From an uncultured Fibrobacteria bacterium (lineage in GTDB: Bacteria; Fibrobacterota; Fibrobacteria; UBA11236): a DNA stretch of 64,000 nt. A model generated the notes under the pieces. That model had not been told where the DNA came from. It did no database searches and saw nothing but the letters and a program-made list of their open reading frames with translations. The DNA lies in assembly GCA_963716395.1 (NCBI GenBank), contig OY970309.1, positions 3,232,001 through 3,296,000 on the forward strand. Reading direction: 5' to 3'. Shown here piece after piece: positions 1-64,000 of this stretch; the stretch's first letter is position 1; every line of letters begins with the position of its first letter. Position numbers and translations under genes: made by a program.

Positions 1-1
1 T

Positions 2-3000
2 TTCAGCAACGGCAAGGCCGGTACTCCCAAGCTCGACACCTTGATTGCGCCACCCGATACGACGCATCCCCAAAGTCAAAAGCTGCTGATGTGGCTGGCC
101 CCGCCCGACAGCGGGACCTCCTTGTTTCATACCGTTGAGGGCAAGACGCTTTCTTTCCGGGTTATGGCCAAGGATTCCAACACCAAAGACAGCACGACTT
201 TGCTGCAGATTCAGAATCTATTCCCCGCCGATTGCGGAGTCCCAAGCTATGACACCACCAGCGGAGCCTTCAGCTTCAAACCCGCCTTTGCCTGCGTGGA
301 TTCGGGAGGCGGTTCGGTAAGCGCCGCTCTCAAGTTCTTGGCCAAAGACCAAAGCCATCCCCCGGTTTACGACACCTTGAGCGTATCGGTTCAAGTGCTC
401 GACTTCAACAGCGCACCCAAGTGGAAAGTGGACACGGTCAGCCTTACCGGCAAACAGGGCAAAAACGTATCGCTGGCTCTCGACAGCCTGTATCTCGGCG
501 ATGCCGAAGGCGACTCGGTGGCTTTCACCGCCTCGCTGGGGGTCATGACGCAAAACCCGCTTGCCTGGAGCTTCACCCCCTCGTTCTCGGATTCGGGCAT
601 GAAAACCGTATCGCTCACAGCCGCCGATAACCATCACCCTCCGGCGTCATCTTCTTTGGCTCTTAAGCTCACCATCCAAGACTCGGTGCGCCCGTTTAAT
701 GTCATTATCACGTCGCCGCAAAACGGCTATGTGACGCGCGACAGTGTCATCGCCGTGCGTTGGAGTGTGAACGGCGCGGTGCAAACCACCAATACCACCG
801 AGCATTTGCTGGAAGGTCAAAACGGGGTGGTACGCAGCTACCATGACAACCTGACGAACGCGACGTATTCGGATTCCATCACGGTGACGCGCGACACGGT
901 GCCGCCGAACAAACCGGTGGTAAGCGCCGTGTCGCCGACCAACAACCCTACGCCCACCTGGGCTTGGAAAACGGGCGGAGGCGGCGACGGTTATTTTCGC
1001 CATCGGCTCGACACGGCTTCCTTCGTCGATACGGTGGGAACGAAAGATTCCTCGTTCACGCCGTCCACCAATCTGGTTGCCGGAACCCATGTTCTCTATG
1101 TGGAAGAGCGCGATGATGCCGGCAATTGGTCGGCTCTGTCCGCCGACTCGGTGCGTATCATCTTGACCGGCCCGGTGGTGGTCATCACTTCCCCAGCCAA
1201 CAATTACGTGACCCGGCAAGCCAGTGTGTCGGTAGCTTGGACGGTGAATGGCATGGCGCAGACGCCAGTGATTAAGAGCCTGGTGGAAGGGCCGAATGTG
1301 CTCAAGGTGACGGGTCAGGATTCGGCCGGGAATCAAGGTTCGGATTCGATTACGGTAACACGGGATACGGTCCCGCCCAATAAGCCGGTGGTGACGGGTC
1401 CGGGGCTGACCAATAGTTTGAAGCCGACGTGGACCTGGCATAGCGGCGGCGGCAACGGCAGCGGGTATTACCGGTTCAAGCTGGATGATACCACGGCATT
1501 CACCGACACCTTGGGATTAAACGACAGTTCCTATACGCCGACCGCGAATCTTTCCAACGGAACCCACACCTTGTATGTGCAGGAACGCGACGCCGTGGGT
1601 AACTGGTCGGTGACAGGCAGCGGCGCCGCCAACGTGGATACCACGCATCCGGCCATCGCCATCACCTCGCCGCCCAACAATTACGTGACCCGGCAAACGA
1701 GCGTGACAGTAAGCTGGACTTTGAGCAATGTGGCGCAGACGCCGGTGATTAAGAACCTGGTGGAAGGGGCGAACACCCTGACCGTGTCGGGAGCGGATTC
1801 AGCGGGGAACAGTGTTTCCGCTTCAATTACGGTCACACGGGATACGGTACCACCCAACAAACCCGTAGTCACGGGTCCGGGGCTGACCAATAATCTGAAG
1901 CCGACGTGGACTTGGCATAGCGGCGGGGACAGCGGCAACGGGTATTACCGCTATAGGTTGGACACCGCGACCTTTACGGACACCACGGGCCTGGCGGACA
2001 GTTCCTATACTCCCGGCACCAACCTCAAACAAGGCCGACATGTGCTTTTCGTCGAAGAACGCGACGTCGCCGGCAATTGGTCGGCCATGGACAGCAGCGG
2101 TATCGCGCAAATCGATACGACCAAACCAGTGGTGAAAATCACATCGCCTGCGAACGGTTCTTCGACCAACGGAGTTACTAATTCCATAGCTGTCGCTTGG
2201 ACGGTAAACGGCGTAGCACAATCTCAAAATGTCACCCAGGACCTGACCGGTCAATCCGGGTCGGTGAAAATAATTCGCAGCGCCACCGATAGCCTCGGTA
2301 ACTACGGTGCCGATTCCGTGATCATTACCGTAGATCGAAGCATGCCGAATGCTCCGATTTTTACCAGCGCACCGAGCAACCCGACCCGAAGCACCACGCC
2401 GGAATGGGATTGGAAATCCGGAGGCGGTGGCGGAAATGGATCCTATCAATACATATTGGATGGAGCGCCGGCAGTTAGCACTACCGCGCTGAAGTTCACG
2501 GCAACCAGCGTGACAACCAGCACCACCGGCACAAACCATACATTTCAGGTGCGCGAGCAGAATAGCGTTGGTACCTGGTCGAATTGGGCGGATTCACTGG
2601 TAGTGGTTAAATCGGCCCCCGCAGCCCCAACTGTGACCGTGAATGCCCCGTTGACAAAGACCCCGTCATGGTCATGGAATACAGTAGCTGGTGGCGATAA
2701 TACCTATCAGTACCAATTGAATACCGGTTCCACTAGCGGTTCCTTTATCCCCATCAACGGTACTTCTTTTTCCCCGACATCAACATTAGCGGATGGCTCC
2801 TATACAGTTTGTGTGGAGGCTCATGATGCATTAGGTTATGGCCCATCGGGATGTAGTTCTCAAACAATTGTCGATAATACAACACCCACTCTTACGATTA
2901 CTGGACCAACGGGTCCGGCAAGTGTGTTTTCAGGTTCTCCAAGTGTAACCGGCACTTTCTCAGAAGCGAATGGACTCAAGTCTGCAACATATTCTTTAAA

Positions 3001-3241
3001 TAATGCCAGCCCCCCGGTTTCTTTTGGTACTCTACCCAGCGGAACAAGTGGGAATTGGTCGATTAATCCTTCATGGAGCGACGGTGGTAAGAATACTTTG
3101 TCTGTGACCCTAACCGACAATGCGAACAATTCCACAACTCAAAATATCACGGTATATAAATATTCCAATGTGGTTTTTGTGCGTAAAGGAGCGCCGGGTT
3201 CCGGTGAAAGGAATTCATGGCAAAATGCATTCGGACAATGA
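2..3241 (+). CDS. Giant secreted/surface protein with tandem Ig-like (Big/FN3-type) repeats; 5'-truncated by the window edge
   Basis: Frame open from base 2. Thr/Ser/Gly/Val-rich with repeated 'ITSP.N.YVTR...W.VNG' and 'DTVPPNKPVV...PTWTW.SGGG' modules. Ends at 'NVVFVRKGAPGSGERNSWQNAF', the usual start of a pectin-lyase-like beta-helix domain, so the stop at 3241 looks premature. Confidence 0.8.
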   Translation, partial: FSNGKAGTPKLDTLIAPPDTTHPQSQKLLMWLAPPDSGTSLFHTVEGKTLSFRVMAKDSNTKDSTTLLQIQNLFPADCGVPSYDTTSGAFSFKPAFACVDSGGGSVSAALKFLAKDQSHPPVYDTLSVSVQVLDFNSAPKWKVDTVSLTGKQGKNVSLALDSLYLGDAEGDSVAFTASLGVMTQNPLAWSFTPSFSDSGMKTVSLTAADNHHPPASSSLALKLTIQDSVRPFNVIITSPQNGYVTRDSVIAVRWSVNGAVQTTNTTEHLLEGQNGVVRSYHDNLTNATYSDSITVTRDTVPPNKPVVSAVSPTNNPTPTWAWKTGGGGDGYFRHRLDTASFVDTVGTKDSSFTPSTNLVAGTHVLYVEERDDAGNWSALSADSVRIILTGPVVVITSPANNYVTRQASVSVAWTVNGMAQTPVIKSLVEGPNVLKVTGQDSAGNQGSDSITVTRDTVPPNKPVVTGPGLTNSLKPTWTWHSGGGNGSGYYRFKLDDTTAFTDTLGLNDSSYTPTANLSNGTHTLYVQERDAVGNWSVTGSGAANVDTTHPAIAITSPPNNYVTRQTSVTVSWTLSNVAQTPVIKNLVEGANTLTVSGADSAGNSVSASITVTRDTVPPNKPVVTGPGLTNNLKPTWTWHSGGDSGNGYYRYRLDTATFTDTTGLADSSYTPGTNLKQGRHVLFVEERDVAGNWSAMDSSGIAQIDTTKPVVKITSPANGSSTNGVTNSIAVAWTVNGVAQSQNVTQDLTGQSGSVKIIRSATDSLGNYGADSVIITVDRSMPNAPIFTSAPSNPTRSTTPEWDWKSGGGGGNGSYQYILDGAPAVSTTALKFTATSVTTSTTGTNHTFQVREQNSVGTWSNWADSLVVVKSAPAAPTVTVNAPLTKTPSWSWNTVAGGDNTYQYQLNTGSTSGSFIPINGTSFSPTSTLADGSYTVCVEAHDALGYGPSGCSSQTIVDNTTPTLTITGPTGPASVFSGSPSVTGTFSEANGLKSATYSLNNASPPVSFGTLPSGTSGNWSINPSWSDGGKNTLSVTLTDNANNSTTQNITVYKYSNVVFVRKGAPGSGERNSWQNAFGQ
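700..2610 (+). repeat. About four intragenic tandem repeats of ~160 aa (~480 bp)
   Basis: caattacgtgacccggcaa occurs at 1201 and 1678 (477 bp apart). The peptide DTVPPNKPVV occurs three times and a fourth unit is more diverged. Confidence 0.85.
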
Positions 3242-3959
3242 CCCACGGCACTTGAAAGCCAAGGGCAAGTATGTCCGGGTTGCAAGTATTGGATAGGCTG
3301 TGGGCACCTACATCGCAGGTTCCGCGAATGGATTTGGAATAAGCACTTCTGCCCAACTATTCGGAGGATTTAGAGTGGAGGTTTGGGCACCGCAGATCAC
3401 GCAGAAAGTGCGAGTCTCATATCCCTACAATTTGACAGGGATATAATTAAGTTCACCAATAATGACGTCTACGTTTCTCGGGAACATTCGGCATACGATG
3501 GTTTTACACTGGTCTAATATCGAGGACCAATGGTTAAAATAGTTGGTAATTAACGACAACAACTGTTAATTGCACGTTAGCAAAATTGTAACATTACCCA
3601 ACTGAAGCGGCGCGAACTCCGCTCATATTATGGCTCGGGAACGATATTTGAAGTTCGTAATTTCTAATATTACAGGAAATATAAATGTGTCGTATGGGGC
3701 GATGGAATACAAGTGGTCACGAATAACAATTTCACATACTCAGATTGAAAACAATCAAACTCAAAATGGTGGAGGAATTAACATTGATGGTGGTGGAACA
3801 ACTTCACTTTATTTGAGCAATGTTGTGTTAACCGGGAATACTTACTGGGATGGAAACCAATATTCTCCTCGACAAATTGGATTATTTACTGTCCCCATGA
3901 CACTTAGTTATGAAACAACCTGTACAATCCAAGATGTCGGGAATACTGAGTATATTTAA
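3242..3959 (+). pseudogene. Frameshifted, AT-rich continuation (beta-helix tip) of the Ig-repeat protein
   Basis: Broken 'W...VGTY'-like text near 3290-3311 and an ORF piece at 3630-3959 with 'NN...NGGGINIDGGG...NVVLTGN' beta-helix/PMP-type repeats. Dense indels suggest either a consensus error or decay. Confidence 0.6.
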
Positions 3960-4059
3960 TCCATTTGTTGATATAATCAATGCGCTTCAATAAAAATTTT
4001 CAGAGAATTTATTCCTGCCCAAAACAAATATCGATTTTGGTGCATAATTTGAGTGGAAA

Positions 4060-4195
4060 TTTTTATCCCTTAGTCGCACCCTCCTTAGGAGATTGCGGCC
4101 TTGAAAAACGGCTATACTCCGCAAGGCAACGGGAAATTACGGGATCGAAGCTCATACAGTCAGGCCAAGTCGACATGGGCGCTTACGAGCCATAA
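4060..4195 (+). pseudogene. Orphan C-terminal fragment with choice-of-anchor-Q-like motif
   Basis: Reads ...IQSGQVDMGAYEP*, matching the D(I/M)GAYE terminus typical of beta-helix surface proteins; there is no credible start. Confidence 0.5.
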
Positions 4196-4201
4196 CCCCC
4201 C

Positions 4202-6799
4202 ATGCCTAATCCCGCCCCCACCCCCGTTGACACCTTACCCTATCCGGCGCCTTGCTGCCGGGATTGCCAATGGAAACCCTGCCGTTACCTGGGTGGCAGC
4301 CCGCGCATACGGGGCTTTCACTACCTCGGCCCCTGGCCCAGGCTGCCGAAGGATTGCCCGGCCTGGCTGAAAAACCAGACACATCTGGATCTCGAAAAGG
4401 TTTTGCAACGGCTGAACCGCAACGAGTTGGAAGAGCTTTACCGCACCGGACCTCCCCGCGTCACGGGATATCCGCTCCGCCCCGAAGATTCTCCCCTTCA
4501 CCTTCTCGCCCACGAAATTCCCCATCACCGGGAATCGTGGCTGGTGGTCGCGCCCGGCTCGCATCTCGACCATGCCGTGCATGCCCTGTACTGGGCCTAT
4601 ACGCGCGCCTTGGCCCGCGCCAACCCTAAAAGGAAAAAGGTCGAGGATGTAGATGCAGCGGCGGCGCAAAGCAAGGAGGCAGAACCGGCGCTTTTGAACC
4701 CCGGTTTTGTAAGCATCGAGGATGAGAAAAAACCCGGCAGTCCCGAAACCACCATCACCGAGGCTGACATCGGAGAGGTGGTGCATCTCAAAGTGGATAC
4801 CCAAGGCTTGCAACCCGCCGATAACATATTGTTCCAGATATTCCTCAAGGGTGAGAACGGGCAGGCGGATGTTTTCATTGAAAACGTATTCGGCAACGCC
4901 GGTAAAACCAAATACGGAAGCGATTGGACCACGCGCGAAGATGACGCCGCCGCGGTGCATTACCATATCGGCGACGGTCATGCGGAAAGAAAATACCGGC
5001 CGGGAAAAGACACCCTCTACTTCATCGCCAAGGTAAAGTCAAAAGGGCTGGAGCAGAGAAGCGGTGCGCTGCAACTGACGAAGACCGAAGAAGCGATTCT
5101 GTATTATTGGCCCGGCGATGCGGATAATGAAGGTGAATATCTCCTGTTGGAAAAAAGCGATGACATCGACGACGTGATGACCGAAGCCGGAACCATGAAT
5201 TCAACTCGTGAAAAACTGATGGAAGCGCGTGCGGCTGCCGGCGTCGATGCCAAGGAAAAAGCCGACAAGGTTTCGGATGCGGCCGAAAAGATGGACTCTT
5301 TGTTGAACGAAGCCGCGCCCGATCCCGAAAAAGCCTTGCTGGAACTTTATCTGGTCAAAAAGGGTGCGCGAAAAGAAAAAAGTCTGAAAAGTCTGATTTA
5401 TATCCGTTCCCATCTCCGTAACGGCAAGCAAGCCCGAGGCCATTGGGCCAAAGAGCGCGACGCCACGGTGCGCAAGCAATTGGAGAAAGCCAAAAAAGAT
5501 GAGGACAAGCGTGTTTCTCAGGAATTTAAGGTCAAGCTTTGGGATTGGCATAAGGAAGAATCGGGATCCTGGTTACCGCACTGGAAATTTGCGCAGAAAA
5601 CCTTTTCATCGGAAAAACCGGCCCAGCCCGGCGAGCGGTTTTCCGGTGCGGCGGAAGCGCAATTCGCACGGTTTTATGCGGGCGCAAAAAGTTCCGCGGA
5701 TTTTGATCTGAAAGACGCCAAGGTCGATTTCGGCGGTTCCGCCGAAGTTTCGGTGTCTTTGGTGCAAGGCAAGGCCAAAGGCACCTGGCAATTACCCAAT
5801 GATCACGGCATCAATCTTTTTCCCAAATTCACCGGAACCGATAAAGCTGAAGCCGCAGCCGTGGGCAAGGAATTGCGACTGCGACTGGCGGTATCTTTGC
5901 AGGCCTATGGGTTCGTGGGAGTCTCGGCTTCAGCGGCCTTGCATTTTCCCAACTTGGATTTGGGCGGCAAAAAAGCCCCGCCTTTGCGTAAGCCTGCTTC
6001 CGATCCAAGCGGGAAATTCGACGCCAATGTTTCCGGCGACGGCCAAGCCTTTGCGGGGGCCTCAGCCGGCGGCGGCGTAGAACTGGATTTGCAATGGGGC
6101 AAAACCGCCCAGTTTTTCGACAGCCTCGGCGATATGGAATTTACCGCGGATGCCTGTTTTGGAGCGGGCGGTGCAATCGGATTTATGATCGGATTCAAAG
6201 ACGGCAAATTTCATATTGAAATGAAGGCTGGTTTGGTGACGGGGCTTGGTGCCAAGGGATTCGTGAACGTGGCCGTGAGTGCCGAAGAAATGCTGAAGAT
6301 ATTGGGCTATTGTTTTAAAAACGTAAATCACCATTATCTCGACAATGTGCAACCCGATGCCTTTGATAATTATGTGGCTTATGGGTTCTGGCTGGCGGTG
6401 AAATACGTTCCGGAATTGCGGGAGTCGTTCGAAGTGTTTACCGGAGCCTCGGCCTTCACCAATTGGCTGGAAACCACGGGAAGCAAAATTTTTGGTAAAA
6501 GCATAAATAAAGATCAGCTGCTTGAATCCCTGCTTCAAAACGACAAGGCACTGCATCAATGTGCACCGCAAACCCTGGGTCAGATTTTGCGGACCATTAT
6601 GGTGAGCCATGAGGATGGGGACGAAGACAAAATCATCCACGTGTTTTCTATTCCAGAATCGGATCATGAATTCAAATGGACGATTCGCTGGGCTTCGGGG
6701 TTGAAAGAGTTGGATCAAGCGGTGCGCATTAACAAACACGTGAGCGATGATTTGAAGAAGAGATCATTGGAAGCGGGGATGGCAAAACTGAAACATTAG
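4202..6799 (+). CDS. Putative polymorphic toxin/effector: Cys-rich N-terminus, Ig-like middle, Gly/Ala-rich membrane-active-like region, variable helical tail
   Basis: 865-aa ORF with Gly/Ala-rich segments (AFAGASAGGG, CFGAGGAIGFMIG, GLVTGLGAKG). Its 3' part is duplicated downstream with alternative tails, each followed by an immunity-like gene. The true stop is probably near 6875 by comparison with 12576-12695. Confidence 0.65.
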   Translation: MPNPAPTPVDTLPYPAPCCRDCQWKPCRYLGGSPRIRGFHYLGPWPRLPKDCPAWLKNQTHLDLEKVLQRLNRNELEELYRTGPPRVTGYPLRPEDSPLHLLAHEIPHHRESWLVVAPGSHLDHAVHALYWAYTRALARANPKRKKVEDVDAAAAQSKEAEPALLNPGFVSIEDEKKPGSPETTITEADIGEVVHLKVDTQGLQPADNILFQIFLKGENGQADVFIENVFGNAGKTKYGSDWTTREDDAAAVHYHIGDGHAERKYRPGKDTLYFIAKVKSKGLEQRSGALQLTKTEEAILYYWPGDADNEGEYLLLEKSDDIDDVMTEAGTMNSTREKLMEARAAAGVDAKEKADKVSDAAEKMDSLLNEAAPDPEKALLELYLVKKGARKEKSLKSLIYIRSHLRNGKQARGHWAKERDATVRKQLEKAKKDEDKRVSQEFKVKLWDWHKEESGSWLPHWKFAQKTFSSEKPAQPGERFSGAAEAQFARFYAGAKSSADFDLKDAKVDFGGSAEVSVSLVQGKAKGTWQLPNDHGINLFPKFTGTDKAEAAAVGKELRLRLAVSLQAYGFVGVSASAALHFPNLDLGGKKAPPLRKPASDPSGKFDANVSGDGQAFAGASAGGGVELDLQWGKTAQFFDSLGDMEFTADACFGAGGAIGFMIGFKDGKFHIEMKAGLVTGLGAKGFVNVAVSAEEMLKILGYCFKNVNHHYLDNVQPDAFDNYVAYGFWLAVKYVPELRESFEVFTGASAFTNWLETTGSKIFGKSINKDQLLESLLQNDKALHQCAPQTLGQILRTIMVSHEDGDEDKIIHVFSIPESDHEFKWTIRWASGLKELDQAVRINKHVSDDLKKRSLEAGMAKLKH

Positions 6800-6870
6800 A
6801 TCTTCGGAACAAGCAGAAAATATCCTCTGGAAATTTAAAAGACTTTTTGAGCAATAATGAGAATCTTTTA

Positions 6871-7701
6871 ATGATGATTTAACATGATTATAGCGATATA
6901 TTTTATATTGTATCTCAATGTGAATGAAACGGAAACTTGCTCAGAAGACAGTAAAAGAAGGTTTAGATAGCTTTTCTTCTTATGTCTGTCAAACAGCATT
7001 AATCTTAATGATGGGTCAGCACATTGGTTAAACCAAATATTTGATGACCAAGAAAGTGAATCGTATACGACATGGGATTTCAAAAGATTGGTATCAAAAT
7101 GGCGATTAAAATTGGAGCAATAATAGAAATACGTGACTCGGGTGTCACGATCGATACTGTTTTCGGTTTTCTATTCAATAATGACATTCAATGATAGAAC
7201 ATTACACCAAAACGCCTGTCAAAGGAAAATGGCCTAAGCCAACGCTTCGATTCAACCGGCGGATTGCTTTTTGAGGGCGAATTCAAAGACGGTGATCAAA
7301 TTGGGTTGCAAAAGGAATTCTGGCGCAAAGGCGTATTGAAAGATGAATCGTTTTACAACGATTCCCAAACTCGGGTGGATTGGGAAAAATCGTGGTATAT
7401 CAGCGGAAAATTAAGGCGAGATATGAAAATTAGTGGCGAGATAAAAGAAATCAAAAATTACGCCCCGAACGGAAAACTGGTTCAGCACACCCACGCCAAA
7501 GCGGCAGATGGGAATCTGATTACTGGCGAAAGTTTCGATCCCGACGGAAAACCCACGGGCAAGGTGACGCAGGGCAACGGCTCGCTGACCACCATTGGTT
7601 TCAACGATTCGACCCTGGTCATGTATTCGAAGTACAGCTATAACTACAAAGACGGGTGGCCGGGGAAGATGAAACAACTATTCCCGCCGCCGCCGAAATG
7701 A
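6871..7701 (+). pseudogene. MORN-repeat (YwqK-like) immunity gene copy 1; 5' half frameshifted
   Basis: Intact 3' half (7264-7701) ends QLFPPPPK. The 5' half aligns by eye to 12692-13030 with many indels. Confidence 0.75.
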
Positions 7702-8438
7702 ATTCGCCGGATGCCTGTTTTGGAGCGGGCGGTGCAATCGGATTTATGATCGGATTCAAAGACGGCAAATTTCATATTGAAATGAAGGCTGGTTTGGTGA
7801 CGGGGCTTGGTGCCAAGGGATTCGTGAACGTGGCCGTGAGTGCCGAAGAAATGCTGAAGATATTGGGCTATTGTTTTAAAAACGTAAATCACCATTATCT
7901 CGACAATGTGCAACCCGATGCCTTTGATAATTATGTGGCTTATGGGTTCTGGCTGGCGGTGAAATACGTTCCGGAATTGCGGGAGTCGTTCGAAGTGTTT
8001 ACCGGAGCCTCGGCCTTCACCAATTGGCTGGAAACCACGGGAAGCAAAATTTTTGGTAAAAGCATAAATAAAGATCAGCTGCTTGAATCCCTGCTTCAAA
8101 ACGATAAGGCGCTGCATCAATGTGCACCGCAAACCCTGGGTCAAATTTTGCGGACCATTATGACTCAATATGAGAAAGGTGACGAAAATCAAATATTACA
8201 TGTATTATCAATTCCCGAATCCGCGCATGAATTCAAATGGACGATTCGCTGGGCTTCGGGTATGAAAGAGTTGGATCAAGCAGTGCGCATTAAAAGGCAT
8301 GTCGGTGACGATTTGAAAAATAAATCTTTGAAAATAGGTACTAAAGCATTACAAGATTTTGGAAAAGAATCCGAAAATTCGGAAACCTTTACGGATAGCT
8401 TGATCGATCTTTATCGTAATTGGAAGCTTTCTCTATGA
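7698..8438 (+). CDS. Orphan toxin C-terminal cassette 2 (alternative tail)
   Basis: Identical protein to the main toxin from DACFGAGG to ILRTIM, then a diverged tail ending IDLYRNWKLSL. The in-frame ATG at 7698 overlaps the upstream stop (ATGA). Confidence 0.75.
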   Translation: MNSPDACFGAGGAIGFMIGFKDGKFHIEMKAGLVTGLGAKGFVNVAVSAEEMLKILGYCFKNVNHHYLDNVQPDAFDNYVAYGFWLAVKYVPELRESFEVFTGASAFTNWLETTGSKIFGKSINKDQLLESLLQNDKALHQCAPQTLGQILRTIMTQYEKGDENQILHVLSIPESAHEFKWTIRWASGMKELDQAVRIKRHVGDDLKNKSLKIGTKALQDFGKESENSETFTDSLIDLYRNWKLSL

Positions 8439-9229
8439 TGAAAATCGCTCTCCCATTTTTGGCATTAACAACCACATTAATTGCTTCGGAAATATGCCGC
8501 GACAGTACAAAAATTGATAGTCTTTTCCGGATATGTATGAGAATTGATTCTCAAGATGGGTCCAAATATGTCGGCCATTACTTTGTTACTAAAAACCGTA
8601 AAATGTTACGAAATGGACTTTCGCAAGCTTGGTATAAAAGCGGACAATTAAAAGGGCGAGTATATTATCACTTCGGCTGCCCAACTGATACGGATTTCAG
8701 ATTTTATCCGGATGGAAAAATAGAGGAAATTACTCCGTATGTTTCTTGTAAAAGTCAAGGGATTTCCCAAAGCTTCGATTCAACCGGCGGATTGCTTTTT
8801 GAGGGCGAATTCAAAGACGGGAAAAAAGTCGGCTTGCAAAAAGAATTCTGGCGTAAAGGCGTACCCAAACATGAAATGTTTTATGATAGCTCAACTTTTA
8901 AGGCTAACGAGGAAAAGTCCTGGTACATCGACGGCAAATTGAGCGAAGAAATAAGCATCGAAAACGGCATCGAAGAGACAAGAGATTACGCCCCGAACGG
9001 AAAACTGGTTCAGCACACCCACGCCAAAGCGGCAGATGGGAATCTGATTACTGGCGAAAGTTTCGATCCCGACGGAAAACCCACGGGCAAGGTGACGCAG
9101 GGCAACGGCTCGCTGACCACCATTGGTTTCAACGATTCGACCCTGGTCATGTATTCGAAGTACAGCTATAACTACAAAGACGGGTGGCCGGGGAAGATGA
9201 AACAACTATTCCCGCCGCCGCCGAAATGA
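8435..9229 (+). CDS. MORN-repeat (YwqK-like) putative immunity protein copy 2, with signal peptide
   Basis: MMKIALPFLALTTTLIAS signal-like start. Repeats WYKSGQLK, FYPDGKIE, FDSTGGLL, WYIDGKLS and YAPNGKLV. ATGA overlap with the cassette stop. Confidence 0.8.
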   Translation: MMKIALPFLALTTTLIASEICRDSTKIDSLFRICMRIDSQDGSKYVGHYFVTKNRKMLRNGLSQAWYKSGQLKGRVYYHFGCPTDTDFRFYPDGKIEEITPYVSCKSQGISQSFDSTGGLLFEGEFKDGKKVGLQKEFWRKGVPKHEMFYDSSTFKANEEKSWYIDGKLSEEISIENGIEETRDYAPNGKLVQHTHAKAADGNLITGESFDPDGKPTGKVTQGNGSLTTIGFNDSTLVMYSKYSYNYKDGWPGKMKQLFPPPPK

Positions 9230-9981
9230 ATTCGCCGGATGCCTGTTTTGGAGCGGGCGGTGCAATCGGATTTATGATCGGATTCAAAGACGGCAAATTT
9301 CATATTGAAATGAAGGCTGGTTTGGTGACGGGGCTTGGTGCCAAGGGATTCGTGAACGTGGCCGCGAGTGCCGAAGAAATGCTGAAGATATTGGGCTATT
9401 GTTTTAAAAACGTAAATCACCATTATCTCGACAATGTGCAACCCGATGCCTTTGATAATTATGTGGCTTATGGGTTCTGGCTGGCGGTGAAATACGTTCC
9501 GGAATTGCGGGAGTCGTTCGAAGTGTTTACCGGAGCCTCGGCCTTCACCAATTGGCTGGAAACCACGGGAAGCAAAATTTTTGGGAATAACGCATACGAA
9601 AAAGGATTTAGCTGCTGGAATCTCTGCTCCAAAACGACAAGGCACTGCATCAATGTGCACCGCAAACCCTGGGTCAGATTTTGCGGACCATTATGACTCA
9701 ATATGAGAAAGGTGACGAAAATAAAATATTACATGTATTATCAATTCCCGAATCCGCGCATGAATTCAAATGGACGATTCGCTGGGCTTCGGGTATGAAA
9801 GAGTTGGATCAAGCAGTGCGCATTAACAGACATGTCGAGTGATGATTTGAAGAAGTAGATCATTAGAAAATAGGTAGCTAAAGCGATTACAAGGATTTAG
9901 CGATAAAGAATACGAAAATTCGGAAATCATTACGGATAGTTTGATGGATCGATTATCGTAATATGGAAGCTTTCACTATGA
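9226..9981 (+). pseudogene. Orphan toxin C-terminal cassette 3; frameshifted after ~9585
   Basis: Third copy of the DACFGAGG block. The tail text is a blend of the copy 1 and copy 2 tails with indels. Confidence 0.75.
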
Positions 9982-10789
9982 TGAAAATCGCTTTACACAA
10001 TTTTTGGCATTAACAACCGCATTAATTGCTTCGGAAATATGCAGCGACAGTAAAAAAATTGATATTCTTTTCAGGAGATGTATGAGAATTGATTCTCAAG
10101 ATGGATACAAATATGACAGGCTATTACTTTTATTAGGCAAAAAACAGGTAAAATGATACGAAATGGGACTTTGGAACAAGCTTGGTATAAAAGCGGACAA
10201 TTAAAATGGGCCGAGTATATAATGGAGTTTGGCTGCCCAACTGATACGGATTTCAGATTTTATGAGAATGGAAATAATAGAGGAAATTACTCCGTATGTT
10301 TCTTGTAAAAGTAAAGGGACTTTCCCAAAGCTTCGATTCAACTGGCGGGTTGCTTTTCGAAGGCGAATTCAAAAACGGTGATCAAATTGGGTTGCAAAAG
10401 GAATTCTGGCGCAAAGGCGTATTGAAAGATGAATCGTTTTACAACGATTCCCAAACTCGGGTGGATTGGGAAAAATCGTGGTATATCAGCGGAAAATTAA
10501 GGCGAAGATATGAAAATTAGTGGTGAGATAAAAGAAATCAAGAAATTACGCCCCGAACGGAAAACTGGTTCAGCAGACCCGCGCCAAAGCGGCAGATGGG
10601 AATCTGATTGCAGGAGAAAGTTTCGATCCCGACGGAAAACCCACGGGCAAGGTGACGCAGGGCAACGGCTCGCTGACCACCATTGGTTTCAACGATTCGA
10701 CCCTGGTCATGTATTCGAAGTACAGCTATAACTACAAAGACGGGTGGCCGGGGAAGATGAAACAACTATTCCCGCTGCCGCCGAAATGA
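9978..10789 (+). pseudogene. MORN-repeat immunity gene copy 3; frameshifted
   Basis: 5' half resembles copy 2 (atgatgaaaatcgct...), the middle resembles copy 1 (GDQIGLQKEFWRKGVLKDES), and the conserved 3' end is present. Confidence 0.75.
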
Positions 10790-10833
10790 ACTACCTCGCA
10801 GTCCGCCTCATGCGGACGGGGCATTAGACCGGA
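10786..10833 (-). mobile_element. Short palindromic element resembling a solo IS200/IS605-family end (copy A)
   Basis: + strand atgaactacctcgcagtccgcctcatgcggacggggcattagaccgga. Inner stem gtccgc/gcggac and outer stem cctcg/cgggg. The minus strand ends GGTAGTTCAT. Confidence 0.5.
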
Positions 10834-10951
10834 ATTTGGAGGTATTGTCGCCGAATCCGCATTTGAATTGTTTGACGGGTGGATATCGATGAAATATGCG
10901 GTGACTATTATTGAAAAGAAGGAGTTCGAACCTTGGGAATTTTCAAAGTAA
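10832..10951 (+). pseudogene. Start-less ORF tail, probable orphan C-terminus of an unrelated effector
   Basis: EFGGIVAESAFELFDGWISMKYAVTIIEKKEFEPWEFSK*. It begins where homology to 13483-13530 ends and stops 2 nt before the ATG at 10954. Confidence 0.45.
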
Positions 10952-10953
10952 AT

Positions 10954-11820
10954 ATGAATCCAAATTATGGTTGGCAAATATTAATACTGGGAGCGATCCC
11001 ATTTGGAATTTTCGCTTCCGTGGCGTTCTTTTTTTTAGGCAATGCTTTTACGACTTGGCGAAAGACGGCGAATGGAATTCGATCTCTCGAAAACCCCTCC
11101 GAGACGGACAGTGCGATTGTCACCGCCGTTCAGGGTCGGTATCGCATTTATTATGCAAATGCGAAAACATATACGAAATCTTGGGCCTATCTGGAATTAA
11201 AAGGGGAATACACGTATGAATCAAAGAAGTATTATGAATATTTCCCAATCGCCTACCTGCGAAAATACTTGTCGGTTTCGGAAGGTTCCGATAAGGGGCA
11301 ATTTGAACATGTAAACGGTGTAGCTGTAATGAAAACTTTTGGGAAAATCTCCGACTGGAGAATTTTCCCATACTATAAGCTCGTTGTCTCCAATAAAGAG
11401 GGTTTGACGAACGACAACAATGTCAATGCATTTTTGCGAGACATTGACACTACTTCGGCTTTAAATATTCCGCAACCTATTTTGAAAATTTACTTCCTGA
11501 AAAAAGACCCAAATTTTACAGATGTTAGAACTAATGCGCTGCCCGTAAAGAAAACTTTAAGGAATATTTTCGTGCTGTTTCCAATCTGGTTAATATTGGC
11601 TTATCCTTTCGTGTTTTGTCTACCCTTCAACGGGTTTAGAAAAAATCTACTCGCGGCGGGTTTTTATTTTCTTCTAATTTACCTAACCTTGCCGATTCTG
11701 AATAAAACGGTTGATTTGGTTTTTAATCGAAGCCGATCATCTGTGAATGGTGCGATGGAATATCAATTTGAAAATGGAAATCTTCGTCCAATCATGAAAG
11801 TTTCGGATAATGTCCAATAA
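10954..11820 (+). CDS. AT-rich hypothetical membrane protein (about 3 TM), candidate immunity protein
   Basis: One N-terminal and two C-terminal hydrophobic helices; ATG at 10954; markedly AT-rich. Confidence 0.7.
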   Translation: MNPNYGWQILILGAIPFGIFASVAFFFLGNAFTTWRKTANGIRSLENPSETDSAIVTAVQGRYRIYYANAKTYTKSWAYLELKGEYTYESKKYYEYFPIAYLRKYLSVSEGSDKGQFEHVNGVAVMKTFGKISDWRIFPYYKLVVSNKEGLTNDNNVNAFLRDIDTTSALNIPQPILKIYFLKKDPNFTDVRTNALPVKKTLRNIFVLFPIWLILAYPFVFCLPFNGFRKNLLAAGFYFLLIYLTLPILNKTVDLVFNRSRSSVNGAMEYQFENGNLRPIMKVSDNVQ

Positions 11821-12580
11821 AACCTTTTACGAAATCTGGGTCCAAGCCCCGGACATCGCATTTTCAGTATTCGTGAACGGGATTGGTTTGCATACGGATC
11901 GATTCCAAGGCTCTTCGGAATGGCGCCAAAGCGTCAATCAGTGGGTGGTGAAAGGTGAAAACAACTGTGCAATCAAGTTTTATGCCGGGCCGAACCAAGA
12001 AGCGCTTGGGCCCGATACCAGTTGTAAGGTAGAAGTCCGTGAGCTCGTGTCAGGCCAATCCGAAAAAAGACTAATAATATCCCGCGAGTGGAAATACGAA
12101 GAAGGGATGCAATGGCCGCAAAGCATTGAATTCACCTTTCCCCTCTTTCCCCCGTTTTCGGCGGATTGGGAATGGACACACGCCGATGTATTGCATGAAG
12201 AGAACTTCAAAGATCCGGGCTTGAAACCCATGGTGGGGAAATTGCACGAAGCCCTGGCGACCAAAGACTATCCGTCCTTAAAGTCTTTTTTGGCAACCAA
12301 AGCAGGTGAACTTGCTTTGGCTTATCAAATTCCATTGGAAAAACGACTCCAGGATCAGGAAGAATTTTTCTCCGACTTTTTCAAAGATCCGCACTGGGGA
12401 ATGCAGCCAATTGATTGGGATAAGGTGATCTATGATGTTCATGCGCAGGGCCGCGTTCTTGAAATCATGTCCGAAGCGGGAAAGCCGTTATTGGCGTCGA
12501 CGGAACTTTCCGGTGATTCAAATTTTCTCTTGAGCCTCTATCTATTCCGCTCACAAGGTGTTTGGAAGCTCGCACGATGA
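11810..12580 (+). CDS. Hypothetical cytoplasmic protein (256 aa), candidate immunity/accessory protein
   Basis: Clean ORF overlapping the upstream stop. Beta-rich N-half (SVFVNG...VNQWVVKGEN) and helical C-half; no signal peptide. Confidence 0.7.
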   Translation: MSNKTFYEIWVQAPDIAFSVFVNGIGLHTDRFQGSSEWRQSVNQWVVKGENNCAIKFYAGPNQEALGPDTSCKVEVRELVSGQSEKRLIISREWKYEEGMQWPQSIEFTFPLFPPFSADWEWTHADVLHEENFKDPGLKPMVGKLHEALATKDYPSLKSFLATKAGELALAYQIPLEKRLQDQEEFFSDFFKDPHWGMQPIDWDKVIYDVHAQGRVLEIMSEAGKPLLASTELSGDSNFLLSLYLFRSQGVWKLAR

Positions 12581-12695
12581 TTTGAAAAAAAGATCACTGG
12601 AAGCTGGAGCAAAACTGTTACTTAACTTCGGAACAAGCAAAAAATATCCTCTGGATTTAAAAGACTTATTCAATAATCATAATCTTTTAATATGA
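12576..12695 (+). pseudogene. Orphan last 39 codons of the toxin (same tail type as the main gene)
   Basis: DDLKKRSLEAGAKLLLNFGTSKKYPLDLKDLFNNHNLLI*. Matches 6746-6875, and its TGA overlaps the ATG at 12692. Confidence 0.75.
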
Positions 12696-13486
12696 AACAT
12701 ATTATAGCGATATATTTTATTTGTATCTCAATGCTGAATGCATCGGAATCTTGCCGAGACAGTACAAAATCTGATAGCCTTTTTCGTGTCTGTAACAGCA
12801 TTAATCTTGATGATGGGTCCAAATCGTTGGACCATTTTTTTATTACCAAGAATGGGAAACGTATACGACATGGGACTTCAATGGATTGGTATAAAAATGG
12901 AAAAATTGGAGCAATAATAAAATACCGACTCGGTTGTACGATTGATACGGTTTTCGGCTTCTATTCTAATGGCAACAAAGAAGAAATTACACCGTATGCC
13001 GCCTGTCAAAGGCATGGCCTAAGTCAACGCTTCGATTCAACCGGCGGATTGCTTTTTGAGGGCGAATTCAAAGACGGGAAAAAAGTCGGCTTGCAAAAAG
13101 AATTCTGGCGTAAAGGCGTACCCAAACATGAAATGTTTTATGATAGCTCAACTTTTAAGGCTAACGAGGAAAAGTCCTGGTACATCAACGGCAAATTGAG
13201 CGAAGAAATAAGCATCGAAAACGGCATCGAAGAAACAAGAGATTACGCCCCAAACGGAAAACTGGTTCAGCACACCCACGCCAAAGCGGCAGATGGGAAT
13301 CTGATTACTGGCGAAAGTTTCGATCCCGACGGAAAACCCACGGGCAAGGTGACGCAGGGCAACGGCTCGCTGACCACCATTGGTTTCAACGATTCGACCC
13401 TGGTCATGTATTCGAAGTACAGCTATAACTACAAAGACGGGTGGCCGGGGAAGATGAAACAAATATTCCCGCCGCCGCCGAAATGA
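12692..13486 (+). CDS. MORN-repeat (YwqK-like) putative immunity protein copy 4, with signal peptide
   Basis: MKHIIAIYFICISMLNAS start, MORN-like repeats, and a 3' half nearly identical to copy 2. Confidence 0.8.
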   Translation: MKHIIAIYFICISMLNASESCRDSTKSDSLFRVCNSINLDDGSKSLDHFFITKNGKRIRHGTSMDWYKNGKIGAIIKYRLGCTIDTVFGFYSNGNKEEITPYAACQRHGLSQRFDSTGGLLFEGEFKDGKKVGLQKEFWRKGVPKHEMFYDSSTFKANEEKSWYINGKLSEEISIENGIEETRDYAPNGKLVQHTHAKAADGNLITGESFDPDGKPTGKVTQGNGSLTTIGFNDSTLVMYSKYSYNYKDGWPGKMKQIFPPPPK

Positions 13487-13530
13487 ACTACCTCGCAGTC
13501 CGTCTCATGCGGACGGGGCATTAGTCCGGA
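13483..13530 (-). mobile_element. IS200/IS605-end-like palindromic element (copy B)
   Basis: Differs from 10786-10833 at only two positions and marks the right edge of the accessory array. Confidence 0.5.
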
Positions 13531-13584
13531 GGGTGAATGAACGACGCCGTCGGACGTCGGTTCGGCTCGGGCGATAAGACTCGA

Positions 13585-15447
13585 TTATTCGAATGACCTG
13601 AAGTCCTTGTCTCCCTCCCCTTTCCGATATTCCTTCCATCCCCCGAAAACCGTGATGTCTTGCCCCAATTCCGCCGCATGGGCCTCGCACAGAAAACCCA
13701 CCGCTTTTTCGCCGTCTTCCAATTCCACGGTGCCGAGGCAAAGCGGTTCTTTGACTTGCCGCAAAAATATTCCCAAGGCCGCATCGCTCAACTCCCAAAC
13801 CTCCACGGCGATGGCCGCCCCGCCGCTGTGGCGGCGCAACAATCCGGGAAAAAGTTTTTCCCCGCTTCGCAGCGCATACAAGCGGTAAACCGGCGCCGTA
13901 CGGCAAGCGCGCACCAAGGTGGCGCCCAATTCCAGCAATTGAGAATTCAAAGGTTGGCCGGACAAATGCAATCCGGCCACCACCACATGCGATCCGGTGG
14001 TTTGAGTTGGACGCGCCAGCGGCGCCGGAACCGGATGAAAAGACTTGCCCATGGGCAGACCTTGCGCCGCATGCAGGTGCGCGCCCAAAATCGCCAGCTT
14101 TTCGTCGTGAAAAGCCGGCGCCATCAAGGTGACCCCGAAAGCCAATCCCCTGGATGTGAATCCGGCCGGCAGGGCCAGGGCGCAGAGATCCAGCAGGTTC
14201 GCGAAATTGGTGTAACGTCCGAGTTGCGTATTGCAACCCAGCGGATCGGCTTCGACCTCGGCCAGGGTAAATTGCTTGGGAGCCGTGGGCAGCAGCAAAC
14301 AAGCCACCGATGCGAAGATCGACTCGGTCTTGCGCCGCAGGGTGCGCAACCGATAATAAGCGCGATATACCTCGCCCGCGCGGAACAAGCCCCCTTGGGC
14401 CAAGACCTGGCGCAACACCGGCAGCACATCTTTGGGATGGGCCGTAACGAATTCCCCGAAGGCAACCCGGCGTTCTTCAATCCACGGGCCTTGATACAGC
14501 ATTCGCGCCGCTTCGGCCAAGGGTTCGAAGTCTATCTCGCGCGCTGTGCCCCCGAGTTTTTCCAGCGCGCCTTTGGCATGGCCGAATAACTCTCCGTATT
14601 CGCCGTCGGGCCAGGCCGCTGGCGGCGGGATGCCGAAAGTGAAGGACCCGGGTAACTCCGAAGTTAAGTCCGGCGCAAGGGCAGTCGGGCCTGCGGGAGC
14701 GGCGCGGCTGAAGGGATCGTCGGCATCCCAGCCCTGCGCGACGCGCAGCACCGAGCGGGCATCGTCGGCATGCAACGCGAAGATCGACACGCAATCCAGG
14801 GATCGGCAGGCGGGAACCACGCCGCTGGTGCTGAGCAATCCGCGCGTGGGTTTGAGTCCCACGATATTGTTGAACGCCGCGGGCACGCGGCCCGATCCCG
14901 CGGTATCGGTGCCCAAGGCGAAAGACACCAGTCCCGCGGCCACGGCCACGGCCGAACCCGAACTGGAACCGCCGGGAATCCAGTCTTTGCCGAAAACGCA
15001 GGCGGGCACGCCGTAGGGTGAACGCGTGCCGACCAGGCCGGTGGCGAATTGATCCATATTGGTTTTGCCCAGGCAAACCGCTCCCGCGGCTTCGAGACGG
15101 CGCACCACCGGCGCCGAGACGGACGGATGGTAGGCAAAGGCCGGGCAACCCGCGGTGGTGGGTAAGTCCTCGACGTCGATATTGTCTTTGACCGCGAAAG
15201 GTATTCCGAACAGCGGGTAACGTTCGAGACCTCCGCCGGATTTCCAGGCGTTTTCCAATGCCAGCAAACGCAGACGCAAGTCTTCCTCGGAAACGCGTGT
15301 AATCCAAATGGCTGCGTCGGCATGGCGGTCGATGCGTGCGGCCAGGGCCGAAAATAAACGGCGCAAATCCAAGGCCCCTTCCGCGAGGCTTTGGTGCAAA
15401 GCGCCGATATCCAAACGTCCACTGTTTGGATCCCAGTCTTGAAGCAT
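13585..15447 (-). CDS. atzF: Allophanate hydrolase
   Basis: Amidase signature: PFAVKDNID, GGSSSGSA, LGTDTAGSGRVPA. C-terminal AH domain 'GLHLSGQPLN...EVW...LGTVELEDG'. Confidence 0.95.
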   Translation of the reverse strand: MLQDWDPNSGRLDIGALHQSLAEGALDLRRLFSALAARIDRHADAAIWITRVSEEDLRLRLLALENAWKSGGGLERYPLFGIPFAVKDNIDVEDLPTTAGCPAFAYHPSVSAPVVRRLEAAGAVCLGKTNMDQFATGLVGTRSPYGVPACVFGKDWIPGGSSSGSAVAVAAGLVSFALGTDTAGSGRVPAAFNNIVGLKPTRGLLSTSGVVPACRSLDCVSIFALHADDARSVLRVAQGWDADDPFSRAAPAGPTALAPDLTSELPGSFTFGIPPPAAWPDGEYGELFGHAKGALEKLGGTAREIDFEPLAEAARMLYQGPWIEERRVAFGEFVTAHPKDVLPVLRQVLAQGGLFRAGEVYRAYYRLRTLRRKTESIFASVACLLLPTAPKQFTLAEVEADPLGCNTQLGRYTNFANLLDLCALALPAGFTSRGLAFGVTLMAPAFHDEKLAILGAHLHAAQGLPMGKSFHPVPAPLARPTQTTGSHVVVAGLHLSGQPLNSQLLELGATLVRACRTAPVYRLYALRSGEKLFPGLLRRHSGGAAIAVEVWELSDAALGIFLRQVKEPLCLGTVELEDGEKAVGFLCEAHAAELGQDITVFGGWKEYRKGEGDKDFRSFE

Positions 15448-15629
15448 ATTGTCAAAATGAGCAATTAGTTCGCCACGGCAGTCTATTTACAAAGAAGCCG
15501 TTTCGCTACCGGAATGCTAAATCCTGTTTTCTTATTGAGACATTAGATGACACTTATTTTCCGATTACAGTTTTTTCGTCGGTCGCGGATAAATGTGAAC
15601 GGATTTGCATGCTTTAAATCGTCGGGAAA

Positions 15630-15646
15630 TTGGTACGGGTGTTGCG
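15630..15646 (+). promoter_or_regulatory. Sigma-54 (-24/-12) promoter
   Basis: TTGGTACGGGTGTTGCG gives GG-N10-GC with a TGGYAC-N5-TTGC consensus, ~35 bp upstream of the ATG at 15681; GAGGAG RBS follows. Confidence 0.75.
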
Positions 15647-15680
15647 TGAATGAATCCTTTTCAAATAAGAGGAGCATGCC

Positions 15681-16679
15681 ATGCACCGCAAGTTGACTCG
15701 GTTCAAAACCACGTTCACCGTTTCTCTGGCGTTATTATGCGCCGGGGTTTGTTCTTCGCGGCTCGAAGCTGCGCCGCTTAAAATCGCCTACAGCGATTGG
15801 CCGGGATGGGTGGCGTGGGATATTGGCGTGCAAAAGGGTTGGTTCAAGGAAGCGGGCGTCGACGTGGATTTCATCTGGTTCGAATACTCGCCTTCGATGG
15901 ATGCCTTCTCGGCCGGCAAGGTCGATGCCGTGGCCGTGACCAACGGTGATGAGATGGTGATGGGATCCACCGGCGCCAAGAGCAAAGCGATTTTGATCAA
16001 TGATTACAGCGACGGCAACGATATGATCGTGGCCAAGCCCGGCATCAATTCGGTGGCCGAACTCAAGGGCAAAAAGATCGGCGTCGAGGTCGGTCTGGTG
16101 GATCACCTGTTGCTGTTGAACGCCTTGCAGTCCGTGAAACTGAAAGACACCGATGTCACCTTGGTGAACATGCCCACCGACCAAACCGCGCAGGCCTTGA
16201 GCAGCGGGCAGGTTGACGCCATCGCCGCGTGGCAGCCCAACAGTGGCCAGGCTTTGATCGCGCTGCCGGGGTCCAAGGCCATTTTCACCAGCGCCAATGC
16301 GCCGGGCCTGATCTACGATGTGCTGGCCGTCAGCCCCAAATCGCTGGCCGAACACCGCGCCGACTGGAAAAAAGTGGTGAAGGTTTGGTTTCGCATCGCG
16401 GCCTTTGTGAAAGATCCCAAGAACCTGGCCGAAGCCAGCAAAATCATGAGCGCGCGCGTCAGCCTCAAACCCGAACAATACGCGGCCTTGATGAAGGGCA
16501 CGCACTATCTGGATAAAAAGGGCGACGTCGAGCATTTCAAAAAAGGCCCGGGGCTTAGTTCGATTTACGGTTCGGGGGATATCGTGAACACCTTCAATGT
16601 CGACAACAAGGTGTACAAGGAATCGCAAGACGTGGCTTCTTATCTCGACCCTTCTTTGGTCATGGAGTTGGCGAAGTAA
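15681..16679 (+). CDS. ABC transporter substrate-binding protein (urea-carboxylase-associated, SsuA/TauA-like; probably guanidine/urea)
   Basis: Signal peptide, [13 protein letters not shown] and DYSDGNDMI motifs; operon context. Confidence 0.9.
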
Positions 16680-16701
16680 TTCGCGTCAACCCGTTGCTCC
16701 C

Positions 16702-17817
16702 GTGTTTCACCCACCTCCGCGTCGGGAATCGGTGCGCCCGCAAGCCCGTACCGAGCGGGTGGCGGCGGATGAAACCGGTCCGATTGCGGCGCCGTGGTTT
16801 GCCTTGCGTCAGGATTTGCCCGGCCATCGCCGGGCGCTTCTCATGCTCCTGGCCTTTGTATTACCCCTCGGACTTTGGAGCGCGGTGAGTTATGTGCCAT
16901 TCATTTGGCATCCGCTGACACTGGTCCTCGATGCCGGCGACACCTCGGTACCGGGTGAATACAGTTATCTGGCCGACGGCATGCTGGTGGACCATCATGT
17001 CTTCAAAGCCCGCAACGCCGAATTGGTTGCCGCCGGCAAACCGCCGGCCCAAGGCGTTCCTCGCAATCCCATTTACCTGCCCGCACCGCTCAATGTGGTC
17101 AAAGCCTTTTACACCGCTTTTCGCACTCCGCCGGCGCGGGAGGGAGATTTTTGGTTGCATCAAAGTCTGTGGCATAGTTGCCAGGTGATTTTCTGGGGAT
17201 TTTTCTGGTCGGCCCTCTTCGGCGTGCCGCTGGGTATTTTATGTGGCAGCTTCGCCTTTTTCTCGCGGCTGTTCGAACCTTTCATCGATTTCATCCGCTA
17301 TATGCCCGCGCCGGTTTTCGGCGCCTTGGCCCTGGCGATTTGGGGCTTGGACGATGCCCCGAAAATCGCGGTGATCTTCATCGGAACGTTTTTCCAAATG
17401 GTGCTGGTGGTGGCGAACACCACCCGGCAGGTCGATGGCGCATTGATTGAAGCGGCCCAAACCTTGGGCTGCGGCCGCCGGCAAATGCTGCTGCACGTAG
17501 TGGTGCCGGGCGCTTTACCCGGCCTGTATCGCGATATGCGCATTCTCATCGGCTGGGCTTGGACTTATCTGGTGGTGGCCGAACTCATCGGCGCCAAATC
17601 CGGCATCAGCGCCTTTCTCTACCAGGCCCAGCGCTATAAGCAATTCGACAACGTGTATGCGGCCATGCTCATGATCGGCATCATCGGCCTCTCCATCGAT
17701 CAATTCCTGGCCTTGCTGGGACGGCATTTGTTCCCCTGGGAAAGCCGCAAGCCTTCGTTGAAAAGTCTGTTTCGGTTCCGGCGCCCCGTGCCCTCGCCCA
17801 CACCGGTCTCGGCATGA
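16702..17817 (+). CDS. ABC transporter permease (TauC/SsuC-like); start uncertain (GTG at 16702, 16732 or 16759)
   Basis: [11 protein letters not shown] loop LIEAAQTLG and [14 protein letters not shown]. Confidence 0.9.
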
Positions 17818-18707
17818 ATCCGGAATTCGACCGCGAGTATCGCAACCAATCTCCGGCCGTAGCCGAGCGCTTTCGCCTGCTCCAAGAGCGGCCGGTGGTG
17901 TTGCGTGTCGAAGGTCTGGGCAAGCGTTTCGGCGAAGGTAACTCGGCGGTAACGGCCCTGGACGGAGTTGGATTTACCGTGCATCGCCGTGAATTCCTGT
18001 GCGTGGTCGGCGCCTCAGGTTGCGGCAAGTCGACCTTGGTGCGCATTTTGGCCGGCTTGGATCGCCCCACCTCCGGTCAAGTTTTGCTCGACGACAAAGC
18101 CGTCACCGGACCCGGGGCGGATCGCGGCATGGTGTTCCAGGCCTATACCCTGTTCCCGTGGCTGACCGTGCGTCAGAACGTGATGTTCGGACCCCGCATG
18201 CGCGGGGCAGGAAGTTTGACCGCCGGCGAAGAGGCCGATCAATGGATTGCGTTGGTGGGGCTCGACGCCTTTGCCGGAGCCTACCCCTATCAGCTTTCGG
18301 GCGGCATGAAACAGCGCGTGGCCATTGCCCGCGCGCTGGCCAATTCGCCCCGTATTTTGCTGATGGATGAGCCCTTCGGCGCCCTCGACGCGCAGACGCG
18401 CGCCCAGATGCAGCGCCACCTCCTGCATATCTGGAAAAACGCCGACGTCACCATCGTCTTCATCACCCATGATTTGGATGAGGCGATTTATCTTGCCGAT
18501 AGAATCCTGGTGCTCAAGCCGCGACCGGGACGGGTGGCCGAATTGATCGAAGTTCCGGTGCCGCGGCCGCGCACCCCTGAGCAATTCCTGACGCCGGAAT
18601 TTCTGGCCGTGCGCCGGCATCTCGAAGAATGGATTCATCCGCGCGGCGAAAAAGAAGAAGAACTGCCCCGCCTGCGTTTGACGCCGGTGGGCGATGACGT
18701 GGAGTGA
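17814..18707 (+). CDS. ABC transporter ATP-binding protein (TauB/SsuB-like)
   Basis: Walker [10 protein letters not shown], signature LSGGMKQR and Walker [12 protein letters not shown]. Confidence 0.95.
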
Positions 18708-18711
18708 TTGG

Positions 18712-19422
18712 ATGGAAGAACTTTTATACGAAGACATCTTGCGCGGCGGCGCCATGGGATCGTGGGTGTTGCACCGCGGCACGACCTTGCGGCTCACCGA
18801 CGTGGAAGGCGGCGCCAATGTTTCGGCGCTGTTCTTCAACGCCGACATGCCGCTGGAGCGCTACAACATGCCCGACACCCTGAAGGCCCAGTTCATCGCC
18901 TTTCTCACCGCGGGCCGCGTCTTGTACTCCGACATGGGTCGCATTCTTTGCTCGTTGACCGCCGACACCTGCGGCTGGCATGACACCTTGTGCGGGGTGA
19001 TCGATGCCAAGCGCACGGTGGAAAAATTCGGGCCGACTTCGTACCAATCGCAACGCAACGGTTTTCACCGCAACGGCCGCGACAACTTTCTCATCGAAAT
19101 GAGCAAACATGGCTTGGGCCGCCGCGACCTGCACGCCAACATGAATTTCTTCAGCAAGGTCGTGACCGACGACGAAGGCAACCTGCATTATGTCACCGGC
19201 CACTCCGCGGCCGGCGCCTACGTCGATGTGCGCGCCGAGATGAATGTGCTGGCGGTGCTTTCTAATACGCCCCATCCCCTATCCCCGGCCGGAGCCTGGT
19301 CGCCGCCGGAGGTTCGCCTCAGCGTGCGCCCGACCCCGTTGCCGGGTCCGGACGATTTATGCCGCAACCGCCGGCCCGAAAACGGGCGCGGTTTCGTCAA
19401 CACCGAAGCCTTGTTCAAGTAG
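18712..19422 (+). CDS. cgdA: Urea carboxylase-associated DUF1989 protein (carboxyguanidine deiminase subunit A-like)
   Basis: [31 protein letters not shown] and SNTPHPL. Confidence 0.85.
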
Positions 19423-19445
19423 GACCTTGTTCTAGTAGGAGCATT

Positions 19446-20114
19446 ATGGCCGTTCTGAACTATGTCGAAAGCCCGCGTCAACCCGAAACCGCCGTGTATG
19501 ATCACCTGCTTCCGGCCGGCGAAGGTTGGATGCATACCCTGCGGCAGGGCCAGATTTTCCGCATCGTGGATCTCGAAGGCAACCAGGCCGTCGATACCTT
19601 GTTCTACAATGCCGCCGATCCCGCCGATCGCTACAGCGCGGTCGACACCGTGCGCGAGCAGGGGAATCTGTTTCTGTCGGCGGGCACGCGCCTGCTCTCC
19701 ACCGACGGAAATCCGCTGCTCACCATTATCGCCGATACCTGCGGCCGGCATGATACCTTGGGTGGCGCCTGCTCGGCCGAAAGCAATACCGTGCGCTATG
19801 CGCTGGAAAAGAAGTACATGCACAATTGCCGCGACAGTTTTCTTTTGGCCCTGGCCCGCGACGGGCAGGAGCTGGGCTGCGGACATCCTTGGGGAAAACG
19901 CGACCTTACGCACAACATCAATTTCTTCATGAACGTTCCGGTGACACCGGCCGGCGCGCTCACCTTCGCCGACGGAGTTTCGGAACCGGGCAAATATGTG
20001 GAGTTGCGGGCCGAGCGGGACGTGGTGGCGGTGATTTCCAATTGCCCGCAATTGAACAATCCCTGCAATGCTTACAACCCCACGCCGATTCGGCTGCTGA
20101 TCTGGGATTCATAG
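19446..20114 (+). CDS. cgdB: Urea carboxylase-associated DUF1989 protein (carboxyguanidine deiminase subunit B-like)
   Basis: [36 protein letters not shown] and [12 protein letters not shown]; AGGAG RBS before the ATG at 19446. Confidence 0.88.
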
Positions 20115-20117
20115 CGC

Positions 20118-23100
20118 ATGTTCCGGAAAATCTTAATTGCCAACCGGGGTGAAATCGCCTGCCGGATCGCCCGGACCTTGAAACGCATGGGCATCGCCAC
20201 GGTGGCCGTTTACTCGGAAGCCGACCGAGATTCGCTGCATGTCGAGGCGGCCGACGAAGCCGTTTGCGTGGGTTCGGCTCCGGCCGGGCAAAGCTATCTC
20301 GACGCCTCCCGTATTTTGGCCGCGGCCCGCGAAACCGGCACCGAGGCATTACATCCGGGTTACGGATTCCTGAGCGAGAACGCAGCCTTTGCCGAAGCTT
20401 GCGCCGCCGCCGGCATTGCCTTCATCGGCCCGGCCCCGGATCATTTGCGCGCCTTCGGACTCAAACATGTGGCGCGCGACTTGGCCCGCGCCCAGGGCGT
20501 GCCGCTATTGCCCGGCACCGAGATTTTGCCCGACTTGGACAGCGCGCGGAGCGCCGCCGTGTCTATTGGTTTTCCCGTCATGCTCAAGGCCACGGGAGGC
20601 GGGGGTGGCATCGGCATGCGCTTGTGCCGCAACCTTTCCGAGCTCGACACCGCCTGGGAAGCCGTGGATCGATTGGCCCGCACGCATTTCAAACAAGCCG
20701 GCGCCTACCTGGAAAAATTCGTTTCCGCCGCCCGGCATATCGAAGTGCAGATTTTCGGCGACGGACGCGGCCAGGTCCTCGCCTTGGGCGATCGCGATTG
20801 CTCGGCGCAGCGCCGCCATCAAAAAGTACTGGAAGAAACTCCCGCGCCGGGGCTCGACGCCGCCGTGCGTGCCGCCCTGCACGACGCGGCCGTGCGCCTG
20901 GGCCGGGCGGTGCACTACGTCTCGGCGGGCACGGTGGAATTCGTGTATGATGCCGCCGAGAAGCGTTTTTATTTCCTCGAAGTCAACACGCGTTTGCAGG
21001 TGGAGCATGGCGTCACCGAAGCCGTCACCGGCGTTGATTTGGTGGAATGGATGGTGTTGCAAGCTGCCGGTGAAATCGGGGATTTATCGGCGCGCCAACC
21101 CGAATCTCGCGGCCATTCCCTGCAGGCGCGCCTGTACGCCGAAGATCCCGCCAAGGATTTTTTGCCCAGCGCGGGGCGGCTCACCGCGGCCCGTTTTCCG
21201 CGCGGCGTGCGCTGCGACACTTGGGTGGAAACCGGAACCGAAATCACACCGTATTACGACCCGCTGCTGGCCAAGATCATTGTACATGGCCCCGATCGCG
21301 ATGCGGCTCTGCGGGCCCTGCGCTCGGCGCTGGAGCAAACTGAGTTGGCGGGCATCGAAAGCAATCTCGACTATCTGCGTACCGTCGCAGCGTCGTCGGA
21401 ATTCGCGGTCGGCGGCATCACCACGCGCTTTCTGTCACAGTTGGAATACCACCCCGCCACCCTCGAAGTTTTGCAACCCGGCACCCAAAGCACGGTGCAG
21501 GATTGGCCGGGCCGCGTCGGCTATTGGGATGTGGGCGTGCCGCCTTCGGGTCCGATGGATGCCTATTCGTTCCGGCTCGCCAACCGCCTTCTCGGCAATC
21601 CCGAATATGCCGCGGGCCTGGAATTGACGGCCACGGGGCCGACTCTGCGCTTTCACCGCGCCTGCCGCATCGCGTTGGCGGGCGCGCCGATGCCGGCGGA
21701 AATGGAATGCGAGGGAGAACGCGTTCCGGTGCCTTACGCGGCGTCCTTTCTCGTGCCGGCCGGCGGCAAGCTCATCCTGGGCGCGGCGGCCGGACCCGGC
21801 CTGCGCGCCTACCTGTGCCTGCAAGGCGGCCTTCAGGTTCCGGCGTATATGGGCAGCCGGTCCACTTTCACCTTGGGCGGCTTCGGCGGTCATGCGGGAC
21901 GCGCCTTGCGCAGTGGCGACGTGTTGCATTTATCCACCGACGCCGATTTGGATCACGGGGCGCATGTCGACGCCGGTGCCTTGCTCGCTCCCCTCACCCG
22001 GCACTGGGTAATCGGTGTTCTTTATGGACCGCACGGTGCGCCCGATTACTTTACCGCAGAGGATATCGAAACTTTTTTCGCCTCGGAATGGGAAGTGCAT
22101 TTTCATTCCAACCGCACGGGCATACGCCTCGTCGGACCCAAACCCAAGTGGGCGCGCGCCGACGGCGGCGAAGCCGGATTGCATCCCTCCAACATCCATG
22201 ACAACCCCTATGCCGTGGGCGCGGTGGATTTCACCGGCGACATGCCGATTTTATTGGGTCCCGACGGACCCAGCCTGGGCGGCTTCGTCTGCCCGGCCAC
22301 GGTGGCGCAGGCCGAGCTGTGGAAGCTGGGCCAATTGCGCCCCGGCGACACGGTGCGTTTCATGCGCTGGTCATTGGCCGAAGCGCGCCGCCGCGAAACC
22401 GAACAAGAAAACACCTTGCGCGATTTGCGCGTGCCTTCTTCTTCGCCTGTCCCGCCTAGGGTTTCCGAACACGCCGTGCTGCTGCGCGTAACGGCAACCC
22501 CACAGGGGCCGGCGGTTTGCTATCGGCGTAGCGGCGACCGCCATTTGCTGATCGAATACGGCGAGCCGGTTTTGGATCTCAATCTGCGCTTCCGCGCGCA
22601 TGCCCTGATGCAGGCCGTGGCCGGCTTGCGGTTGCCGGGATTGATCGATCTCACGCCGGGCATCCGCTCGTTGCAAATTCATTTTGACAGCCGGGTACTC
22701 GACCCCGAGGATTTGCTGCGGCAGGTGGCGGATCTCGAAAGCGGGCTGCCCGCGGTCGACGATTTGGAAATCCCATCGCGCGTTTTGCATTTGCCGCTGT
22801 CGTGGGACGACGAAGCCATCCATCGTGTGATCGAGAAATACATGCAGGTGGTGCGTGCCGACGCGCCCTGGTGCCCGAGCAATATCGAATTCATCCGCCG
22901 CATCAACGGATTGGATTCCATCGACGAGGTGAAGCGCATCGTGTTCGACGCGCGTTATCTCGTGCTGGGATTGGGCGACGTGTACCTGGGCGCGCCGGTG
23001 GCCACGCCGCTGGACCCGCGCCATCGCCTAGTCACCACCAAATACAATCCGGCCCGCACCTGGACGGTGGAAAACGTGGTGGGCATCGGCGGCGCCTACA

Positions 23101-23723
23101 TGTGTATCTACGGCATGGAAGGTCCGGGCGGCTATCAATTGTTCGGCCGCACCGTGCCGGTGTGGAATACCTGGAGGGAGACGCGCGAGTTCCAGCCGGG
23201 CTTTCCCTGGCTGCTGCGCTTCTTCGATCAAATCCGTTTCTACCCGGTCAGCGGCGAAGAATTGCTGGCCTTCCGCCATGACTTTACCCGCGGGCGCGCC
23301 CGCATCAAAATCGAAGAAGAGAAATTCAGCCTGCGCGCTTATAATTGCTGGCTGGTGGAAAACCAGGAATCGATCGCGGCTTTCCGACGTACGCAACGGC
23401 AGGCTTTTGCCGAGGAACGCGAGCGCTGGAAACTCCTGGGCCAAGAAGGTGAAGGCCGCGCACCGGAGGCAGCCCCGGCCGACGAAACCGAGGTGCCGCC
23501 GGGCTGCGTGGCCCTGGCTTCGCCCATTACCGGCAATGTTTGGAAAATTCTGGTGCGTCCCGGTGACCGGATCGAAAACGAAGCCGCCCTTATGGTGCTG
23601 GAAAGCATGAAGATGGAATTCACCGTGCCCGCGCCCGCGGCCGGAACCGTTCAGGCCCTAGCCTGCCGCGAAGGCATGACCGTGCATAGCGGCCAATTGC
23701 TGGCCGTGATCCGGCCCGCATAA
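20118..23723 (+). CDS. uca: Urea/guanidine carboxylase (biotin-dependent)
   Basis: Biotin carboxylase (IANRGEIA, RDCSAQRRHQK, EVNTRLQVEH), carboxyltransferase (GLHPSNIHD...DGPSLGGF, TTKYNPARTWT) and biotinyl ESMKME. Confidence 0.97.
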   Translation: MFRKILIANRGEIACRIARTLKRMGIATVAVYSEADRDSLHVEAADEAVCVGSAPAGQSYLDASRILAAARETGTEALHPGYGFLSENAAFAEACAAAGIAFIGPAPDHLRAFGLKHVARDLARAQGVPLLPGTEILPDLDSARSAAVSIGFPVMLKATGGGGGIGMRLCRNLSELDTAWEAVDRLARTHFKQAGAYLEKFVSAARHIEVQIFGDGRGQVLALGDRDCSAQRRHQKVLEETPAPGLDAAVRAALHDAAVRLGRAVHYVSAGTVEFVYDAAEKRFYFLEVNTRLQVEHGVTEAVTGVDLVEWMVLQAAGEIGDLSARQPESRGHSLQARLYAEDPAKDFLPSAGRLTAARFPRGVRCDTWVETGTEITPYYDPLLAKIIVHGPDRDAALRALRSALEQTELAGIESNLDYLRTVAASSEFAVGGITTRFLSQLEYHPATLEVLQPGTQSTVQDWPGRVGYWDVGVPPSGPMDAYSFRLANRLLGNPEYAAGLELTATGPTLRFHRACRIALAGAPMPAEMECEGERVPVPYAASFLVPAGGKLILGAAAGPGLRAYLCLQGGLQVPAYMGSRSTFTLGGFGGHAGRALRSGDVLHLSTDADLDHGAHVDAGALLAPLTRHWVIGVLYGPHGAPDYFTAEDIETFFASEWEVHFHSNRTGIRLVGPKPKWARADGGEAGLHPSNIHDNPYAVGAVDFTGDMPILLGPDGPSLGGFVCPATVAQAELWKLGQLRPGDTVRFMRWSLAEARRRETEQENTLRDLRVPSSSPVPPRVSEHAVLLRVTATPQGPAVCYRRSGDRHLLIEYGEPVLDLNLRFRAHALMQAVAGLRLPGLIDLTPGIRSLQIHFDSRVLDPEDLLRQVADLESGLPAVDDLEIPSRVLHLPLSWDDEAIHRVIEKYMQVVRADAPWCPSNIEFIRRINGLDSIDEVKRIVFDARYLVLGLGDVYLGAPVATPLDPRHRLVTTKYNPARTWTVENVVGIGGAYMCIYGMEGPGGYQLFGRTVPVWNTWRETREFQPGFPWLLRFFDQIRFYPVSGEELLAFRHDFTRGRARIKIEEEKFSLRAYNCWLVENQESIAAFRRTQRQAFAEERERWKLLGQEGEGRAPEAAPADETEVPPGCVALASPITGNVWKILVRPGDRIENEAALMVLESMKMEFTVPAPAAGTVQALACREGMTVHSGQLLAVIRPA

Positions 23724-23813
23724 CCGTCGCGTCTCCGGCGCAAAAAAAGCCGACGGGAATTTCCGAATGGCTCTAGGTTAAGAAAGTCTCGTTTTCCCAG
23801 AAGGGAAATACGC

Positions 23814-24947
23814 ATGGGGCCAATTGCAGCCATTCCTTTTCTTTTGGCCCTTGCCATTACGCGGGGTTCCGGCCAAGTGTCGGGGGCCTGGCAATTTCAG
23901 TGGAGCGATGAATTCAACGGCACGGCGGTGGACTCATCGATGTGGGGTTACGAAATCGGTTATATCCGGAATCAAGAGCTGCAATACTACACTAACCGCA
24001 CGGAAAATTCCCGCAGCGAAAACGGAACGCTTCTCATCCAGGCGCTGCAAGATAATTGGAACGGTCACCCCTATACCTCCGCCAGCCGCACCACCCGGAA
24101 TAAGCGGTCGTTTCTTTACGGCCGTCTGGAAATGCGGGCCAAGATCGACGCGCGCGCCGGAAGCTGGCCGGCATGGTGGTGGCTGCCGGATAGCGGCGGT
24201 TGGCCTCTCGGAGGCGAAATCGACATGATGGAATTTTACCAGGGCAAGTGTCTGTTCAACGTCATGGATGGAACCGGCCAATGGACTTCGGTTACCCGCA
24301 CCATCGACTCTTTGGGCGGCGCCGCTTGGACCGCGGCCTACCATGTCTGGACCATGGAATGGGATTCCACGCGCATCGACCTCTCGCTCGACGGAGTGCT
24401 CATGAACCATTACCCCTTGGCGAACGCCGATGGAACCGGACCGAATGGATCCAATCCTTTTCGGCGGCCGGGATACCTGATCGTCAACCAGGCCATCGGC
24501 GGCACTTCCGGAGGAGATCCGTCCAACACGGTTTTTCCGGTCAACTACAGTATTGACTGGATTCGCTTGCATACTTGGAGCCAGGCTATCGGATATACCC
24601 TCACCGTTAACCACGGAACGGGAAGCGGTCCCTACGTTCCCGCTACGACGGCGTCCATCACCGCCGACATGCCTCCGCCAGGGGAAGTCTTCGACCGCTG
24701 GATGATCCAAGCGGGGAATCCCACCATCGATTCCTCCGCCTCGCCCTCGGCCCTGTTGACCATGCCCGCCGAAAATGTCACCGTCACCCCCACCTACAAA
24801 GCCGCAAGTTCCATCTCCTTCCGCTCGGGCGGAACAATGGCCGACTCTCCGCGGCCATTTTCCCGCATCGATTTTTTCGATGTGAATGGGAGAAGACTTT
24901 TTTTCAACCAGCGCAGCGCCGATCACATGGAGTTGTTCGCCAGGTAA
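23814..24947 (+). CDS. Secreted GH16 glycoside hydrolase (laminarinase-like) with a C-terminal beta-repeat and sorting-type tail
   Basis: WSDEFNG, YTSAS, WPAWW, catalytic GEIDMME, and C-tail DFFDVNGR. Confidence 0.88.
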   Translation: MGPIAAIPFLLALAITRGSGQVSGAWQFQWSDEFNGTAVDSSMWGYEIGYIRNQELQYYTNRTENSRSENGTLLIQALQDNWNGHPYTSASRTTRNKRSFLYGRLEMRAKIDARAGSWPAWWWLPDSGGWPLGGEIDMMEFYQGKCLFNVMDGTGQWTSVTRTIDSLGGAAWTAAYHVWTMEWDSTRIDLSLDGVLMNHYPLANADGTGPNGSNPFRRPGYLIVNQAIGGTSGGDPSNTVFPVNYSIDWIRLHTWSQAIGYTLTVNHGTGSGPYVPATTASITADMPPPGEVFDRWMIQAGNPTIDSSASPSALLTMPAENVTVTPTYKAASSISFRSGGTMADSPRPFSRIDFFDVNGRRLFFNQRSADHMELFAR

Positions 24948-25033
24948 AACGGCTCGGCAAACAGCCTTTAGCTTTTCGGCGCGGGATTCCGTTCGTGAGG
25001 CGGACGGGCCGCGGGTAAGTCTTAACCCTGACG

Positions 25034-25058
25034 CCCGGCCGGAATTGATCCGGCCGGG
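25034..25058. terminator. GC-rich hairpin between convergent GH16 and tkt genes
   Basis: cccggccgga-attga-tccggccggg forms a perfect 10-bp stem 10 nt past the tkt stop; no U-tract. Confidence 0.45.
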
Positions 25059-25068
25059 GCGCGGCGCG

Positions 25069-27144
25069 TCAACCCACGCCCAACGCCGCCAGCTTGTTCA
25101 CATTGGACCGGTAACGCCCGAGATACGCTTCGGTCTGGGCCACGACGTTGGCGGCGGTGTACCCGAATTTCTCGTCCAACACCTTGAACGGGGCGGAAGC
25201 ACCGAAGCGGCTCATGCCAAAGACCTCTCCCAGCGGCCCCACCAGGTTGCGGAGCGTGCTGGGTTCGCCGGCCGTCCACCCCAAGGTCGGGATGCCGAAG
25301 GGAAGCACGGATTCGCGGTAACTTTCCGGTTGCTCGCGGAAAAGGCCTTCGGAAATGGCCGACACCACGCGCACCTTCAGTCCCTTTTCTTTGAGCTTGG
25401 CCGCACCTTCGACCAAAAGCGAAACCTCGGATCCGTTAGCCAGCAAAATCACATCGGGCCGGGCCGCGCCTGCGACCACGACGTAGGCGCCATGCGCCAC
25501 GCCCGTCAAGGCATCGTCGAAGCGACGGGCGGATTGGGCCGGCAGGTCGGCCACGGGCTGGCGCGTCAGGACGATGGCGGCCGGTACCTTCGATTCCAAC
25601 GCCAGCTTCCACGCCACCGTGGTTTCGGCCGCATCGCCGGGGCGCAGGGCCAGGAAGGAGCGATGCCCTTCGAGGTTGGCGATGCGCTCCAACAGCCGCA
25701 ATTGCGCCTCCTGCTCAATGGGCTGATGCGTGGGCCCGTCTTCGCCCACGCGAAAGGCGTCATGCGACCAGAGGTAGATGACATGCGCGCCCATGATGGC
25801 CGCGAGGCGCATGGCCGGTTTCTGAAAATCGCTGAAGGCAAAAAAGGTTCCGCCCGCGGGAATGCAGCCGCCGTGCAAGGCGATGCCGGTCATGACTCCC
25901 GCCATGGTCAGCTCGGAAACGCCGGCCTGCAAAAAAGCCCCGGAGAAATCGGTGCGGGTGAAAATTTTGGTCATCTTGAGAAAACCTTCGGTGTAATCGC
26001 TGTCGGCCAAATCGGCCGACATCACGATCAGGTTTTCCATCTTGCCCGCCAAGTAATGCAGCACGTTCTTGGACGCGGCGCGCGTGGCCTGGCCGGATGG
26101 CTGCTCGATGGCGCCCCAATCCAGCGCCGGCAACTTTCCGGCGTAGAAAGATCGCAGCTTGGCGGCCGCAGCGGGATGGGCCTCGGCCCATTCGGCGCCT
26201 TGTGCCTTGGCGGCCCGTGCCGCCGCGCTTTTCTCGGCGCGCACCATTTTCATGGTTGCGGCCACGTCGGGGAAAAGTTGAAACGGGTTTTTCGGATCGC
26301 CGCCCAGCACTTCCACGGTTTTCTCGTAGCTGGCTTCGCTTTTCGACAGCGGGTTGCCGTGCAATTTGGGGCTACCTTCGTAGGGGGAACCGTCGGCCCG
26401 CACCGCGCCCTTGCCCATGATGGTATGCCCGAGGATGAAGGTGGGTTTTTCTTTTTCGGCCCAGGCGCGCTGGAGCGCGGCGCGCATTTGATCATAGTCA
26501 TGTCCGTTGACGGTTTCGGTGCGCCAGCCCCAGGCCTCGTATTTTTTGGCCGTGTCTTCGCTCATGGTGTCGCGCGTCATATGCGAGAGTTGCACGCCGT
26601 TCGAGTCGTAAAACAGGATCAAATTCGACATCCCGAGATGCCCGGCCAGACGGCCCACGCCCTGCGACACCTCTTCTTCGACGCCGCCGTCGGAGATATA
26701 GCCCACGGTTTTATGTTCCATCCAATCGCCGAAACGGGCGCGCAAAAAGCGTTCGGCAATGGCCGCGCCCAGGGCCATCACATGGCCCTGGCCCAGCGGG
26801 CCTGAGGTGTTTTCGATGCCGCGCGCCACGTCGATTTCGGGGTGACCGGGCGTGGGGCTTTCCCATTGCCGGAAGCGCGACAAGTCGTCCATGGAATAAA
26901 GCCCGAACAGCGACAGGGTCGAGTACAGCATGGCGGATAAATGCCCGGCGTCGAGAAAAAAGCGATCGCGTTCGGGCCAGCGCATGTCCTCGGGATCGAA
27001 GCCCAGAAACTCGGTGTACAGGAGCGCCATGAAATCGGCGCCGCCCATAGGGCCGCCCGGATGACCCGACTTGGCTTTCTCGGGCATGGAGACCGACAGC
27101 ACGCGCAGGTTGTCGGCGATACGTTTGAGCATGGCATTATCCAT
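25069..27144 (-). CDS. tkt: Transketolase
   Basis: SGHPGG, RDRFFLDAGH, TPGHPE, GPLGQG, SDG TPP motif and VGEDGPTHQPIEQ. Confidence 0.96.
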   Translation of the reverse strand: MDNAMLKRIADNLRVLSVSMPEKAKSGHPGGPMGGADFMALLYTEFLGFDPEDMRWPERDRFFLDAGHLSAMLYSTLSLFGLYSMDDLSRFRQWESPTPGHPEIDVARGIENTSGPLGQGHVMALGAAIAERFLRARFGDWMEHKTVGYISDGGVEEEVSQGVGRLAGHLGMSNLILFYDSNGVQLSHMTRDTMSEDTAKKYEAWGWRTETVNGHDYDQMRAALQRAWAEKEKPTFILGHTIMGKGAVRADGSPYEGSPKLHGNPLSKSEASYEKTVEVLGGDPKNPFQLFPDVAATMKMVRAEKSAAARAAKAQGAEWAEAHPAAAAKLRSFYAGKLPALDWGAIEQPSGQATRAASKNVLHYLAGKMENLIVMSADLADSDYTEGFLKMTKIFTRTDFSGAFLQAGVSELTMAGVMTGIALHGGCIPAGGTFFAFSDFQKPAMRLAAIMGAHVIYLWSHDAFRVGEDGPTHQPIEQEAQLRLLERIANLEGHRSFLALRPGDAAETTVAWKLALESKVPAAIVLTRQPVADLPAQSARRFDDALTGVAHGAYVVVAGAARPDVILLANGSEVSLLVEGAAKLKEKGLKVRVVSAISEGLFREQPESYRESVLPFGIPTLGWTAGEPSTLRNLVGPLGEVFGMSRFGASAPFKVLDEKFGYTAANVVAQTEAYLGRYRSNVNKLAALGVG

Positions 27145-27312
27145 CGATTTCCTCCGGGAATGAACTATTGCGGAAAGTTAATAAGGAGGCGCAGGGGAAT
27201 CGCGTGATCCCTGTTTCAAGCTGCGACAAGCAACGCCTTCGCCGCGACTCCGCGGTGAAAAGGGTCCGACCGTGCGGAACAAGGATGGTATCTTTGTCCC
27301 CGGAGTTCATGG

Positions 27313-29133
27313 GTGAAACGTAAACCGCAATTTCAACTCGGCTTTCTGGCCCTGGCCGTGCTCGGGATTTTCCTCGGGCATCTCATGCTCAACGCCATGG
27401 CCAAGATCGCCGAAATCCCCTACAGCCAATTCCTGACTTTGCTGGATCAGAACAAAATTTCCGAGGTACAGGTCACCGATGAATACGTGCGCGGAACGCT
27501 CAAAGAGCCGCTCAAAACCGGGCAGAAAGAATTCGTGGCGGTACGCGTCGACAACGACTTCGCCAAATTGCTGCAAGGCCACGACATCAAATTCTCGGCG
27601 CAGGTCGAGAACACCTTTTTCCACGAGGTGTTGTCGTGGATTGTGCCGGTGTTCTTCTTCTTCATCCTGTGGATGTTTCTCATGCGGCGCTTTTCCGGCG
27701 GCGGGGGCATGGGCGGCAACTTTCTGGCCGTGGGCAAAAGCAAGGCGCGCATTTATGCCGAAACCGATATCCCCGAGCGTTTCAAAGACGTGGCCGGCGT
27801 CGACGAAGCCAAAGAAGAGTTGAAAGAACTGGTGGATTTTCTGCGCAACCCGGCGGCCTACGGCCGCTTGGGCGGGCGCATGCCCAAGGGCGTTTTGCTG
27901 GTGGGTCCGCCCGGCACCGGCAAAACCCTTTTGGCCAAGGCCGTGGCCGGCGAGGCCAAGGTTCCTTTCTTCTCCATTTCCGGGTCCGAATTCGTCGAGA
28001 TGTTCGTAGGGGTGGGCGCGGCCCGCGTGCGCGATCTCTTCGAACAGGCGCGCAAAAAGGCGCCCTGTATCGTGTTCGTCGACGAACTCGACGCTTTGGG
28101 CCGGGCGCGCGCGGTGGGCGGTTTCTCCGGCGGGCATGATGAAAAAGAGCAGACCTTGAACCAACTGCTGGTGGAAATGGACGGCTTCGATTCCACCAAC
28201 GGTCTGGTGATGCTGGCCGCCACCAATCGCCCGGAAATTCTCGATCCGGCGTTGCTGCGCGCCGGCCGCTTCGACCGCCAGGTGCTGGTCGACCGTCCCG
28301 AAATGTCGGGCCGCGTGGCCATTCTCAAGGTGCATCTGGTGAAAATCCAGGCCGATCCCGCTTTGAATCTCGAAAGCGTGGCGTCGATCACATCGGGTTT
28401 CACCGGCGCGGATCTCGCGAACCTGGTGAACGAGGCGGCTTTGATCGCCACACGCCACGGGTCTAAAATGGTAACCCAGGCCGATTTCACCGAAGGCATG
28501 GAACGCATCGTGGCCGGGCTCGAGAAAAAAAGCCGGGTGCTGAGCCCGAAGGAAAAGGAAATCGTGGCTTACCACGAAATGGGTCACGCCCTGCTGGGCG
28601 CGGTGGCGCCGGGCGCGGGCTTGGTGCACAAGGTGTCGATTATTCCACGCGGCGTGGGAGCCTTGGGTTACACCATTCAGCGGCCCACCGAGGATCGCTT
28701 TCTCATGACGCGCGAAGAGCTCGACCAAAAGCTGGGCGTGCTGCTGGGCGGTCGGGCGGCCGAGCATCTTATCTTCGGGCATTTCTCCACGGGCGCGGCC
28801 GATGATTTGGCGCGCGCCACCGATGTGGCCCGCAGCATGGCCACGCGCTACGGCATGGTGGAAGCGCTGGGACACGCCACCTACGAGCGCGAGCCCCACA
28901 ACTTTCTCGGAGTCCCGAACATGCCTTCGGCACGGGAATACAGCGAAAAAACCGCAGCCGAAATCGACGAAGCCGTGCAGGCCATTCTCGACACGGCTTT
29001 TAAAAAAGCGCGCCAGTTTTTGGCCGACAATATCGCCGTGCTGAAGTCCGGGGCTCAGGCTCTGCTGGCCAAAGAAACTTTGGCCGAAGACGAACTCAAA
29101 GCCCTGTTCGGGCAATTGCAGCATTCGGCTTGA
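27313..29133 (+). CDS. ftsH: ATP-dependent zinc metalloprotease FtsH
   Basis: Two TM helices, [15 protein letters not shown] pore loop, [12 protein letters not shown] and HEMGH zinc site. Confidence 0.96.
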
Positions 29134-29186
29134 ATTCGGATGCGGCTTCGGCGTTCTCCGGCGACGATAAGGTATAATTGGCCGAA

Positions 29187-29480
29187 ATGCCGACCGAACT
29201 CAAACTGCAGATCTTCTTTGCCGCCTTGCTCTGTGCGTCGCTGTTCGGCCTGGCGCTGGTGATGGCCCGCACCCTGACCGGTTTGGAATATGCGATGAAC
29301 CGCATCGAGGAAATCATGGGCAAGGAATTGCGCCTGGCCCGCGAACAGCTCGACCGCGAAAAAGACGCCGCGCAAAAGACGGCGCATCAAAACGACCGCA
29401 AGCCGCGAAACGAACTGCTGATCAACATCCCCTTCATGGATCGCCTCAACCAAGAGAAGCAAAAGGGCGGCGCCGCCTAA
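29187..29480 (+). CDS. Small single-TM coiled-coil hypothetical protein
   Basis: Hydrophobic N-terminus followed by a charged helix; fits between ftsH and gmk. Confidence 0.65.
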   Translation: MPTELKLQIFFAALLCASLFGLALVMARTLTGLEYAMNRIEEIMGKELRLAREQLDREKDAAQKTAHQNDRKPRNELLINIPFMDRLNQEKQKGGAA

Positions 29481-29495
29481 CGCTTCCGGCCTGCC

Positions 29496-30080
29496 ATGAC
29501 TCCCGGCCGTCCCATCGTGATCTCCGCCCCTTCGGGGGCCGGCAAAAGCTCTTTGATCGGGGCCTTGCTGCGGCGCCTGCCCGCCTTGCAATATTCGATC
29601 TCGGCCACCACGCGGCCGCCGCGCCCCGGCGAAGTCGAAGGCGTGCATTACTTCTTTAAAACGCCGGAACAATTTCAGGCCATGCAAGCGGCCGGCGCCC
29701 TGGCCGAATACAACGAAGTGCACGGAAACTTTTACGGAACTCCGTGCGTGCCGCTGGACGCCGCTTTGCGCCAGGGTCGAAGCGTGGTGCTGGATCTCGA
29801 CGTTTACGGCAAGGTCAATTTCGACCGCGTTTATCCCGATGCGCTGGGTATTCTCATCGTGCCACCCAGCTTCGCAGAACTCGAACATCGGCTGCTGGCG
29901 CGCGGCACCGACGCGCCGCAAACCATCGTATTGCGCCTGAAGAACGCGCGCGCCGAACTGGAATTTGCCCGAACGCACGGCAAATATGAACACACCGTGG
30001 TCAATGACGATTTCAATCGCGCGCTGATGGAACTACAGGCTGTGGTGGAAGCCGCGTTGTCGCAACTGGACGGCGCTTAA
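29496..30080 (+). CDS. gmk: Guanylate kinase
   Basis: SAPSGAGKSS, SATTRPPRPGEVEGVHYFF and NFYGT. Confidence 0.96.
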   Translation: MTPGRPIVISAPSGAGKSSLIGALLRRLPALQYSISATTRPPRPGEVEGVHYFFKTPEQFQAMQAAGALAEYNEVHGNFYGTPCVPLDAALRQGRSVVLDLDVYGKVNFDRVYPDALGILIVPPSFAELEHRLLARGTDAPQTIVLRLKNARAELEFARTHGKYEHTVVNDDFNRALMELQAVVEAALSQLDGA

Positions 30081-30105
30081 ACCGCCGGGCCAGGCCGGCC
30101 GAAAA

Positions 30106-31392
30106 TTAGAACGCGCCCTTTTTCCACTTGGCGCGCGCGCCCATTTCCTCTTCGATGCGGAGCAGTTGGTTGTACTTGCAAACACGATCGGTGCGCGACA
30201 ACGATCCGGTTTTGATCTGTCCTGTGCCCGTAGCCACAGCCAAATCGGCGATGAAGGTGTCTTCGGTTTCGCCCGAGCGATGCGACACGATGGTGCCGAA
30301 CTTCGCCTTCTGCGCCATGGAAATGGCTTCGAAGGTTTCCGACAAGGTGCCGATTTGGTTCACCTTGATGAGAACCGCGTTGGCCGCTTTCTTGTCGATG
30401 CCTTTTTTCAGGATAGCGGGATTGGTGACAAAAATATCATCGCCCACGAGTTGCACTTTCTTGCCCAGGGTGGCGGTCATTTCGACCCAGCCGTCCCAGT
30501 CGTTTTGATCCATGCCGTCTTCGATGGAGTAAATCGGGTACTTGGAGCACAAATCGGCGTAGAGCCGGGTCATTTGCGCGGCGCTCAAGGATTTACCCGT
30601 GCTTTTGTGGAAAACGTAACGGCGCTTTTCTTTGTCGTAAAACTCAGAAGCGGCCACATCAAGTGCGATTTTCAGGTCTTGTCCGGGCCGATAGCCGGCC
30701 GTTTCGATGGCTTTCACCAAGGCATCCAGCGCGTCGTTCACGCTTTTCAGATTGGGTGCGAACCCGCCTTCGTCACCCACCGCCGTGGAAAGGCCGCGCT
30801 TTTTCAAAATGGATTTCAAGGCGTGGAACACTTCTACGGCCATGCGCAGGCCTTCGGAAAAATTCTTGGCGCCCACGGGCGCGATCATGAATTCCTGAAA
30901 GTCGACCGGCGCATCGCTGTGGGCGCCGCCGTTGATGACATTGCACATGGGCACGGGCAAGAGCAGGTTCGTGTTGTGGAAAATGTCGGCGAGATACACA
31001 TACAGCGAAACCTTGCGATCCGCCGCCGCGGCGCGGGCAATGGCCAGCGAGCAGCCGAGCACGGCATTGGCGCCCAGCTTGCCCTTGTTGGGCGTGCCGT
31101 CGGCGTCGATCATGAGTTTATCCAACTCGGCCTGGCAAAAGGGATCTTTGCCGCGCAAGGTCGCAGCCAACACGGTTTTCACGTTTTTCACGGCCCGGGT
31201 TACCGCCTTGCCCAGGTAGCGCGACTTTTCCCCGTCGCGCAACTCGACGGCTTCACGTTCGCCGGTCGAGGCACCCGAAGGCACGGCCGCGCGACCCAAT
31301 ACGCCGTTCTCCAGCACCACATCGACTTCGACGGTGGGATTGCCGCGTGAATCCAAGATCTGACGCGCGTTGACCGATGCAATCGAGTTCAT
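30106..31392 (-). CDS. eno: Enolase
   Basis: Starts [23 protein letters not shown] at ATG 31392; [24 protein letters not shown] and GQIKTG. Confidence 0.98.
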
Positions 31393-31447
31393 GTATACCC
31401 TTTCTCGCCGATTCCTGTAAGTCAAAGATAGATATCTTCCCCATCCC

Positions 31448-32143
31448 ATGCGCCGTTTGCTGGGGTGGTTGACGCGTTGGGTGCTGCTGTTGCCGTCGCT
31501 GGATGCGGCCGTGGCCGCGTTGCGCACGGCGCTGCGGCCTTTGCTCAATGCCGTCGGTTGGCAAGCTCTGTTGGGGTCGCAGGCCTTGTGGGCGGCGGTG
31601 GCGGGTTTCGGGTTCCGGGTGTTGTGCACGCGTTGGCGCCGGCAGGATCCCTGGGAATTTCTCGACACCTTGGAGCATGAACTCACCCATGCCGCGTCCG
31701 GGGCCTTGACCCTGGCGCCGCCGGTTTCACTCACCGCTACCGTTCGCAAAGGCGGCGCAGTGGAATTGCGCCGCACCAATCCCGTTGCGGTGCTCGCCCC
31801 CTATTGCCTGCCTTTGTATGCGTTTCTGGCCGCCATCCTCACTTTGTGGCTGCGCACCGGGCTATTGCCTTACGGACGCTGGGCCGTGGGGTTTTTGCTG
31901 GGCGGCTTCGCCTACCGACTGCGCCGGGAATTCCATGGGGGGCAAACCGATTTTCGCACTTACGGATGGATTTTCTCCTTCGTCTTTATCGCGGCGTGGC
32001 TGCCGCTGTGCCTGGCCTTCATCCTCTCGCTGGCGCGCATGGTCGACCTGCCCTGGCACTACGGCGTCTGGCCGTTGTGCCTCGAACAACTACAATGGGT
32101 GGTACACGCTGCGCGGCATGCGGCGACACCGGCCCACGCGTGA
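31448..32143 (+). CDS. Membrane protein with HExxH motif (M50-like metallopeptidase)
   Basis: TLEHELTH, 'LAPYCLP' and several TM helices. Confidence 0.65.
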
Positions 32144-32210
32144 TAACGCGGTTTTCACAAAGCCCTTGAATTCTGGTGAAATTCACATGACCTTGTAGTT
32201 TAGGCCCCCG

Positions 32211-33230
32211 ATGCTCGCTCGCCTCGCCTTTCCCGTCTCCCTGCTGGCTTTCGGCGCTTTGCGCACTCTCGCGATTGAGGATCCCACCGGAGGATTGCGG
32301 CGCGATAACATCGCCGACCTGGCGCCGCATCCGCAGCCGAGCGGCAACTACAATGAATTCTGGACCTATCAATTTGGGTTGAACAACGGCGTGCAAGTGC
32401 AGCTCAATCTTTCCCGCGCCGATTTCGGGCGGTTCAAAGATCCGGTATGCGGCAGTGATTTGTCGGTGATGGGTTTTCGCGGCAAGAATTATTTCGTGGC
32501 GCGCGAATATCCGCTGAAAAACTTTTCTTTCGATTCGGCGCATGCCCGGCTGGCGGTCCATACGCGCATCTTCACCGAAGGGGCGCCTCCCCTCGCCCAT
32601 CACGTGTTTTTCTCCACGCGCAAGGACGGGGTGTCTTATCTGCTGGATCTGACCTTTTCCGACATGACACCCGGAGTGGTCTGGGGCGACGGCGTCTTCC
32701 ACCTGCGCGATCACCAGCAGGTGGGGCTTTATTTCCACATTCCCGGCGCGCGGGTGCGGGGCAAGCTGGCCATCAACGGCGACACCACCGATGTCCGCGG
32801 ATTCGGATGGATGGACCACTCCTATCAAACCGATTTCGCCACCCGGCTCATCGACCATGGTTACCGCTATGTGACCTGCACCGCGCCTTGGCAGGGCGGT
32901 TATTTTTTCCAGAACGGCCAAGGCGTCTTCGGCTATGGTGTGCGCAACCAGGGTGGCCGACTGACTTTGCTGAGCCCGCAGTCCATCCAGACCCCTGATG
33001 CCGCCGGCGCCGCCTTTCCTTCGACTTTGGTGTTGGCCTTCGCCGACGGAAGCCATGCCAAATTTCAGGTGCTCCAGGACCGGCTCCGGACTTCAGCTTT
33101 TCAGGAATTGAACTGGTTGCAACGCAAAGCGGCGGCTTTATTTTTGGGGGGAGAGCTAATCAGCGATCGCGGCACCGGCCGGTTCGACGGCGACACGGCC
33201 CTTTATTCCTTCATCGCTGTTCGGCATTGA
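32211..33230 (+). CDS. Secreted lipocalin-like/AttH-CrtC-like beta-barrel protein
   Basis: Signal peptide, 'NEFWTY' and 'GKLAING...VRGFGWMDH' pattern typical of this fold. Confidence 0.55.
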   Translation: MLARLAFPVSLLAFGALRTLAIEDPTGGLRRDNIADLAPHPQPSGNYNEFWTYQFGLNNGVQVQLNLSRADFGRFKDPVCGSDLSVMGFRGKNYFVAREYPLKNFSFDSAHARLAVHTRIFTEGAPPLAHHVFFSTRKDGVSYLLDLTFSDMTPGVVWGDGVFHLRDHQQVGLYFHIPGARVRGKLAINGDTTDVRGFGWMDHSYQTDFATRLIDHGYRYVTCTAPWQGGYFFQNGQGVFGYGVRNQGGRLTLLSPQSIQTPDAAGAAFPSTLVLAFADGSHAKFQVLQDRLRTSAFQELNWLQRKAAALFLGGELISDRGTGRFDGDTALYSFIAVRH

Positions 33231-33287
33231 GCGCAAGCAGGGCATGCCTCATCAGCTCCGCGCTCGAAACGCCGGATATTTTTTCGA

Positions 33288-34280
33288 TTACTCGTCGTCG
33301 GGAGCCGGCACCATGGTTATGACCCCCTTTTCGGTGGCAAACCAGGTGTCGCCATTCAACCCCGGCATCACGTAGTAGATGTAACGGGTCAGAAGGCCGG
33401 GCGTGGTGGTTTTGGTGTAAAGCTTCCAATCGCCGCCCGTGTACTGCGCCACGCCCCCGCGTATGCAGGCCCAGACGTCTCCCGCCGTGCCCTGCGACAG
33501 CGAATAGGTGAGTTCCGAGGACAATTCTCCCAGTCGAGAATCGGATTGGAAATCGGTCCATTTGCGATCGGTCCCCAGGCGCGCGACGCCGGCCTGGGTG
33601 CCGATCCATAAGGCCCCCGACGAATCGACCAGCAAATAGGTGACGGCATCGTGCGGCAATCCGCTGGAAGTGCTGGCGCGGGTATAGGTGGTCCACACCA
33701 CGCCGTCGAATTTTACCAGGCCGCCGATGGTTCCGATCCACTTGTTGCCGGAGGAATCGACGGCGATGGCGGTGGTGATGTGATTGGGAAGCCGCCCCGA
33801 AATGAGATCGCCCGTATAGGTGGTCCAGACGGTGCCGTGCAGCATGGCAAAACCATTGTGGGTGGCGAACCATTCCTGGTCGCGGTAAATCGCCATGGCC
33901 GTGACGTCATCGTCGGGAAGCCCGCCGTTGGTGGAGGCATTGGTGTAATGCGTCCATTGATCGTTGGCCAAGACGCTGATGCCGCCGGTGGTGCCGACCC
34001 ACAGGGCGCGGTAGCGATCCACGCCCAGGCAGGTCACCGAATCCGAAACCAATCCGCCTTGGGTGGATTCCTTGGTGAAGACGCGATAATTACCGCTTTT
34101 ATCCACCAGGGAAAGGCCGCTGTAGGAGGAATAATATTTGTTGCCCAAATCGTCCTGGGCCATGTCCAGCACCTGCTCGGAGGGCAGGCGTTGCTGATCC
34201 ATCCATACCCAATGGTATTGCGTCGCCTGCGCGAACTGCGCCCACCCCAAGACGGCCAACCCAACCACCAGGTTTCGCAT
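33288..34280 (-). CDS. Secreted beta-propeller protein (two-component-regulator propeller repeats, stand-alone)
   Basis: Signal peptide and about seven repeats of 'GLP...V..I.VD..G..WIGT.GG...F.G..WT.YT'. Confidence 0.8.
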   Translation of the reverse strand: MRNLVVGLAVLGWAQFAQATQYHWVWMDQQRLPSEQVLDMAQDDLGNKYYSSYSGLSLVDKSGNYRVFTKESTQGGLVSDSVTCLGVDRYRALWVGTTGGISVLANDQWTHYTNASTNGGLPDDDVTAMAIYRDQEWFATHNGFAMLHGTVWTTYTGDLISGRLPNHITTAIAVDSSGNKWIGTIGGLVKFDGVVWTTYTRASTSSGLPHDAVTYLLVDSSGALWIGTQAGVARLGTDRKWTDFQSDSRLGELSSELTYSLSQGTAGDVWACIRGGVAQYTGGDWKLYTKTTTPGLLTRYIYYVMPGLNGDTWFATEKGVITMVPAPDDE

Positions 34281-34449
34281 GACCCTCGGTTCCTCCGCTT
34301 TCCCAATTTAGAACCAAGACGGCTTGTGTTACGTGCAAAGAGCCGTTAAAAAATTTTCACGGCCTTCCGACCGCATCCATTTTCCATCATTCTACGACGC
34401 GATTTCCCCGTACACGGAAAGAATTTCTTGGTGTTGCTAACTTCGCAGC

Positions 34450-35397
34450 GTGATCCCCAATCGCTTTCACTTTGTCTGGATTGGGCCGGATTTTCACTTC
34501 GTCTATCGCCTGGCGGTGGAATCGCTGCTGCAAATCCACCCCGAAGCGGAAGTGCATCTTCATTATGAAAATCCGCCCCGGGGAAATCCCGATTGGGAAG
34601 CCTTGCGGTCCAAAACCGTTTTCCGCCCGCTGAACCTGGACGCCTGGCTGCAAGACCTGCCCGCTTCCATGCAGGGGCTGCGCGACGTGCTTCAGCGCGT
34701 TTCCTCGGCCTACCCCGCCGGCCGCAGCAACGTGGTGCGCTACCTGGCCTTGTACCGCGAAGGCGGCGTTTATCTCGACTTCGACACCTTGACCCTGAAA
34801 TCGTTCAAGCCGCTGCTTCAGGCTGCGGCCTTCGTCGGCGAAGAGCAGGTGTTCCGCTGCGACGACGATCGCGTGGCCGGCCGCTATACCTGGGACTTTC
34901 CTTGGGCCGCGGCCTTGTTCGGGATCAGCTACGGGTTGGCCTATGTCAACAGCCGCTGGCTTCGGGGTAACCGCCTGGTGACGGCCCTGGACGCCGGACT
35001 TTCCCGGTGGTGGAGCGCGCGCAAGCTCAACAACGCCGTGCTGGGGTCGGAAGCGGGCGGCGCCTTTTATGCCCGGGCGTTGGAATTGATCCCCAACACC
35101 GATCCCGGCATCCGCTTTGCCCTCGGGCCCATGCTGATGAACCGGACCTATGCCGAAATGCCCGAAGCGACGCGGCGGCTGGGCGAAAATTTTTTCTATG
35201 CCATTCCGCCCAGCCAAACCTTTCGCTTTTTCCAGGGCCCGGCGCCGGTATTGCCGCCGGAAGCGATTGCCCTTCATTGGTGTTCAAGCAACCATCGCCA
35301 ACTGGCGGCCAAGCTGACAGCCGATGCGGTGCGAAATTCCACCTCGCCAAGCCTGTACTTCCGCTTGGCCCGTGCCGTGATGGCACGCGGCATCTAG
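34450..35397 (+). CDS. GT32-like glycosyltransferase (DXD motif)
   Basis: IPNRFHFVW, SNVVRYLALYREGGVYLDFD, NNAV and ALGP. Confidence 0.85.
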   Translation: MIPNRFHFVWIGPDFHFVYRLAVESLLQIHPEAEVHLHYENPPRGNPDWEALRSKTVFRPLNLDAWLQDLPASMQGLRDVLQRVSSAYPAGRSNVVRYLALYREGGVYLDFDTLTLKSFKPLLQAAAFVGEEQVFRCDDDRVAGRYTWDFPWAAALFGISYGLAYVNSRWLRGNRLVTALDAGLSRWWSARKLNNAVLGSEAGGAFYARALELIPNTDPGIRFALGPMLMNRTYAEMPEATRRLGENFFYAIPPSQTFRFFQGPAPVLPPEAIALHWCSSNHRQLAAKLTADAVRNSTSPSLYFRLARAVMARGI

Positions 35398-35448
35398 GCG
35401 GCGGGCAGGCATCCCTCGTCACGGGTCGTGAGATTCTTAGAGGTACCC

Positions 35449-36240
35449 TTAACCTTGGGTCGGAATGGCGATGGGTGTCGCCAGGTTGTCCCAATCCAAT
35501 TGCGCCGGCAGGCTGGTTCGTCGCCGGCGCAAGAGGCGCAGCACGATTTCGAGATTGGCCCGGGTTTCCGGGTGGTCGAAGTCATGGGGATGCAGGGCCA
35601 CGCGCAACACCGGCGCGGAGTGGAACCACAAAGTCCGCGCCGGACAAACCACGAGCGAGCCGTATTTCCGCCCCAGGGTGCGCGTGGCCCAGGTGATGAC
35701 GGGCGCGGGCAAGGTTAACCCGCGCTGGACGTCGTAGAAGCGATGGTGATCTTCGGTCAGCGCCAGGCTGCATTCCCGCAGCACCGCCAACAAACCCGGC
35801 TGGAACAGCCACGCGGGCGCCACGAAACCGGCCGGCCGGCGCCCCCCCAGGCAACGCGCGAACACCTCGCATCCATCCCGGATGCGGCGGCGCTGGACCT
35901 CGGGCGCCAAGGTCAGAAATTCCCCTTCGCCGGCCGTGAGCCAGCGTTGGCGCCAACGATCGCGGCGGTCGAGCGACGCCGTTTCGGCAGGGCCCCGCTC
36001 TTCATGGTAGAAGCCATGCAGCCACCAATCCACCGCAAAAGTTCGGGGTTCGGCGCACCAGGCCACGAAAGCCGGGTCCTCGTCGGCAGGGTAACTTCCG
36101 TGGAACTGCGGCACGAGCAGGTATTGCACCCGTTCGATTCCCAGCCGCCGCAAAAGGGATTCCGCCGCGCGCAGCCGCGCGAGATGCACGGGCGCCACGT
36201 CATGCAGCGACACCACGAGATCGCGCGGCGCAGCCGTCAT
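35449..36240 (-). CDS. Polysaccharide deacetylase-like protein (DUF2334-type)
   Basis: VVSLHDVAP, LHGFYH, GEGEF, GFVAPAW and RVALHPHD. Confidence 0.85.
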   Translation of the reverse strand: MTAAPRDLVVSLHDVAPVHLARLRAAESLLRRLGIERVQYLLVPQFHGSYPADEDPAFVAWCAEPRTFAVDWWLHGFYHEERGPAETASLDRRDRWRQRWLTAGEGEFLTLAPEVQRRRIRDGCEVFARCLGGRRPAGFVAPAWLFQPGLLAVLRECSLALTEDHHRFYDVQRGLTLPAPVITWATRTLGRKYGSLVVCPARTLWFHSAPVLRVALHPHDFDHPETRANLEIVLRLLRRRRTSLPAQLDWDNLATPIAIPTQG

Positions 36241-37394
36241 GGCGCGCGCTCCGTCCAGGCCGCCGCCATGCGCGCCACGGCTTCATCCCAGGTGCCGTAA
36301 TGGGCCGCGGTGGCGCGGCTGCGCGCCGCAATCGGCGCGAGATCGGCCGCCGCCGCCGCATGCACCGCCGCCAAAAATCCGGCCGCATCGCCAACGGCGA
36401 AGCGAAACGGCATTTCGGCCTCCCGCAGCAGTTCGCCGGTTCCGCCGGCTTCGGGGCCCACCACCACCAGTCCGGCGGCCATGGCTTCGAGTACGGCCAA
36501 TCCGAAGGTTTCATGCGGACCCGGCGCCAGCAGCACGTCGTGACCGGCATACAAAGCCGCCACGGCCGCGGCGTCGGCCAGAAAACCAGCGAAGCGATAA
36601 CGCTCATGGCGAAAGGCGGCCAGGCGGTCCGTAAACGCCCCGCGTCCCGCGACGGTTACGGTGACGGCCGTATCGGCCAGCAGCGCGGGCAAGATTTCCA
36701 ACAGCAGTTCCACACCTTTGTCGCGATCCAGGCGTCCGGCATACAAAAGCCGCAAAGGCGCCGAGGCGCCATGGCGCCGCAAGGGCATGGGCGATGCCGC
36801 GGCGGCGTGGAAAAACGCGGGGTCGACCCCGAAGGGCAGACGCAACACGCGCGTGACGCCGCGGCGGTGTAACCCCTCTTCGAGGTTGCGCGAGGCCACG
36901 GCGGTCCAGTCGAAGCGGCGCTGGCGGCGGTCGAACCAGCGTCCCGCCAGCCGAGCCGCCAGCCGCCTGAGCCAGCGCGCACCGCCCCGCCGCGCCCAAG
37001 GCTCGACATAACTGGGAATGGGATCGCTGTGGTAAAACGCCACCAAGAGTCCGCGCCACAACCCCCAGGCGCGCAGCGCCAAACAAAACGAAGCGGTGAG
37101 CCAGGGGTCTCCGGCTTCCAGCACCTGCGGACGAAAGACGCGCAGCCAGCGCCAGACGCGATAATAATCGAGCAACAGCCGATACCCCTGCGGATCGGCG
37201 GTCATGGCCCGGCCAAAGACTTGCACCAAGGTCACCGCCGGAGAGAGTTGTTCGACGCAGAATTTCGGCCCGGGAAAAATCAGGCAGTAGTGATGTTCGC
37301 GCTGGTGGTTGAACCACTCGATTTTCGCCTGGTGGTACGTGCGGATGCCGCCGGCCTTGGGGCCGTAGAAGGTATTGATATCGATGAAGTTCAC
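36237..37394 (-). CDS. GT4 glycosyltransferase
   Basis: GGIRTY, LLYAGRLDRDKG and ETFGLAVLEAMAAG. Confidence 0.9.
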   Translation of the reverse strand: MNFIDINTFYGPKAGGIRTYHQAKIEWFNHQREHHYCLIFPGPKFCVEQLSPAVTLVQVFGRAMTADPQGYRLLLDYYRVWRWLRVFRPQVLEAGDPWLTASFCLALRAWGLWRGLLVAFYHSDPIPSYVEPWARRGGARWLRRLAARLAGRWFDRRQRRFDWTAVASRNLEEGLHRRGVTRVLRLPFGVDPAFFHAAAASPMPLRRHGASAPLRLLYAGRLDRDKGVELLLEILPALLADTAVTVTVAGRGAFTDRLAAFRHERYRFAGFLADAAAVAALYAGHDVLLAPGPHETFGLAVLEAMAAGLVVVGPEAGGTGELLREAEMPFRFAVGDAAGFLAAVHAAAAADLAPIAARSRATAAHYGTWDEAVARMAAAWTERAP

Positions 37395-37433
37395 GCGGAT
37401 TCCCCGGGAACCGGAAAGTTATGTTTTTGCCCT

Positions 37434-38783
37434 ATGCTTGCGCCGGCTCTAACCGAAGCTCCGCCCCAGGCGCCCGACTTCGCACGCCGTCCGCATTGGT
37501 CCATGGGCTTTCGCGGCGCCTCGGCCCTGGTGTGTTGCTTTTTCGGCGAATTGCTGCGGCAAATTCCGGCTTTGTGGCGGGCCCGGCGGCGGTATCGCCA
37601 CGTGCGGAGCAACCGGCGCGCCGAACCGTGGGTGGCCTGTGTCAGCGACAATCTTGACGAGGTCAACGGCATTGCCTTGGCCTCGCGCATCCAATTGCGC
37701 GAATTACGCCGCCTGGGCAAACCCGCCTATCTGTTCGGCGTGGCTTTTCACACCCGGCCCCCGCGCTGCGAAGAGCCGGATGGGGCGGTGGTATTGGCCC
37801 CCGGGCGTTTTTCGGTGGATCAAGCCGGCTACCCCAACAGCGAACTGGTCGTGCCCCGCCTCGACGCGTTTTTCGATTTCGTGGGCGCGCATCCCGTAGA
37901 CCTGGTGGAGTTTGAAACCCCGGGTCCGGTCATGATGCTGGTGCTCATCGCCTGCAAGGCCTTGGGCATCCGTACGCTGTCGCATTACCGCACCGACATA
38001 CTCATTTACAGCGACACGCTCATGCAACACCGCTACGGCAAGTGGTTCGTGCAAACCTGGACCAAGCTGGCGACGCGTTGGGCCGGCCCGGTGATCGTAC
38101 CGTCGGAAGCCTACCGCGAAAAGGTCGCGGCGCTGGGAGTCGCGCCCGATCGCATTTACAAATTGCCGCGCGGGGTCGATCTCTCCGCGTTCCATCCGCA
38201 TTACCGCGACCCTTCGATCTGGAGCGAACTGGGCATTCCCGCCGACGGTTTTTTGCTGTTGTACGTGGGGCGCGTTTCGGCCGAAAAGAATCTGGCGGCC
38301 CTGGCCAAGGCCTTCGCCGCGGCGGCGGAAGTACGCAACGATCTGCGCCTGATCGTGGTGGGAGAAGGGCCTTTGCGGCGCGAATTGGAAAACGGTTTGC
38401 GTCGCGGCGGCCGCGTACATTTCACCGGCGTGCTCAGCGGCGAAGCGCTGGCGCGCGCTTTCGCCTCGGCCGATTTGTTCGTGTTCCCGAGCCTGAGCGA
38501 CACCTTCGGCAACAGCGTCATCGAGGCCCTGGCCTCGGGGCTTCCCTGTCTGGTCAGCGACGCCGGCGGCCCGCGCGAAATCGTAGTGCCGGGCGCCTGC
38601 GGCGAAATTTTCGTGCATGCCGATCCTTCGGCCTTGCGCGACGGCATTTTGGCCCTGGCCGGTGACGCGGATCGCCTGGCCCGCTACCGCGTTTCGGCCC
38701 GGGCGCGCGCCGAAGAATTCACCAATGAAAGCGCGGCCACGGCCTTCTGGAATTTTTATCGCGAGTTGTGGAAGCAACCCTGA
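37434..38783 (+). CDS. GT4 glycosyltransferase (glycolipid synthase-like)
   Basis: DEVNGIA, TPGP, RGVD, LLYVGRVSAEKN and DTFGNSVIEALASG; start taken at ATG 37434. Confidence 0.88.
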   Translation: MLAPALTEAPPQAPDFARRPHWSMGFRGASALVCCFFGELLRQIPALWRARRRYRHVRSNRRAEPWVACVSDNLDEVNGIALASRIQLRELRRLGKPAYLFGVAFHTRPPRCEEPDGAVVLAPGRFSVDQAGYPNSELVVPRLDAFFDFVGAHPVDLVEFETPGPVMMLVLIACKALGIRTLSHYRTDILIYSDTLMQHRYGKWFVQTWTKLATRWAGPVIVPSEAYREKVAALGVAPDRIYKLPRGVDLSAFHPHYRDPSIWSELGIPADGFLLLYVGRVSAEKNLAALAKAFAAAAEVRNDLRLIVVGEGPLRRELENGLRRGGRVHFTGVLSGEALARAFASADLFVFPSLSDTFGNSVIEALASGLPCLVSDAGGPREIVVPGACGEIFVHADPSALRDGILALAGDADRLARYRVSARARAEEFTNESAATAFWNFYRELWKQP

Positions 38784-38793
38784 GGAGAGGAAC

Positions 38794-39093
38794 ATGTTCG
38801 TGCATTGCGTTTACTTCTGGCTGAAACCCGGAATTTCCCAAGCCGAACAGGCCCGCTTCGCCGCGGGCGCCGAAACGCTGTTGCGCATCGGCACGGTGCG
38901 TCAGGGGTGGTTGGGCCGGCCCGCCGACACCGATCGACCGATCATCGACCGCAGCTATTCCTACGCCTTGGTGGTGGTCTTCGACGACCGGGTGGGACAC
39001 GACACCTATCAGGCCGATCCGGTGCACGACGCGTTCCGCACCCTGAGCCCGCTGTGGATCGACGTCAAGATTTACGATTTCGCCAACGGCTGA
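38794..39093 (+). CDS. Dabb / stress-responsive alpha-beta barrel protein
   Basis: FVHCVYFWLK...SYSYALVVVF...YQADPVH...KIYD; GAGG RBS. Confidence 0.85.
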   Translation: MFVHCVYFWLKPGISQAEQARFAAGAETLLRIGTVRQGWLGRPADTDRPIIDRSYSYALVVVFDDRVGHDTYQADPVHDAFRTLSPLWIDVKIYDFANG

Positions 39094-39098
39094 CGGGC

Positions 39099-39824
39099 TT
39101 AAATCCAGGTCCGGTGCGCCAGGACGGCCAGCAGGAGTAACACTACCGTTTCTGCCGATTCCGAGACGAAGGATACCGTCTGCAGCGTCAATCCATGAAA
39201 GTAGGCGTTGCACAGGCGCAGGCCCGGCACGGCGATGAGGCCGAACAGAGCCAAGGCTGGAACCGCGGTACGCCAGGGAAATAAGAACAGCAAGAGCAGC
39301 AAGGTGGCGCTCAGAAACAGGGCCCGGATGCGGCGGCGGTGGATGCGGGGATCGCGCGCATGGGCGTCGGGCAAACGGTGCGGGCTGAGGATCAGGGCCA
39401 AGGTTTGCGCGGCCCGGCCCAGTACCGGCAGCACCAGCACGGCCCGCGGCTGCCACAGCGAGGGAAGCACCGCCAAGGCCGCAACTTTTGCGACCAGCAG
39501 AATAACGACTGTGGTCACACCCCGGCCGTCGGGTTTGAAGCCGGTTTCGAAGCCGTGTCCGGGAAAGGTGTGGCGTCCCTGGGCCATTTCGGCTACGCCC
39601 CGCAGGGGAACCCAGCCGTTGAAATATTCCAGCGCCACGACAGCCAGTAGACAACAGAGTACCTCGGGCAGAAAAAAGCGGGCGGCTACGAAAAGCAGTA
39701 CGGCGGCGCTGCCCATGCCCACACCCACCAGTGGGAAAAAATGGATGGATTGCAGCAGCGGAATGTGTTTCTTGTACGGCACCGGCAACACGGTGAGATA
39801 GCTCAAGGCGTTGGAAAGGCTCAT
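39099..39824 (-). CDS. CobS-like (cobalamin synthase family) membrane protein with degenerate active-site motifs
   Basis: N-terminus ALSYLTVLP...FFPLVG.G.G and TM layout fit CobS, but the HxDGxxD and TGD motifs are replaced. Confidence 0.65.
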   Translation of the reverse strand: MSLSNALSYLTVLPVPYKKHIPLLQSIHFFPLVGVGMGSAAVLLFVAARFFLPEVLCCLLAVVALEYFNGWVPLRGVAEMAQGRHTFPGHGFETGFKPDGRGVTTVVILLVAKVAALAVLPSLWQPRAVLVLPVLGRAAQTLALILSPHRLPDAHARDPRIHRRRIRALFLSATLLLLLFLFPWRTAVPALALFGLIAVPGLRLCNAYFHGLTLQTVSFVSESAETVVLLLLAVLAHRTWI

Positions 39825-39859
39825 GGCGTTTCCGGCTTAAAGGCGCCGGCCGCGGCCGG

Positions 39860-41842
39860 TCACAGGCGCCCCAGCAAATCAAAATCGATTTGGCCCGAGA
39901 AGGGATCGCTGCGCGCCACCTTGATCTTCACGCGCTGGCCCAGTTCGAAGCGGCGGCCAAAGCGACGGCCCACCAAGTGGCGGGTTTCCGCATCCAATTC
40001 GTAATAATCGTCGCGCATGCGCGCGACCGGAATCATGCCTTCGCCGAACGGGTTGGACACGGTCACGAATACCCCGAAACCCTCCACACCGCTGACCTCG
40101 CCGGAAAATTCGCGGCCCACGTATTGGCGGAACACCCAGGCCATGGCCACCTTCATGGCCTTGCGCTCCACTTTGAGCACTTCCAATTCGCGTTCCGACA
40201 CTTCGACGGCCACGGCCAGGGCGCGGCTGCGTTGCAGCCGCGACGGTTTTTGTTCGCGCAGATGCGCCTTCATCACGCGGTGGGTCCACAGGTCGGCGTA
40301 GCGGCGGATGGGCGAAGTGAAATGCGCGTAGTATTGCCAGCCCAAGGCGAAATGGCCCAAAGGCTCGGGCGCGTATTGCGCCTTTTTCATGCTTTGCAAC
40401 ACGCGGCGCTGCACGGCCGGCGGCAAAGCGCCCCGGCTGGGATCGAGCAGGCGCACGTAAAAATTCTGCACCGCGGGATTCAAATACCCCGCGGTGGTTC
40501 GCAAGTCGGCCAAGGTTTCGCGCAGCCGGCGATCCTGGGAAAGGGTGGGATGGGCGGACCACAATTCTTCCACCACCTCGAGATCGGGCTGCTCATGCAC
40601 ACGGAACAAGCCCGGCAGTTTATGACGATGCAGATAACGGGCCGTGGCCTGATTGGCCAGCAGCATGCATTCCTCGATCCAACCATGCGACGGCAGCCGC
40701 CGGCCCGGATAAATTCCGACCGGCTCGCGGTTGGCATCGAGTTCGACCTTGGGCTCGGCCAGGGAAAAATCGAGATAGCCTTCGTCTTTGCGCCGACGCA
40801 ACAGGGTCTCGGTGAATTCGCTGAGCCGATTGAGAAAGGGCTCGCCTTCTTCTTTCAAACCCTGGGCTTCTTCGTAGGAATAAAACCGCGCCACGCGCAG
40901 GAAGGTCTCCGCGAATTCGAAGCGCTGCAAAGCCCCGTCGCTTCCCACTTCGAGAAAACAGGAGAAGGCCAGGCGTTCGCGGCCTTCGAGTAAACTGCAC
41001 AGATCGGTGGAAAGGCGCGGCGGCAACATGGGCACCGCGGTCCAGGGAAGGTATTGGGTAAAGGCGCGGTGTGCGGCCTCTTCGTCCAGCGCGCCGTCTT
41101 GCGGCACGTATTCGCCCACGTCGGCGATATGCACCCCGAGCTTCCAGCGACCGTCGGGCAGACGTTCCAGCGACACGGCGTCGTCGTGGTCTTTGGCGTC
41201 GAGGGGATCGATGGTCACGATGTGCCATTCCCGCAAATCCAGGCGATGGCGATACTCCTCCCACACCGGCTCCGGCGGCAAGGCGGCCTGATGCAGGGCG
41301 CGCTTGGGATAGCCGTGCGGCAAGCCGCGATCCTTGAAAAACGCCTGGGCCACGTCGGAAAAAACCGCCGTCTGACGTACGCCCGTCAAAGTCTTCGCCG
41401 CCGGATACCCGAAGGGGCCTTTGCGGCCCAGCGGTTTCACCCAAACGCTTTGACCCGGCTTGGCGGCGCCGGCCTGGGATTTGGGCAAAACGAATTTCAC
41501 CTTGCGATGATCCGCCTCCACCACGGCGAACAGAAATTTTCCTTCGCGCACCACGCGGGCCCGCAAGGCGCCTTCGACCGGCGCTGCGGCGTCGGCGACG
41601 GTCGGTTTCGGCAGCTTCTCTTCCGGCGGGAGCGTGAAACGTCGGCCTTTCAAACGCTGCACGCGGCCCTCTGCGACCATGCGGCCTATCTGGCGCTTGA
41701 ACGCGATCTCCTCGACCGCCGCGGCGCATTCGGTCGCCAACTGCTTCCAGGTAACGGGTGCGCCGGCGCCGCGCAAATAGTTGATCACGGCGGTGGCCGT
41801 CGCCGGATCGTATGCGGGCGTTGAGGAGGCGGCGGGACTCAG
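39860..41842 (-). CDS. rnr: Ribonuclease R (RNB family); start uncertain (CTG 41842 or GTG 41788)
   Basis: N-terminal HTH-like segment, TIDPLDAKDHDDA, IEECMLLAN, HFTSPIRRYADL and C-terminal S1. Confidence 0.92.
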   Translation of the reverse strand: MSPAASSTPAYDPATATAVINYLRGAGAPVTWKQLATECAAAVEEIAFKRQIGRMVAEGRVQRLKGRRFTLPPEEKLPKPTVADAAAPVEGALRARVVREGKFLFAVVEADHRKVKFVLPKSQAGAAKPGQSVWVKPLGRKGPFGYPAAKTLTGVRQTAVFSDVAQAFFKDRGLPHGYPKRALHQAALPPEPVWEEYRHRLDLREWHIVTIDPLDAKDHDDAVSLERLPDGRWKLGVHIADVGEYVPQDGALDEEAAHRAFTQYLPWTAVPMLPPRLSTDLCSLLEGRERLAFSCFLEVGSDGALQRFEFAETFLRVARFYSYEEAQGLKEEGEPFLNRLSEFTETLLRRRKDEGYLDFSLAEPKVELDANREPVGIYPGRRLPSHGWIEECMLLANQATARYLHRHKLPGLFRVHEQPDLEVVEELWSAHPTLSQDRRLRETLADLRTTAGYLNPAVQNFYVRLLDPSRGALPPAVQRRVLQSMKKAQYAPEPLGHFALGWQYYAHFTSPIRRYADLWTHRVMKAHLREQKPSRLQRSRALAVAVEVSERELEVLKVERKAMKVAMAWVFRQYVGREFSGEVSGVEGFGVFVTVSNPFGEGMIPVARMRDDYYELDAETRHLVGRRFGRRFELGQRVKIKVARSDPFSGQIDFDLLGRL

Positions 41843-42165
41843 CGGTCGGCCTTGCCGCGTTCGTATTTGAGAATGGGATCGCACTTTCCGGGAAACTTGG
41901 CGGTGATTTTCTCCGCGCAACCGGTGGCCGTCAGGCTGGGACAGGTGACGCAGACGTGTTCGAACCACTCTTCGGAAATTCCCGGAGGCGGTTCGCCGGT
42001 GCGGCGCGGGCCGCCGGCTTCCAGATGGTCCAACTTGGACACGATGTTCTTGGCCATGCCCATCAATTGCTGCACGGCCTGGGGCGGAAGCTGCGCGCTG
42101 GCCTGTTGCAAGTAAAATTGCAGCGACTGGGCGATCAAGTCTTTTTCTTCTTCGGAAAGAGCCAT
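41839..42165 (-). CDS. Small hypothetical protein with a four-Cys cluster
   Basis: 108 aa; helical N-half then CVTCPSL...C...CDP; its stop overlaps the probable rnr start. Confidence 0.7.
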   Translation of the reverse strand: MALSEEEKDLIAQSLQFYLQQASAQLPPQAVQQLMGMAKNIVSKLDHLEAGGPRRTGEPPPGISEEWFEHVCVTCPSLTATGCAEKITAKFPGKCDPILKYERGKADR

Positions 42166-42214
42166 GGGGCAAATATAAATCCCGGCTCAGCGGGCGACCG
42201 GCGAAGCGCTGGCT

Positions 42215-44365
42215 TCAGGTCGGAACCGCAGAGGCCGGACTGCGGGTCAAGGCGGCTTGCAAGGCGGCCGCCAAATCGCCGACTCCGTGAAAACGGGGCA
42301 AGGTCACGGTGTCGACGGGAAGGCCCTGGCGCGGGGCTTTGGCCGGAATTCCTACAAAGACCGCCTTGATTTCCGGGCGCATGGCGCGCAGCACCGACAC
42401 CGTGTCGCGCCCATTGAGCACGGGTAATTCCCAGTCGACCAGGGCGGCGTCAAAGGCGGCTTGTTCGAGCTCGCGCACAGCGCTGGCGCCGTCGGGGCAG
42501 CCCGTCGGCTCGTATCCCAGATGTTGCAGCAAACGCAAGGCGGTTTCGCGCAAGGGGGCATCGGATTGCACCACCAAAATGCGCCCCTTGCCGGCGGCCG
42601 GCGGAGCGGAGGGCGTAGCTTGCAGGGTGGTGGAATCGGCGGCCGGGAAGGAAAGCCGGAAATAGCGGCCTTCGGAAGAGGCGGCTTCAAAGCCGAGGCC
42701 TCCGCATTGTTCGGCCAGTGCGCAAGCCACGGTCCAGCCCAGGGAGGTGGCGGCCGGCTCGACGACCGCGGCGGAATCGCCGCCACGCGCTTCCACGCGC
42801 AGATGCAGCCAGGTGCGCGGCGCTGCCGCATCGGAATCCGCGGCGCGCTCCAATTGCAAAACCAGCACGCCGCCCTGGCGCAACCCGGCGCGCGCATGCA
42901 GGATGAGATTCAGAACGGCCTGCTCCACCTGCACGCGGCTGGCGCGTACCGGCGCGGGCGCGCCGTCGGTGCGCAACAACAACGAAACCCCGGGGCCCAA
43001 CACCTTGCGGCATAACTCCACCGCTTCGCGGGCGGCGTCGCCGAGATCGAAACAGGCCGTGCCGTTCTCCGTCGGTACTTCTCCGGACAGGGCCAGAAGA
43101 CGTTGCAAGGCCGCGGCTGCGCGATCGGCGACCGCGCGCAAGGCGCCGATTTCGGCGCGCGGCGCTTCGCCCGCTTCGGCGCCGAGCGCTTCTTGCGCCA
43201 GCCAGATACGGCCTTGCGCGGCGGTCAGCAGGTTTTGCAATTCCTGCGCGGCGGCGGCCAGGAGCGAAGCCTGCAATTCCCGGCGCTGCGACAGCGACAG
43301 TTTCTGCCGCAATTCTTCGGCATGGGTCACGTCGTCGAGGCGCAAGGCCACTTCTCCGCGATCCGATCCGAACAGGGTGAACAGGCTGGCCCGCAGAAAA
43401 TATTGCTTGCCGTCGCGGCTGCGGTAGGGCCGCAAATCGAATTCCAGGCTGGCGCCCGGATCCATCTGCAGAATGCGGCGCAGGCCGTCGTCGACAAAGG
43501 AAAATTCCGGAAGCAGTTCCCACAGGACCCGGCCCAGGGCCTGGTCTTCGGTCAGGCCGAAAATCTCTTGGGCCTTGCCGTTCCACATGGCCACGGTGCC
43601 GAGCAGATCCATGCCGATAATGGCCGAAGGCATCGATTCGATCAGCGAGGAAAATTGATCGGTGAGATCGCGCACCTGTTCGGCCAATTGGGTTTGCTCG
43701 AGCATCGAGGCGGCGTAGCGGCACATCTCGCGGAACAACTCGCGTTCGAAGCGCGTCCAGGGAGCGAGTTGGCGCACGCGCTGGGCGCAGAACAGCGCAC
43801 GTCCGCCTTTGCCGGTTTCTACGGCGCAGGCCATGGCCGAACGGCAGCTCACGAAGCGCGCCAGCCCGAATTCGGCTTCCAGCGCCGCCTGGAATTCTTC
43901 CCGCAATTCAGTTTCGAAATGCGGTTCCGATTCGATTTTGACGGCATTGGGCCAGGTGCGTGCCACGGGATCGGTGCGGCGCAACGCATCGGCCAGAAAG
44001 CGGTGGTAGTCGTCGCTGGATGCGGGCGCGATCAGGTACGGCAGCGGCAGCCGGTGCACGCCCTGCTCGGCGGCTTCATGCGAGGCCGCGAAGGTCCAGC
44101 CCCCGGAGGCGTTTTCTTCGGCCACCACATAGCTTACGCGATCGGCGCGGAGCTCCAGCAGAAATTCTTCGACCATGACATCCATCACGTCGGCTTCGGA
44201 AAGCTGGCGCGTCAGGCGATCGACGAAGCGCCACAGGCGATCCATGCTCTCGGCGCGCAGCGTATGGGCCAATTCCCGGATCTCCAAACCGGCTTGGCGT
44301 CGCAACACGGGCAGCAGGGCCGCGGATAAGGACGGGTCGGGCTGCGGATCGGGGTCGGAAGGCAT
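42215..44365 (-). CDS. GAF-PAS-(HisKA/HATPase)-REC hybrid sensor with a degenerate kinase core
   Basis: PAS 'LIESMPSAIIGMDLLGTVAMWNGKAQEIFG'; H-box-like 'AAAAQELQNLLTA'; 'QVEQAVLNLIL'; REC 'DAALVDWELPVLNG'. Confidence 0.8.
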   Translation of the reverse strand: MPSDPDPQPDPSLSAALLPVLRRQAGLEIRELAHTLRAESMDRLWRFVDRLTRQLSEADVMDVMVEEFLLELRADRVSYVVAEENASGGWTFAASHEAAEQGVHRLPLPYLIAPASSDDYHRFLADALRRTDPVARTWPNAVKIESEPHFETELREEFQAALEAEFGLARFVSCRSAMACAVETGKGGRALFCAQRVRQLAPWTRFERELFREMCRYAASMLEQTQLAEQVRDLTDQFSSLIESMPSAIIGMDLLGTVAMWNGKAQEIFGLTEDQALGRVLWELLPEFSFVDDGLRRILQMDPGASLEFDLRPYRSRDGKQYFLRASLFTLFGSDRGEVALRLDDVTHAEELRQKLSLSQRRELQASLLAAAAQELQNLLTAAQGRIWLAQEALGAEAGEAPRAEIGALRAVADRAAAALQRLLALSGEVPTENGTACFDLGDAAREAVELCRKVLGPGVSLLLRTDGAPAPVRASRVQVEQAVLNLILHARAGLRQGGVLVLQLERAADSDAAAPRTWLHLRVEARGGDSAAVVEPAATSLGWTVACALAEQCGGLGFEAASSEGRYFRLSFPAADSTTLQATPSAPPAAGKGRILVVQSDAPLRETALRLLQHLGYEPTGCPDGASAVRELEQAAFDAALVDWELPVLNGRDTVSVLRAMRPEIKAVFVGIPAKAPRQGLPVDTVTLPRFHGVGDLAAALQAALTRSPASAVPT

Positions 44366-44471
44366 GCGGGCAAACGTAGCAAAGCCGTTTTGCGCCTTCG
44401 CCTTGAGGCCGCGCGCTGAAAGCCGCGATCAAATTGATTACAATTCTTTTCGGCCCCATTTCCCCTCCACG

Positions 44472-45701
44472 ATGCACATTACCTTATTGACCAATGAGTA
44501 TCCGCCCCACGTGTACGGCGGGGCCGGCGTCCACGTCGAGTACCTGAGCCGTTCCCTGGCCGCTCTTTGGCCCGGCACCCACCGCATCGAGGTGCTGAGT
44601 TTCGGATCCCAGCGTGTTTCCGAAGGTGACCTACAGGTTACGGGAGTCGAACCCGATTTCACCCTGCCCAGTCAGAACGACCGCCATGCCAAACTGATGG
44701 ATACCCTGGCGCGCGATCTGCTCATGGCGGGCCGCGTGTGCGACGCCGAGGTCGTGCATTGCCACACCTGGTACACGCATTTCGCCGGCTGCCTCTTGCA
44801 GAAGCTGCTCGATATTCCCCTGGTGCTCACCACGCATTCGCTGGAGCCGCACCGTCCCTGGAAGGCCGAACAGCTCGGCCGCGCCTACGAGGTCTCCACC
44901 TGGCTCGAACACAACGCCTACCGCGCCGCCGACGGCGTGGTGGCCGTGTCGCAGGCCATGCGGCGCGACGTACGCGATCTCTATGGCGTTCCCGACGACC
45001 GCATTCGTGTCATTCCCAACGGCATCGACACCGACGAATTCCAGCCGCGCCGCCACGCGGAAACGCTGCGGAGCTACGGCGTTGATCCCGATCGACCCCT
45101 GGTCCTGTTCGTGGGACGCATCACCCGGCAAAAAGGCGTGCTGCATCTGTTGCGCGCCGTGCCGCATCTGCCGGCCGGGGTGCAAATCGTGCTGTGCGCC
45201 GGCATGCCCGACACCCGGGATATCGGCGCGGAGATGGAAGAGCGCGTGCGTGCTTTGCAGGCGCAGGGCAAGCATTCCGTCCATTGGATTCGCAAAATGC
45301 TGCCGCGCGCGGATCTCATCGCCTTTTACTCGCAGGCCACCCTCTTCGTTTGTCCTTCGGTCTACGAACCCTTCGGCATCATCAACCTCGAAGCCATGGC
45401 CTGCGGTGTGCCGGTGGTGGCCTCGAAGGTGGGCGGTATTCCCGAAGTGGTCGTCGACGGCGCCACCGGAATTCTGGTCGACGTCGACCCCGTGGGCGGG
45501 GAGAATTTTGAACCCCGGGATCCCGAGGCCTTTGCGCGCCGGCTGGCAGCGGCGGCGACGGAACTGCTGCAAAATCCCGATCGCGCCCGCGCCTTCGGCG
45601 GGGCGGCGCGGCAGCGGGTCGAAGCGCGATTTTCTTGGGAACACGTGGCGGCCGAAACCCTTTCCTTTTACCAAGAACTGAGAGCGCGACATGCCGACTA
45701 A
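44472..45701 (+). CDS. glgM: GlgM-type (actinobacterial 'glgA') alpha-maltose-1-phosphate synthase, GT4
   Basis: [48 protein letters not shown] and [14 protein letters not shown]. Confidence 0.88.
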
Positions 45702-47475
45702 AAAATCCCGCCCGGCCCCCAAGCCCGAGCCCGACGCCTTCGCCGCCATTCCCACCTTCCATGCCGTGGTGGAAAACCTCGCCCCCGCGGTGGACGGCGG
45801 CCGCTTTCCCGTCAAGGCCGTAGCCGGAGAAACCCTCGAAGTCACAGCCGATATCTTTCGTGACGGACATGAAAAATGCGTCGCGGATCTGCTCTACCGC
45901 CGCCGCGGCGCCAAGGATTGGAAACGCGCGCCCATGCGCTTCGTCGACAACGACGCCTGGGCCGGATCGTTCCCGGTGGACGCCTTGGGCGAATGGGAGT
46001 TCACCGTCGAAGCACGCACGGCCCGACGCCCCGGCGACGAACCCTATGTCGCCTTCGAAAAGCCCTACCGGCACCCCGAATGCGGCCGGGTGCGGGTCGA
46101 TTCCCCGGTGACGGAATACAGCGCGTGGTACGAAATGTTCGCGCGCTCGCAAGGCACGGTGCCGGGGCGCAGCGCGACCTTCGCCGACATGGAGCGGCGC
46201 CTGCCCGAAATCCGCGATTTGGGATTCGACGTCATTTACCTGCCGCCCATCCACCCCATCGGCATGACCAAGCGCAAGGGCAAAAACAACGCCGTCAAGG
46301 CCCAGCCCGGCGAACCCGGCAGCCCTTATGCCATCGGCAGCCGCCAGGGCGGACACAAGGCCGTGCATCCCGAACTCGGCACCGTGGCCGAATGCCGCCG
46401 CTTCTTTCAAAGCTGCCGCAAGCTGGGATTCGCCGTGGCGCTGGATTACGCCCTCAATTGCTCGCCCGATCACCCTTATGCGCGCCAGCATCCCGACTGG
46501 TTCTACCGCGAAGCCGACGGCACCATCCGCTGCGCCGAAAATCCGCCCAAGCGCTACGAAGACATCTATCCGCTTAATCTTTTCTGCGCCGATCGGGCCG
46601 GCCTCTGGCGCGAACTCAAATCGATACTCGACTTCTGGATCAAGATGGGCGTCACGATTTTTCGGGTCGACAATCCCCACACCAAACCCTTCGCGTTCTG
46701 GCAATGGCTGATCGCCGAGGTCAAAGCCGCCCGGCCCGACGTGGTGTTCCTGGCCGAAGCGTTCACCCGGCCCAAGGTCATGCAACGACTGGCCAAAATC
46801 GGCTTCGACATGTCGTACACCTATTTCACCTGGCGGGTCACCGCGGCCGAGTTGCGCGCCTACGGCGAGGAATTGTGCCAACAGGAACCATCCCGCTTCA
46901 TGAAGCCGATATTCTTTCCCACCACGCCCGACATTCTGCCCCTGCATTTGCAGAACGCGCCGCCCGCCGCCTTCGAAATCCGCTTCGCGCTGGCCTGCAC
47001 CATGGTCGGGGCCTACGGCATGTACAACGGCTACGAATTGTGCGAAAACGTTCCCATGGAGGGCAAAGAGGAGTTCCTGAACTCGGAGAAATACGAGTAC
47101 AAGGTCTGGGATTGGAACCGGCCTGGGAATATCAAAGACTTCATCCGCTTTCTGAATCGCCTCCGTCGCGAACATCCGGCCCTGCAACATTTGAAAAACA
47201 TCGCTTTCCACGCTTGCGATAATCCGAACATCCTGGCCTACTCCAAGGCCCAGGACGAAGATGTGTTGCTCTTCGTTGTCAACCTCGACCCCCTGCACCG
47301 CCAAAGCGGTTTCGTGCAATTGAACCGCCATCCCCTCCGGGTGGCGTTCGAAAGCATCTACGGGGTGCATGATTTGGTTTCGGGCGAAAGCTACGCCTGG
47401 TCGGGAGATCGCAATTATGTCGATCTGCATCCCGACAAGGCGGTCTTGCACATTTTCAAAGTGGAACGTTTCTGA
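45691..47475 (+). CDS. glgE: Alpha-1,4-glucan:maltose-1-phosphate maltosyltransferase GlgE (GH13_3), short form
   Basis: DIFRDGH, SAWYEMF, YLPPIHPIG, AENPPKRYEDIYP, FRVDNPHTKP, LAEAFT, TPDIL and NSEKYE. Confidence 0.93.
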   Translation: MPTKKSRPAPKPEPDAFAAIPTFHAVVENLAPAVDGGRFPVKAVAGETLEVTADIFRDGHEKCVADLLYRRRGAKDWKRAPMRFVDNDAWAGSFPVDALGEWEFTVEARTARRPGDEPYVAFEKPYRHPECGRVRVDSPVTEYSAWYEMFARSQGTVPGRSATFADMERRLPEIRDLGFDVIYLPPIHPIGMTKRKGKNNAVKAQPGEPGSPYAIGSRQGGHKAVHPELGTVAECRRFFQSCRKLGFAVALDYALNCSPDHPYARQHPDWFYREADGTIRCAENPPKRYEDIYPLNLFCADRAGLWRELKSILDFWIKMGVTIFRVDNPHTKPFAFWQWLIAEVKAARPDVVFLAEAFTRPKVMQRLAKIGFDMSYTYFTWRVTAAELRAYGEELCQQEPSRFMKPIFFPTTPDILPLHLQNAPPAAFEIRFALACTMVGAYGMYNGYELCENVPMEGKEEFLNSEKYEYKVWDWNRPGNIKDFIRFLNRLRREHPALQHLKNIAFHACDNPNILAYSKAQDEDVLLFVVNLDPLHRQSGFVQLNRHPLRVAFESIYGVHDLVSGESYAWSGDRNYVDLHPDKAVLHIFKVERF

Positions 47476-47612
47476 TTCACGCCGGCGGGTCTGGCCGCCG
47501 GCAGCGCCGTAATTCCGGCCTCGGGGCCGGCGTGACGCCGATCCCACATCGATTCCCCACCACCTGCCCCGCGCGGGTGTTCATATATTAGAGCCAAAGA
47601 AGGGGGCAACCC

Positions 47613-47903
47613 ATGCCGGCGCGCGAAATGAAGGTTGATTGTCCCTGTTGCAAGGCCAAACTCGTGATCGATCCCGACAGCGGCGGAGTGCTTCAGGCCG
47701 TGCCGCACAAAGAGGCGCCCCCGAGTTTGCAGGACTTTCTGAAATCCGACAAGCGACGCGCCCAGGATTTGGAGGAGAAGTTCTCGGAGTCGCGGCGCCA
47801 GGAAGATTCGCGTCTCGATTTATTGAACAAGAAATTCGAATGGGCCAAAAAAAACAAAGACAAGCTGCCCGAGGCTCCGCGGCCCGGCATCCAATGGGAT
47901 TGA
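47613..47903 (+). CDS. Small zinc-ribbon/coiled-coil hypothetical protein
   Basis: VDCPCCKAKLVIDPDSGGVL followed by a charged helix; GAAGGGGG RBS. Confidence 0.75.
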   Translation: MPAREMKVDCPCCKAKLVIDPDSGGVLQAVPHKEAPPSLQDFLKSDKRRAQDLEEKFSESRRQEDSRLDLLNKKFEWAKKNKDKLPEAPRPGIQWD

Positions 47904-47951
47904 CACGGGACCTTCGCTCCCGGAGTTCACGCCAAGAATCGGATTCTCGCC

Positions 47952-50219
47952 ATGTCGGATATTACCACGGCTTTCGAAATCATCCGCACCGTGACGCGCG
48001 CCATGCTGGAGTCGCGCGCCACCCAGCCGGCACTCGACGCCATCGTGCGTTCGATCTCGGAAAAGATGCACGTGGAGGTGTGTTCGATTTATCTGCACGA
48101 TCCGGAAACCGATACCTTGCATTTGGCCGCCAGCCACGGCCTGAGTCCCGAAGCCGTGCCCGCGGGCGTAACCCTGCGCGCCGACGAAGGCTTGACCGGA
48201 TCGGTGTACTCCGGCGGCGAAGTGATCAATATCGCGAATCCCCACCAGGATCCGCGCTATAAGTTTTTTCCCGATTTGGGGGAAGACCGCCTCAATAATT
48301 TCCTGGGACTTCCCATTCCGCCGGGCAAGACGCACGGGCGGGGCGTGCTCATTCTGCAATCCACCCAATCCCATCCCTTCAATCCCACCACGGAGGACTT
48401 GGCTTTTACCCTGGCGGCGCAGGTGGGCACCTTGCTCGATACCCAGGGCGTGCCCGCGGGCGAGGCCGCTCCCGCCGCGGCCGCGCCGCCTTTTCTCCGC
48501 GCCCAGGTGGCGTTCGGCGGCATCGCCGACGGACCGGTGCACCTGCTGCCCACCCAACAGGTGTGGGAAAACATTCTGTTCAGCGAATGCGAAAACGTGG
48601 CCGAGGAATTGAAGATGCTCGAAGAAGCGGTGGCGTTGGCGCGCGGTGAAACGCGCTGGCTCCGGCGCCGGGCCGCCGAAATTTTCGCCGAGATGGATGC
48701 GCGCATCTTCGACGCCCATGATCTGTATTTGCAGGACGAGCATTACCTGGGCCTGATCGAAAGCCATATCCGCGAAAAAAAATCCGCGGCGTTCGCGGTC
48801 AAGCTGGCCACGCGCGAATTGAGCCGCAGCTTTCTCGACTCGGGGAATACCCATTTGATCGAGCGGGCGGCCGACGTGCGCGACGTGGGTTTGCGTTTGC
48901 TCAACTCCCTGGGCGAAGCCCGCGAACATTACCAGCCCCAACCCGAAACCGACTCGGGCGTCATCGTGGCGGCGCATGAGCTGCTGCCTTCGGACCTGGT
49001 GTATCTGCAATCCCGCAAGTTGCTGGGCATTCTGTGTGAAACCGGCGGCAGCACTTCGCATGCGGCCATTCTGGCCCGATCGCTGGACATCCCCTGCTTC
49101 ATGGGAATTCCGGGTCTGACCCAGCTCGTGCATCCGGGCACGCGCGTCATCATGGACGGCCACTCCGGCCTGATTTACCTCCACCCCGACGAGCACGTGG
49201 CGCGCGAATACCAGCGCCTGCAGGCGTCGTTTCAGACGCGGCGCGTGGTGCCGCCGCCGGCCGAAGACCGCACCGCCGACGGGAGCGCCGTGCAGCTTTC
49301 GGGAAACATCTCGCTGCTTTCGGATTTGCAGCTCATGAAGCGCTACGGTATCAAAGGCGTGGGGCTGTACCGCTCGGAGTTCTTCTTCATGATCCGCAAT
49401 TCCTTTCCCGACGAAGAAGTGCAATACGGCGTCTACAAGCAGGTGATGGAACGGGCCGGGGATTTCGGGGTCACCTTTCGCCTGCTCGATGTGGGCGGCG
49501 ACAAGCCGCTGAAATACTTCGACTGGGGCAAAGAGGAAAATCCCAATCTGGGCTGGCGATCCATCCGCATGCTGCTGGAACGCCCCGACATTCTGCGCCC
49601 GCACCTGCGGGCCCTGCTGCGGGCCGCACAATTAGGGCAAATGCGTTTGGTCATTCCCATGGTTTCGACCTTGGGCGAAGTGCGCGCCATCAAGGAGCAC
49701 CTGCAAACCGCGCGGGTGGAGTTAGAAGCCGAGCACGGCGTCAAGCTGCGTCTGCCGCCGGTGGGCATCATGGTGGAAATTCCCTCCACCGTGCTGCAAA
49801 TCGAAGGCTTTCTGTACGAATCGGATTTCATCTGCCTGGGCACCAATGATTTGATCCAATACCTATTCGCCATCGACCGCGGCAACGAACGCGTGGCCGC
49901 CTACCACCACCCCTTCCATCCTGCCCTGCTGCAAGCGCTCAAGCACGTGTCCGATGCGGCCAAGAACGCCGGCAAACCCGTGACCGTCTGCGGAGAAATG
50001 GCGTCCGACGCGCGGGCGCTGACCTTGTTGCTGGGCCTGGGCCTGACTTCGCTCAGCATTGCGCCGGGAGCGGCCGACGGTGTGCGGGCCACCCTGGCGC
50101 AGGTCAATATGGGCGAATGCCGGCGTTTGGTGCGGCGGGTGTTGACCATGGCCACCGAAGAGGACGTGCGCGCCGAAGTCGAGGCTTTTTTGCCGGAGCC
50201 GGCCGCGCGCCAAGGCTAA
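47952..50219 (+). CDS. ptsP: PEP-protein phosphotransferase with N-terminal GAF (EI-Ntr)
   Basis: GAF domain, GGSTSHAAILARS, GVGLYRSEF, DVGGDK, EENPNLGWR, GTNDLIQY and CGEMA. Confidence 0.93.
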   Translation: MSDITTAFEIIRTVTRAMLESRATQPALDAIVRSISEKMHVEVCSIYLHDPETDTLHLAASHGLSPEAVPAGVTLRADEGLTGSVYSGGEVINIANPHQDPRYKFFPDLGEDRLNNFLGLPIPPGKTHGRGVLILQSTQSHPFNPTTEDLAFTLAAQVGTLLDTQGVPAGEAAPAAAAPPFLRAQVAFGGIADGPVHLLPTQQVWENILFSECENVAEELKMLEEAVALARGETRWLRRRAAEIFAEMDARIFDAHDLYLQDEHYLGLIESHIREKKSAAFAVKLATRELSRSFLDSGNTHLIERAADVRDVGLRLLNSLGEAREHYQPQPETDSGVIVAAHELLPSDLVYLQSRKLLGILCETGGSTSHAAILARSLDIPCFMGIPGLTQLVHPGTRVIMDGHSGLIYLHPDEHVAREYQRLQASFQTRRVVPPPAEDRTADGSAVQLSGNISLLSDLQLMKRYGIKGVGLYRSEFFFMIRNSFPDEEVQYGVYKQVMERAGDFGVTFRLLDVGGDKPLKYFDWGKEENPNLGWRSIRMLLERPDILRPHLRALLRAAQLGQMRLVIPMVSTLGEVRAIKEHLQTARVELEAEHGVKLRLPPVGIMVEIPSTVLQIEGFLYESDFICLGTNDLIQYLFAIDRGNERVAAYHHPFHPALLQALKHVSDAAKNAGKPVTVCGEMASDARALTLLLGLGLTSLSIAPGAADGVRATLAQVNMGECRRLVRRVLTMATEEDVRAEVEAFLPEPAARQG

Positions 50220-50265
50220 ATAGCGAATCGAGTACGGTCGACCGGGCGCGATCGCGGAACGCGAT

Positions 50266-51681
50266 TCAGGCCTTGGTCAGATTGCCCAGAATGGCGTCGA
50301 CGCTTTTGCGAAAGCTGTCGTCGCGCTCCATGGCTTTTTCAATCGTCTTGATGGCGTGTACCACGGTGCTGTGGTCGCGGCCGCCGAAGCGCTGCCCGAT
50401 GGACTTGAGCGAGGCCGAGGTCAGCTCCTTCACCAGGAACATGGCCAGTTGCCGGGCCTGCGCCACCTCTTTGGTGCCGCGCCCCTGCTCGATGATTTTG
50501 TCGACTTCGACCACGAAATAATCGGCCACGCCCGAGGTGATGTCTTCGGGGGTGATGCGCCGCGGCGGGCGCTGGGCTCCGGTGCGGAGCACGATTTCGC
50601 GCGCGAGTTCGATGGTGATGTCGCTGTGCTTGATCGAGGCTTGTAAAAGCAATTGGCGGATGGCGCCTTCGAGGATGCGGATGTTGGAGTCGATGGCTTC
50701 GGCCAGATACGAGATGATTTCTTCGGAGATGTCGAGGTTGAGCGCCTGGGCCTTGCGCCGCAAGATGGCTTCGCGCGTTTCCCGATCGGGCGGCTGAATG
50801 TCGACGAACAACCCCCATTGAAAGCGGCTGACCAGACGGTCTTCCAAGCCTTTGAGGCCGCCCGGCGGCGCGTCGCTGGTGAGCACGATTTGCTTGCGGC
50901 TTTGATGCAGCGAGTTGAAGATGTGAAAGAATTCCTCCTGCGTGCGATCCTTGCCGCTCATGAATTGCACGTCGTCCATCAGCAGCACGTCGACCTCATG
51001 GCGGTAGAAGGCCGACATTTCGTTGATGCGGTTGTGCTGGATCGATTCCACGAACTCACGATAAAAGGCTTCGGAGGTCACATACCGCACCTTCTTGCCC
51101 GGCGTTTCCCGCATGGCGTGGTTGCCGATGGCCTGCAACAGATGCGTTTTGCCCAGCCCCACCCCGCCATAGATGAGCAGGGGGTTGAATTTCGTGCCGC
51201 CCGGATCCTTGGCCACGGCCAGGGCCGCCGAATGCGCAAATTGCGAGTTGTTGCCCACCACGAATTCCTCGAAGCTGTAGGCGGGATTGAGATCGATGGA
51301 AGGCAGGCTGCTGAACGGCACGGCCGGGCCGTGGTTGTAAAGCGACGACATGGTGGGCTGCCGGCGGAATTGCGCCCGCAGATGGCGGCCCGTGGCTTCG
51401 TAAAAGCAATGTTCGATCAAACCGGCATAGGCGCGGGTCAGATGATCCTGATCCAAGTGGGTCGGAACCGCGAGGGTGAAATGCGCATCGCCGACTTCTT
51501 GGATTTTAAGCGGCAAAAACCATTGATTGAAAACCTCTTCGGAAAGCTTTTCGCGCAGGCAACCCAAACAAGCCGCCCAGGTTCCCACCCAACTCGTCGG
51601 CGCGGCATTTGCTCCCGATGGCAGGGTGCGCCACCGAGGGGGCAGTTCGGCTTCCAAATTTTTCGGATCTTCGTGCGTCAA
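50266..51681 (-). CDS. dnaA: Chromosomal replication initiator DnaA (TTG start)
   Basis: FNPLLIYGGVGLGKTHL, LLMDDVQF, TQEEFFHIFN, RLVSRFQWGL, NIRILEGA and FGGRDHSTV. Confidence 0.96.
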   Translation of the reverse strand: MTHEDPKNLEAELPPRWRTLPSGANAAPTSWVGTWAACLGCLREKLSEEVFNQWFLPLKIQEVGDAHFTLAVPTHLDQDHLTRAYAGLIEHCFYEATGRHLRAQFRRQPTMSSLYNHGPAVPFSSLPSIDLNPAYSFEEFVVGNNSQFAHSAALAVAKDPGGTKFNPLLIYGGVGLGKTHLLQAIGNHAMRETPGKKVRYVTSEAFYREFVESIQHNRINEMSAFYRHEVDVLLMDDVQFMSGKDRTQEEFFHIFNSLHQSRKQIVLTSDAPPGGLKGLEDRLVSRFQWGLFVDIQPPDRETREAILRRKAQALNLDISEEIISYLAEAIDSNIRILEGAIRQLLLQASIKHSDITIELAREIVLRTGAQRPPRRITPEDITSGVADYFVVEVDKIIEQGRGTKEVAQARQLAMFLVKELTSASLKSIGQRFGGRDHSTVVHAIKTIEKAMERDDSFRKSVDAILGNLTKA

Positions 51682-51784
51682 GCCTGAACCCGCCCGTTGT
51701 TTTCCAGTCGAGGTTGGAATGATACTTATTTGGAAAGGTCGGAGGACCTGGAAAATCCGCAGCGATCGCTGGCGATGTTTGGTG

Positions 51785-51825
51785 TTTTTACCGCGCGCTG
51801 CTCCGCCGAGCAGCGCGTAAAAAAA
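51785..51825. promoter_or_regulatory. Inverted repeat upstream of dnaA
   Basis: cgcgctgctc-cgcc-gagcagcgcg (51794-51817), extended by tttta/taaaa. The T-runs lie 5' of the stem on both strands, so it is not an intrinsic terminator. Confidence 0.4.
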
Positions 51826-51956
51826 TTAGTTTGCAGGCATTATTGCAACGCGCTGCGGTCGGAAATTACCAAGTGCTATCATCGAGCGGCGAGGCTTATC
51901 TTTAAATCCGTTGTACCCGTCAGAGGCGGGGCCAGGCGGGAAGCAGGGTACAACCT

Positions 51957-52532
51957 ATGTCGGAAAAAATCTGGGCGATGCGCATCGAATTGTGGCTATG
52001 GGGCGGACTGATTTTGCTCATAGTCGGGCATTTGCTCTGGTGCCAGTTCATGTCTTATCCCGCCTCGTTTGAGCGTCAATTGCGTCGGGGCAAACCGTGG
52101 GTGTATATCCCCCTGCGGTGGAAGGGAATTCGCAAATTCGGAACCCTGACCTTTTCGCGTTTGCTGGTTTTGGGCATTGCCGCCGAAGGCGCGGTTTTGC
52201 TGTTGCATCAACTCGGTCGCAAAGAACCCGTCTGGTTCCTCGCTTCCGCCATTCTCTTTCTGGTGGCGGCATTGCGTTTGGATACTTTTTGGACGGAACG
52301 CCGCTATCATCAGCAGGAAGACGCGTTCTATTTGCTCCACGACGAACTGCGCGCTAAAATGGAACATGAAGGCAAGGATTTCACCGACTCCCAATGCCGC
52401 AGCCTGGCCATCTATCAGCATCAGCAAAGGCTGCGCAAAGCCGATGAAGCCGGGCATTTAATCGCCGCGATGCGGCAGGAAGCCAAGCGTTCGCGCCGGC
52501 ATGTCGCGGTCGACGAACCCGTGGAGACGTGA
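51957..52532 (+). CDS. Hypothetical membrane protein (about 3 TM)
   Basis: Hydrophobic segments plus a charged C-tail; first gene of a closely spaced + strand run. Confidence 0.7.
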   Translation: MSEKIWAMRIELWLWGGLILLIVGHLLWCQFMSYPASFERQLRRGKPWVYIPLRWKGIRKFGTLTFSRLLVLGIAAEGAVLLLHQLGRKEPVWFLASAILFLVAALRLDTFWTERRYHQQEDAFYLLHDELRAKMEHEGKDFTDSQCRSLAIYQHQQRLRKADEAGHLIAAMRQEAKRSRRHVAVDEPVET

Positions 52533-52538
52533 GGGTTT

Positions 52539-53672
52539 ATGCTTAAAGCGGCGGTTTCGCTTTTGGAAGAAGATCGCATTTGGAAAGATCGCCTGGCGGG
52601 CGATGGCATTTCCGAGGGCCATGCCCTGCCCTTCGCCGAATTCGCCTTGCGTCGCGTGTCGCGCACCTTCGCCCTGAATATTCGCGTTCTGCCCCATCCC
52701 CTGCGCGAGCATGTTTTGTACGCCTATCTGTACTGCCGCATGGCCGACACCCTGGAAGACGACGCCCACTTGCCGTCGGCGGAAAAGTCGCGCCTCTTGC
52801 GTGCCTTCGCCACCCTGTTCGCACCCGCGGAAGAAACGGCGGCCCGGGAAAAAATCCGGGCTTTCGCGGCGGAATTACCGGCCGAATGGAAATCCTCACC
52901 GGCATGGGAGCCCTTGTTGCTGATACATGCGCCGCTGGTGATCGCGCCCTTTCTGCATTTCCCCGAACCGGTGCGTATGGTCATCGCGCGTTGCGTAGAG
53001 GAGATGTGCCGTGGCATGGCCGGGTTTGCGGAAAAGTCGGCCGGCAATCGCCCGCTGATCGAAAACCTGGCGGATCTCGACAACTACTGTTATTTCGTCG
53101 CCGGAACGGTAGGTGTGCTGCTATGCGATCTCTTCATCCGCCACTCGGGAAAAATCCGTGCAGAACGCGCACATAACTTGAAATCGCTGTGTGTGTCCTT
53201 CGGTTTGGGGCTGCAACTCACCAACATTTTAAAAGACTTGCACGATGATAAAAAGCGCAACATATCCTGGTTGCCCGAAGCCTTGCTGGCCGAGGAAAAG
53301 TTGACCTTTCAGGAATTTTTGCAGCCGGATCGCCGCTCCCAAGCCAAACGCGTTTACCGTGTGCTCTTTGCCAAAACCAAAAAGCACCTCGAGGATGCGT
53401 TGGAATACTCCTGCCTCATCCCCAAATGGGATCGGCGACTCCGTCTGTTCTGCCTGTGGCCGCTGTTCATGGCGGCCGAGACCCTGGCCACCTTGGCGGA
53501 AAGCACCGAAGCCCTCACCCAGGGCGCGCGGCTAAAAATCACCCGCGCCCAGGTGCGCGACATCATTCGCCGCACGCGTTGGTTCGGCTGGTCCAACCGT
53601 TGGGTGCGGGCCGAATTCCGCAAGCCCCTGCGCCGACTGGAAACCGCCTTGCAAAGCCTGTCGGCTTCCTGA
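52539..53672 (+). CDS. Squalene/phytoene synthase family protein (squalene synthase-like)
   Basis: VSRTFALNI, YLYCRMADTLEDD, YCYFVAGTVG and FGLGLQLTNILKD. Confidence 0.9.
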   Translation: MLKAAVSLLEEDRIWKDRLAGDGISEGHALPFAEFALRRVSRTFALNIRVLPHPLREHVLYAYLYCRMADTLEDDAHLPSAEKSRLLRAFATLFAPAEETAAREKIRAFAAELPAEWKSSPAWEPLLLIHAPLVIAPFLHFPEPVRMVIARCVEEMCRGMAGFAEKSAGNRPLIENLADLDNYCYFVAGTVGVLLCDLFIRHSGKIRAERAHNLKSLCVSFGLGLQLTNILKDLHDDKKRNISWLPEALLAEEKLTFQEFLQPDRRSQAKRVYRVLFAKTKKHLEDALEYSCLIPKWDRRLRLFCLWPLFMAAETLATLAESTEALTQGARLKITRAQVRDIIRRTRWFGWSNRWVRAEFRKPLRRLETALQSLSAS

Positions 53673-53688
53673 GCGGGGTGGGAAAATC

Positions 53689-54297
53689 GTGCAGCGTTCC
53701 TCTCCCCTGTCTGCGGCATTCCGGCTGGGCCTGCTGGCCGGGATCCTGGCCTTGGATCAAGCCACCAAATTTTGGGCGCGCATGCGCTTTTCCCTGCCCG
53801 GCGGCCAACCCGATTATGCGCAATCGCTGGCCATCGTCGGCGATTGGGTCCGTTTTCGCTTGGTCTACAATACCGGAGCGGCCTTCGGCATGCGTCCGCA
53901 GAATGTTCTGCCGTTTTTAAGCCCTACCTGGTTCTATGCCCTCTTTTCGCTGGCGGCCATTGTATTTCTCGCCGTGTATTACCGGCGGTTGGGCCCGGGA
54001 GAAGCGGCCACGCGCCTGGGCGTGGTGTTGATTCTGGCCGGGGCGATCGGCAATCTCGTGGATCGCCTGTGCTTCCACCGCGTCACCGATTTCATCGATG
54101 TGGGGATTCCCGGCCTTTTCCCGCGCTGGCCCACCTTCAACGTGGCCGACAGCAGCGTGTGCATCGGCATGGCGCTGCTGCTGCTCCTGCCGCTGTGGGC
54201 CCGGCGTACGGCGGCGCATGCCGTCGCGCCCCCCGAACCGGGAGCGGTTGAGGAAAAGCCGCCGGGCATCGCCACCGGCGGCCACCATGGATCCTGA
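53689..54297 (+). CDS. lspA: Lipoprotein signal peptidase II
   Basis: LDQATK, NTGAAFG, GAIGNLVDR, VTDFID and WPTFNVADS. Confidence 0.95.
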   Translation: MQRSSPLSAAFRLGLLAGILALDQATKFWARMRFSLPGGQPDYAQSLAIVGDWVRFRLVYNTGAAFGMRPQNVLPFLSPTWFYALFSLAAIVFLAVYYRRLGPGEAATRLGVVLILAGAIGNLVDRLCFHRVTDFIDVGIPGLFPRWPTFNVADSSVCIGMALLLLLPLWARRTAAHAVAPPEPGAVEEKPPGIATGGHHGS

Positions 54298-55273
54298 GCC
54301 CTTGCGGCTTCAGTACGGGGACGAAGCTCCGGCGGGCGAAAGACTCGACAAATATCTCAGCCAGGCCTTGGGCGATGCCTCCCGCACGCGCATCCAGCAG
54401 TGGATCGCGCAGGGACGCGTGCGCGTCGGCGGCAAAGCCGCGGCCAAGAACGCCCGCCTGCGCGTGGGCGACCTAGTCGAAGTGTGGGTGCCGATCGAGG
54501 CGGAACCCGCGCGCGTGGAAGCCGAAGACCTTCCCCTGTCGGTGGTGTACGAAGACGCTTGGCTGGCCGTGGTGGATAAACCAAAAGGCATGGTGGTTCA
54601 CCCCGGCCACGGCGTTCCGCGGGGTACCTTGGCCAACGCCCTGGCCCACCGCTTCCGCCGGTTGTCCGATCTGGGCGGGTCGGATCGGCCCGGCATCGTG
54701 CACCGCCTCGATCGCGATACCACCGGACTGCTGGTGGTGGCGCGCGACAACGCCACCCATGCGGCCCTGGCGCGGCAATTGACCGAACGCAACGTGCACC
54801 GCACCTATACAGCCCTGTGTTGGCGCGAGTTGGATCGCAGCACGGGCACTTTTTCGTGGCCGCTGGGCCGGCATGCGCGCGATCCTTTGCGCCGCGCCGT
54901 GCGCGACGACGGCAAAGCCGCGGTCACCCATTTTCAGGTCGCCGGCTGGTTCCAATTCGCCACCCAGCTCGACGTCGAGTTGGAAACCGGCCGCACCCAT
55001 CAAATTCGGGTGCACTTCGCGCATGCAGGCCACCCCATCGCCGGCGACGCGTTGTACGGCGGCCGCGAAAGCGCGCTGGCGCGCCTGGCGCCGCTGCTGC
55101 AAGCCCCGGCGGCGGGACTGCTCAAGCGGCTCGGCTCGCAGGCGTTGCATGCGCAGCGCCTGCAGTTCCGCCATCCGCACGAGGGCGTCCTGCGCACCTT
55201 CGCCGCGCCCCTGCCCGACGAATTCCGAGCCGCGTTGGATTATTTGCAACCCTATCAGCGACGGGAACCATGA
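54287..55273 (+). CDS. rluD: RluA/RluD-family 23S rRNA pseudouridine synthase
   Basis: S4 domain RLDKYL, DKPKGMVVHP, RPGIVHRLDRDTTG, TGRTHQIRVH and QALHA. Confidence 0.93.
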   Translation: MDPEPLRLQYGDEAPAGERLDKYLSQALGDASRTRIQQWIAQGRVRVGGKAAAKNARLRVGDLVEVWVPIEAEPARVEAEDLPLSVVYEDAWLAVVDKPKGMVVHPGHGVPRGTLANALAHRFRRLSDLGGSDRPGIVHRLDRDTTGLLVVARDNATHAALARQLTERNVHRTYTALCWRELDRSTGTFSWPLGRHARDPLRRAVRDDGKAAVTHFQVAGWFQFATQLDVELETGRTHQIRVHFAHAGHPIAGDALYGGRESALARLAPLLQAPAAGLLKRLGSQALHAQRLQFRHPHEGVLRTFAAPLPDEFRAALDYLQPYQRREP

Positions 55274-56184
55274 GGAACAAAAAACTGCCCGACCTCGATT
55301 TCAACCGCGCCCTGGCGCGCGGCCATGTCTGCTATAACGCGCGCGTGGGAGCCTGGTGGGAGAGTCAGGCGGCCGACGGCGCGCATCGCCGGGCCTACCG
55401 GCAGTTGGCCGACTACGTGCGCCAATCCGCTTTCGGCCGGGCGCCCGGGGCGCCCCTGCTCGTCGACTACGGATGCGGCAGCGGCGCATTTCTGGCCGAG
55501 CTGGCCCGGCGCCTGCCGCGGGCCCGTTTGGTTGGTCTCGACGGTTCGCACAAAATGCTGGCACGGGCGGCGGCGCGGCTGGCCGCGGCGGGCGTGACCT
55601 GCGAGTTGCTGCCGGCGGAGCGGGCCTTTGCCGAGCGCGGAGCGCGCGTGCGGCTGGTGCAAACACGCCTGCCCAATTTCCGCTTACCGCCAGGCCGGGC
55701 CGACGCCGTGTCCTTCATTTTTCCCAACATCGCCCCGGCCGCATCGGAACAGCCGATGTATGACCGCCACGGTTACCGCAACCGCGATGATACGGCGGTG
55801 GCCACCCTGCTGGCCCGCTTCCGTGAAATGGATCCCGAAGACGACGTGACCAGCGACGACCCCGAAACCCTGTACCACGGCCTGCTCACCGATCGCGTGC
55901 TGGCCCGCAACATCCGCGGCTTGCTGCGGCCGCGGGGATGGTGGTTCAAGGCCGACTACGCCAATGCGCCGCGCATCGAACTGGGACAAATCTCACAATG
56001 GCGCTCGCTGTTCGCCGAGGGCGCGTTGGCCGATGCCCTCAAGGGACGGCATTGCCAGGCCTTTTTCGCCTTGCGCGACAACCGCTACCATCGTTCGCAG
56101 GTCATTCTCGACGTCTACCATCAGACCCGCGATCCCGCCGATCAAACCGGCGGCTATTTCGTGACTTTGTTTGCGGTGCGATGA
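55270..56184 (+). CDS. Class I SAM-dependent methyltransferase
   Basis: Motif I LVDYGCGSG and VGLDGS; ATGA overlap with the rluD stop. Confidence 0.8.
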   Translation: MRNKKLPDLDFNRALARGHVCYNARVGAWWESQAADGAHRRAYRQLADYVRQSAFGRAPGAPLLVDYGCGSGAFLAELARRLPRARLVGLDGSHKMLARAAARLAAAGVTCELLPAERAFAERGARVRLVQTRLPNFRLPPGRADAVSFIFPNIAPAASEQPMYDRHGYRNRDDTAVATLLARFREMDPEDDVTSDDPETLYHGLLTDRVLARNIRGLLRPRGWWFKADYANAPRIELGQISQWRSLFAEGALADALKGRHCQAFFALRDNRYHRSQVILDVYHQTRDPADQTGGYFVTLFAVR

Positions 56185-56227
56185 ACCACCCCGTCCGCCT
56201 GCGTCGGACCGGCGGCGACGGGGCATC
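56181..56227 (-). mobile_element. IS200/IS605-end-like palindromic element (copy C, diverged)
   Basis: + strand atgaaccaccccgtccgcct...ggcggcgacggggcatc, with the same ATGAACYACC start and CGGGGCAT end as copies A and B. Stem ccccgtc/gacgggg; overlaps a TGA stop. Confidence 0.5.
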
Positions 56228-56314
56228 GGGAAGAATGCAAGTGGTCCGCGTCCGCCTTAGGCGGAAAGGTCTTCCGCAGCGCGACTTTCTCTGCGGAGAG
56301 CCCGCGGCAGGGTT

Positions 56315-58804
56315 TCAGGCTTCGGCGGTGTCGCCTTCGGCTTTTTTCGGGGCGCGCCTCCGCCCCTTGAATTCGCGCGGCGGAAACTCGAAACTGATTT
56401 TTCCCTGCGGTGACAATTTGAGGTAGGCATCGAAAAAGCGGCGCGTTTTGGACGATTGAAAACCTTGGATCAGGCCGGTGCGGCCTTCGGTCAGTAACTT
56501 GCGAATGACGTCGCGGTCGAGTTGTTTGCCCAGAATCATTTTACCGATGCGCAACCCGCTGCCGTTCGACCCGCCTTGGGAGACGTAGGCGGTCAGGGTT
56601 TCCAGCACGGGCGATCCGTCGACGGGCGAGGTTCCCAGCGGTTCGGGATTTACGATTTCAGGCTTCTCCCCGTCGGCGTTCTCGAACACGAATTCGACCT
56701 TGCGCAGGTCGGTGAAGCGCAGCGCGGCCGAAAAGGGCTTACCCTGTTTGCTGCGGAATCCGGTCAGCGGGCCGATGCGTTTTTCCCGCATCAGTTCTTC
56801 CACTTCCGCCGCGCCCATCTGCCGGCCGCCCAGCATTTTGCGCACCACCACCTTGCCGTCTTCCGATTCCCAGCGGCTGGGCGTTTCAAACATGGGTTTG
56901 CCGTCCAAAGGATTGGTGAAGCCGGCAGGTTTGCGATCCTTGTCTTCGTCGTAATTCTTGATGGCTTCGACCATGCGGCGGGTCAGGCTTTGAATTTCGT
57001 GCATGAAGGCTGCGCGCGTCTCCTGGCCTTTTTCCATGCGGTTGAGCTTGAACTCCCATTCACCGGTCAGCTCGGGCGAGGTCAATTCGGCGATGCCGAT
57101 GGCCGAAAGGATGCGCAACAGATCCAGAGCCTTGGCCGTGGGGATCAGTTCTTTGCCTTCGCGCACCACGTACTTATCCTGTATCAATCCTTCAATAACG
57201 GCCGCGCGCGTGGCCGGCGTGCCCAAGCCGCGTTCTTTCATGGCCGCGCGCAATTCCTCGTCTTCGACGTACTTGCCCGCGCTTTCCATGAACGACAACA
57301 GGGTTGATTCGGTGAAGCGCGGCGGCGGGCGGGTGCGGTCGGCGCGCACCTCGGTTTCGGCGGCCGTCACGGCCTGGCCCGGCCGCCAGGCCGTCAGAAT
57401 GGATTCTTCCTGGGCGTCGATGCCGTACACGGCCTTCCATCCGGGAATTTCCAGCACGCGCCCTTCGGTGCGGAAGGATTCGCCCGCGACCAGGGAGATC
57501 CGCGTGGTCTGCAAATACTTGGCCGCCGGAAAAAAAACCGCGATGAAGCGCTGCGTCACGGCCTGATAAATCTTGTGTTCGGCCTCGGAAAGGCCGGTGG
57601 GCAACACATTGGTGGGAATGATGGCGAAATGATCCGAAACCTTGGAGCCGTCGAAGATGCGGCGGTCGGGACGCACCAAGCCCTTGTCGTCGGCTTCGCC
57701 CGCGAAGGCGCCGAACTCTCCCTGGCGCAGAGTTTTCATCAGACCCTGGGCCACGGGCAGATAATCGTCGGGCAGAAAGCGGCTGTCGGTACGCGGATAG
57801 GTCAGCGCCTTGTGCCGCTCGTACAGCGCCTGGGCGATCGACAAGGTGGTTTTGGCGCTGAAGCCGAAGCGCGAATTGGCCTCGCGCTGCAAGGCCGTCA
57901 AATCGTAAAGCGGCGGGCAGCTTTGCAGCGAAGGCTTCTGGGTTTCCGACACTTCGGCGTTAAGTCCGCGGCATTTTTCCGCGATGGCTAGGGCGCGCGC
58001 TTCGTCCCACATCCGCTCCGCGCGCGCATCGTCGTCGCCTTTTTTCTGGAAAGCGGGATCGAACCAGCGGCCGGGATAGGTGGCGCCCCCGGCGATGGCG
58101 AATACCGCGTGCACCTCGAAATAATCCCGGGGCAGGAATCGGCTGCGCTCGTCTTCGCGCTGCACCATCATCGACAGGGTGGGCGTCTGCACGCGGCCGC
58201 AGGGCGTCAGGAAGAATCCGCCGTGCTGCGATTTGTAGCCGGTCAGAGCGCGCGAGCCGTTGATGCCCACCAGCCAGTCGGCTTCGGAGCGGCATTGCGC
58301 GGCCTGTGCCAGATTCTGCATCTCGGCGTCTTCGCGCAGATGGCGCAAGGCCTCCTGCATGGCCGTCAAGGTCATGCTTTGCAGCCACAGGCGACGCGCC
58401 ACCGTGTGCACGGGCTTTTGCTCGGATACGTATTGCAGGATGTAGCGGAAAATGAGTTCGCCTTCGCGGCCGGCGTCGCAGGCGTTGATGACTTCGGTTA
58501 CGTCTTTGCGGCGGATCAATTTGGCCAGGGTCATGAGCTGGCCCTTGGTTTTGGGCAGCGGCTTGATGGCGAAGCGCTCGGGGATGATGGGCAGGTTGTC
58601 GAGCGACCAGGTTTTGTGGCGGTCGTCCATTTCTTTGGGCGTGGCCAGGGTCACCAGATGCCCCAGCGCGAACGACACCAGATAGTGATCGCTTTCCCAG
58701 TAATTCTCGTGCTTTTCGAATTTTTCCGGCAGCGCCTTGAGCAGATCCTGCGCGACGCTCGGCTTTTCGGCGATAATCAGGGTCTTCTTTGAATCAGAAG
58801 GCAA
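56315..58804 (-). CDS. topB: DNA topoisomerase III (type IA); probable TTG start at 58804
   Basis: LIIAEKPSVA, NACDAGREGELIF, CGRVQTPTL, active-site LTYPRTD, GLGTPATRA and C-terminal 'GF.S..G..F.A.L' repeats. Confidence 0.93.
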   Translation of the reverse strand: MPSDSKKTLIIAEKPSVAQDLLKALPEKFEKHENYWESDHYLVSFALGHLVTLATPKEMDDRHKTWSLDNLPIIPERFAIKPLPKTKGQLMTLAKLIRRKDVTEVINACDAGREGELIFRYILQYVSEQKPVHTVARRLWLQSMTLTAMQEALRHLREDAEMQNLAQAAQCRSEADWLVGINGSRALTGYKSQHGGFFLTPCGRVQTPTLSMMVQREDERSRFLPRDYFEVHAVFAIAGGATYPGRWFDPAFQKKGDDDARAERMWDEARALAIAEKCRGLNAEVSETQKPSLQSCPPLYDLTALQREANSRFGFSAKTTLSIAQALYERHKALTYPRTDSRFLPDDYLPVAQGLMKTLRQGEFGAFAGEADDKGLVRPDRRIFDGSKVSDHFAIIPTNVLPTGLSEAEHKIYQAVTQRFIAVFFPAAKYLQTTRISLVAGESFRTEGRVLEIPGWKAVYGIDAQEESILTAWRPGQAVTAAETEVRADRTRPPPRFTESTLLSFMESAGKYVEDEELRAAMKERGLGTPATRAAVIEGLIQDKYVVREGKELIPTAKALDLLRILSAIGIAELTSPELTGEWEFKLNRMEKGQETRAAFMHEIQSLTRRMVEAIKNYDEDKDRKPAGFTNPLDGKPMFETPSRWESEDGKVVVRKMLGGRQMGAAEVEELMREKRIGPLTGFRSKQGKPFSAALRFTDLRKVEFVFENADGEKPEIVNPEPLGTSPVDGSPVLETLTAYVSQGGSNGSGLRIGKMILGKQLDRDVIRKLLTEGRTGLIQGFQSSKTRRFFDAYLKLSPQGKISFEFPPREFKGRRRAPKKAEGDTAEA

Positions 58805-58896
58805 TTCCGGGGATCCTTTCTCGGGATGGACAATAATAATACACGTGTCCAACCGGCCTTCGACCGCGGGCCGACTTTCCGGAAGTCATGTGCGGA

Positions 58897-59667
58897 TTAC
58901 AGCAACGCGCCGGTTGCGGGCGGACCTTCGGGGCTTTCGACCCGACGGCATACGTCGGCCGCCAGTTTCGGCCGCACCGCGTCCCAATGGCGCGACAGAA
59001 CGTCGGCCACCAGCCGCGTGTTGTCGGTGTCTTCGCCCTTGATGCGGAAACCCACGGCCCGGAACATTTGCAGGTGATCGTAACCGCCGTGTACTGCTTG
59101 GTTTTCCTGGTCGCTCAGGCGAATGGCGTCTTTGACTTCGAACAGGGCCTGGATCAATGCTTCGGCGTAGCGCTCGTCGCGCAAGAGCATGAACATGCGC
59201 TTCCACACGGGACGGCGACGCAAGGTTTCGCGGAAACCCTGCGCGTCGGAATGCCGCTGCCAGCGTTGATCCAGGCGCAGAAAGCCTTCGCAACGGCTCA
59301 GGGTGCGTTGGAATTCGTCGTCAGCCGACGACAGATTCCACGACGCCACGTGCACCGTGCCGCTGCCGCGCCGCACCATCTGCCGCAGCCAGATCAAGGC
59401 CTCCCAGGATCCGCGCCCCAATTGGCCCGGTTCCCAGAGCACCAGATGCCCGATGCCTTCGGCGTCGGTGCGCCGCAGGGCTTGCAGCAATCCGGGCCGC
59501 AGCGATCCCGGCGGCGAAGGCTCGTCGTCCTGCTCCACCTCCGGTACGGTTTCGAGGCCGTGGTTCATGCAATAGGTCTGCAGTTCGACCAGCTGGCTAT
59601 CCAACGAGCGGGTGCCCGGATCTTCGGGCCACACCGAGCAGTACAATAGCGCTTTGTTGTTGTGCAT
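58897..59667 (-). CDS. Resolvase/serine-recombinase-fold protein lacking catalytic residues, with an unknown C-terminal domain
   Basis: KALLYCSVW...SLDSQLVELQTYC...RPGL...LVLWEPGQLGR parallels YxRVS...SL..Q...RP.L...DRLGR. Confidence 0.65.
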   Translation of the reverse strand: MHNNKALLYCSVWPEDPGTRSLDSQLVELQTYCMNHGLETVPEVEQDDEPSPPGSLRPGLLQALRRTDAEGIGHLVLWEPGQLGRGSWEALIWLRQMVRRGSGTVHVASWNLSSADDEFQRTLSRCEGFLRLDQRWQRHSDAQGFRETLRRRPVWKRMFMLLRDERYAEALIQALFEVKDAIRLSDQENQAVHGGYDHLQMFRAVGFRIKGEDTDNTRLVADVLSRHWDAVRPKLAADVCRRVESPEGPPATGALL

Positions 59668-59795
59668 AAGCCGCCTTTAATATAAAAGACGCCGGGCGGT
59701 TTGGGAATCTGCCGCGTGGTTTATCGCGGGCGAGACAGACATAATTAATGCGAAAATTAATCCGAAAGTTCATCCATCTCGGCGGTGTTTCCAAA

Positions 59796-60923
59796 ATGTC
59801 GAATTCGTTCAATTTCGTTTTTTTCACCACGGACTTTCCCCCGGATTTTGGCGGCTTGCAGGAATATTCCGGCCGCATCGCCGCCGGCCTGGGCCGATGC
59901 GGATTGATGGCCGTGGAAGCCGCGACACCCGCCAACCCGTTTTCACGCAACGAGTTCGCGGGCCGGTCGGTGGACTTGCGCTTGCATGCCGGCCGCTCGC
60001 GTCTGGGCGCCCTGTGGAGCGTACCGGTCGCCTGGCGACGCCGCCAGGCCCAAGCCTTTTTGCATATGCAATGGTCGACCGCGATCGGATCCTGGCTGTT
60101 GCGCCGCTTGGGTTTGGGACCTCCCTATGTCATCCTGGTACATGGTGCGGAATTGTTCGACGCCCGTCGGCCCTGGCTCAATGCCGTGAAGCGTTCGGTG
60201 CTCTGCAACGCCGCCCAGGTGGTCGCGGGTTCGCGGGCTGCGGCGGATTGGGTGCGCGGCTTGGGCGTGGCGGAATCGCGCCTGCGGGTTTTGCATTATG
60301 GCTGCGCCCTACCCGCTTCGCCGCCGCACGCGAAAACTTCGCCGGCATCGCCGCTACGTTTCGCCTGTCTGCATCGCCTCGTGCCGCGCAAAGGCACCGA
60401 CCTCCTGCTCTCGGCGTTGGCCGGACTCACCGAGCGCGCCTGGCGGCTCGACATTGCGGGAGACGGAGACGAAAAAAATGCGTTGCTGCGCAAAACCCGC
60501 GCGCTCGGGCTTGCGGATCGGGTTTGCTTTATGGGCGTATTGTCCGAGGCGGAGAAAGCGGAATTTCTGCGCGACCACGACTGGTTCATTTTGCCCAGCC
60601 TGCCGCCGCAAGTCCGCGACAATTATGCCGAAGGGCTGGGCATCGCCCTGCTCGAAGCCCAGGCCGCAGGCCTGCCCGTGCTGGCGGCGCGCACCGGCGG
60701 TATTCCCGAGGCCCTGGGCGACGGGCGCACGGGACTTTTATTCGCCGCCGGCGATGTCGAAGATCTGCGACTCAAGCTGCATTGGATTTTGGATCACCCG
60801 GAAGTAAGCATCCCCTGGGGACTGGCCGCCGCCGCCTGGGTGGCGGAAAATTTTTCGTGGGAAAGAACCCTGGAGGGGTTGGCCGAAGTGATGCGCGGCG
60901 CCGCGGGCCGAAACACGGTCTAA
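59796..60923 (+). CDS. GT4 glycosyltransferase (PimB-like)
   Basis: TTDFPPDFGGLQ, HGAE, RLVPRKG and EGLGIALLEAQAAGLPV. Confidence 0.9.
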   Translation: MSNSFNFVFFTTDFPPDFGGLQEYSGRIAAGLGRCGLMAVEAATPANPFSRNEFAGRSVDLRLHAGRSRLGALWSVPVAWRRRQAQAFLHMQWSTAIGSWLLRRLGLGPPYVILVHGAELFDARRPWLNAVKRSVLCNAAQVVAGSRAAADWVRGLGVAESRLRVLHYGCALPASPPHAKTSPASPLRFACLHRLVPRKGTDLLLSALAGLTERAWRLDIAGDGDEKNALLRKTRALGLADRVCFMGVLSEAEKAEFLRDHDWFILPSLPPQVRDNYAEGLGIALLEAQAAGLPVLAARTGGIPEALGDGRTGLLFAAGDVEDLRLKLHWILDHPEVSIPWGLAAAAWVAENFSWERTLEGLAEVMRGAAGRNTV

Positions 60924-60926
60924 GGG

Positions 60927-61391
60927 TCACTCGTATTTGCCTTCGCCGATTTTCAGATTGGCGTAGAACTCGGCCGGCGTCTCCGCGGCGATCAGGCTTT
61001 TGCGGATGTCGGCATCCGACATAATCCGCGAAATGGCCGACAAGGCGCGGATGTGCGGCCCGGTGGTGTTCGAGGGCGACACGATGAGAAACAGCAGGTA
61101 AACCGGCTGCTTGTCGATGGCGTTGAAGTCGAGTCCGCGTTTCACCGAACAGGCCGCGAAGCACATCTGATCCACGAAGGGAACCTTGGCATGCGGAACC
61201 GCCAGGCCGCAGCCGATGCCGGTCGACATCTTTTCTTCGCGATCCAGCACCGCGGCCTCGATCCCCGCGCGGTTTTCCAAGCCGTGGGCATCGCAGAGAA
61301 GCCCGACCATTTCCTTCAGGATTTCCACCTTGGAATTTTTTTGCGAATCCACGATGACGCATTTTTCATTGAAGCGATCGGTCAGTTTCAT
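60927..61391 (-). CDS. PTS EIIA component (Ntr/fructose-mannitol family, PtsN-like)
   Basis: REEKMSTGIGCGLAVPHAK and DFNAIDKQPV. Confidence 0.9.
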   Translation of the reverse strand: MKLTDRFNEKCVIVDSQKNSKVEILKEMVGLLCDAHGLENRAGIEAAVLDREEKMSTGIGCGLAVPHAKVPFVDQMCFAACSVKRGLDFNAIDKQPVYLLFLIVSPSNTTGPHIRALSAISRIMSDADIRKSLIAAETPAEFYANLKIGEGKYE

Positions 61392-61430
61392 GGCGACTCC
61401 TTCGGCGGCCCGGCTTACGGGCGGTCAAAT

Positions 61431-63998
61431 TTAGAATTCCGATCCCAAAGACCAATACTGCTGCGATTCGGAGTTGCGGCCGGCCATGCCCTGCACCGAT
61501 TCGGCGTAGCTGTATTTCAGCACGAAGATGCCGAGATTGAGCCGCAAACCCCAACCCAGGCCCATTCCCATTTGATCGAACGCGTTGCCGCTCGACCAAG
61601 CTCCGCCGTAATCGACGAAAAGCGATCCCATTACATAGCGAATACTGAGCGGTAAGGGCCACGCGATGTCGAGTTCCTGCACGAAAGGAAAGCGGAATTC
61701 GAGGTTGGCCAGAAATTTCCGGTTGCCCACGAAGTCGTACAAATCATAGCCGCGCAGCGGAAAATCCAGATCGGAGAAATAATATTCGGCCAGGTTGACG
61801 CGATCGGCATTGTCGAAATTGACATGGGCGTTGAACGTGTAGGCTTCGCCGCCCACCACGAAGGTTTGGGGATTGACGTAGCCGCCTACTTCCTGGGAAA
61901 CGCCGGCGGAAATGCGCGCCGCCAGGGTGTAGCGTTTGAAGAATTCCCAATAGCTACGCAAGTCGGTTTCGGCTTTGACATAGGAAAAGCGGTTCTGAAA
62001 CACGGGCGGCAGGTATTGCACCAGGGCCATGAGGCGTTGACCGGCCACCGGCCCGACAATGCCCCATTGCGCATTGTCAAATACCCAAGCCACCGAAGGC
62101 AACATGGCGTCGACCACGGTGTCGGGAGCGTGAAACGCCGTGTCGGTGGCGCCGCTGGAATCGAGCAGTTGGGTCGTGCGCTTGGTGAAGCGTGTCAATA
62201 GTTCGAATTCCAGGCGCGAAAACGTCGAGAAAGGGTAGCGCATGCCCAGGCCGAATCCGTATTGTTGATCGGTGGCGGCCTGGGCGAACAGGGCACTCGA
62301 GGTATCGGCCAGAATGCTGGTGGCGAATTGCTGGGTCTGGTGAAAAACCATGAGGTCGAAATCGGGCTTCCGCGGCAGATAATCGTATTCGATGAAGCCG
62401 TTGGTATTTTCGATGGAACCGTTCATCGACAGCGCGAAGGAGACGGATTGATCGCCCATGAGGTCGCTGAGCGTAAGGTAGGCCAACCCGCTGGCGCCGT
62501 AATAATTATCGACGCCCAGGGCGGCGTTGAAGGCGTCGAGGCTCCAGATGGGTTTGTAGGGCCGCGAGATGAAGTTCCCCAGGCGGTCCTTGTACGCGGC
62601 GGTGTCCTCCAAAAATGGTGTCGGCTTGGCGGATTTTTTGGCCGCAACCGTCGTGTCTTTCTTCGCCGCCTGACCCGTGGTATCGTTCGGTCGCGTCTTG
62701 GCCAAGGCGTTCGTGTCGGATTGCGGAGCGCGTCCGACGGAATCGGCGCGCGGGTGGATCGCCGCCTGAGCGGCGGTGTCGCGGTGCGTTAAACCCGTAT
62801 CTTTGGCGATCTTCGCCGCGGCCGTATCGCGGTGGGCGGCCAACGAATCGCGGTGCAGGGAATCGCGTACAGCCTTGGCTTCGGCGTTTTTCACCGAATC
62901 CTCTGCGACGGTGTCGGGTTTATAGGTGCTAAGATTCGACCAGTTGGGTTTCTGAAAAAATCCCGCGCTGCTGTCCTCATGAAATTTGATGAAGCGGGTT
63001 TTAGGCAGGGGTTTGGACATGACATGGGCCAGGGGATCTTTCATGAGGTAGATGTCCCAACCGCCGTCTTCGAACAGTGAAAAGGCCATGTCTTTGCCGT
63101 CATAGGAAAAAGAAGGCGTGAAGCAGGCCGTGAGCAGGTTGGTCAGCGGCCGCACGCTTTGTGCCCCCGCCGAATCCTGCCACAAATAGATGTTGTCGAG
63201 CCCCGAGCGATTCGATACGAACACCAGTTGTGAATCCGTGGGGCCATAGGAAGGCATTTTCTCATCCCAAGGTCCGCCGGCCAACAAGGACAGGCTGTCG
63301 CCAGCGACGGAAATGCGGTAAATGTCTTTGTAGACATGCAGTGAATCGTACCAGGCCAGCGGATCCTCGGGATGCGGATCGGGCATCGGCCCCGGCCGGT
63401 CGCTTTCGAAGGCGATCCATTTTCCCGAAGGCGAGAACGTGGGCTTGTCGTCGTCGGCGATGTCATGCGTGAGCCGGCGCAGCGACTGCCGGCGCAAATC
63501 CCAGACGTAAATATCGGTGAGTCCGTCGTTTTGTCCGCTGAAAGCGAGGTAGCGGCCGTCGCGCGACCAACTGGGGGAAAGAATGGCCTGCACGTCGGGC
63601 CGAAGAGTTTCGCGCACATGGCCGTTCTTGGCGTCGAGCAGGTTGATGACATCGCGGCCCATTTGTTTGCTCACCACCGCCAAGGTGCGGCTATCCGGGC
63701 TCCAGGCGATGCCGGAACGGAAGGAATGGAAACTTTCGTGCAATTCTTCTCGGCCGCTTTGCACCACGGCGCGGGTAACTTTTTCGGTTTTCACGTTCAG
63801 GATGTAAATCGCCTCCCAGGATTCGCGGTCGCTGAAAAAGGCGATCTCTTTTCCGTCGGGCGAAATGGAGGGCTGCAAATTGTAGAAGGATTGATCCTGA
63901 CCGTGATCGGTGAGTTTGCGCGCCTCGTATTTTCCGTATTGGCGCTGGCCCAGTTCGGGCCAGTACAGGTAACGCAATTCGCGCAGCCAGATCTCCCC
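61431..63998 (-). CDS. Omp85/BamA-family outer-membrane protein with TolB-like PD40 propeller; 5'-truncated by the window edge
   Basis: PD40 repeats (SPDGKEIAF, WSRDGRYLAF, FSPSGKWIAF); barrel motifs PLRGY and ANLEFRFP; terminal Phe. Confidence 0.85.
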   Translation of the reverse strand, partial: GEIWLRELRYLYWPELGQRQYGKYEARKLTDHGQDQSFYNLQPSISPDGKEIAFFSDRESWEAIYILNVKTEKVTRAVVQSGREELHESFHSFRSGIAWSPDSRTLAVVSKQMGRDVINLLDAKNGHVRETLRPDVQAILSPSWSRDGRYLAFSGQNDGLTDIYVWDLRRQSLRRLTHDIADDDKPTFSPSGKWIAFESDRPGPMPDPHPEDPLAWYDSLHVYKDIYRISVAGDSLSLLAGGPWDEKMPSYGPTDSQLVFVSNRSGLDNIYLWQDSAGAQSVRPLTNLLTACFTPSFSYDGKDMAFSLFEDGGWDIYLMKDPLAHVMSKPLPKTRFIKFHEDSSAGFFQKPNWSNLSTYKPDTVAEDSVKNAEAKAVRDSLHRDSLAAHRDTAAAKIAKDTGLTHRDTAAQAAIHPRADSVGRAPQSDTNALAKTRPNDTTGQAAKKDTTVAAKKSAKPTPFLEDTAAYKDRLGNFISRPYKPIWSLDAFNAALGVDNYYGASGLAYLTLSDLMGDQSVSFALSMNGSIENTNGFIEYDYLPRKPDFDLMVFHQTQQFATSILADTSSALFAQAATDQQYGFGLGMRYPFSTFSRLEFELLTRFTKRTTQLLDSSGATDTAFHAPDTVVDAMLPSVAWVFDNAQWGIVGPVAGQRLMALVQYLPPVFQNRFSYVKAETDLRSYWEFFKRYTLAARISAGVSQEVGGYVNPQTFVVGGEAYTFNAHVNFDNADRVNLAEYYFSDLDFPLRGYDLYDFVGNRKFLANLEFRFPFVQELDIAWPLPLSIRYVMGSLFVDYGGAWSSGNAFDQMGMGLGWGLRLNLGIFVLKYSYAESVQGMAGRNSESQQYWSLGSEF

Positions 63999-64000
63999 CG

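Follow-up and report, generated by a model that had tools for sequence, protein, structure and literature searches.

The locus analysed here probably encodes a type VI secretion system (T6SS) effector acting in the periplasm, together with exported MORN immunity proteins and an array of orphan tail/immunity cassettes. It lies in a 64,000-nt stretch of DNA (hereinafter, the window; contig OY970309.1 of assembly GCA_963716395.1, positions 3,232,001-3,296,000, forward strand) from an uncultured Fibrobacteria bacterium (Fibrobacterota; UBA11236), whose genome is a metagenome assembly containing repeats. The layout, an effector gene followed by spare tail/immunity copies, is of a known kind; the effector family is unnamed in Pfam and NCBIfam.

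From position 4202 on, the array comprises the effector gene, MORN1, tail 2, MORN2, tail 3, MORN3, an insertion, a tail remnant and MORN4 (Table 1). A preliminary description of this DNA had proposed a polymorphic toxin system in which orphan tail/immunity cassettes follow the effector. This interpretation is supported, and the underlying observations are partly confirmed: the repeats are real, and the array is less tidy than claimed. A full-length gene followed by a tail and MORN array occurs at four loci of the genome (A, in the window, and B-D), with a MORN-type gene directly 3' of the full-length gene at all four. With their own full-length tails counted, loci C and D contain nine and four tail matches, respectively (tblastn, 117-aa tail).

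Table 1. Features of the array and its surroundings (window coordinates).
Feature	Position	Strand	Evidence and remarks
Lipoprotein-like gene with bacterial Ig domains, 3' part	2-3241	+	Pfam Big_13, 67 bits
Full-length effector, 865 aa	4202-6799	+	ORF, AlphaFold2 model, profile search
Invariant block in effector	6147-6590	+	repeats at 7708-8151 and 9236-9679
MORN1, pseudogene	6885-7701	+	three frames, in-frame stop, stop-to-stop ORFs broken
Orphan tail 2, 246 codons, intact	7698-8438	+	ORF 7656-8438, ATG at 7698
MORN2, 264 aa, intact	8435-9229	+	Pfam MORN_2, 52.6 bits
Orphan tail 3, pseudogene	9226-~9960	+	broken frame
MORN3, pseudogene	~9962-10789	+	pieces in several frames; indels relative to MORN2
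Array-end flank copy	10786-10833	+	short ORF MNYLAVRLMRTGH; aligns with 13483-13530, departs from tail junctions
Inserted gene 1, 295 aa, hydrophobic segments	10933-11820	+	ORF; single copy in genome
Inserted gene 2, 256 aa	11810-12580	+	matches in 8 of 31 other same-family genomes, E <= 0.001
39-codon tail-tip remnant	12576-12695	+	read from sequence; ATGA-coupled to MORN4
MORN4, 264 aa, intact	12692-13486	+	Pfam MORN_2, 48.1 bits
Array-end flank	13483-13530	+	alignment with 10786-10833

The 865-aa gene is present as an open reading frame, as described. Its product had been said to lack Rhs, CdiA, VgrG, PAAR, LXG and MafB domains, and indeed it matched no family in Pfam or NCBIfam at E <= 0.1; the marker domains MIX/VasX_N, FIX and RIX were likewise not found (Pfam, E <= 0.1). 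Inspection of the sequence revealed no signal peptide. In the AlphaFold2 model (mean pLDDT 72.6), a Cys4 and helical part (aa 1-160) comes first, followed by an Ig-like sandwich (aa 163-316). A helical linker then leads to an amphipathic beta region rich in Gly (aa ~484-692), and the C-terminal domain (aa 694-865) is again helical. The beta hydrophobic moment, averaged over the family, is 0.33 at aa 484-692, compared to 0.21 in the Ig domain and 0.17-0.23 elsewhere, and the invariant residues of the family are mainly glycines and aromatics. The domain model contains long beta hairpins, and one might guess that the core targets the membrane, possibly by forming a pore. This guess is a weak one, because pLDDT in the beta region is mostly below 50 and the fold matches, in a comparison including the beta-barrel pore formers MACPF/CDC, gasdermin and aegerolysin partners, have rmsd of 10.9-24.3 A.

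Two further copies of the last ~245 codons had been reported. The copy at 7698 is intact, its protein being 89% identical to the last 246 residues of the effector, with an ATGA overlap at each end; the copy at 9226 exists but is frameshifted: compared with tail 2, it has gained 5 bp at 9603 and shows several 1-bp indels. The reported 39-codon tail was also found (codons 12576-12692, stop 12693-12695); it is nearest to the effector's own tip (37/45 and 29/34 aligned bases). ATGA coupling, claimed for each tail, is seen at 7698, 8435, 9226 and 12692, but not at the effector/MORN1 junction, where the TAG at 6797-6799 is followed by an ATG at 6885. This TAG lies ~25 codons short of the end point of the related remnant; effector A thus looks damaged, with ~25 codons of its tip lost.

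The tails are preceded by an invariant block, previously estimated at ~450 bp. Positions 6147-6446 are 100% identical to 7708-8007 and 9236-9535 (300 nt, three copies), and near-identity extends to about 6590, over roughly 445 bp in all (50-nt segments score 49-50/50). Perfect repeats of this length do not arise by chance. The block 6147-6590 is likely an upstream recombination anchor, and its identity in three copies suggests that gene conversion took place recently or still continues. The variability is limited to the final ~70-95 codons, consistent with the proposed allelic variation in the last ~90 residues. Alleles differing by a whole C-terminal toxin domain were not seen, the block before the variable tip being near-identical in three copies.

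In a metagenome assembly with repeats, a single effector-MORN pair could have been duplicated by the assembler, and reads spanning the array were not found in public runs. However, the units are mosaic, with 10-50% divergence between their variable parts, and therefore they do not represent an assembly duplication of one pair. Equivalent arrays at three other loci of the genome, as well as an orphan tail in a relative that was assembled separately, likewise speak against such an artefact, leaving it barely any credibility.

Four MORN genes with signal peptides had been described. The array does contain four MORN-type copies with apparent signal peptides, but only two are intact, MORN1 and MORN3 being broken; the similarity of MORN1 to MORN4 is split among three frames (genome positions 3238887, 3239038 and 3239108). 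MORN2 and MORN4, to be compared with the Pfam MORN_2 cut-off of 29.6 bits, carry a hydrophobic N-terminal leader, as judged by eye from the sequence. The final ~240 nt of all four copies are also near-invariant. Because the 3' third of the MORN gene is invariant too, homology flanks each cassette at either end; variation is confined to the last ~70-95 effector residues and the N-terminal two thirds of the MORN protein.

The two-gene insertion at 10933-12580 is a foreign module. For inserted gene 1 we found no Pfam or NCBIfam family; homologues of inserted gene 2 are situated 3' of another effector class in the neighbourhoods of relatives. The usual effector partner of this immunity-like module was not found in the source genome. 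The array-end flank of ~45 nt is duplicated. The lipoprotein-like gene at the window's edge is complete in the genome (1194 aa, 3231657-3235241), a copy with 95.8% identity is located upstream of locus B, and in 5 of the 15 loci of relatives a related gene adjoins the effector (tblastn).

Damage is not restricted to the window. Frameshifts affect the full-length genes of loci C and D, where most MORN copies are also scattered over several frames; only locus B retains an intact full-length gene, of 884 aa. Overall, three of the four full-length genes, many immunity copies and about half of the window cassettes look damaged. Since MORN1 is a pseudogene, the effector tip is lost and neither locus C nor locus D has an unbroken full-length gene, the system may be decaying or inactive in this genome, which also counts against its reading as a T6SS effector. 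In the extreme case, the arrays would be relics in which only the intact MORN copies matter, serving as orphan immunity against the effectors of neighbours. The broken tail 3 and MORN3 fit this, as does an immunity-like module lying inside the array with its partner missing. On the other hand, the gene at locus B is intact, the invariant block is fully identical over 300 nt in three copies, and some lesions may be consensus errors of a long-read metagenome assembly; we consider the relic explanation unlikely, if the least so of the alternatives.

A profile search yielded 482 related representative proteins, none of them named in Pfam or NCBIfam. A survey of neighbourhoods for the same array, suggested earlier, revealed a MORN-type gene directly 3' of the effector in 10 of 15 relatives' loci (tblastn) and in an eleventh (L048) with a sub-threshold Pfam MORN_2 match (23.8 bits vs the cut-off given above), so that the pairing proposed for the window recurs in 11 of 15. 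An orphan tail was observed in one of them (L049), where the order is effector, MORN, 108-aa orphan tail, second MORN. The 45 long homologues scanned carry OmpA-like (11), PG_binding_1 (9) and LysM (9) domains, and Amidase_2, SLT or M23 in single proteins. These modules favour action in the periplasm, as do the leaders seen on the MORN proteins but not on the effector. At least 51 matches in Fibrobacterota genomes are restricted to profile positions ~17-203 and come from ORFs that differ in length, and proteins in L063, L064 and L067 combine the Ig-like module with a different C-terminus and different 3' genes. Hence, on sequence similarity, the N-terminal Cys4 and Ig-like module is common to other effector classes in related genomes.

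Several relatives are linked to type VI secretion directly. One combines VgrG, PAAR and the core (P0095), another VgrG, DUF2345 and the core (P0096; named 'Rhs element Vgr protein' in one source). The scan of 45 long homologues yielded Phage_GPD (2), T6SS_HCP (2), PAAR (1) and VasX_N (1, below its cut-off at 25.9 vs 27 bits). In L052, a divergent vgrG gene adjoins the effector. The source genome itself has matches to TssC (436 bits), VgrG (247 bits) and PAAR. Among 296 Fibrobacterota genomes, the family is present in 57 of 115 with TssC and in 0 of 181 without it; these counts, from match lists compared by eye, include G000 and the unpublished G254, are not independent as the genomes are related, and treat matches to the N-terminal module alone as the family.

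At the same time, no T6SS genes were found beside the window locus, TssC being ~79 kb and the sole VgrG match ~560 kb away, and the window protein has none of the known T6SS marker domains. Both facts weigh against a T6SS effector and would suit a toxin/immunity system released otherwise, by lysis, vesicles or another secretion system, with the T6SS fusions, seen in no more than 5 or 6 of the 45 homologues examined, as side branches in distant relatives. Such a release is hard to reconcile with the distribution of the family relative to TssC, with an effector without a signal peptide, and with the VgrG, PAAR and Hcp fusions and the neighbouring vgrG among relatives; we regard it as improbable.

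The array could also serve to vary an envelope or surface protein: cassette recombination would change its C-terminal tip, as in antigenic variation, and the MORN protein would be an exported partner or chaperone. Pilin-type cassette systems have cassettes with invariant DNA on either side, as here, where a short tip alone varies; the recurrence of the large Ig-domain lipoprotein gene as a neighbour agrees with this. Still, a non-toxin role is very improbable: the effector lacks a signal peptide, fusions to VgrG, PAAR and Hcp occur among relatives, the family is confined to T6SS-positive genomes among the 296, and YwqK-type MORN_2 proteins are, as far as the available parts of the sources go, known antitoxins.

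Returning to a periplasm-acting T6SS effector, we propose the following for its secretion, toxicity, immunity, recombination and biochemical activity. The Cys4 and Ig-like N-terminal module would load the effector onto the T6SS; the conserved core, that is, the Gly-rich amphipathic beta region with the helical domain, would attack the membrane; and the exported MORN_2 proteins would be the immunity proteins. The effector tip and the variable MORN part, adjacent in the DNA, form one variable cassette, bounded by the MORN 3' end and the first ~450 bp of the next tail. By analogy with Rhs, CDI and Vibrio T6SS loci, homologous recombination in these invariant blocks may place a stored tip with its matching immunity part after the full-length gene, while the retained immunity copies might guard against variants of relatives. 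It is conceivable, though doubtful at present, that Fibrobacterota possess an unrecognised T6SS architecture, in which the Cys4 and Ig-like module is a phylum-specific loading marker common to several effector classes and, in the class described here, double-anchored cassettes exchange only the immunity-recognition tip together with the matching two thirds of the MORN gene. If so, specificity would be switched without swapping the toxin domain, and the membrane-attacking core would be retained.

Rhs and CDI loci are known to carry orphan toxin/immunity modules. In Vibrio cholerae, according to the available part of the source, T6SS arrays of orphan effector tails and immunity genes are described in connection with sequential displacement (PMC5361080). 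Such T6SS, Rhs and CDI arrays resemble the window in that copies of the 3' end of a full-length toxin gene lie behind it, every one of them with an immunity gene, and common sequence 5' of the variable part is a possible recombination site. The window differs from them in three respects: its effector gene lacks an Rhs, CdiA or VgrG scaffold, a tip of ~70-95 residues varies instead of the whole toxin domain, and the 3' third of the immunity gene is invariant too, providing homology on either side of the cassette. Polymorphic toxin systems in the sense of Zhang et al. 2012 (PMC3482391), so far as the part of that article at hand describes them, share with the window the immunity gene directly 3', stand-alone C-terminal cassettes and an N-terminal module with different C-termini; the window alleles, in contrast, do not differ by a whole C-terminal toxin domain.

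The BTH_I2691/VasX/Tke5 proteins are described in the accessible portions of the sources as large, pore-forming, periplasm-acting T6SS effectors with an immunity gene after the effector (NF041559; PMC13133200). Their fusion partners listed there (LysM, PAAR, VgrG, DUF2345, MIX/VasX_N; PMC13133200) are of the same kinds as those of the window family. However, NF041559 had no match in the whole source genome at E <= 10, and the reported domain order, MIX, a helical part and then a beta-rich part that includes a membrane domain of colicin type (PMC13133200), differs from the Ig-like, helical, beta and helical-end order of the window effector. Moreover, the immunity proteins of the T6SS pore formers Tke5/Tki5 (PMC13133200) and Ssp4/Sip4 are, in the text available, integral-membrane ones, whereas the immunity-like proteins of the window appear to be exported soluble MORN_2 proteins, which argues against pore formation.

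TseVF of Vibrio fluvialis, in the available part of its description, has an N-terminal peptidoglycan-binding LysM and a helical C-terminal region killing from the periplasm, and TsiVF binds it directly through a TRP-like domain; homologues occur mainly in Vibrio and its kin and are invariably accompanied by a Tap adaptor gene (PMC12861213). The likeness of this pair to the window family (LysM, helical periplasmic killer, immunity protein) is one of description. No Tap-type adaptor gene stood out among the effector neighbours scanned.

The YwqK protein is cytoplasmic and partners a deaminase toxin exported via type VII secretion; the window MORN proteins differ in carrying leaders, and their toxin is unrelated to YwqJ. 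Nevertheless, the YwqJ-YwqK pair of Bacillus subtilis, presented in the accessible parts of the sources as an LXG toxin with a MORN_2-type antitoxin (PMC8321402; 2026 preprint), shares with the window a MORN_2 repeat protein encoded directly after a polymorphic toxin.

Of the preliminary description of locus A (the effector array of the window), the ORFs, the repeats and the MORN copies were all found again, and the observation is thus real in its main lines: an 865-aa effector gene is followed by repeated copies of its own 3' end, down to a 39-codon remnant, with paired candidate immunity genes, MORN1–MORN4. The two further copies of the last ~245 codons are present, although only tail 2 is intact, tail 3 being frameshifted; similarly, MORN2 and MORN4 are intact (both exceed the Pfam MORN_2 cut-off of 29.6 bits), MORN1 is broken, and MORN3 is fragmented. 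The effector had also been described as ATGA-coupled to a MORN gene, but it stops at a TAG (6797–6799), and the first MORN-like ATG is located 85 nt further.

The window lies inside one 3.75-Mb contig. Its G+C content is 42–55% at positions 2000–14000, compared to about 59–68% across the rest. No tRNA genes were found in window 1–20000, and promoter-like and terminator-like sites were not more common than in shuffled sequence. Between the effector and the lipoprotein gene there are two short ORFs (109 and 71 aa; window 3630–4195) to which no family could be convincingly matched; the 1.8-kb stretch in which they lie lacks a counterpart at the paralogous locus B.

Features of locus A and of the paralogous loci B–D of the source genome (G000); window positions unless marked otherwise
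Feature	Position	Strand	Remarks
Lipoprotein-like gene, bacterial Ig domains, beside locus A	2-3241 (genome 3231657-3235241)		
Effector	4202-6799	+	ORF, 865 aa
MORN-type gene 1, broken	6885-7701	+	ORF reading
Orphan tail 2, intact	7698-8438	+	ORF; 246-codon copy of the effector's end
MORN gene 2, intact	8435-9229	+	ORF, 264 aa; Pfam MORN_2, 52.6 bits
Orphan tail 3, frameshifted	9226-~9960	+	ORF reading
MORN gene 3, fragmented	~9962-10789	+	ORF reading
Inserted gene 1, unrelated to array	10933-11820	+	ORF, 295-aa protein
Inserted gene 2, unrelated to array	11810-12580	+	ORF, 256-aa protein
Tail remnant	12576-12695	+	sequence reading, 39 codons
MORN gene 4, intact	12692-13486	+	ORF, 264 aa; Pfam MORN_2, 48.1 bits
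Locus B	genome 1816986		884-aa gene, 98% identical to effector
Locus C	genome 1126790-1128997	-	44-46% identical to effector
Locus D	genome 387221-389557	-	44-46% identical to effector
Array of locus C (L054)	G000:C1:1117500-1129000		longer array; 9 tail matches including the full-length gene's own tail
Array of locus D (L055)	G000:C1:382700-389560		longer array; 4 tail matches including the full-length gene's own tail

The invariant block of ~450 bp reported ahead of the variable tail was recovered as 300 nt that are 100% identical in three copies (6147–6446, 7708–8007, 9236–9535), and in the alignment of the four units, each a tail with its MORN gene, near-identity extends to about 6590. It is followed by a variable stretch formed by the last ~70–95 codons of the tail (the tip), in agreement with the allelic variation described for the last ~90 aa, and by the MORN gene's first two thirds (the head). 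The last ~240 nt of the MORN genes are again near-identical in all four copies and run directly into the next tail. Thus, invariant DNA of about 700 bp brackets each variable cassette.

The variable parts themselves are mosaic. In the tip and the MORN head, units 1 and 4 are alike, as are units 2 and 3, whereas over 7264–7460 the pairing switches, units 1 and 3 being equal, and likewise units 2 and 4. An array-end flank of ~45 nt is present both after MORN3 and after MORN4, hence the block 10834–13530 looks like a later addition. The effector tips and immunity heads form a natural series that could be used to map toxin recognition by repeat-protein immunity.

Much of the system in the source genome looks worn down. 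Beyond the effector's TAG, similarity to the longer tip of the 39-codon remnant persists in the DNA, and MORN1, which has an in-frame stop, aligns with MORN4 in three different frames. When unit 3 is aligned with unit 2, a 5-bp insertion appears at 9603 and another 18 small indels occur as far as 10538; its invariant blocks are free of indels. These indels could be real or could come from random consensus error; genuine decay is favoured by how dense they are, by their sizes and by their restriction to the variable parts. Among public sequencing runs, one from a soil metagenome contains 13% of the words sampled, in ten short contigs that bridge no junction, so that the runs are silent on the array order and the frameshifts; no RNA runs containing the region are listed there. 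Given the decay, the main role of such arrays may be to store immunity.

The two genes inserted at 10933–12580 were considered separately. Of 31 other genomes from the same taxonomic family, 8 encode homologues of the 256-aa protein, and we examined five of the neighbourhoods (L063–L067). In three of them (L063, L064, L067) the upstream gene encodes a 763–891-aa protein with the Ig-like module of the effector, which in L063 and L067, where the ORF starts on the contig, also opens with the Cys pattern of the effector; in L066 the contig end cuts the upstream ORF, and in L065 the contig stops before it. In four of the five, a gene of 241–290 aa separates the upstream gene from the 256-aa homologue; the 295-aa protein of the window, in the equivalent position, has no significant similarity to these genes. 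As relatives have an upstream class with the Ig-like module, and tblastn with the whole effector matches the source genome only at loci A–D, the pair can probably be assigned to a second effector class, as an immunity-like orphan module; no gene for the effector that usually accompanies it turned up in this genome.

The source genome has three effector paralogues, and at all three loci (B, C and D) tail and MORN arrays lie downstream of the full-length gene. The only whole full-length paralogue is that of locus B; those of loci C and D are frameshifted within the C-terminal helical domain. Tails and MORN copies at C and D were counted by tblastn with the 117-aa tail and the 256-aa MORN protein from locus C; the arrays consist of 117-aa tails, and most MORN copies are divided among frames. 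The first ~175 residues are near-identical across all four paralogues, and the DNA of loci A and C is alike only over 567 nt of the 5' end (89%; window 4235–4801 and G000:C1:1128398–1128964). This points to gene conversion, or else to the N-terminal module being under strong constraint.

As stated previously, the effector has no recognised scaffold domain: Pfam and NCBIfam scans gave no family at E <= 0.1. The word-based homologue search returned only the paralogues of the source genome, a profile query added one further protein, a sequence profile search of the PDB gave nothing below E 0.2, and the best Protein Atlas score was 0.85, a lead only. A profile of the four paralogues, on the other hand, matched 482 of 1.84 billion representative proteins at E <= 0.001 and 62 at E <= 1e-30. 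The core common to the family is roughly the last 580 residues of the effector, and some profile matches have only the N-terminal part in common with it. We scanned with Pfam 45 homologues of at least 800 aa, picked among the 150 matches listed, and observed OmpA-like (11 of 45), PG_binding_1 (9), LysM (9), Phage_GPD (2), T6SS_HCP (2) and SH3_3 (2) domains, and PAAR, DUF2345, Amidase_2, SLT, Peptidase_M23, VasX_N, Phage_base_V, PG_binding_2 and HTH_28 in one homologue each. Two homologues have the domain orders VgrG-PAAR-core (P0095) and VgrG-DUF2345-core (P0096). The database names of 20 homologues are "hypothetical protein", "peptidoglycan-binding protein", "Rhs element Vgr protein", or none. 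Hence the family is large and unnamed, and its 482 representative clusters acquire a testable role as a type VI secretion system (T6SS) weapon.

The family profile matched 57 of 296 Fibrobacterota genomes at E <= 1e-5, and the T6SS component TssC is present in 115; by-eye comparison of the two lists gave TssC in 57 of 57 family-positive genomes and the family in none of the 181 TssC-negative ones, these counts being of related, not independent genomes and including matches to the N-terminal module only and the unpublished G254. The window's genus is represented by 11 other genomes, none with the family and one with TssC, so the source genome may carry means of competition, gained or retained, that its kin lack. 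These 11 genomes are far smaller (1.9–2.7 Mb compared to 3.75 Mb). In the source genome TssC is situated about 79 kb downstream of locus A, the one VgrG match about 560 kb from it, and there are two PAAR proteins.

In 10 of 15 loci of relatives a MORN-type gene lies immediately downstream of the effector (tblastn), in one more locus Pfam MORN_2 is matched below threshold, and the remaining four show no gene of this type or have a CstA gene or an AraC-type regulator. At L052 a vgrG gene adjoins the effector in divergent orientation, and at L049 an effector with LysM precedes a MORN gene, a 108-aa orphan tail and another MORN gene, in this order. A large Ig-domain lipoprotein gene is found near the effector in five of the 15 loci (L039, L040, L044, L045, L050) and also at loci A, B and D; such lipoprotein-like neighbours are 1000–1400 aa long and are possibly part of the system, for instance as adhesins.

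The AlphaFold2 model of the effector (51-row alignment; mean pLDDT 72.6, pTM 0.48) has a helical N-terminal part predicted with moderate confidence, a confidently predicted Ig-like sandwich (aa 163–316) with helices (aa 319–368), a Gly-rich beta region that is poorly modelled (aa ~480–690), and a confidently predicted helical end (aa 694–865). Foldseek comparison of the whole model with the PDB matched only immunoglobulin-type (T-cell-receptor Ig) domains, at the Ig-like part. The predicted complex of tail 2 and mature MORN2 scored 0.01. The N-terminal part has a CxxCxxxPC...CPA pattern kept by homologues; a zincin reading of its HExxH motif (HEIPH, aa 104–108) was dropped, as the motif is not kept. 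This module is also present in P0061, P0101 and P0106, which continue differently (alignment A7), with OmpA-like and PG-binding modules (Pfam), and could serve to search Fibrobacterota genomes for further effectors.

The polymorphic-toxin reading is therefore supported and can be narrowed to a T6SS-linked effector acting in the periplasm, with exported MORN immunity. Interbacterial competition in Fibrobacterota appears to be little studied, as the literature searched gave a bare mention of the phylum, and no paper on the effector family was found in a search of articles outside their supplementary files. The kind of system is already known. Orphan arrays at Rhs and CDI loci have a layout like that of the window array. 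The same layout is seen in T6SS orphan arrays, judging by the accessible part of PMC5361080. YwqK-type MORN_2 proteins are known antitoxins of LXG toxins (PMC8321402, accessible part); the accessible main text of Zhang et al. 2012 has no mention of MORN.

Membrane attack is our leading guess for the biochemical activity, tentatively and at somewhat less than even chances. According to the accessible parts of the respective publications, the BTH_I2691/VasX/Tke5 pore formers have the same fusion partners as the relatives of the effector family (PMC13133200), but their immunity proteins are membrane proteins, unlike the apparently exported MORN proteins here, and their model NF041559 has no match in the source genome at E <= 10. 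Ssp4 is a smaller helical protein, and its immunity protein is also a membrane protein (PMC12669606). By description rather than by sequence, TseVF (PMC12861213) resembles the effector family in having an N-terminal LysM module and a helical killing end, and we count as a further likeness that its immunity protein binds the effector directly.
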